A DNA stretch of 60,504 bases, counting the filler, from Streblomastix strix (taxonomy: Eukaryota): NCBI GenBank assembly GCA_008636045.1. It is 2 parts of 2 records of this genome, joined end to end, with 100 filler letters (N's around TTAATTAATTAA, not from the genome) between each part and the next. Parts side by side here need not be neighbours in the genome. Positions count along the whole stretch, not along the records: positions 30,340 to 60,504 come from SNRW01000094.1; 1 more part is not named here. One strand, given 5' to 3'. The position numbers and the translations under genes were made by a program. This document shows positions 1-60,504 of this stretch, in pieces. Below the pieces are notes generated by a model that was not told where the DNA came from, searched no databases, and saw only the letters and a list, made by a program, of their open reading frames with translations. Every line of letters starts with the position of its first letter. Positions within the stretch are counted from its first letter, which is position 1.

Positions 1-12830: not shown

Positions 12831-13216
12831 GTAAAAACTAGTTTAATTATTAACAATAATAAATAAATAACTCGATAAAAACAATAAATTCCAATGAAAA
12901 AATAAAATTTTGAAATAGAAAATAGTCTGAATTCGAAGTAATCAAAAGAAAATATTTACCATTCTATTTTAATATTATCAGGAACAAAGTTGGAACAGAA
13001 AATTGAAAAAAAAACAGTTCGATTTTTTAAAAGTTTGAACAATTTGATACATTCATGTTTATTAGCTGTGTAATGCAATGATAACTGCAGAAATGCTTTA
13101 ATAAATAGTTTTAGTTTCTTGCTGGTGGAACATTTATAAAAAACTCGATTTATGCTTTAAATTAATTTGTATTTATAGCTATTATCTGGTAATAGTTTGA
13201 TATAATTTGATTATAT

Positions 13217-16200
13217 ATGGAAGTAGGCAGTCTTCCCGAAGAGGCTGACTTTGTTGTTTGTGATGGTATATCATTCTAAGTCTCACACGATGCCCTTCTT
13301 GCTTTTCTCATGCATAATGGAGAAATGTAGTATGATAATATATTATTTTTATGTTCATTATTTTTATAATTAATCTTTGCTAATTTTTTGCATATAATAA
13401 TTTATTTTTTGCGATAAAAAAGATAAAATGACGAAGAAGACCAGCCAGAAACAGAGTAAATAGTTAATGAGATTACCCTTCAGAATCAAAAAGAATAATA
13501 ACGCAGAAAAGATGCGCTTATGATGGCGTTTGGTGGTAGTGTGTATTTTGAAGAAGATGCCGAGACAGAGAAATAACTTCTACTCTCTGGTGATGATTCT
13601 GCCATCGAGGAAGAAGTAGAAGATGATTATGATGAGTTTTAAGATGACGAAGTTGATGAGTCGTAAGATACCAATCCAAGACATGATATGATAAGACAAC
13701 ATAGCTCGCTGGAGGCATCAAACCCAGAATAATCAGATAATGCGAACTCATAACCATCTCCGGCATAGACTCCGATCTCATCTGCTGGTTCTTCTGTTTC
13801 ATCTGAATCTGATGTTGGAAGTGCAAGAACCTCTAATTCTCAAAAATCAAAAATATAGGATTCTTCACAATCATAAATCACAGGTAACATTTACAGCTAA
13901 GATTTAAACTCAACTTTTAATTCAAGGACTTTGCCCCATAATGTGTCTTAGAGTCCATATTAGATGAATAAGTTTTAAATGGGCAAACTTTAGACTTATA
14001 GTGTTGAATAATTGCTTCCTTCTAAATTCAATGCACACAATAATATCATAGAATCATCTCCTGCAAATTCACAGTTGAGTATCGAAAATATTTAAGAATC
14101 GCACAGAAAACACACAACTCAAGAATAATCAAATAACAATCCATAATTCACAAGAAGCCCACGAAATGTGGGAAAATTAGACACAAGACGCACAAAAAAG
14201 AAGCGAGAATTCAGTTTTGTTGTATCAAGTGGAGTTGCAACTATTCCAATATAAGAATAAGATACTAGATCTTAAATACATCATCTATCACAGAAGAGTC
14301 TACAGACAAATTTTTCACTTCATCTTCCTCATTCATCTTTGACTTCCATTGTAGATTCAAAACCTTCTGGATCTTTCTCTATTCAATAATCACCAAGAAT
14401 CAACAAAGCAAATAATTAATTATAATCAAGTTCAGTGGATATATAAAATGGATCTGATTATTTGGGTCATTAGAACTAACCAATGGTTGTATCTCCAGTT
14501 CATGCAATGAATAAATGGTAATCTGGGAGTGTGTTGATATCTTAGTAATAGGATAATAATGTGTGGATGTAGTAGTATGATGGATAACAATAATAATAAT
14601 AATAATAATAAGTGAATAATATCAAATCTCCGAAAAAACTTTCACTTCCTATCATTTCCTCATAAATAGATCAAATATCATCAGAAACGAATCATGATAC
14701 ATCTGAAGGATAAAAAATTCCATCATATTAAACACCAATCATTACTCGAACACCAATTCATTTAGATCAACAGATGAATTAGATGAACTAATCACCACCT
14801 GATTATGATGTCAGGAATTCAGAGTAGATGACTCCACCTTTCTAATAGTATATAAACTCACATTTGTACAGCTAAGAATCATTGCTGTCACCAAAAGAAT
14901 AGAGTATGAATGGAGATTAAGGAATATAGTCATTCCACTAATTGACACAGATTACTGAACAGGATAATAAAGTGATAATTCCTGATTATATAATAAATAT
15001 GAGAGCTAATATGTTGAGTTTAAGAAGTTATAAAATATAACAACGAAGAAAAATATTAGAATAGATGAAAGATAGTTAAATGAATAAAGAATAAAAGTAA
15101 CAATAACAACAATAACAACAATATATAAACCATATTTAAATAGCAGATAATGAATATAATGACTCAATATCATTCTCGAACAATTTTGAAGTTGGATAAT
15201 TTTTCTTATCCCTTCTGAATGGAGAATAATTCATTATTAATAGTGAATTGAAATAAGACAAATAAACATAAGATATTAAATACAAATTATAAGAAGATAT
15301 CCCCAGACATTAACTCTTCTATGTTCAGCTGTACAAAGACTGGTTCAACTGCCTTAATATAACAAAGATCATCCGAATGAACAAGAATGAGATCAATTAT
15401 AGATCAGGTAATAACACAAGATATATATCTCAACTATACTATGATAAAGTGTTAATACCCAATTCATAATATTCGTCAGATATTGATATTGTCAGAGGGG
15501 AATAGAACATATTCTTACTCAATCTGGTTCCAGCGAGTTTCCTATCACACAAATTGACTGCAATGACATACCCATCTTTCTTATCTAATTTTGAGTAGAC
15601 AACGATGCACTTCATGTAATAGAAAGTGCAGTAGAAATATGCTGACAATCACGAAGAAGTGTAATAATGGATTGACAGGAGGAATAAGTTTAATAGGGAT
15701 ATCGTTAGTATAACTTAGAAGAAGAGGATTTACAGAAGAATATCGAAAGCAAATAAGTCATAAAAATTATCAGATAAATCAAAGAAATTAATCAATGAGT
15801 TGCATAAGTCATAATCAACACTATTTATGGTATAATCAATAAAAGATGATACTAAAGAACGTGTATTAAAGAGAACCATGCACAATCGTAGAAGACTCAA
15901 AAGATAAAGTCTGTTGTATCAACTTGAATTAATAGCAAATCAAATTGGCTTCAAATCCACAGCAAGATCAAATTCATATACTGGACCTAATATTCTTGTT
16001 AAATAAAGTGCAAGTCTTGGTTTTGGACCTGTTAAAAGTAAGTAACAAACACTTAAAGATAATTTAATAGAAAAACAGAACTCATTAACTTCATTTCGCA
16101 GTAAATCATAAATGAAAGAAAAAAGACCAATAAAATCAATATAATTCCAGTAACAGAAAAAGGGAGAAAGTTTTGATAAAATTGAATAGAAAAATAATTT

Positions 16201-19200
16201 TTAGGCCAATAATCAGATTTAAGATGTTAATGAGAGTGTTTTAGTTAATCCTCAATTAAATACAAATGCGATTTTTGGACCTAAAGAGATTATAACAAAG
16301 GAAAAACCATAATTATCTGAAAAACAAGAAAAAAAGGAAAAACAAAAAACAAACCAATAATATATTAATAAAAAGAAAGAAATTAAATAATTAGAGAATG
16401 AGATAAATCAGAAGCATAATGATCCTGATTAAAGATCTAATTCTACACTCAATACAGACTAAACTAACTCTAAAACCTCCTTATCAACAAATCTAGTGTC
16501 TAATATAAACTGTTCCTCTTCATCTTAATCACAATTTGTCACATCTCAATTGGCACAACAAAATGATATACAATAAACAATTATTGATAAAAATAGAGAT
16601 GTAAATAAAGGAGTAAATTCATCATTTACTGATCAAAGAGAAAAACAATAACAAAAAAGAAGAGAATCATTTGCTAAATATCAAAATTAATAATTGATGA
16701 ACTTAAAAGATAAAGAATAAGAGTAAGAATAAGAAAATGATATTAATCAAGACTCAACATTAAAAAGAAAATAAAAGAAGAATCGATCGAGTATAATTAA
16801 ACAAAAGAGAATAAGCACCATAAGTAACAAAGCAGAATAAGATAGATAGTCATATTCTGATGATGAATCATACTCATCTTCATCATCTTATAATCTATCA
16901 GCCAATTCATACAACTCAATTTTCTCATCTACTTCAGTGTCAAGTTCAGTGTCATACACTTCAAACTCACACAACTCTGTTCATTCAAATAATTCATAGA
17001 ACAGCGAAAACCAGCAAAAATAACAGAAACAGCGAAAAAACAGCCGAATTCAGAAATAAGAAACGAATAAGAGCAAAATCAGAAGAAAATCCAGAGTTGA
17101 CAGCAAATTGAGCAGCGAAGATGAAGATTATGGATTTTAGAAGACAGACATGAAGAAGAAGAGGATAAGTAAATAAGAAAATGAGAAGTTGAATAAGAAT
17201 TAGAAGAAGAAAGAAAATAAAGAAAGAAAGAAGAATAGAAGTTCTGTTGTTGCTGATATTCTGGAAACTGATAATTTTAAAGGGAATATTAAACCGGAGA
17301 GTTAGGTAGTAGAAGATTTATAGGTATAATAATAGAATAGATATTAAAATGATTTAGATTAAAAATATATATTCGAATAACAACAAAATATTTAAGAAAG
17401 AAGCAATCAACATACTCCTATAAAAAGTAATAATAACGTTAGCAACACAAATTCCAAATCTGATCCTTCAGTTAACCGCTATTAACCATAATAGATCGCA
17501 TCAGCATAAAAGAACCTTCAATAATACATCAACTATGTACAAACAAAAAAAGGAACAGTAAAAGTCAATGAAGATGCATTGAATATTTTCAGTCCACTTC
17601 ATTGGGAGAAAATCACAGAAAAGAAGATGAGAAAAACGGAAAGTTTTGACCAGTCATATGTTAGTACTAATAGCTGCCATACATCAGGCAGATATGATAC
17701 AAGTAATGATTCATTGAATTTCTTCAACAGTGAATAATAACATTAGATTGCATAACATGGGATTAATTTATCAGCTTTATCTTCATCACTAACATCTCTC
17801 CCACTTCCAATAAGGAACAATAATAATTATACCAATGTATAACATAATCAACAATAATTCTTCTATACAACACCAACACCCAATAATTTAATCTCTTCTA
17901 AAACTTCAACTGGTTTCACTCCAATAATCAATTCATAATAATCACAAAGAGATCAAGTTTCACATTCACTTCAAAATATTGGGAACAATAATAATAAGAG
18001 ATAATTATCATAACAACAATATTCAGGAAGGGGGAAAATGAAAGGAAGTTAAACAGACAGGAAAACAGAAAGGGAGAAAGAAACAGAAAAAGAAATTGAC
18101 TTATTCCTTCAGAATTAAGCTTTGATCCAATAATAGAATCCATTTTCTATTCAGAGTCACTAAAATATGCTGAATAACAGTGGGATTTTCTCTGAAAGGA
18201 GTAATTTAAAGGTGAAATAATAAATTAGACCTCATCCTCTTCCTCCTTTGAAAGGACTTACTTATCAACAAAGACTTTCTCCTTCTCCTCCAACAATATA
18301 AAACAACATTTAATAACCGAAAAATTAACATTAAAATCAATAATAGTAATAATAGTAATAATATAGTGCATTAAATTAAACTAATACATCAATATCATCA
18401 TAATTCCTCCATAATTAAGATAATATATCATATTCAAGCTTTACAACACAATCTTTCTCATTATCAGGAACCTAATCAGATTTTAACAGTCCTGAATAAT
18501 AAAATTAATCATCATTGAAACATCTTCAACAGCAATAGTGTCTATCAGAATAAATACTCCATTCTTAATTGTAGTAAATTTCTTCCTAATAAAAAGAAAT
18601 GGACAACAACAATGCCAATTCTAGTTCACCTCCTGAAAGAGTATAACTCCCCCAAATCAAAGAGAGAAGATCTTCAATATCTGCTAAAGGGAATAGAACA
18701 AATAAAATATAAGAGAATAAAAAGACTCTCAATAAGGATATAAATGGAAATGAATAGAATGTGATTCAATAGCCGATATATACATCAACTAATAAGAATG
18801 TGAATGCTGATAAACTTAGACAGGATATTGGTGCTGATTTATCGAATATGAGAAAGAAAATGCAGGATAATTACTAAACAAGTCCTCAGCAAATATAGAT
18901 ATAATAACAATAAAATCAATAACCAATTATAGATTCATAAATAACACCCATACAATTACGTCTTACTGGTCATTCTCCAGTGTTTTAACACGCGAATATG
19001 TTGAAATAAGGAGGAACCACCCCAGACATTAACGATGATAAGAGAAATGTCATAATTAATGAAATATTAAATTAAAGCTAATCTGTTGAATAAAAAGTGA
19101 AAGATAAAGAGAAATAATAACAATAATAAAAGAATCAATTTCATTTCACTTAATCAAATAAACCTTCTCTCTTCAAATAATTACAAACACAATAAAATAT

Positions 19201-22200
19201 AAAATAAGAAATATAATAAGAAATTCAATTACATAATTAAATAGATGAAAAACGAGATGAAAATGACCCAAATTAAAACTCAGAGCATCCTCACAAGCAC
19301 CATTTACATACTATTCATAAAAGAAGAAAAGATTCCAAAACATATTTATAATAAGAATAACAAATCAAACATCATCATCATCAACACCACAAACATCATC
19401 ATCATCATCATCCAAAAGATGTTGAATCTGTTTCATTGATGAAGTCAAAGTTAAGCAAAGAGTAATTGTCAAAATTGAGACAATCTCGACTTCAACTGAA
19501 AGAATTGAAGAAGAGCGTGAAAATGAATTATTAGCCTGTATTCAAGAGCAAGTTTAAGTATGAAATATATTAATGAAAATAAATAAACTGATTACAATCA
19601 TATATTTTTCACAATAATTTATTATTCAAAGGCAACTTCATCTTCCATTTGTGTCAAACATTCATATTTCTTCACCTGAACCTCTCATTGGTTTGAAATA
19701 TATTGAAATTATAAATTGATGAAATAAATTATTTTAAAATATTTTAAAATTTAATCTATTATTTATTCTTATTAAATTATAGGAGCCAACACAAATGATC
19801 TCACATTTATGTTTAATAATGCTCCATTGCCTTCTGTGAAGGAAATAGAAGCTTTGTGTAAGTAGAGGGGTATGAAAGAAGATAAAGGATAATATATATA
19901 TATAATTAATTAAAAATAAAATATATTTATTATTTATTTATTTATTTATTTTATAAATATTATGAATTCTATATAATCAGGTGTTGAAGTAGAAATTGAA
20001 GATGAATATGAATGGATCCTTCCATGCTCATTCTCCATTCCTGGTCTTGATGTTAACAAATCACTCAAATACATGCGGAGATTCGGAGAAACTCTGAAAT
20101 TTGATGCTTTTGACTTTGCAGTATTGACAGCTAAACATCCACTGTGTGTATTTGCATTCTGGTTGTTGAGTAAGATTGGCATTGTTAAAGAGCTCGGAGT
20201 TGAAAGAGGAACATTATAGGTATAATTTTGAGTAATAATTAATGAATTATTTCATAAATTTATCATAATTAACATAATTTTCATTTTTTTTATGTTATTT
20301 CATTTTATTCTATTTATTCATTGTTCATATTTAATATATAATAGGAATTCCTTATTGTAGCTGATTCTCTCTATAACACATGTCTTGTTCAATATCACAC
20401 ATCCATACATGCAACAGATGTACTTCAACTATTCCATATATTACTTCATGTTAATGATAATGTATATCACTTAGCAAATAATGCTGCTTTATAATCTGTC
20501 CAGTTTAATTAAGTTAATTCATAGTATAACTCACCATTGGAAAGTAATATGTTGTCGAGTAGTTCATTTATTGATAAGGAAAATGAAAAAGAAAAAGAAA
20601 AAGAAAACAATACAAAAAAAAGAAAAACCGTTTTGGCTCAATTGAAGAAAAGAAAAGATGAAGCAGTTAGATAAGCTTACTAATAAGGGGAGATAACTAA
20701 GAATTATCCGCCAATTGAGATATTTGCTATGTATATTGCTGCTATATGTCATGACCTATCTCATCCAGGTTTATTATATTCCATTAATTTCTCATTCTTA
20801 TTTTTAATTAAATTATTCATTTGTTTATATATATGTTAATTCATTCAGGTGTTTCAAATGCATTTCTTTCTGCTTCTGAACATCCAGTTGCTCAACATTT
20901 CAACTACAAATCACCTCTTGAGTCATTTCACGCTCAAACAGCACTCAATATTATTAGAATGATGCCTGGATGTGATATAACTAAATGTATAAAAATTAAT
21001 TATTAAATAATAAATTATTATTCATTATTTATTCTTTTGTTATTATTTATTAAATTCTCATATACAATATTTATCAGCCTTTGCCGAAATTCCAGCAAAA
21101 ATGCAAGTTTTCCGTCGTATCTTGATCGAAGCAATTCTGTCAACCGATGCAGGAGTATGATTTTAATTTCATAATTTATATTATTTTCATATATATTATA
21201 TATTTGATATAATTATAAAGGTAAGTCACTTCACCACCAATCGTGAGCTCAATGCCAAAGTAGTCACAATCATAGAACCAGTCTCGTCATAAGATCACAC
21301 TCCATCCAAATAAATGAGTCTTCTATAACAGGCTAACAACTTACATTCAAAGTTTTCTTTCTCATCACCAAATTTAACCCCAATGTCTGTCATTTCATAA
21401 ACATAGTCATTCACAAACTAGTAACAGCAGGCAGATCCATTTTCATCATCTACTGAATCACTTATGGGAAATAATAGTAATAATAATAGTAATAATAACA
21501 CCAATCAGTCATAAGGATTAAAAATTTCACAGAAGATGATGTAGTAAATGAAGAGGAAGAATGCACTTATTATAATGAAGCCTAAAGTGTATGGTACTTC
21601 AACTTCAAGTCCCACAACTCCAGTATTTGGTCATCATGAATATTTTGATGAATTTGAATCAGAATAAGGGAATGAAATATTATAATAAGACAAAGAGACT
21701 GAACTATAGATGAATTTATAGCAGGTTATTGATGATACAAATAAAGATGGAAATGAAAGTGATTAAATTAAGGAAAATAATAAGAAAAGAAAAAGAATTG
21801 GAATTGAAATAGAGATTACAAAAGCAGAAGAAGAAAAGAGCAAAGAAAAGACCGTATTTGAATAAAACCCACAATCAATAAGTAAATAATAAAGAAAATT
21901 AGCCAAACCATCACAACTATCATAAGGAATAAGTGATTCACAAGAAATTGATGATAAGGAGAATGAAGGTGATAAATAAGAGAAAAAGACTGACATTAGT
22001 GACAATAACAAATTAAACAACACTTCAACTAATTATAAATCTGATTTGAAACAGCCCCAACGTCGAATATCAACTTTTTCTAACAAAATACCCTCATAAT
22101 TAACATACATTCGACCTCGAGCTGATTCACTCGCAGATTAATTACATTCATTAAAGCTGAATAACCAATTAATATCCCCATAAAATAACTAATTAATATC

Positions 22201-23622
22201 CCCATAAAATAACCAATTAATATCCCCATAGAATAACCAATTAATATCCCCACAGAATTCAAACAAAGAATAAACCTAAGAATAAACATCTAATTCACAA
22301 ACAGCGAGTCGGAATTCTCCTTCACCATCAAGTATAGTGAGTCCATCTCGAAGGTCGAGTTTAGCTGCTCCTAAAATGCCCAGACGCTCTTTGATAGTCA
22401 ATGTCATATCACCATCATATTAGTCTATGCTGAAGAAACACGACTTCTCAGATGTAGACTAAGTTGATAAACATTCTCAATCGTAGAGCTAATTAACACC
22501 GTATTCACCTTCTTAGCATTAATCAATGGCTTCACTGTAATAATTAATAGAAGAAAATAAACAATAGGAACCTGTGATGAAACAAGTGTCTAATTTGGAT
22601 CTGGCAAAGAATCCAGCAGATAGACTTCTGCTTTGTTAGGTTTGATGATATAATTGATTAAAGAAAATGCATTAAATAATTCATTTTTCTGTTATTAATT
22701 CATAATTTAATTAATATTTGCTTTATACAGGGCATTCTTGGTTGTGCAGATATGGGCAGTCAATGCAGACAATTCAAAATAGCGAAGAAAGCTACACTCG
22801 CTGTATCAAGGGAGTTCTTCTAACAGGTATAATTATTTATTATTATTTANNNNNNNNNNNNNNNNNNNNNNNNNNNNNNNNNNNNNNNNNNNNNNNNNNN
22901 NNNNNNNNNNNNNNNNNNNNNNNNNNNNNNNNNNNNNNNNNNNNNNNNNTTATACAGGGCATTCTTGGTTGTGCAGATATGGGCAGTCAATGCAGACAAT
23001 TCAAAATAGCGAAGAAAGCTACACTCGCTGTATCAAGGGAGTTCTTCTAACAGGTATAATTATTTATTATTATTTAATATTATTATTTATTATTATTATT
23101 TATTATATATTTATGTTATTATAAAATATAAAGGGTGATCTTGAACGTATGGGAAAGATGGCTGTCTCAAAGTTTATGGACAGAACTACAGCAAATGATA
23201 AAGAAATAGCCAATAGCTAAATTGGATTTATTGATTTCTTACTTGGTTTGTTTTTAAACATTTTGTACCCATAATATTTATGTTTATTTCTCCTTAATTA
23301 TTTATATATATTAATATTAGGCCCATTAATAGATGCAGTCTCACCACATATTAATGCAGATCTCCGAGTGAAGACCGAATTAAACCACAACAGAAGCGCC
23401 TGGAGAAGAATCGCTTTAGGATGTGAACCAGATGATGAAGAAGACATATCTGATGTAGAATGCAGCAATGAGGTATTTAATCCTATAGGAGTTGGTGATG
23501 CTGATAAAAGTAAGTATCAGTTCCTTGGAGAGAGATTTGATGAGTTGATGAGCGCAGATTTGGGCGAGATACTCAATGCTATTGATGTGGCATTTGGAAA
23601 ATAGGAGGGGAAAAGTGAATGA
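13217..23622 (+). CDS. Class I 3',5'-cyclic nucleotide phosphodiesterase with a very long low-complexity N-terminus
   Basis: Exon 1 13217-13326; ~6 kb exon 13423-~19557 with no in-frame TGA (one apparent homopolymer slip near 13510); catalytic exons give YHTSIHATDV, AAICHDLSHPGVSNAF, LESFH, ILSTD, GCADMG, EFFQQGD, SQIGFIDF; TGA 23620-23622. Confidence 0.88.
22160..22255 (+). repeat. Coding 24-bp repeat x4 (NNQLISPQ) in the PDE insert
   Basis: AATAAC(C/T)AATTAATATCCCCA followed by TAA, TAA, TAG, CAG in the four units. Confidence 0.9.
22725..23075 (+). other. Assembly gap flanked by a duplicated PDE exon (likely artefact)
   Basis: The GILGCADMGSQCRQF...EFFQQ exon and its flanks are identical on both sides of the 100-N gap at 22850-22949. 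Confidence 0.8.
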
Positions 23623-23926
23623 ACAATTTTGATTGAATTGACTTTGAGATTATTTATTACGGTTTCTATAAATGTATTTAAAACTTTTATCTTTTTTTAA
23701 CATTTTTTATAAGGATTTAATAATATACATTCATTTCTTAGTAATAATTAGGACAAAAACTAAATTAGTTATTATGTTTTTGAACGCAAATTGCTAATAG
23801 AATTTATATTTAAACATCACTTCATTTATATTATTTGTAATATAAATAGCATGTTATATAAAAATTAATCATATTTATATATTTATTTATTATTATCATT
23901 TAAATCACTCTTTTGTTTAGCATTAC

Positions 23927-24430
23927 TCAACCTACGTGAATCTTAATTTGATTTTCATGTACCATTCCGTTATCGACAAGGAATTTCTTTAATTGATCTC
24001 GGAAATCACCTTTGCAAAGAAATAAATTATAATTAATTTAATAAAAATGGAATAAAAAAGATAAATGTGAAACCATTAACTCTTAAAACTCTTCCGAATT
24101 CTTTATCGTCTACAATACTGCCTCCACAATTAAAGTCCTAATTTAAAAAATACGAATTAGTATTAGAAGTTAAAATAATAATAAAAAAACCTTTTAAAGA
24201 CGCTTTAAAACTGCATCGAAATTGACCATGTCATTGAATCCAGTTATTGTAGTAACTTTCTTTTTTCCAACACGATTCTGCACACGTAAATGTATGAGTC
24301 CATCAGCTCCAGCAGCAGTTTCTTCAATCTCACTCTTAAATGGATCAACTTTAAAAATTCAGAAATTTCAATTCATTAAAAAAATGGTTATAAGCAAACC
24401 TTATGTTATTCCAGGAATATTTGTTGACAT
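23927..24430 (-). CDS. SUI1: Translation initiation factor eIF1/SUI1 (4 exons)
   Basis: MSTNIPGITQ.DPFKSEIEE...LIHLRVQNRVGKKKVTTITGF...VLKRLQKDFNCGGSIVDDKEFGRVLRVNGDFRDQLKKFLVDNGMVHENQIKIHVG*; three GT-AG introns. Confidence 0.88.
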
Positions 24431-25071
24431 GATTTTCTGTATGTGAGCAAATTAAAGTTAAAAATTAGAATAAATTCCAGATAAATAGAAAAAAAAATTT
24501 AGAATCAACTTCTGGTATTAAAGCGCTAGTAATGTTTAGAATGTATTTATAACAAAATGTATATGCATATGAAACAAAACACAAAATTTTATTGAATAAA
24601 TTTATTAATACTTAACAATCAAAGCGAAAGTCGACTTTTATTAATAAAATTTTTGTAAGGAATTTCTAGGGTTATTAGAGTATTAAATCAAAGTTAATAA
24701 GTAAAATTATATTTAAAATAATTGCAACTTTATTAAATCAATAAATGAATATAATTTGTAGATGTCAAGATTTTAGTTACAAATTCTTTAATTTTTCTGG
24801 TTGTGTACAGTATAAATAATGTTATAACACAAATTTAAGTGTTAAATCGTCCTTAAAATATCAATTTATTTATGAAGTACCTTGCAAATGACTGCGAAGC
24901 GAGCTTTCTTTGCGCCAAATTATTAAGAAAAATGTCTATTCAAAACTAAATACTATGAATTTATTTATAGATTAAGTTCAAAAATATTTCCAATGAAATG
25001 AATAAAAGAATTGTGCAATATTGAAGAAAATAGAGCTGTGAGATGAAAAATTATTAAGCATTATGTTAATT

Positions 25072-28000
25072 TCAAAGATCAATCTGTTCCCCTAAGGATT
25101 CAAAAACATCGCTTGGTCGCAACTGCCTGAAGCACACTCGGAAATCGGGGTTGTCCTAAGATAATAAAGAAATAAAAAATATATGTAATATTAAATGAGG
25201 AATTCTTCATAATTATTAATATAAACCTTTTGTGCGCCAGATTTCACAAGAATCTCTTTTAGTTTGCGTTCTATCTTTGCAACTTCAGCTGTAGGCCTTG
25301 GTACTTTATCTGGCGGAAGAATTTAGTGAGGTTCTTAAGTTCCTATTTATAACTGTGTAAATTTAGAATAATAAAGAACGTATTAATAATAAGAAATAAC
25401 TTTTCTCTTTATATTAATAATTATGACATACCTAATTGTTTGGTGTGTGAATGAATGAGTTCCAATCTGTTCTCCCATGAATGATGTTTGTATATCCCTC
25501 TATAACATAATGAATGAATAAATAAATAAATAAATAAACAATTAATAAAATAAAGATAATAATAACAATAATAATAATAATAATAACAATACCATATTCA
25601 TCAGCAACAGGTTTAATATAAGTAGAGAATCTGTTATTCTGCAAGTCAGCCTGCAACTTGTCTCTCTTCCTCCTGATTCTGGCAACATCAGCAATTCTCC
25701 TTCTTTCTTATTTCTCTTTTTGTCTCTTCAATTATTCCTTCTCTGCTTTCAATTATGCTTTCTTCATTACAATTGAAGGGATCTGCTTAAATGGGTTTAT
25801 TGGAAGAGATCTTTGTGATGATGTTGGAGCTTCTCCTTCTTCTTCTTCATCTTCATCAAAACTATCGTCATACTCAATCTCTTCTGATTCTTATGTTTTC
25901 AGTTCTCTTTCTGTACTGGATGGAATATAAGAACCAAATTGAACCTTTGGAATTGTCTTTTCTTTGTCTTTAATTCCACTCCCATATTTAAATGTTGCTA
26001 TGTTTATAGGTTGAGTCTTTGTATTATATTTCTGCTCTTAATGAACAAGATCAGTTCCTGATGGTAATCCTGGTGAATATGGAATCTATACTTGGATATT
26101 CTATGGGATTTGTTTGGAAGATGTATGTTCAGCTGTTTTCAATTATCCTTTGTCGTTTACGGATGAAGTTATTTTGATTTAATCTGATTGTGTTATATCC
26201 ATGACTGTAACTGGCAATCCTCTGACATCCAATTAATGTGATGAATATCCAGATTATGGCTTTGGTTTTAATATTGATTGTTATTGTTATTATTATTATT
26301 ATGTAGATGTAGATTACTGAGTCTGTATTTTAATTGGAGTTCTTTATTGAGGTTATTATTGTTAATATTATTGATTTGGAAGTTGTGATGTTAATTATGA
26401 ATACTATTTTGTATTCAATGGAGGAAGGCGATTATCGTTATCACTATTTTATTATTATATTTCCGAACCTTGTGTGAAAACCACTCCATTCTATCCTTAG
26501 AATTACTTAAACGATGGAACATTACCCTTATTCCCTTACATATTATCATCCTCAATATATTTATGGTCAGATAAATACTTCTCAATGACACTTGGTTCAG
26601 GCTGAGGTGGAGCTGTGAATAAGTATTGAAATGGAGACGGTTTGCTTATCCCCTTTTAACCTTCAATTCTTTGTGTGAGTGATTATGAGAGTTCCTTGAT
26701 TGGTTGTGTGCCTGTTGAATCTCTTTGATTCTGATTGCCCTCTTTCATAGAGCCATACATGGTACCATTGTTGTATCCTTGATCAGATGCATATGGACCT
26801 GATAATCTTTCTCTCCAGGGAGTGTTCTTATCGAATGTTTGTGAATTCCTTCTGCTTACGAGCTTGAATCCTGGGATTATAATCGTCTTCTACTTTAATG
26901 CAGGTGTTATAATCACAATCTGAGTTGGCTCATACTATGGTTTATGAATTGTGTATAGGTTTGCATTTGGAGATCCACTTCTTGATTGATGTGCAGTTTC
27001 TGAATTGAATGGTGAGATAGCTCTTTATATGACACTATCTACCTATAGATTGGATGGAGTTACAGAAGCAGTTGTTGGAAATTATTGTATTGTATCTTCT
27101 TATTTAACTTCAGTTCTTGGTTTGAGGGGTATTTCTTCTAAACCCAACTGGTTTCCAGGCCAAATTATCCTGTCTAAATTCTGCTTTGCTTTCTCTCTCA
27201 TTACACTTTTGATCTTCTTCTTCTATTTAAGAGAATCTATTCTGTCTGTTTCATCAATTGTGATGCTCTTCCATTTCTTCTCATAGAACTTATTCAACTG
27301 TTTGATTGGGTCATTTTCTTCTCTTAATCTTTTTTATTCTTCTTCTCTTATTTTATCTTCGTCATATTCGTCTTCTTCATCTTCATCATCTTCTTCAACC
27401 AATAAGTCTTTATCACTGAGACCTGTTTTCTCTTTGATTATATCGAAGTCTGATGGGGGCTGTGAAAAAGCTGGATTACTAATGGAATATAATAGAATAT
27501 AATAATATACAGAATAAAGAATATAATGTTATATATTGAAGAAGTTAAATTTAAATAGATGAATGTGAAATAAATAATAATAATAAAATATTATTAATTT
27601 TCATACGTTTTAGAATTAACCTAGAATGCAGGACGAAGAAATATTGGAATTGTTCCTTCTATTTATTTAATACGAGTAGAAAAATTATAAATGAAAATAT
27701 GATATTAATAATATAAATTTATTATTCTATTCTTTTGTATTTAATATAATAAATACCTTTTCTACTTTCATATTCTCTTCCTTAAACTGGAATTGTCCTT
27801 ATATTTGCTTTAGATTTTTTATATTAACTTTTTGACATTCCTGGATATGTGCTTTCTGTTGTAGGTAATAAAAATATTGAAATGTTAAATATATTAATAA
27901 TTTAATAGAAAAAAAGTGAATATAAAAAATAATTAATTTATTTATTTTATTAAATATATTTAATTGTATACCAAATAAATTCTCATTTGTGCCATCATCC

Positions 28001-29852
28001 TGATACATCATTATTCCACATCCATCTGACCAACTCTAAGATAATAATAATAAATAATAATATTAGTATAAAATAATATTATAAACTATCAAATAAAAAT
28101 ATTCAAACCTGATCTCCACTTCTGAATACAAATGGTTCATTGGGTGTGTGATCTGAAGATTTGATCGCTTCCATTTATATTTCAATAAGTGGTTTTTAAT
28201 GGAAGAAATCCATTCGGAAATTCTGACCACCATGGACAGTATCAATTGAATGCTAATGATATATAATATACATAATATATAATTAAATTAAAATACATCT
28301 ATTCTCACAAATACATATATATAATGATAATCACAATTATCAATCCCCCAACTAATACCTATATCTTCTCAGGCGGGTCTCTGAAAGTCAGTTTCTATTT
28401 AGTTCCTGGGGTCAACTAATGTCTCCAGATCTTCCTTCCTTATAGTCCTTGACTTGAAGCTCTGTATTTGCTGTGGTGTTTCTCAAAGAATATGTTGCTC
28501 TGTTCTTTGTATTCCTTCTCCCTCCTCTTCCTTTACTGTTTCTTGATCTCCTGGACTGTTCCTTTCTCCTGAAAAGACGCGATTTGTGTCAGTGCATTGA
28601 TGTCTTCTAGTTTGTTGATGTTGTATGTGGGTCCTTCATACCCATCTAAATACTTCTCTATTGGGTTCTGCGGTGATGATGACAATTGTGAAGGTCTCCT
28701 CATCTTGTTCTGCACACTCGGAGATCTTTCACGCGGAGATGCGGTGAATTAAGGAGAATTGGTCTGAATGTTCGCTGCATTGGATGGCTATTCTTTGTTG
28801 TCCTGATTTTATGCAGGTTATGATATTTTAATTGAGAGCGTTTGATGTGTTTATGAATAATTTTATCCATCCTGCTGGATCTAATTGATGCTGTCCACTC
28901 TACCGAATCCTGGCGCTTGTTGCTATTCATTTGATTACTGAGACATTTTAGAGGCTCTTCTTACTCTGGGTGATCCTCTTGGGGACTATTTGGGGGAAGG
29001 AATTTGTTTTGTATCTTGGATCACTTATTGTTCTTACTTGACATAAGGTGGGGCTGGGGAAGATTGAGCTATTGGGCGGGTAAATTGAGCAGGTATAGCA
29101 TTCATTTCTTCATTAAGTTTCAGTTGTGATGAAGAAATGGGAATATTTTTGAACTCGATTTTAGCAACTCCGCCAGGCGATATCTTAGTTTATTATCCAC
29201 TTGAAGGAGGCGATTATAAAAGAATAGTATGCGAAGGAATTTGTGATGTCTCCTTTAACACTCTGCTCAGTCGTATTTCACCTGCCGTTTTGTCCCATTC
29301 ATATTACAGCATGGCTTAATCAGTCATCGCAGTTTCGAATAACTTCTTCTGCGGAAAGTAAATATGTGTGACATTGTGTTGAGTAGCTCCTATATCATTT
29401 CCACCTTAATTAAATGTTCTTTCAACTGTTTGTCGCACTCCACGTGTCAAGGAAAGTGTGACACTTTGCCCTGGACCACCGCCAGAGCGCTCAGGTATAG
29501 CAAAAAGTGAGATATTTTGCGGTGTTGCTGCTTTTAAAATATCCATGTATATATGTTTGTGTGGTTTGTATGGTAAGAGTTCGCATCCGCCAAAAGCCTC
29601 CTCCTCATCGAGATGTCCATCGTGCTTAGTATCTATTTCATTGAATGTTAATTTTACATCTTCACTTGAATATGGCAACTTATTTTCTTCAGAAAAATTA
29701 ACAAAATCTTCTTAAGTAATCCACGCATCTTTATCCAAATCAAGCGCAGGAAAAATGATTTCATATAGCTCAGGAACAGCTACTGTACCATTTTTCTGCA
29801 ATGATAATGTGGAATAAAAGCGAACATAATTGTTACTAGAAGGACTAGTCAT
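25072..29852 (-). CDS. Large multi-exon protein with N-terminal EF-hand pair
   Basis: ATG 29852; EF-loop-like DLDKDAWITQEDF and DTKHDGHLDEEE; Q/S/P-rich body; several GT-AG introns; last exon DNPDFRVCFRQLRPSDVFESLGEQIDL-TGA (25072-25074). Confidence 0.7.
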
Positions 29853-30239
29853 TTTGAGGCTTTCTACGGGTTTTTCTGATTTAAAACCGTTTTATCAAAA
29901 ATTTCCACTTGCAATTTAGTAATTGACAGAAACGTTGAATATTTTTAATTAGTCAAAATTTATATAGATTGAATTGTACGTTTAATATGATTTTAATGTT
30001 TTTTTTATAAAAAATTTATTATAAATTTTCTACTTATTCAATTATAATAGCTTTTTCAATTGTTTCAAAAAAAAGCTGCTTATTATTCCAATGAAAATAA
30101 AAATCAAATCAATTTAACCATGGCAAATTGAGCCAGATTCCGTGTCTACCAATGTCTACAAAATAACCCCAGCTCATTCGTAAATAAATCGATCGAAGTA
30201 CAAAATGGAACTCGAACATACTTGTAAAGAGTTGAACGG

Positions 30240-30339
30240 NNNNNNNNNNNNNNNNNNNNNNNNNNNNNNNNNNNNNNNNNNNNTTAATTAATTAANNNNN
30301 NNNNNNNNNNNNNNNNNNNNNNNNNNNNNNNNNNNNNNN
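30240..30339. other. Scaffold gap containing an artificial TTAATTAATTAA linker
   Basis: N44-TTAATTAATTAA-N44; the 12-mer gives standard-code stops in all six frames, typical of contig-joining linkers. Confidence 0.85.
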
Positions 30340-30816
30340 GCTTTTAAGATGTAGTATAAGATCATGCTCATATGCATAAGGTCCTATAGGAAAGCAAAAT
30401 AAACCAGGAGCTCCATGATCATCAATGAAAATAAATACATTGTCATCTTTGGTGCTATTTAGTACTTTTTTACCTGCAACTGCTTCACTATCTCCTTCCA
30501 AAATAGCATAAAAGTTTGCTGCTGTAACATCTTTTCTTCTATAGTCAATTCTATCTGAGCCAATATAAACATTGGGTCCTTTTGGCTCGTTGAAAACTTT
30601 TCCAGGGAACGGGTTTTAATAGTCCATGGCTATATCATCGTATGCCATAGTGATGATTTAATCAGCAGGAAACCCATTTTTATTGAGAATATGATATGCA
30701 TGAAAGATGTCACTCTAATGCCTGTAATTCTCAAAAGTATTTGAACCAGCAACAAGAACAGCCCAATTGTCGGCGAAGGATAGGGAAGTGAAAATAATCA
30801 ATATAATTTTCAACAT
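30340..30816 (-). CDS. Legumain / asparaginyl endopeptidase (peptidase C13), 3'-truncated by the gap
   Basis: Signal-peptide-like MLKIILIIFTSLSFA, then DNWAVLVAGSNTFENYRH(TAG=Q)SD, MAYDDIA..NPFPGKVFN, DVTAANF, catalytic DHGAPG. Confidence 0.93.
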
Positions 30817-31299
30817 TTATCTGAATAATTGAAATAAATAAAAGTGTAAATATTACAAATAGCAATCTGTAGAGCTTAATCAGTTAATTTGCATTTATGT
30901 ACTTGAAATCTGGTTCAAATAACACCAGATTGAATGAACGATTTCGGAATAAATAAATAAATATAAAAATTTAAATTGAAAGTCAAGAAGTTTAATAGAA
31001 GCTTTCTATCTCCAGTTACAGATAATTATTCAATCCAAACTATATAATTTTAATTAAAAAAATAAATTATTTAAATCTGCCAATCATATTTAATTGGAGA
31101 TTTTTTGTGAATATTGAATTTCATTTAAAATAATAATTTGTTTTTCTCTCCTAAATAAAAGAAATTCTGAAATACACAAATATTTATGAAGTATTTTTAT
31201 AAATATTTTTGAATTTTTATGTTTACTATATATTATTTTTCTTTATATATTGATCATCCCGAAAATTTTTGCATAACATGTTTTATAGTTCGCCATATT

Positions 31300-34184
31300 C
31301 ATTTCATTTCAAACATTTGATGTTACAATTACTTTTATTCGAAATAATACTTGCCATATTTTTAAATTCAATTCAAAACTCTAATTTCTGCTATAATAAA
31401 AACATTTATATCGACTATTTATTATGTTTGAATTGCAGTTTAAAATAAAAACAACAATAGTACTATATGTGATAGTAGTGGTGTGGAAAAAATATTTGAA
31501 ATATTTCCAAATGTTAACTTGACTAGTTATTAAATGCGACAGATAATTACCATCAAATACCGGTATTAGTATTAGTATAAATTAATTTAAATAAAACGAA
31601 TCCTCAAAGAAAATAAATTATGATGTGAATATTTAATGGAAAAGTAGATATTATGGACCCATGAAATACCAATTGGAATCGATATTCACAACACAGTCAC
31701 ATGTATACTAAACAGTTAAAAAATAATCAGATTTAATCAATGTAGAAATTTAAGGATTAATGGATGAATTAGCGATATATAAAACAGATAGTGCAGCATA
31801 TTTCATTAAAGATTGACCATTTGTTATATATATTTTTGGAGCAAAATTAACATAATTAATTTAATCTGCAAATTCTGAAACACAATAAACTGCATATAAA
31901 AATTTTCTGCTATTTGTCTGTTTATAGTTGTTTATGTAAAATAATTAGCTGTTTATGTAGCATTTAGTGAAATATTGAACACAAATGAATGTAAATTTTA
32001 ACGATCACATATACTTGATAATTATTAGAGTTCAACAACAAATGATGAAGCCAATTGCTAAACAAGCGAACTAAATGCATCGCCATCTAATCCGTTAGAA
32101 CCAGATTCTCGTATTGATGAAGTAATAATAAAGCATGATGAAAAATTATAATAATTTCCAATAAAATAATAAATAATAACTAATGTGTATAATGTACTCT
32201 GTATTGTTAATGAAGACACATATGGGTGGTTCCGCCCTCAGACAACAATAACAATTTTTTTTTATAAAAATACTTATATGAATTACATAAACATTTTTCA
32301 TAAATGTAAATTAAAAAATATTGCCATGAAAAAAAATCATTAGAAAAATTTATGTTCGATTTTTCGATTACTAGCGGCTACAAATTTGAAATAATTGGCT
32401 AATATTAATTTAAAAATTATTTAATAAATATTTAAATATAAATTTTTATGTTTAGGCAACAAGAACCGCTGAAAATTAAAAATCGCGTTGTTTTGCTGTT
32501 TACGACACAAAGCTTGTCAATCACTAATTTATTTTCATTAAATTCCTTATTTTTCATTTTTATTATTTGAATTTAATAAAATATTTAATATTTTTATTTT
32601 CCTGTAGTGCAAAAATATTTTTTTTTTAATTTTTAATTTTGATTTTATTTTTTTTGTCAATAAATATAAAAAATTATAAGATTTATTAATTTGCTAATTA
32701 TATTTATTAAATTTTCAAAAATTTTGTTCTAAAATTGAGATGAAAATTGTGGTAATACAGCTGAAAACGGCAAAATAGCGCGATTTCTAATTTTCAGCGC
32801 TTCTTGTTGTCTAAACATAAAAATTTATATTTAAATATTTATAAAATAATTTTTTAATTAAAATCAGCAAACATTTTTGAATTTGTAGCTGCTAGTAATC
32901 GAAAAATCTTACAAAAATTTTTTCTATTGATTTTTTTTCATAGTAATATTTTTTAATTTAAATTTACGAAAAATGTTTATATAATTCAATTAAATATTTT
33001 TAAACAAAAAAATAGTTAATGTTTGTTCTAGTCGGAATCATCCATATTGAGAATTTATATTTAATCTATATTTTGAATCAAAAGGTATATATGGTTTTAA
33101 TATATAAAAAATTTGGAAGAATTTCTGATTCTATTTTATTAGCTGATGGTAAGAGTTTGAGATTACCTTGCAGTAATATATAGAATAGCAAATGTTGCTA
33201 TAAATTTGAAAGTTAAACTTCTTTACGTTGAATATATTTCAAAGAATGATGGAATGAACTTCAAAAAACTTTCTGTGCGTAACTATAAACTTGAAATAAT
33301 CAATGATTTAGATTTGATCGAAAGCATAAATTCTAAATTTGATATCATTTGGATGTATAAATTAATACAACAAAATTAGACATTAAAGTCAGTGATTGTA
33401 ACACATATATGAATTTCATTTGAATCATTAGATAGGTTATTATTGATTTAAAATTGAATCTGCTAAGAAATAAATTTTTTTATTCAATCCTGAAAAATAA
33501 TTGATCAAAGTTTTATCTGCTGATGTAGTATTTAGTGATCCAACTTTAAGTCTTGTATTCAATATTTTCAGATTCGAACAACTGTCATCTGCGCAGAATC
33601 TTGTTCGATGATTGACACTCACTATCCAGAAATTTTTTTCACTGATCTTTCAATTGAGAGTGATTTAGAAATCTGGATGTATTGTAATCAAAAAATGCAA
33701 ACGTGATATAGAAAGCCTGCAGTTTGTTTAATTTTGAAGATCTGACCAATCAAATAAGAGACGATCCATTCATAACATGTTATGCACTACTCAGATTATC
33801 CACTTTATTTGGCGACCAGGATACAGCATATATAAATTTAATACCTTTCCATACTTTATTAGAAGGTAGAGTATATGTTCCATACTCATAAGACATATAA
33901 AACGTTGAATTTACTCAATCAAATCATGATAGTGACGAAAATGGTTCAAGAGAACATTCAGTCACATAATTCACAAGTTGTTGTAATAAAATTCATGTCT
34001 AGTTTAATTTTCTTATTTTGTTTCATCGTCAGATTGGTGAATCTCATCACAAGCGACAATACATATTTTATTATTAAAATTATTTAAAATAATTTTTTTA
34101 AACAATAGCTGGAGTTGCAATTTTTTTTATATGCCTCCATAGTAAAAACAAGCAAAAATTATAATTTTATTTTTTTATCATCAT
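31300..34184 (-). pseudogene. Degenerate large S/T/N-rich (probably secreted/surface) protein gene, interrupted by a MITE
   Basis: Long stretches open on the minus strand (VSVNHRTRFCADDSCSNLKILNT..., KPYIPFDSKYRLNINSQYVSSLTIQS across the MITE site) with several stops/frameshifts; boundaries approximate. Confidence 0.35.
32223..33044. mobile_element. Non-autonomous TIR element (MITE), 822 bp, ~280-bp imperfect TIRs, TA target-site duplication
   Basis: Left TGGGTGGTTCCG...TTTTTCGATTACTAGCGGCTACAAATT...CGCTGAAAATTAAAAATCGCG matches the reverse complement of 32760-33044 (...CGGAATCATCCA); TA at 32221-32222 and 33045-33046; no coding capacity seen. Confidence 0.88.
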
Positions 34185-36619
34185 AGAAATAATATTATTA
34201 TTTAATTTTTATTATAAATATTTTTAAAAATTATTTCAGATACAATGATTTGAAAATATGGAATTTTCGGCGGAAAGCGTCATAGAAAACAAATATTTTT
34301 AATTTTTCAGTTTTTTCCATCGCATTTATATTAATTAATATCTTTTATGATTATTTTTTTTATATCTATTTAATAATATTTTAAATTAATAAATATTAAA
34401 ATATAAACAAAAATTTTTTACAAAAAATCGATTTTAATTTATTTTTACAGTCAGGCGATGTTTTTCATTATTCGTTAGCATTTTGGTTAAATTCAAATGT
34501 TTAATTTTGCTAAGACATTACAATACTCATCGAATTTCGGTTTTACTTCATAATATAAACCCTTTTTACAAAAATTTTTGACACAAAACTAAGATAATTC
34601 GCTGATACGAGCGGAATTTCGCAGATCTACAATTTGCTCAATAACTTCCCAGATATTTCGTTTTTTTATATTTAACTATCAATATTTTTATTATTGGCAT
34701 AATTACATAAGATACATATTAAAATTATAACAATTTTACAACCAATACACTTGAACAAACATTCAAAAATTTTGAATATTTTAACTTGCAAATTTTAATA
34801 GTGCCAAACTGCAATTGCTGTTCAAACTATGAATGAATGCCAATTTTATAAGTTGACATTATTTTATATTAATACTTATCAGAATTATTACTTTTTTATC
34901 TTTCAGAATCCAAAATTATGTTTGTTTTGACCGTCCTGGCAACCTTTTAGCTTTGCAAGGTTTGTAGCCATTCACTTTTGAAAGATTGTATTAATATAAA
35001 ACACTTTTTATCTACAGACATGTTCAAAATTGGAACGATGCGGATTGGCGTTAGATGAAATTTTAATAAATTATGCTATTTTCTGCAATGAATCTCGGTA
35101 ATTCCTTCATTCTCCACTCAATCTTCTTCAGTCGATTAATTCTCCTCTACATGTCGAAAGAAAATGAAATAGTAAAGGGAAAAGTCCTTGACAATGGCTA
35201 ATTCTTACCCCGTTTTTAAATCTATTCGTTCGCCTAAACAAATATTCAAATTTAAAAATCAATAAAAATGTTATTAAAAATTAATTAAACTTTTATTTAT
35301 TATATGTCCTGAAACGCTGAAGTGTTTGGAATTTTGTGCAGAGCAACAACTCTTCTATCAATTTTGCTTTATTCATTCGGTTAATGAGCCAGAAAGAACG
35401 TTCCTGGAAAGTATTTATCAAAAATCAGACGAATAAAATTTTCAATTAGATCTTCATATTATTTGACTTATTCTGAGTCTAACTAAATTTGGGTATTTTA
35501 TTTAGCTGTCTTTATTTTTAATTCCTAGAAAGGCATTTAAATTTTCCCCGAAAAAAATTATTAGTTTTTTCTACAGTTTTTTACGAACAAATTGTAATTA
35601 TTTACAATTTAAATGAAAATAAATATTTTAAAATTTGTTTATTTTTCTTTTTACATTTAAAAAATTAAATTATAAAAAATTTTAAATAAATACTTAAATA
35701 TAGATAAAACAAAATTTAATTTTAATTAAATATTTAGTTAAATTAAAATATTGTTGTAATTATCATAATAATTATTTAAGATTTTTTTCAATTTATCCTA
35801 AATGTAATGTTTCTTTAAATTAAATTTAAGTATTAGCCCTTTTAGTATAAATCTTTTCTATTCGAAGGTATTCAGAAATTTAGAATAAATTGAATTAATT
35901 TAAGAGAGGCTAATGAGAAATGCTAATGTTTAATAAACTGTGTTTCGCAGCACGTAGGATTGTTTATTTGTTTTGATTTTTGGATTAGAAATATAAAATA
36001 ATTAAATACATTGGTATATTAAATTAATTTTGAAGCAGTGCATACAAATACGATGATTAGCGATTTTCGTAAAAAAAAATGTTTTATCAAAAACTTTAAT
36101 AAAAACCCTCATTGGAGGCTGCTGCCACAACTCATAACTCAAGCACAGCTGTGACATTACCAATTCATACTTTAGAAGTGATTTGACATTCCCCAATGCT
36201 TGCCAATATTGACTATTGCGGGATTTGAACGCATCCACTGAAGAGGTAGTTTCGGATGGCAGCACGATACGCTTCAACCCTAGCAATAAAAGTAAGGAAA
36301 AAAATCTAATTTAAATAAAATAAATTATTTTAAGTATTACTTCGTATATATCATGTTTTGAAATCATAAACAATTAATATTTCTTTTTAATTTTTTGAAG
36401 TGATTATTATTAATAATTATATCTAAAATTAATATAATAATAAATTTTATTATTCATTGATGAAAAAGTGTTCAAATTTGATAAAATAAAATTATTGGAC
36501 TTCATAAAATTTAAATTTTTTATTTTAAAAGTAATTCAACATCAATAACTTAAAGGAATAGTTTGAAGATAAATCTATTTCTTAATGGTATAAGATTTAT
36601 CTTGATAATTTTTAAAAGT

Positions 36620-37170
36620 ATCATGTAGAATGAATAAAGTAGAACGTAAAAACTTAAACTAATCGGAAGGTTTAATAGGAACCATAAAGAATTAAAAATT
36701 TTATCAGAAGTAAAGTTAAGGATTAAGCTGAGATAGTGAAAGAAATTAAATTGAAACCATTAAAAAATATTATTAACCATATTTTCCTCCTGTGAATGGA
36801 CGCTGGGATTTTGATATTGTATTTATATTACATCTATCACTTAAAAAAATATTTTATATATTTATTTCGCATTAATATTACCATCATATGTTTAGTAATA
36901 TTTCCAAAGAAAGATAAATCAGCAAGTGGTCTATTAAAGTGCATACTATAACTTAATTCTTAATAGATTGTTATAAATATAAGATCTTATGGTGAATCTG
37001 CATTAGGAAGTAAGTAGATTAAAAATTTCATAAATGATATTAATATAAATTACTTATACAAAATTCATCTCCATACATTAATAAAAATAGAGAAGTAGAT
37101 TCGGTTGTTTGAACAATAAGATAAGCGTTAAATATAAATAATTAATTACATGTTAATAATGAAATCTTTC
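36620..37170 (+). pseudogene. Retroviral-type (rve/DDE) integrase, Polinton-like, decayed
   Basis: KKYY.PYFPPVNGRWDFDIVF...YLFRINI..LVIFPKKDKSAS...IRSYGESALGSK...SSPYINKNREVDSVV*TIRQAL follows the D..D..E integrase layout; stops and frameshifts present. Confidence 0.7.
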
Positions 37171-37174
37171 ATCA

Positions 37175-38940
37175 TAAAAATTTAAAATTTAAAGTAAAAT
37201 TTCTTGATATTTTAATTTATTTTTCTCCAATGAAATTAAGAAAAGCAGCAAAAGATTTTAGAGATGATTAAATAGGTATAAATTGTGTGTTTTCTTATAA
37301 AGGCTTTCAATTATGAAAATTTTAATGATCTGATTAATAAACTGGAACCTATTATAAAAGAAAATTTCAACTCATCATTAAAGAAATCAAAACCAAGTAA
37401 AAAATTATTATTAAATTTTCCTTGAAGATTTAATAAATAAGAATTAGGAAAATAATAACGTATAAGATACATATATTATGATTAAACCATAAAGGACTCT
37501 AATTAGCTTACAATTTAAATATAAAATTGATATGTTTGTTTTCATGATTATGGCAGCGTGCTCTAATGCTATGAAATATGCTAATGCTTATGAGGATTTT
37601 GATATTAATGGAGTTTATCCTAATTTTGAAGATAATTCATAAAAATTTTATTTAACTGAGAACTATTGGTAAAATAAAGTGAAAAGATATCAATCGTAAG
37701 ATAATCATTAAAGAAGAGATACAACAAAAAATGTATAAGATAGTGATTACGAATATTTCAAACAATTATTCAAAGATTCTAATTGCAAAATATGTGGATG
37801 TAAATTTACATGCAATAATAAACCAACACTTGACAGAATCGACAAATATAAAAGGTCATTCAAAAGATAACGTTCAACCTTGTTTTTTATATTGTAATTG
37901 CTTTTGTTCAAATATAGATAAAAAAATAAGTTAATTGTTCATTTAATTACGTAAATATTGCATAATAAGAAGTTTGCCAACTAATCTAACAGATATTGAT
38001 GTATATCATCTAATCAAGAAATGGATCCCAGGTGGATTATCAAAAGTAATACATCGAATTAATAGATCAAGAATTGATTTTATAAAAAGGTTATAATATA
38101 TTATAGGTAACAAAAAGGTTACAGTTTTGACAACTGATCATCGAATTACTCATGTTGTTGGTGTTGATTTTAATTCCTTGTATCCTAGTGTTATGTCATC
38201 AGAGCCGCATAAATTTATAAAATATACTGGTGGAAAAATGTATATGTGTGGATCATAAACAGGTAAGATAATGGGTGACAATGATCATTCAAAATAAACT
38301 ATACTACGAATAATTAATAGCAATAAGAGATTTACAGCTGATGGTCAATTATTCATTGCAGAAATCAAAGGTCATATTTAAGAGGATTACATTAACGATT
38401 ACATTAATTTCCTACCAATATTAAAGAATTTTGAATCAACAACTGAAAAAAAGGTACTTTCAGTTGTTCAATGTACAATCATATGAAAGATAATAAGATT
38501 AGTACTGATCAAAAATAAAGAAAGTCAACTAATCTATCATCAACGATGGGAGAATATATGGCATTTAGTTCATACTGTTTATGGTTCTTATTTGATGAAT
38601 ATTAATATATTATAAATGGTAAGAAGCAAATAGATTTGCCCAATAAACATGATAAATTTTATTCATTTTTTAAGGAATTTACTAAAAACAGAATTGAAGC
38701 GAAATTAGATCAGAATAATTGATAAGAATAATTCTTCTAGATATTAATGAATATTACTTATGGAAGTGAAAAAACGAATAATGAAAAATATCATAAAGTT
38801 AGAATGATTGATCAAAAACAAGCTGAAATAGCAGCCAATTCTATTGAATATATAAACTAACAAAAGCTAACGAAAGATAATTATGATATATAATTGAATC
38901 CTAAATATCAATATTGCAGTAATCTTTTGCAAATAGAGTT
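37175..38940 (+). pseudogene. Protein-primed family B DNA polymerase fragment
   Basis: KVKFLD...KAAKDF; CKICGCKF..KPTLDRID..KGHSKDNVQPC..YCN; WIPGGLS; VVGVDFNSLYPSVMSS (motif A); degenerate motif B MNITYG; multiple frameshifts. Confidence 0.88.
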
Positions 38941-38989
38941 TTTAAAATTAAACTATTAATAATTGATTAATTTAGATAAAGTTCGATAA

Positions 38990-39270
38990 TAAGATGTACA
39001 AATAAATATATATAATATTTTCATCGTATAATTATCTTAGATCAGTTTCTCCAAGATTAACACCTAAGTAAATTACATGGGTTAATATCCTTAATATTTT
39101 AAACAAATAAGTAAGTCATTAAATTATAAAGAAAATAGTGTTTTTTGTGTGGATTGAATCATAAAATAATTGTGTTACAGTTTTAGATAATTATTAACTG
39201 AATCGTTATTTAGTTGCAATAAATTTAACATTATCAAATAGCATTAATGTGCTATTAATTTAAATTTTCT
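38990..39270 (-). pseudogene. Packaging ATPase C-terminal fragment
   Basis: Homologous to 56605-56850 (…CCAAGATTAAC(A/G)CCTAAG(T/C)AAATTACATGGGTTAATATCCT…). Confidence 0.75.
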
Positions 39271-40177
39271 AATATATGTATTTTCATTAATTTAATGTTC
39301 GCATTTTAGTAAATCTTGCAGCTAAATCCATTGTTAAAAAAGTCATAATTCCAACAAACATCAATTCAATTCCAAGATTCATTAAATATATTTAATGCTT
39401 CATCACTATTTTAACTAATTTTCCATTGATTCAATACTGGTCCTCTAACTTTGGTATTAGTGTATGTTAAATATATTGATGATTCATTCAAATTAGTTTC
39501 TATTCAAAAATCTTTATTAAAATTGGATTTCAGACGGTCATTTGGATTAATTTATAGCTTATTTGACATAATTTCGCTGCATCTGATGTTATGATTAATA
39601 GAAATTTAAGTTCCATTAGGTATTGATTAAACTGTATCTTATGATAAAGTCTCGGTGATTCTTGTAGGAGAATAAGTGCATTAACCTGTAACCACATTCT
39701 TAATTCAATAGACTGAATCAAACCTAATATATGCAAAGTACTCTGCAGTTTTACTTATACCAGAATGGGTACGAAATAGTTAAATTTGAACCAACAGATC
39801 TATATCCTTCTCTTATATTATCAATAATTTGAATATTGAAGATAAAGCTAATTTCTACGGATATCAAGATACAATAGAATAATATAAAACCTTTCATATT
39901 TTCATTTTAACAATGATATAATTATTTGGTTTAAACACAGATTTTTATTATTTAAAATGGTACAAACTAAATTTTATGTAATTAAATTAAAATTGTTTAA
40001 ATTATTCTAAAATTTATTTATTATTCAAGAAATTTGGTTGAAAATATACTTATAAATATTGACATTGTAGTGACTGATGCAAATTAATGCTAAATAAAGT
40101 CACAAAAAAAGACACAAAAAATAACTAATTAATGTCAAGCATTATTTTTAATTAAAATTGGAATATTTGATTAAAAA

Positions 40178-43100
40178 TCATGTTGCTTCTTTAACTTCTT
40201 AAATTTTTTCTTTAATCCTCTAGCTAATGCGGAATTGCAAAAGTTGTTTCAAATTAAATTAGTATATTTTAATGTTCTCCAATTATTTCAATTACTATTT
40301 AAACTTTTTATCTTTTATAATTTAAGTTTGAATAGAATCTATTAACTTATTTATTCTTTACTCAGGAGTATCTTTTCTATTACTTTTATCGTCAGAAAGT
40401 CCTTTATCAACAAGCTAATTTATATTAAAAGATTATAAAATTTCATTCTCTGTCGATTACAGCTTTATTTCATCCTATTTATGGGCATTTAATCTCTTTA
40501 CAGCTAAGTTAATCTTTTTTATTTCTGTTTCTCTAGATGCATTTTCTACTTCATCAACTGAATAATTGAGTTTTTAAACATACCTATTTGATTCCAATTA
40601 GATTGCATCAAATGTAAGTAGTGGCACGAATGGCAAATATTTTGCTGGATTAGAGTCAATATAAGAAGTAGGACTTATAGATGTCTATGAAATCAATGAA
40701 TTATGAGTTGTTGGAAGTTAATTAATGAATGGATCTTAATTAAATCTTTCAGATGGAGAAGATAATCTGACAAGAAATACAGATCCTTTGGTCTGTTAAC
40801 TATATGTATCTGAAGAGAAGATTGTAGCAACTTTCCCATTATGCATTGGAAAGTAGAAGCCTTGTTTTGAATCTTCATGAGCTCTTACAACTACGTCAAT
40901 TCCATTCGCTCGAACATATCTATCAGTAGTTTCTTAACAAAATGGTGGTCTTCCTTGAATAATATTTTCATAATCACTTGGATCTCCCCATGTTGTAAAT
41001 TTTAATATTGCTCGGTTACGCGTCCAAACTTCATTACATTCGAATCCTAATTATTCAGAAATTTAATATTGATCCTCTGGTGGTAATGATGTGCACTCAT
41101 CCTCGGCGCTAGCAACTGGCATTATGGGTGTAATACCACCATGATTGAGTTGAATACGTCTTGAATGTATTATTGGATAAAGATTTTAGAAATTATGCGT
41201 ATTTGTTTAATCTAAAGTCTGAGTTTAATTCTCATGAATATGTGAACGTTAGCTCTTTGGAATTTCTTATGTTTTATGATTATAAACAATCTGATTTGAA
41301 ATGTGATAAAGAAGTGTGACTGTACATGAAATTGGCATACATGTGAATAATTTAATAAATTTATGTGTAAATTAATGCTTTAAGATTTTTATATTTTTAA
41401 TCTCATCAGATTTCGGGTTTTGAATAAATAATTTTCTTGTTTTTTTATCAAATATTGTGTGGATTCGAAGGTTGAATGAATCACAAAATTTTCTTGTTCC
41501 AGCTGATTCATGATTACCTCTTATCAAAAAGATACGATCTGGAAAGGCAAGTTTGTAGGCAATAATAAGAATCACGCATTCGAGAGAATGTATTCCTCGA
41601 TCAATATAATCTCCTAAGAAGACAACTTTGCCTCTTGATGGATCATTTCGAAGAAGGACATCATCAACAATATCAAGTACCTTCAGAAGAGCGTAGAAGT
41701 TGCCATGTATATCACCAACAATCAGAAGACCTTGTTTATTCCTCAATTCAATATCATCTATTAATTCTTTTTAATCAATATTTTCTTTTTCATTTGGTTT
41801 TTATTCTTATTTTATCTATGAACCAAAATGAACATCAATATCAATATGTTAGCATTATTTCTCAACAATTTCATAATATTAAGCTGCATTATCAACAAAT
41901 ATAGTCAAATCCTCTGTTTTAAAAATATCCAAAAATTTTCTAGGATCTTTACTTAATAATTATCTTATTTCATTTCTAAATCTAACAACTTCATTATAGC
42001 TGATTACTCCTTCGGTTTCAATCTCATTTTCTTTTCCTAATTATCGATCTTTATTCATCTTTTCACGATTTTCTATAATTTTCTTAAATTAAGCTTTAAA
42101 ATCTGAAGAAAATTGTGGAAGTTTGATTATTGGTGTATTATTTGTAGGTTAAGTATTTGGAAAACAGAATTTCGTGAGTGATTTGAATCTTTGAAGAGCA
42201 AATACAGGATATCTTGGATCAAACATTTGATTATTTTATCCAAAAGAAGCAGATGTTTCTGAACATGAGTAGAATGATCTTCCTTTTCGATGATAATTAT
42301 CCCAAGCTGCTCCTTAGAGAATGAATATTGGTTTTGGATATTCATGTCTATCTTGTATAAATTTAAGCAATTTTCCATAAGGATTAATTTAAATTTATTA
42401 TTTAGTAGGAATCACTGGAATAAAATCTAGATTCACATTTGCTATGCTTAATGGGATTAATGATTAAATTTATTTTTTTTTAATTGATAAATTTTTAATT
42501 TAATTTGTGGCTTAAATTAATTATTACTAGGAAATTGCTGATTAATCGTTATTATCAACTTTCAATTATTCTTCATTATCAATTTCATCTTTAGATTTCT
42601 ATTATTCAATTGTTGAAATATTAGTTTCAAAGATATCATCAAGTTATTTTCTAGTTATCATTTTTGCACGAGTTGGAAAATTGCGATTATGACCTCGATG
42701 TGAATGAACAACAAACATTCTCTTCCAAACATTTACATTTCCTACAATGCCACATTTATGATTACAAGGAACAAGAGGTGCATGTGGTGCTGAGAAAGAT
42801 TATAGTACTCTTGGAAAAGGAGTTAGATTTGCATTATCTGGCTGAATTTAAGATGCTTGAATTCGTCTTGTTCCACTTTCCCATAATCCTTTCATCAGTG
42901 TTCGCATTCCTAATAATTCTGGGTTGCATTTCCCAACGAAAAATCTAAGATTCTTTTACTAATCATCTTCTGGATTCTTCTCTAAATTCCTTGGCTTTCT
43001 AAAATTACTTTCATTTCTTTCTTTTTCTTATTATTCATTCAATTTGGGGAATTTGCCCCAACGACGACTCCACATTCCACCTCCTCCAAATATTGTTGGA

Positions 43101-46100
43101 TAATCATCATCAACTCTATTCAACATAAGACCATCATTACTTTATTTACCTTTCTATTTTTATTTTTAATTCTCTTTTTATTCAAAAATTAGGTTTTATC
43201 CAATATCTTCAAAACGATTCTATTTCCATATTACATTCAAGGTCACAAATGTTGTATCAAGTTCTTCTTCCATCTATTCAATAACCCTGAATACTCGTTA
43301 TTTCATTCGGAATGAAGGAGTAAGAGGATGAAAACGAGGTCTGTTGATATTTTACTTAACTGATTATATGATTGATTATTCTTCAACATCTTTATTTCTT
43401 CTTTCAAATGAATTTATTGAATCTAAATCATCAAATACAATTCCATCTTCTTCATCATCGTTATCTTTTCCACAAAATTGAAGTTAATTATTTAAATTCC
43501 CATCTTTATTATCACTTCTATTTATTTTAATATCTTCAATTGTGAGATCGAAATTCAAGATTCGTACTAATGCTCGGCTCAGTGCATTTTGCACATAATA
43601 AAATATGACATTAAGATTTTGATCAAGTTATTTTTAATCAGATAAAAGGCGCATATGTGTATTCAGATCATTTCTATTTTTTTATTTAATTAATCCTAAT
43701 TATATTTTTACCCATTTCTATATATGATTTTCAAATTACTTGCGATTGTTTTACCATTCTTCTTATAATTACTTTCCAATTCCAATTTCGCCAATGTGTG
43801 TCAACCAAATAAAGTAAAGCTCGTCAGGGAAGAATAGCTGATAAATATCAAGTAAAATATCATTCATCCTTGAATTATTATTTATTATTTCATTATCATT
43901 TTATGCATTCATATTTTGAATCACATTTTCTTTTTCAATTCTGAGAATTAATTTGAATATTTTCCTCAATTAGTAAATATCTCGAATTTTCTTCTTTTAT
44001 TCCTTATTCAATATTTTAATTAATGGTTGTTATGTTTAAATTTAAGGTGGATAAAGTAACTAACTATTTCTACTTTATTATTAACTTTATTAATTTGGTG
44101 ATATTGATTATGAAATTTAATCACAAACTTATTATTTCTCAGTTTAATAAAATATAGTATTATTTTTCAATTATTGTGATAATTATGAAGATTTTTATTA
44201 TATAATTTATGTTCTTTAATTATTTTCATTATTCACACTTTGAACTCTTTCCATTCATAAATCTTTATCCAACCAGAATAAAATCTCTTCAACTTCAGCA
44301 AGATCATTAGTTCCATTTTAATTTTGATTCAATTCAAATTATCTATTCAAATCAGAAGAAATTGAAAAATCTCTAAATAAAAATGTGCTTAAAGAGAGTT
44401 TGAGCGAAAGTTTAGATAAGATAACAGACGAAAGTAAAGTTGTACGATATTAATTTGATTATTTATATTATTATTGTAATTAATTGCGATTATTAAACAT
44501 ATGATATATATTCTATTTTATATCTTTAGAATTCTCTGATGGAATGTCTTCATCATAATTTTCTCTTCTTTATTCAGTATAATTTTCTCTTCTTTATTCA
44601 GTATAATTTTCTCTTCTTTATTCATCATAATTTTCTCTTATTTAATCATCATAATTATCTCTTCCTTATTCATCTTAATTTTCTCTTATTTAATCATCAT
44701 AATTATCTCTTCCTTATTCATCTTAATTTTCTCTTATTTAATCATCATAATTTTCTCTTCCTTATTCATTATAATTTTCTCTTTCTTATTCATTATAATT
44801 TTCATTTTAATTTTCTTCATCATAATTTTCTCTTCCTTATTCATTATAATTTTCACTAGCATTTTCTTCTTTAATCTTATTTAATTGATCTAATTTTTCT
44901 TTAATCTTCAAAGTTAATTTCTTAATATGTTCAATAATATTATTCTTTGATTATTCCAATAATTCAATACTTTCTCCAGCATGTGCAATACTCATATGAA
45001 TTGAAGTCTATATCATTGCTCCTCCACTTCCAGGGCCTCCACCTGTTCCTTCCCATTCAGCTATACCACAAAGACGTTTATATCTTTCTTATTCTAATTA
45101 ACAAAGCTTTTATTCTTTATTCATCAGAAGATTGTTAGTATTTTATGAAGTTGATGTAGAAGATTAAGATTATTGATTAAGTTAAGATTATGATGAATTT
45201 TGTTATTAATTATTATTTCCTCTATTCCTGTTTAATATTCGACCTCCAATAACCTTCTTCTTCATATCACACCACATTTCCCACACACTTGTATATGGTT
45301 TTAATCCTTCAGCATAATTGTTATATAAATTATTATTAAACGTTCTTTTCATTTAATTTCTTCTTTTTATCCTTTTTTCTTGATTATCATTTTCATTCAT
45401 TTCTTATTTTGTTTCATATTCATATTCATCTTCTTCAGGTTGATAAACAGGATCAAAATATGGTCCTTATTCAGCATCATTTGATTTAAGAAAATATCGA
45501 TTAATTAATAAGCATATTTGGCCATCTTCATTATGAGAACAAACTCGACCTGCTCAATTTAAATAACTATTAAATTCCTGAGAGTTTTCTATATCACTAC
45601 GATATATATCATGTGATGGATATGCAGTAAGTGACAAGAGTCGCACTGCATTAATAAATGGCATCTCTTTTGGTATTATTAATTGATTCATTAGTTTTCT
45701 ACCTTAAGTCATTATAATGCACATTTCTCCTTTCATATCAAAATCATCTTCATTTTGATTTTATTAATTTTCAGTCTTTTATTAATTAGTGGTATCAAAA
45801 ACATGGATCTAACCTGGAACACAGAATATTAGAAGAGGAATTCTATTATCGTTTGGAAATGGCTCAATATTTATAATTTCTCGTTTATCAATACAGTTCT
45901 TTTCTTTAGGAATATTTGCTTCACTATTATATAAAGCTTATAATAATACAAGTGCATTCCACGAATCACAACAAAAAAGTGGATCATTAACGAGTGTGTT
46001 ATATTTATCTCCTATTTCAGCATTTAAGCTGTATTTAATTGGCTTTTATTAAGATCTGAATTGAGTGTATGATTCTGGAGCAAGACTTCTTAGTGGTGGG

Positions 46101-47332
46101 AATGAGGGTTGATGTTAATTTGAAATAATCTAATTAGGATTTTATTTAATGTTAAAGTTATTATTATTATTATTAAAATGAGGATTAATTTCAGGAGGTG
46201 GAGGTAATTCAAATGTTGCAGCAAATGGAGAGAAATCAGGAAAAAGTTCAGTATCAACAATAGATTACTTCTAACAGTATGGGTGAATTGGTTTTGGTAT
46301 TGGTCTTAATTGTTAAATTGATTAACTTCTTATATTTGTTCCTGAAAGTTCTCCTTCTGGTGGTTTAATCAAACAAGAATAGCAAATGAAATCTTCTGGT
46401 TGAATCCTCGGAGTTCTTCTTTAATTCTCTTTTGGATTAAATTCATAATTATATTAAATTTATTTTTTTAACTTCTTATATCCTCTTTTCTTCTTCTTCT
46501 TATTTGATTTGGATATTTTATTTCTTTCTTCTTCTTTTTCTATGCTAATTTCTTCATCATAGTCCGATTAATCATATGAAGTTGATTCTAAATCTGACAG
46601 ATCTGGTTCTTCAGCTTTTGGAATCATGTCTTCAATTTCATTCATTTTCACTTCAAATTCTTAGAATTTGTGTTGTGGTTCACTTTTCTCTGTAGATGAA
46701 ATTTTCATATTAGATATTATCTTTCCAATAGTTTAGAGATTATTTGTTGAAGAATCAATTATTTCTAATGTGGTTTATCCTTAATTTGTCAAATATTATG
46801 AATTTTATGGAGTAATACTTGTAGTAATAGAATTTTCTTCATTTTGTTTTTAAGTCTAGGTTTCAGTAAAATCTGTATTATTATCTTATAAATTCTCGTC
46901 AATTAATGTTTTCTAAGGAACTGACTTTGCATAGAGAGGTATTGGATTCCCCATATGTCTTCTCCACCAACGACGAGCTTTGCTTGAGTGTCGGATCTCG
47001 TGAAGCACACGCACTTTCAGATCTAAGACGGTATCATTGCTTCAAGCAGCAAAATAGCCTCTATAGAACATGTTAAATGGAAGTCCATGAAATCTGTTTG
47101 AGTCGCTCTTCTTCATTCCGTTCAATACAGCAGCTGCTTCTTTGTCAAAGACTGGTGGGACTGTGCTTCTCTCTATCGCACGCACAATTTCTGTCCATTA
47201 AGTTCCACTAGTCATGAATGTTTCAACTTCTTCGAATACAAACACCGAGTAATACCCTGGACAGCGGAAACCGTTTTAAGAGTTTAGGATATTTTAAGTT
47301 GTGTTTTTTCTGGCCCCAGAAGATAAAAGCAT
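40178..47332 (-). CDS. Giant intronless protein with C-terminal PPP-family Ser/Thr phosphatase domain; three in-frame TGA (pseudogene or recoded)
   Basis: ATG 47332 to TGA 40178-40180 in a single frame (2385 codons); GDIHG, GDYIDRG, RGNHE, HGG, TWGDP and RAHE motifs intact; in-frame TGA at 47042-47044, 45554-45556 and 44255-44257. Confidence 0.8.
44549..44857 (-). repeat. Coding 24-bp repeat (~12 units, ENY[D/N/T][D/E]Q[G/R/I]R-like)
   Basis: Repeated TCATCATAATTTTCTCTTC(C/T)TTAT units inside the phosphatase frame. Confidence 0.85.
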
Positions 47333-47904
47333 ATAATCTAAATTGAAAATTTTTAGATTCATATAAAACAGTAAAATAATTTAAAATTAATGATATTTAA
47401 AATTATTCCAATGCGTAAAATAGGTTTGAATGATAATTGGCGGCGATCGCTTTAGGTATAATACTACTGATTTTATCTTCATTATATATGAAATTTATGT
47501 AATACATACAAATTATATTACTTTTGAATGTTACAAATCTGACGGACAGGAAGTACGGATTTTTCCGCTCTGAAATTTTAATTCTGATTTCTCCGTAAGC
47601 CATAAAGGTCTTTTAAATGTATAGCATTTGATTTGAAAATGTTTAAAAATGATTAGTTTTTAAATTCTCTTATTATATTAATAGATGGAAGATTTTTCAC
47701 GTTTTAATGAAAATTATCATTAATTAGAGTCTTTCAAATAAGTTAAATTTTTAATAATGATTCAAAAATAAAAATAATAAATTAAAATTGTTCAAAATAA
47801 AAAAGATAAAATAATAAAGATTATAAATGAAACGGAATTGAAATGAATTAAACCTTTTCTATTTAATTGAATCATATTATTCATAAAATTCATTTTAATT
47901 CAAT

Positions 47905-49240
47905 TATTCATTTCCATTTTTCCCCCTTTTAAGTGCATTGGATTTTTCAACATGTTATGAAGTGAATTAAACTAGTCTTTCGAGCTTTGTCACAGTGAAG
48001 GAAGAAAATTCTTTCCAGGTGAAAAATTGAGTGAATTAAATAAAGAATTAATGAATAAATTTTAAATAAACAATAATTTTAAATATTAATGATTAAGAAT
48101 GAGAAACACATATTAATCAAATTATTAATAATATATTCATTAATTATATTTAATTATTAATCTTATTTACAAACGAACCTAGAATCATATTTCGGAAAGA
48201 ATTCTAATCACAAAGTTTGGTTGCTCAATATCATCAACGTAAAATACAACTTTGCGTGGATTTGATGTCATGTCTACAATAGCACTAATTCTTTAACCTT
48301 CAGAATATAACTCATTATATATTCTATTACTTGTAATGTGGTAAAGGTGTTCACTAACAATATAATATAATTAAAATAAAAATATAAAAAGTAAAAAAAT
48401 GAAAAAATATTATAAAATTATAAAGAAATTAAAGAGTTAAATATTATAATAGTAATTTGGACACATTATATAAATTTTAATTTTAAAGTAATTTATAAAT
48501 TTAAATAATTCGCACATATTCCAATATATAACAGTCATTTTATCATTTTATTAAATCGCATTAGATGAGGCGTTGTATGAACAATAAAAATAATAATTAA
48601 TAGAAAATGAATTTATTTAATGTCAAATATTAACATTATTTAATATATAAAATATTCCATTGCAAATAGGAATTAAATAAAACAATATATTAAATAAATA
48701 CTTTTGTCATGATAAGACATGCTTCCAGCAGCAAAAGAACAAGAGGCATCTGCAATTCCAATACCTACAAAAATAATATAGTGGAATGAAATAAAGAATA
48801 TAAATATTATAATTATCAATAATTCTTTATATTCACGTTCATTAATTCTTATTAATATTAATATACTTTAATATCCTCCGGAATTCCCAAAAATAATTTC
48901 GATTTTTACTATTCCTTCACTAATAATAGGATCTATTGCAATTGCGCATCTTTCATTTTTATCAGAGTGAATGAATTACCGGTTCTTATCCCTAATTCAA
49001 TCCTCCAATATATTATAATTTTTTATTTAGTTATGCATTATCTTCTTCAAGTTCTTCTTCTTCTTAGTCTTATTCCTTTTCATTTTAAATATCTTACTAT
49101 TGAACATAAATTTAAGGAGCAAAATCAATTTATTAATCTAAGTTTTGAGAATAAGGATTTAAATCTTCTTATGGTTTGACTTAGTATTGATTACAACCTC
49201 CAAATAATTTCATTCCTTCATCATCATTATCCATAACATC
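47905..49240 (-). pseudogene. SPRY/B30.2-like domain gene, decayed paralogue of 8748-10025
   Basis: HSDKNERCAIAIDPIISEGIVKIEIIF / IGIADASCSF / GQRISAIVDMTSNPRKVVFYVDDIEQPNFVIRILSEI*F; in-frame TGA; boundaries approximate. Confidence 0.7.
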
Positions 49241-49329
49241 ATGATCAAGAGTAGATTCTACAATTTTATTTGGTGCTTATTATGATGGTTAATCTAATCG
49301 ATCATTGATGTAAAAAATGTAATCATTAT

Positions 49330-49890
49330 TTGATTATTATTATGATTATATTTGTTGTGGTACCAAAAACTATTGCACCATTTATTACGTTCAAATATTA
49401 TCATTCACTAATCCCATAGGGTAAAAAGATCTATATATTCTTTCTTTTCTTACCTTTCCTTTTAATCCTTATATTCCAGCATCAGCTTTATAAACTGAAA
49501 TACTAGTATTGTTTTGGTGTATCTACCATATTAAATCTGAATAATCTTAGTATCTTATACTTCCTTGAGCTATCTTAAGTTTTTCCATATTCTTTAAAAC
49601 TTATAGAACTTTTGCTATATTTGATCAATAAACAGTAAGTCCTAAATGTATAAAAGGTTTCATTAAAAACATACATTCTTTTATTTTAGTAGCAGTTGGT
49701 TTATTTTTAGGTCGTTCTAAGGGTCGTTTTGGATCAACAGATTTAGTTTTTTTACCATCACGTAATAAAATTTTAATTAAAGTTAATTATTCTTTAGCAA
49801 TAAACAAATGGAAACAATATAACCGCATTGCAATTGTCCAGCTAAGAAATACAATCCAATCTGAGATATATTGATAATAGCTTCAAGCAT
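49330..49890 (-). pseudogene. Degenerate element ORF(s): hydrophobic N-terminus and AT-hook-like PKRPLERPK
   Basis: MLEAIINISQIGLYFLAG... then frameshifted ...DGKKTKSVDPKRPLERPKNKPT...; stops present. Confidence 0.3.
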
Positions 49891-49941
49891 TTTATTGATA
49901 ACTATTTTATTGAATTGATATTATTTTTATTAATTAAAAAT

Positions 49942-51651
49942 ATGACTAAAATAAATTGTGGAGAATTTATGATTTACTCAGCATTTTAGAGCTAACTGAT
50001 ATCACGTGCAATAAAAACTGATCTTGAGATAGAATTGAGATTTATACTAAGATAATACAATAAAAGACTCAAGATGGATTTATTAAAAGAAATTTTATTA
50101 ATAGCTTCAGAGAACAGCTAATCAGCAGTTATGAAATTGATATAGTATTTAAATGAAAGAGAGTGAGGTTATATTATAATGAAATGACTAATATTGGCTT
50201 ACAAATTATCAATTCAGATTCAGATAAGGATTATGTAACATGGCAAACGACTATCCTTACCGGTAATTAAAGTATTTAAGTTAATAGTATCATTAACATT
50301 CAAATTAATTTAACATATAATTTGAACAATGATTACATAGAAATATAGTATAATATTGAATTTACAGAATAGTGGAAAATCTATTTCTAACAATTGATTG
50401 AAGAGGATCGGTTTCATTGTTAATTATTTGATAGATTACCACCAATTAAGATTAGTTTGAATATTGCAATTAATAATGCTTATAATAGTGACTAAACGAT
50501 ACAGGGTTATAAATATACTCCATAATTAATGTTCTTATCACTAACATAATATACTGAGTTTACAGATACAATTGAGAAATATTTTAGAACATAACCAACT
50601 TTGAATAGTGGAGCAATATGCTTTAATAATTTAACTAATGAGCTTGTATAAAATTATAAAATAATCTGTACTCATTAAACTAGAATTATGGATAAGATTT
50701 AATGAATTCAACAATCAATTACATTAATCTTAGAATCGATGCATTTCTTTATCATTACTGGATCTTATGTACCTCAGTTAATGAATTATATAGAATGATT
50801 ATATTAGTACGATTATATTGCCCTACATCAAAAATTATTATACATCTATTGAGCCGAAATATTTTACATAAGGTAGTGGAATATTTATAAGATACCTATT
50901 CGGTAAGTAACTTGATATAAATGCTAATGGATCAGTTACTTTATCAGATTTTTAACCAATTAATGTATAGCAATTAACAAAGCAATAAATCATTAATAAT
51001 ATTAATACATTTCCAGTTAGAATTATCAATTCATTACCAGCTTTTAGTATTGTTGAATTGTAAAATATTTATACTGCAGTTGGATGAACAAATTATTATG
51101 GATAATTCATTCCATAGGTTGTAACTTATTATTGCTAATAAAATAACTTATATTGATTCGCTAATCGTATATTTTTATCTCCAAATCTATATGTATAATT
51201 AGTTGATGGATAAGATCTTTATGATGGATAGAACGAAAATGGAGCCAATTAATTAGTAAATTTATCATCAGCTATTAAATAAATTGATCTTGAAGTATGG
51301 TTTTATTAAACTAAACATGATAATGAAAGCATAAAAGTTGATCTTCCAATATTCTGTCCATACATCGGGAATTTTCTAGAGTATCCATAAATGTTAATAA
51401 TTTGCGTAACTAATTAATTATAAGGAATAACTCTATCATCTACAGGCGGTAATGGTTTCTCAAATGTATGTTTCAAATAGAACTTGGTTGACGCACCAGT
51501 ATTATGGGGATAGAATATGATGAGACAGTAATGTCTTGTAGGATAGAACAAATCGTTAGTGTTTACATTATATGATAACTTTGGAAGAAAGATACCAATG
51601 CAATATATGGATATGTATAATAATTTACATATCGAGGTATAATTTTAATGA
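49942..51651 (+). pseudogene. Putative minor capsid (penton-like) protein with large insertion, frameshifted
   Basis: Beta-rich N/T/I composition; C-terminus SLVFTLYDNFGRKIPMQYMDMYNNLHIEVQFQ* resembles the terminal strands (hxhxhxD..Gx.h...hxhxF) of Polinton pentons; its TGA overlaps the pPolB ATG (ATGA). Confidence 0.55.
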
Positions 51652-54600
51652 GCAGTCTAAATAAATTATTTTTATTTTAAACTAACTTTCTTACATAAAG
51701 AAAGCAGAGCTAATCAAACTACTCAAAATCAACAACAAAAACGTCAATGAATCATTAAAAGTAAATTAATTTAAAGAATAACTCAATGAATACTTAGACA
51801 AAATTAATTATAAGATACGAGGAAGAAATAACTACAATGATTTGAAGACCCATCTAAAATAGATACATTAATACAATCAGTAAATTATCAAAGCAAAAGA
51901 TCTGGATTAACATTTCATGAAGAACCAATATGATTAAGATTTATAGGAATATCGTAGAGAATAATAGTAACAATAAGCGGATATTTACTATGATGATTTG
52001 TAAGAATAGAATCGATAATTACATTAAGATTTATCTCATTATCACTCAAATTAATATGAATAAGATTTATAAGAATATCGTAGAGAATAATAGTAGTAAG
52101 AAACTAATGATTTTTGGACTGATATGATCATCAAATAACAGGAATAAGCATAAAGAATTATGGAAGAAGAATAAGAAGCTGTAATCTAAGCAAACGAATA
52201 ATATGAAGCGTATCTATAATACTAAATAACTACTTAATAAAATAAAGAAATTGCTAATCTAATTAAATAGTTTAGTGGAAAAAAAGTTAGAGAAATAAAT
52301 AATTATGCAGGCACTCTATTATATTTTCTTCCTGAGAATATGGAAGAATTTGTTGCTACAGTTTATAAAGCAAGATAAGGATTTGATCGTGAACGAACAG
52401 TAAATTAAAGATAGGAAAATGGATAACTTAGCGAATTACACTATAATAATGTGATCTAATCATTAATCGATATTGAAGAATTTGTTGATAAAGTTTATGA
52501 GGAATAGCACCATTAAGCATTCAAGATTCAATTCAATTTTGGAGTCATTTACGAAGAATATAAGTCTGATTAGAATGATTAAGTTTAAGTTGATTTTGGA
52601 TATATATTACCTAGAGATACTCGCATATAAGAACATTCTCCTAAAGTTATATAAAATTAAGATGATATTGAAGAGTATTAGCAATACATTAAAGCTGAGA
52701 TAATTAATATGTAGAATTTTATATTAGATAGCACAAAATAACGATTCATTGCTATCTATTCAATGCTAATCAAAATATTTAATCTTTAGCCTCAAATTGT
52801 GGGTGCTAGTATGAAAGAATTAATCGATATTCATTGTAAATGTCGCAAAAATGTTATATATAAAAACACAGGAAATAATAATAATTGCTATATGGAAGCA
52901 ATAGCAAAAGCATTACATCCTGATTCGAAAGAGAAGCGTTATAAAAGTGAATCAATTATAAGCATTAGTAGAGAATATTTAGTTTAAGTATTAGAGCTAC
53001 CATTCGATTCAAAGAGTAGAAAAATTACTGATTTATTGAAAACATTTGTAGGATTAGATATAACTAAATACGCTAATATAGTATCATAAAAGTTCAAAAT
53101 TTACTAAGATATTTACTATTACGATAATGAACATAAGAACTATTATAGAGGACTATAGACAATGTATTAATAGGATACTGAAGGTCTGATAATCGAAGAT
53201 TCTGAATCCAAAGAATTAAGCTAAGCTCAAGATTAAAATGAAAAATAAGAAAGCATAAAAACAATTGATTTATTAGTTGTCGAATCTGAATGGGAAGGAA
53301 AGAAGATTTCTCATGCTTTCGCAATAGCTAATAAATAAGCATTAACTGGATTGAAATTTTGCCCACATTGTAACTCAAAAGCGTTTGATCCAAAAGATAA
53401 AAATTACAAAAGAAACTAAGAGAAACACACTATTAAATGTGAAAATAATGAATGAAAAATAAGAAATTGAATTTGAAAGTGAAATTTGTTGATATGTTAA
53501 CGTGTCTTTAACCTATGGAACTAAAGTAAGCAGCTAAAGATTTTGGTGATGGATACGATGATAAAAAAGGCTTATTTCCCTATTAAGCTTTCAATACTGA
53601 TAACGTTAATGAAGTACTAAGTAAATCAGAACCATTTACGATGGAAGATTTCAATTCATCATTAAAGAATACTAAAATTAGTTATAAGGATTATTAAATT
53701 TATCTAGAAGATGCAAAACGATTTAAAAATAGATGGGACTATTTACAATTCTATAATGAATAAGATACATATATAAGGATCAAACCACTAATAACTCTAA
53801 TTAGCTTACAATTTAAATATAAGATTGATATGTTTAGTTTCATGATAATGGCTGCATGCTCTAATGCTATCAAATAAGCTAAAGCCTATGAAGATTTTGA
53901 CATTAATGGAGTATTTCCTAATTTTGAAGATTTATCATAGAAATTTTATTTAACAGAGAACTATTGGTAGAGTAAAGTGCGGGGATATCAAGTCTAAGAT
54001 AAACATTATAGAAGAGATACATCAAATAACGTTTAAGATAAGGATTTCGATTACTTCAAAAAATTATTTAAAGATTCTAATTGCAGCATTTGTGGATGTA
54101 AATTCACTTTTGCTAATAAACCAACGTTAGATAGAATTGAAAATTCAAAGAGTCACTCCATAGATAATGTTTAGCCCTGTATTTTATATTGCAATTACTT
54201 TTGTTCAAATAAAGACAAAAATATAGGTAAATTGTTCATATAATTATGTAAATATTGTATGATAAGATGTTTACCAACTAACCTTACAGATATTGATGTA
54301 TATCATTTAATCAGAAAGTGGATCACAGGTGGATTATCAAATGTAATGCATAGTGTTAATGTATCAGGAATTGATTATATGAAACGAATCTAATATGATA
54401 AAGTAAATAAAAAAGTTACAGTTTTAACAACTAATCATAGAATAACTCATGTAGTTGGTGTTGATTTTAATTCCTTGTATCCTAGTGTTATGTCATCAGA
54501 GCAACATAAATTTATTAAGTACACTGGAGGGAAAATGTATATGTGTGGATCATAAACAGGTAAGATTGAGGGTAATAGTGAACATTCAAAATAAACTATA

Positions 54601-55830
54601 CTACGAATAATTAATAGCTATAAGAGATTTACATAAGAAGGAAGATTATTCATTGCAGAAATCAAAGGCCATATTTAAGAGGATTACATTAACGATTTCA
54701 TTAACTTCCCACCTATTCTAAGGAATTATGAATTTTCAACAGATGAAAGAACTATCGGTAGTTATATGTATTGTCACATGAAAGACAATACGATTAAGAC
54801 AGATCAAAAATAAAGAAAGCTACTTAATTTATTATCAACGATGGGAGAATTCATGGCATTTAGCTCAGACTATTTATAGTTCTTAATTTATGATTGTCAT
54901 TTTATTACAGATGATGTAAAATAGATAGTGCTATTCAATAAACATGATTAATTCAATTCATTTATTAAGGAATTTATAAAAAACAGAATTGAAGCAAAAT
55001 TAGATGAGAATAAGGGATAAGAATAATTCTTTAAGATAGTTATGAATAGTTCATATTGAAGTGAAAGAATGAACACTGTGAAATATCATAAAGTTAAAAT
55101 GATGAATAGGAAGTAAACTGAAAGAGCAATTAGATCTAATGCCTTCATGGACGAACAAAAAATATCTGAAGATAACTATATCATATAAATGAATCCAGAG
55201 AATTGCAGTTGTAAAACTCCTTTATAAGTTGCATTCTTTGTATTAGATAACGCTAAATATCGGTATCTAAACTTCATATATAACTTCATGTATAAATGCT
55301 TAGATGTGGATAGGATACATTTTGTCGAAGGAGATACTGATTCAGCTTATTGGGGTATTAGTGGAAATCCAAATGAAGATTTTACTTAGTAATTTAATGC
55401 TGTTATAAGCGATCGAGATTTTTATAATAAAAATGCTAAGTATTTCTTCCCTAGGATTAGAGGAGATGTTTATGATGAGAAAAAGATATTAGGTCTTTCA
55501 ATCGAAAGACAAGGAATTGCAATGTATGCTCTTGCTCCTAAAAATTATATGATAAAAACTAACAATTGCGCTAATTCAAAAATAAAATTAAAAGGAGTTA
55601 ATTGTAAGACTAATAAGATAATTAAAGAATAGATAGTCGATTGTATTAATGAAGGTAAGATAACAAAATGCACAAACAATCGTTTAGGCTAGAAGAATCA
55701 TTAGATGAGTTAATTATCTATTATAAAAAATGGAATCACAGGAATTCATACAAAAATGATAGTGCTAGAGAATCAATCATGCTGCCCATATATATTCAGT
55801 TTGACAGCAAAAGATTATTCATATAAATGA
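51648..55830 (+). pseudogene. Protein-primed DNA polymerase B (terminal-protein-like region, OTU-like protease, Zn finger, HNH insert, polymerase), internally deleted
   Basis: GNNNNCYMEAIAKALHP (52871-52921), SHAFAIAN..FCPHCN..HTIKC, KGLFPYQAF, YLQFYNEQDT, WITGGLSNV, VGVDFNSLYPS, KIVMNSSY*S, EGDTDS, APKNY, KLKGV; TGA 55828-55830; no ExoI/ExoII segment visible at the ~53460 junction. Confidence 0.92.
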
Positions 55831-55872
55831 AACCAAAGGTTTGAGCTATGCTAATCAAAATTAAATTATTTT

Positions 55873-56454
55873 TCAATATTCTATATCATGTTATCTTTTT
55901 AATTTATTCAAACACATTTTATGTTTGTTATTATTTGTACCATAAACACATATATAATGTACCTGATTTTTTGTCTTCAATAGGGTGAAGTTATCGATAT
56001 TACAATCCATTATAGAGATTGAAATTGCCATTATCAAAATATAGAAATTCAAATTAATATTGTCCATATTAATTAACCGTAATAGCTGCATCGGATAATT
56101 GATCAATATAGTTATATGTTATATCTCCGTAGCATGATTTATTTTTAGTATTTTATGAGATAAAACACCATCTAAGATTAGTTAAATCATTATTTAATTT
56201 GTTTCGATCTTTATGATCTATATCAGGTAAATTATCAGGATTAGGTAAGAATTATTTAGCTAAAACACGATGGTATTTAAATTTCTTTCTACTAAATACA
56301 ATATTCATATATCCATTAGATTTATCTAGTGTTATTGCTGGTATATATTAATCTCTTTTTCTTCTAATCTTATGAGTTTCTTCAGATAGTATCTCATAAT
56401 CAGCGTTTACAGTAACGGTACCCATTGATTCACTTCACTGTTTTCTTCTGCCAT
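55873..56454 (-). pseudogene. HNH homing-type endonuclease
   Basis: NGYMNIVF.KKKFKYHRVLAKQFLPNPDNLPDIDHKDRNKLNNDLTNLRWC (HNH_3 pattern); frameshifts near both ends. Confidence 0.88.
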
Positions 56455-56476
56455 TTTTATGTACAGATGAAAATAA

Positions 56477-57493
56477 TCATTTATTTTTGATAATCTCAAA
56501 TTTTCCCATCCACTTATTCAGTATGATAAATTCATATTTCTTTAATGTGTTGTACAGTAATTGGAATTCATCAAAATCTAAATTTTATATGGTATTTTCA
56601 TCGTACACTTATCTTAAATCACTTTCTCCAAGATTAACGCCTAAGCAAATTACATGGGTTAATATCCTAGCTATCTTAAACAAATAAGTTGGTCGTTAAA
56701 CAATAAAGAAGATAGTATTTTTTGAATGATGTGAATCACTAACGAGATGCGTTATTGTTTTAGATAGTTATGAACTGAATCGTTAGATATCTGCATTAGA
56801 TCCAATATCATCGACGAGCATTAATGTATGGAGTAATTAAGCTTTTTCTAATATAGGTATTTTCATCACCTTTACATCAACTTAATCGTTATTGACTATT
56901 TTGAATTTCTTTTTGTAACTAACGTTTTGAGTTAGTGCAGGGATATCGAATCTCAATATCTTGGTTGGTTAACTATATGTATTAATGGTTTCGATTACAT
57001 TTTATTTGAATAGTTCAGCAATTCGATTAAGATAATCATTAGGTTTTTCATTCTTTTTTATCTCATTATTTTATAATATCTATTCTTCCATTCGCTTAAT
57101 GAAATCGCTAGTGTATGATTATTTTTACTCATTCATTTTGTACCAAGTGTACATTTCCTTTGTGGAAAACTTTATCTCATCAAATTCAGGTAGAAATATC
57201 ATTGCTTCTCCATAAGTTACATTCGTTAGTTAAATGTTCTTACTATTTAGATTTAATGCCATAGTTTCATCAGCACCATAATTCGAGAAGTATAATATGA
57301 ATGGATCAATGATTTTCTTATATATCACAACTAGCTTACACATTAATGTTGTTTTACCACTTCCAACTGCTCCAACAATATAATGATTTCCATTAATCAG
57401 GAACAATGAATTCTTCGTTAATGGCGTAGTTTTATATTCGTTCAATAGATCTTAGTTAGTAAATGTTATATCTTATAATTCTTATAAAGTCAT
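56477..57493 (-). CDS. A32/FtsK-like DNA packaging ATPase, 338 aa
   Basis: Uninterrupted code-6 ORF; Walker A YIVGAVGSGKTT, Walker B LMLVDD, DSHH (RH expected), FFIVQ, ARIL. Confidence 0.88.
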
Positions 57494-57554
57494 TTTCAAA
57501 AATATTAAAACGAATCCGTGTTAATGTAACATACTTAGTTTGATCATTAACATA

Positions 57555-57893
57555 ATGAACTACATGTTCTATGGTGTTAATTTTGTAACATCAATTATAT
57601 CTGTATCAATTCCTGATAAATTAATGGATACAGATAATGTAGTAAAAACTTTATGGAGTTATTTTGATATAGTTTTGGTTTCATTAAATATAACGATTTA
57701 CATTATACAATTCTTTTACAAAAGAAAAATGGACAAGAATTAGCCAAGAATCCATTGGTCATAGCTATCAGTAGAATAAATTGAAACGTTTTTGAATGAA
57801 GCAATAACTAGTAAAGATTTGGAATTGGCAACTCATTGGAGATATATCCTTTACCTTAAAATGTTAAATTAGCCTTAAAAATAAATTGTTTGA
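57555..57893 (+). CDS. Small putative membrane protein, 112 aa
   Basis: Open ORF with hydrophobic segment LWSYFDIVLVSLNITIYIIQFFY followed by KRK. Confidence 0.55.
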
Positions 57894-57903
57894 GTTAAAT
57901 AAA

Positions 57904-58152
57904 ATGGAGTAACTTTACTAATTAGCGACAAACATTGGCTTAAAGTATTATGCAACAGATTATGAGATTTTCAAAATATTTGAAACATTAATTGAGATAA
58001 ATGATCTATCAATTGAAGATAAACAATTGTATCAATAATTCAAATAACATTATTGTTTTATTGAACCAATCCAAGATTAAATTGAAGATATAATCAAATA
58101 CATATAATATATCAACAATCTTATTATTTTAAATTAAGTTAATAGTAATTGA
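57904..58152 (+). CDS. Hypothetical element protein, 82 aa
   Basis: MEQLYQLATNIGLKYYATDYEIFKIFETL...; starts 10 nt after the previous stop. Confidence 0.5.
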
Positions 58153-58570
58153 CAAAGTTACGGTATTACTCATCATTCACAAACTAATTGTAAATCTATT
58201 TTTCTTCTTCACTAGCTTCAGAGATAATGCACTTCTTTATTTGTTACGGTTAATTGTTTAGATCTAATGACTTTTTAATTAATAGATGTTTATTTTTGAA
58301 GTACTTACTCTATTCATTAAATAACTTGTTTTTATAATCCTCTTCATCAACCATTTTCTTTATATTTTATAATTATTGCTATTGATTATTGATTGTTTTA
58401 TTGATTTTCATTAATTCTTAGAGTAATGGATGAATTGATTCTATTACATCATTCTTTAACAAATTTTATAATACTTCATTTGTAACTTTAATTGTATCGT
58501 TATCTTAAAAGTGTGATTTAACTAATTCATTGAATAATTGTTTGATCGGTTATGTTACAGCTTTTTCCAT
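58112..58570 (-). CDS. Hypothetical coiled-coil element protein, 152 aa
   Basis: MEKAVTQPIKQLFNELVKSHF...YQLNLKQQDC*; starts 20 nt after the fibre stop; convergent 41-nt overlap with 57904-58152. Confidence 0.5.
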
Positions 58571-58590
58571 TTATTTCAAAAATAAATTAA

Positions 58591-60175
58591 TCAAAAGGTT
58601 TGACCATTGAATGTTAATGTGTTTCCATCAGCTGATATTATTAATCCTTTATTTGATTGAAGAATTTAATCATCAACTATAATCCTTAATTCACCAGTTG
58701 GAGTATTTACTATGCACCACTAATTTATAATGTTTCACCTGTTGATAGGGGGAATACAACCCAGACAAATTTCATTATACTAACTATCAGCCTACTGTGA
58801 TATTCGTAGTCCATAATTATAATTGTTACCATTTGGATTGATTTAATCTGCACCACAAGTAACGCCTGCAAATGATGTAGTTTTACCAGCATTTTATATA
58901 TACCGTTAAGGTACTTAAACATTTGCATAAGTACCTGATAAAACAGTACAACGATGATTGATACATAAGTACTATCTGTTGGATGTATCAAAAATTAACT
59001 ATTTTTAAAAGTTTTTTTTACCAGTAATTGTTTAATCAATAGCAATACTAACATAATTATCATTTATCTTTTTTCTTGTTAAATAATCACCAGCTATCGA
59101 TTTTTCATCATCATCCCTTTTTCTAATTATTTCTTCTATAATTTGCAATGTTTTACCTGTTTTTGCAACATATTCAGTTGCTTACGCATCTCTATTAATA
59201 AACATTGTTGAAGTTAATGGTTCAACATATGTTAATTACTATGTATGAACATGATCATTTCTACAATAATCATAGCCAGTTCCATTAGTTGCAGCAGTAG
59301 CATTTACTGGAGGTACGTTTGTAGTAGTTGGATCAACATTAAAAGATTGTTAATGTGTAGCACTAGCAACTATATTAGATGAACTTGCAGTTCCAGTACC
59401 AGAATCTTTCAGGAGAACGTCATTATTTATATTTACATGATGAATGTGATCGAATCTAGCATAAGTATTAGCAACACCATCTTCACCTGTAGCAGTATCT
59501 TTTGCTGGTAAAATGGTAGAAACTTATAGAAGATGTTACTGATCTTCTCTAGCATATTCAGTATTTGTTTCCACTATACCTCCTTCAATAGATGCCTTTG
59601 GCGTTGCACCACATGCAGACGTTACTTAATCTGGAACAATATCTACACTATTATACCAAGCTGCATCAAACATCCAAACTGTCCCACTTTCAGTATTAAA
59701 TAAAAAATCACAATTAGCGGAATTAATTAAATTTTATATATCACTATTCAATAAATAATATCCTCGGAAATGTGCTTATCCTGTTAATTCCTAATTAATA
59801 GTATCAATTTCATTTTTTTGTATCAGTGATATCTTATTCAGTTGTTCCAATTGATTGTTATAATAAATTCACTTATTTAATAAACTAATTAATTTAAGCA
59901 ACAAAATCAAATTTAATCACATTCAAATTATTTATAGTTAGCAATCCATTAGGTTTTATTTTTAATGCAAAATCTGATGTCATTCCATCAACGATTTAAC
60001 TATTAGCTGCATAGACTAATGCATTGTTATAATCTATGAATAATTAGTATTCTTCATTTGATATCATTCCACCACTAGAATTACCTCGTTTCTAATATAG
60101 AATACGGTAAGCTATATCTTTAGTGATTAACTATCTAACTGTTCGGATTTACTATTACGATAGCGCGTTATTCAT
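58591..60175 (-). pseudogene. Phage tail-fibre-like virion fibre protein, frameshifted
   Basis: Repeats EYAREDQQH, TYARFDHIH, VASATHQQ, DYCRNDHVH, each after a G/T/A-rich linker; DQTITGKKTF; ends SADGNTLTFNGQTF*. Confidence 0.7.
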
Positions 60176-60194
60176 TTTAACAAATTAATATACA

Positions 60195-60404
60195 TCAATT
60201 ATTTTTATTTACAAGACGATCCATGGCACTTGCAAGATTAGCCCCTGCACCTAGTGCTCTTCCAATTCCAGGATGAATCATTCCAACCGGTCCTGAAATT
60301 GTTGTTGAAACTTTATGTAACTCTGACGCAACCTATTTTGTTACATTCTTCATTCCTGTTAATATTTTTGATCCAAAGTTACTAATTCCAGAGAAGAAAA
60401 CCAT
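60195..60404 (-). CDS. Small amphipathic protein resembling adenovirus pVI / adintovirus PX membrane-active peptide, 69 aa
   Basis: MVFFSGISNFGSKILTGMKNVTKQVASELHKVSTTISGPVGMIHPGIGRALGAGANLASAMDRLVNKNN*; FFSGISNFGS parallels the pVI lytic helix LWSGIKNFGS. Confidence 0.6.
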
Positions 60405-60504
60405 TTTTGATTAATAATAAATTTTATTATCTTAATCATCGCTTCGATAGGTTTAATTTTGCTTAAGAAAAAATATCGTCCAAATCTAGTGATTATCTTG
60501 GACG

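Follow-up and report, generated by a model that had tools for sequence, protein, structure and literature searches.

We analysed a window of 60,504 nucleotides from Streblomastix strix (GCA_008636045.1). An N-linker at 30240-30339 separates the two pieces of the window; extension past 60504, most likely a contig end, is therefore most likely impossible in the assembly. The right-hand part of the window contains a gene cluster (hereafter the main copy), the decayed remains of an integrated member of a Polinton-like DNA virus family in this termite-gut protist (an oxymonad). A second copy lies in the same window (Table 1). NCBI gene models in table 6 already exist for the element's genes.

Table 1. 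Features of the main copy and of the sister copy (window positions).
Feature	Position	Strand	Basis
74-aa ORF, conserved in element	49942..50166	+	66% identical to P0038 residues 1-74
Predicted penton (minor capsid), ~490 aa, pseudogene	50184..51651	+	Atlas match via sister P0048
Protein-primed B-family DNA polymerase (pPolB), pseudogene	51648..55830	+	PF03175, motifs A, B, C
HNH endonuclease	55886..56425	-	PF13392 E=6.7e-8; PHROG HNH E=1.5e-19
A32/FtsK-type packaging ATPase, 338 aa, open frame	56477..57493	-	Pox_A32 via sister P0003
112-aa ORF, one borderline transmembrane segment	57555..57893	+	Kyte-Doolittle
Small ORF, ~82 aa	57904..58152	+	translation only
152-aa ORF	58112..58570	-	start matches tail of sister model P0034
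Predicted fibre-like gene, pseudogene	58591..60175	-	sister models
69-aa basic, Gly-rich protein, N-terminal amphipathic helix	60195..60404	-	hydrophobic moment
Older, heavily deleted sister copy	36500..39900		79% nucleotide identity to main copy; tblastn
Integrase-like remnant, sister copy	about 36.5-37.15 kb	+	motif resemblance
pPolB fragment, sister copy	37164-38901	+	tblastn
ATPase fragment, sister copy	39009-39287	-	tblastn
Fibre fragment, sister copy	39387-39890	-	tblastn

Translation with table 1 gave two ORFs of at least 100 aa in the whole window and none in the cluster; the longest stop-free stretches under this standard code were 31-73 aa. With table 6 the cluster's genes opened, and TGA ended 12 of 12 complete element ORF segments checked. 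The cluster is readable only with TAA/TAG = Gln, the host code, as a preliminary description of this DNA had claimed. The compact cluster described there is real, although it does not read through cleanly and most of its long genes are pseudogenes. TAR accounted for 67-100% of Gln codons in 12 element ORF segments vs. 67-85% in five host ORFs. Because about 80-90% of Gln codons are TAR, the element's genes would truncate on standard-code ribosomes. The TAA proposed to encode a conserved ATPase Gln was verified at 56696-56698 (minus strand); it encodes Q266, which is invariant in alignment A4, and the position is Gln in 12/12 distant relatives. The ATPase fragment of the sister copy retains TAA at the equivalent Gln (39121). 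Comparison of the two in-window pPolB copies gave a dN/dS of 0.28 under table 6 (568 codons). TAR-CAR interchange between them affected a small number, 3 of 25 TAR codons (vs. 0 of 34 for TAY-CAY), which counts against the reading rather than for it.

The pPolB expected of a Polinton is present, as described previously, and is broken in the main copy. It matched PF03175 (E=1.6e-5, just under the curated cut-off) and has motifs A, B and C (DFNSLYPS at 54463, KIVMNSSY at 55033 and GDTDS at 55330). Predicted vOTU-like Cys/His motifs (labelled by motif only, after PMC11161782) were found at 52877 and 53306, and a Cys-rich nuclease-like insertion at 54082. The breaks are a likely early frameshift, a ~180-aa deletion near 53455 (relative to P0035) and a TGA at 55057. 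Contigs of sets X2 and X3 have loose ends on pPolB before 53459. A search of phage records with pPolB gave no match, and a viral contig scan with its motif pattern gave no related locus.

An A32/FtsK-like packaging ATPase, likewise claimed earlier, was supported by Pox_A32 (PF04665), above cut-off on sister P0003 (92% identical to the window ATPase), and by invariant K, DD and Q residues in the alignment (Walker A at 57373, Walker B at 56824). The Arg finger is replaced by His in the window ATPase; it is Arg in 45 of the 47 sequences showing the motif. A longer ORF of 408 aa was rejected, as homologues begin at 57493. All 36 ATPase homologues found carry the label Streblomastix strix, and the ATPase tree placed 20 S. 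strix-labelled sequences on one side of a branch (95/97). Three S. strix subfamilies were distinguished (about 95, 66 and 56% identical to the window ATPase); distant relatives showed 19-28% identity. A PDB sequence search with the ATPase profile was blank or insignificant. Scans of viral contigs, using the window ATPase plus three of its distant relatives, and of metagenome contigs, using two alignments, found no related locus. The neighbouring HNH gene, also described previously, matched its families significantly and is likely an optional insertion; one X1 contig skips 55745-56477, a weak observation with a short side of only 27 letters.

The region 49942-51651, originally taken as one penton-like gene, contains two genes, of which the second (~490 aa) is the penton-like one. 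Its sister P0048 (82-86% identical) matched clusters bearing Sputnik V18/19 (44% of members) and DUF5901 (13%) at an Atlas score of 0.96; about one shuffled protein in 100 scores as high. These features lend moderate support to a single jelly-roll penton, the families being on under half of cluster members. The gene is interrupted by two frameshifts (near 50650 and near 50820) and two TGA stops (51085 and 51154), and an ATG/TGA overlap at 51648 couples it to pPolB. There was no Pfam or PDB sequence match for the penton and no full-length model of it among the sister models; the longest in the cluster covers 336 of about 490 aa. Assignment of the ~490-aa gene as major capsid protein (MCP) was rejected, since its Atlas result favours a penton and another gene is the predicted MCP. 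The 74-aa ORF had no PHROG match. Upstream, 48962-49940 was considered as a protease or integrase and rejected for lack of a match.

A virion entry module was also suggested for the cluster. The membrane protein corresponds to the 112-aa ORF, whose single hydrophobic segment is borderline (19-residue maximum 1.70) and which had no Pfam or PHROG match; the 152-aa ORF had no significant family match in the same two databases. The fibre-like gene shares with sister models a fibre-like layout (N-terminal coiled part, His-x-His repeats, variable C-terminus), although no sequence match was significant: a PDB search was blank or insignificant, and sister P0085 had only a weak tail-needle match in PHROG. 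His-x-His repeats occur in 29 of 33 models. The window gene is broken by a frameshift near 59815 and a TGA at 58737. The 69-aa protein, previously called pVI-like, does have an amphipathic, basic N-terminus (hydrophobic moment 0.50-0.61 in six copies, matched by 1-16 of 500 shuffles). It has 34 homologues and no match in Pfam at cut-off, PHROGs or PDB; the label thus reflects amphipathicity, and the protein is a candidate membrane-penetration protein on that basis. It was also considered as the C-terminal tail of an MCP; this was rejected, as the ORF is bounded by an ATG and a TGA of its own and comes first in most sister models.

No MCP gene lies in the window, as noted previously. Sister copies carry a predicted double jelly-roll protein, the likely MCP, whose gene the window cuts off. 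Sister P0103 had an Atlas score of 0.93 (192 shared features) to PF22031/PF21915 clusters (Sputnik-type MCP). In three of four models tested (P0089, P0100 and P0106), a predicted MCP was read on the opposite strand, directly upstream of and head-to-head with the small amphipathic gene (scores 125-154 vs. a shuffle maximum of 20-25, 8 shuffles each); the fourth, P0096, was negative. In P0103, unlike these three, one strand carries both the small gene and the MCP, indicating that copies are rearranged or chimeric. The MCP had no Pfam or PDB sequence match. AlphaFold gave pLDDT 33 for P0103 (single sequence) and 32 for the penton (alignment A5, 10 near-identical rows); the MCP and penton jelly-roll calls therefore come solely from language-model features.

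The integrase previously placed at 36.6 kb in the sister copy is a decayed remnant with motif-level resemblance and no Pfam or PDB match. The stretch near 36.7-37.1 kb resembles what we take to be rve integrase motifs. It is repeated, joined to the pPolB fragment and absent from the main copy; one exact X1 contig covers 36605-37524. On 48500-60504, 16,009 contigs of set X1 align, at all identity bands. Among the window repeats there were no terminal inverted repeat (TIR) candidates, and the right end of the element lies beyond the window. No full-length element or target site duplication (TSD) was seen among the copies examined, and no cysteine protease (adenain/Ulp1-like) was found in the window, where the contig end cuts the element.

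The main copy is dead: ~180 aa are missing from its pPolB, which also contains a stop; two frameshifts and two stops interrupt the penton; the fibre-like gene is disrupted; and the Arg finger is gone from the ATPase. Assembly error is a disfavoured cause of these breaks, since short exact contigs match parts of the copy and the sequence at the breaks is different in other copies, although such an error may account for any single break.

Gene content, code, decay and many divergent copies were all observed for the main copy's family. The locus is very probably the decayed remnant of one integrated member of a Polinton/Maverick-like virus family that is present in many copies in a TAR=Gln protist; intact ancestors of this family likely replicated through protein priming and likely formed double jelly-roll particles. 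These findings support a capsid-gene-bearing lineage written in the host's code and long resident there, the long residence being indicated by the ATPase subfamilies within one S. strix group and the dN/dS of 0.28. The earlier claim of a virion-forming Polinton lineage holds for the capsid genes, host code and long residence, and not for present-day virion formation, the copy being dead and the sister models including no full-length penton. The intronless genes of an intact ancestor would be read by the host's RNA polymerase and tRNA-Gln. pPolB would copy the linear genome from a terminal-protein primer, which its vOTU-like domain would release. The MCP (its gene would lie just beyond the contig's end) and penton would form an icosahedral shell, into which the A32 ATPase would package DNA. 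Attachment to the host would fall to the His-x-His fibre and passage through a membrane to the amphipathic protein, and re-insertion of the genome would require an rve-type integrase. The lineage would have multiplied in the recoded host until TAR reached its present share.

A former virus whose spread is now, or was most recently, purely intracellular, as a self-synthesising transposon, with capsid genes as relics and the code match due to AT-biased drift during vertical residence, has somewhat less than an even chance. Every long gene in the main copy except the ATPase is broken, the longest penton model is incomplete, most sister models splice fragments into chimeras, and element TAR use equals that of the host. 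However, each of the three subfamilies has full-length packaging ATPase ORFs, conservation of the amphipathic gene and the fibre extends over 33 models, and the C-termini of the fibre are highly variable, as those of receptor-binding proteins would be; moreover, breaks in such genes can also arise from short contigs and gene calling (PMC10120064). A capsid-less transposon, or a mosaic of unrelated nested repeats, with a capsid gene from another family is very improbable: the MCP is linked only via spliced models on short contigs in two orientations and the second in-window copy is a mosaic, but penton-pPolB, ATPase-fibre and small gene-fibre adjacency recurs in many independent models, the overlap at 51648 couples two genes, and the head-to-head MCP is common to three models.

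A more specific form of the virus family reading appears doubtful: an undescribed sublineage of Metamonada-type Polinton-like viruses (PLVs), distinct from the Trichomonas-like capsid cluster previously counted in this host, would have moved once from hosts with the standard code to an oxymonad with TAR=Gln and split into at least three subfamilies, and would still make virions that enter via the 69-aa amphipathic protein and a His-x-His fibre with interchangeable tips. Such a lineage, if real, would show in nature how the genetic code can tie a virus to one host clade, with metagenomic relatives as comparison. If intact copies still form particles, they would allow a test of genetic code as a limit on eukaryotic DNA virus host range.

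The element resembles Maverick/Polinton viruses (Polintoviricetes) in its pPolB with predicted vOTU motifs, A32 ATPase, predicted MCP and penton, and chromosomal multi-copy state. It differs in that protease, TIRs and TSD were not found here, the integrase remnant has no database match, and the ATPase has a helical insertion and no named Polinton among its matches. Tetrahymena also reads TAR as Gln. Its integrated, capsid-encoding Tlr elements have no protease, resemble our element in MCP, penton and ATPase, and differ in having a superfamily 1 helicase instead of a full pPolB; the same source gives a cysteine protease in 74% of Polintons (PMC4028283). Small membrane-active proteins of cupiennin-like, pX-like and protein VI-like types, together with fibre genes, are on record for adintoviruses/MELD viruses (Starrett et al. 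2021, PMC8502044); thus, an entry module is already known in the virus class. The 69-aa protein may be like these in kind, with no sequence similarity to them seen, and their hosts are animals rather than an oxymonad. For Metamonada PLVs, Bellas et al. 2023 (PMC10120064) state that integrated viruses of S. strix use the host table, so host-code use is not new; they give 820 S. strix capsid matches in one cluster, about 32% identical to the Trichomonas vaginalis MCP, and a Foldseek match of the MCP to 3j26_A. Our element shares the host label, the TAR=Gln table and, in sister copies, a predicted MCP most like the Sputnik type (Foldseek there, Atlas here). The P0103 accession is absent among the supplement rows listed, the remaining S. 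strix rows of which may include this lineage's MCP, and by eye P0103 looks distant from the printed representative, with some motif resemblance; 0 of 10 distant ATPase matches examined named Trichomonas. The P0103 lineage may be a sublineage separate from that MCP cluster. We regard the element as an addition to the known Metamonada Polinton/PLV group, possibly as an undescribed sublineage. Added to the printed record are the gene layout for one lineage (penton, pPolB, HNH, ATPase, fibre, small amphipathic gene and head-to-head MCP), selection evidence under table 6, and distant ATPase relatives, which could help to place the Metamonada elements that a 2026 preprint lists as ungrouped.

Under the standard code (table 1), two ORFs of at least 100 aa were found in the whole window and none in the Polinton/Maverick-like cluster (49330..60504); the longest stretch in five large genes was 31-73 aa. 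The cluster is legible only when TAA and TAG (TAR) are read as Gln (table 6), as the preliminary description had stated, and host genes such as the phosphoesterase are also open in table 6 only. TAR made up 67-100% of Gln codons in 13 element segments vs 67-85% in five host ORFs. A search with the ATPase profile among 1.84 billion representatives yielded 42 proteins, from which 12 distant, near full-length ATPases (19-28% identity) were aligned; these presumably use the standard code, judging by their uninterrupted gene calls. All 12 carried Gln at the column of Q266, encoded by TAA at 56698-56696, which confirmed the proposed conserved TAA-encoded Gln; the remaining 16 TAR columns were variable and uninformative. 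The older in-window copy retained TAA at the equivalent Gln (39121), and dN/dS between the two in-window copies of pPolB (protein-primed DNA polymerase) was 0.28 (568 codons, table 6). In the window ATPase, 17 of 19 Gln codons were TAR. With only ~5% divergence between this ATPase and its nearest sisters, such a proportion cannot have arisen by drift since insertion; we therefore infer that active ancestors of the element already wrote Gln as TAR.

From left to right, the element carries a 74-aa ORF, a penton-like gene (~490 aa), pPolB, HNH and ATPase genes on the other strand, three small ORFs, a gene for a fibre-like protein and, last, one for an amphipathic protein of 69 aa. The compact cluster described earlier was real, but three of its genes were broken. 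The penton-like gene was interrupted by two frameshifts and by TGA codons at 51085 and 51154, the fibre-like gene by one frameshift and TGA at 58737. pPolB had an in-frame TGA at 55057 and lacked ~180 aa near 53455, a stretch kept in the homologous model P0035, whose motifs there we take to be exonuclease I and II; the sequence at this junction differed in runs X2 and X3. The ATPase frame was open, with His replacing an Arg found in 45 of the 47 stored sequences showing the motif. The window copy cannot be active.

P0048, a 336-aa C-terminal part of a sister penton, had an Atlas (language-model feature comparison) score of 0.96 against three clusters: one with Sputnik minor capsid V18/19 on 44% of its members, one with DUF5901 on 13%, and a third whose commonest recorded taxon was Parabasalia. 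A search for longer proteins containing the terminal 69-aa ORF revealed 34 fused gene models; of the 33 inspected, 29 ran on into the fibre and had one or more His-x-His repeats. In P0103, ~540 aa beyond the small gene matched Sputnik-type major capsid protein (MCP) clusters (Atlas 0.93, 192 shared features). Four models extended further upstream than the small gene. In P0089, P0100 and P0106 this extension was an opposite-strand reading of a P0103-type capsid (scores 154, 151 and 125; shuffle maxima 20-25); P0096 was negative for such a reading. Given this occurrence in three of the four models, the MCP gene most likely lies head-to-head with the small gene, immediately beyond the window end. 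The contig probably stops at 60504, because the right piece and the contig of P0080, whose matched part showed 100% identity, both measure 30,165 bases. Two results count against the MCP reading: capsid orientation in P0103 differed from that in the three head-to-head models, and fold prediction of P0103 and the penton gave no usable fold for either. P0103 is either a rearranged copy or an amplification chimera; such chimeras are common in single-cell data. Residues 1-150 of P0106, beyond the capsid gene, had no match anywhere in the window and are a candidate further element gene.

A remnant at 36.7-37.1 kb resembles an rve integrase at the level of motifs; Pfam and PDB searches gave no match. 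It was repeated, and one exact contig from run X1, possibly the same sample as the window, physically linked it to a fragment of pPolB. The integrase reported in the sister copy at 36.6 kb is a decayed motif-level likeness. Neither a protease nor a TIR was found in the window. The basic 69-aa protein begins with an amphipathic helix (hydrophobic moment 0.50-0.61 in six copies, reached by 1-16 of 500 shuffles). Homology searches with it gave no match, so the label "pVI-like" is an analogy. One literature search joining polintons with protein VI and membrane-active amphipathic helices yielded no paper.

Among 4,233 candidates, 36 ATPase homologues were found, all labelled S. strix (best 95%). 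X1 placed 16,009 contigs on 48500-60504 (2,341 at 99% identity or above, 2,718 below 90%), and related pieces occurred in runs from two other studies. Summed depth, which is not copy number, dropped sharply left of ~50100. In an unrooted tree of 34 near full-length stored ATPases (fused and short models left out), a branch with support 95/97 set apart the 20 S. strix-labelled rows, which made up three subfamilies; long branches occurred among the rows outside S. strix. The nearest relatives outside S. strix were several metagenomic ATPase families (P0121-P0147; contigs up to 21.8 kb), whose genomes could place the element's lineage.

The window is AT-rich (GC 0.18-0.36); its other features are tabulated.

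Host genes, repeats and assembly features in the window
Feature	Coordinates	Strand	Remarks
Three related inverted-repeat arms	1185-1350, 1979-2043, 4761-4922		1185-4922 possibly another decayed mobile element
ORFs enclosed by these arms	2115-2720, 3137-4399	-	No match in Pfam search
Tandem repeat	5964-6296		111-base unit, three copies, 91% identity
100-N gap	22723-23076		Exact 127-base duplication on both flanks; likely scaffolding artefact
EF-hand protein, host	28308-29852	-	PF13499
N linker with central TTAATTAATTAA	30240-30339		Joins two unrelated pieces; features not to be read across
Host gene, 5' part	30340-30720	-	Presumably legumain-type peptidase-like
Long inverted repeat	32220-33047		Arms ~280 bases, 83-85%, spacer 263 bases; resembles foldback or MITE-type elements
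Calcineurin-like phosphoesterase, host	40181-44254	-	PF00149
Fragments, presumably like a SPRY/B30.2-like repeated host family	47800-48960	-	No match in Pfam search
Decayed reading frame adjoining element on left	48962-49940	-	Repeated in X1, less than core; no match in Pfam search; possible outer gene of the element

The element is one dead member of a Polinton-like family that encodes capsid proteins and is adapted to the host's code. The proposed Polinton/Maverick-like lineage exists; it is of an ordinary kind, and earlier work had largely anticipated it. Bellas et al. (PMC10120064) already report that integrated viruses of this oxymonad use the host's TAR = Gln table. The accessible part of their supplement gives 820 MCP matches in one group, ~11% of the genome by their own estimate; a 2026 preprint, in its accessible part, leaves Metamonada elements ungrouped. 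Our literature search, with most subscription papers outside its reach, found no published gene map for this lineage. The element works like a Polinton; strict membership would rest on integrase, protease and TIRs. Adintoviruses and MELD viruses are known to have fibres and accessory proteins similar to the 69-aa protein (PMC8502044, accessible part).
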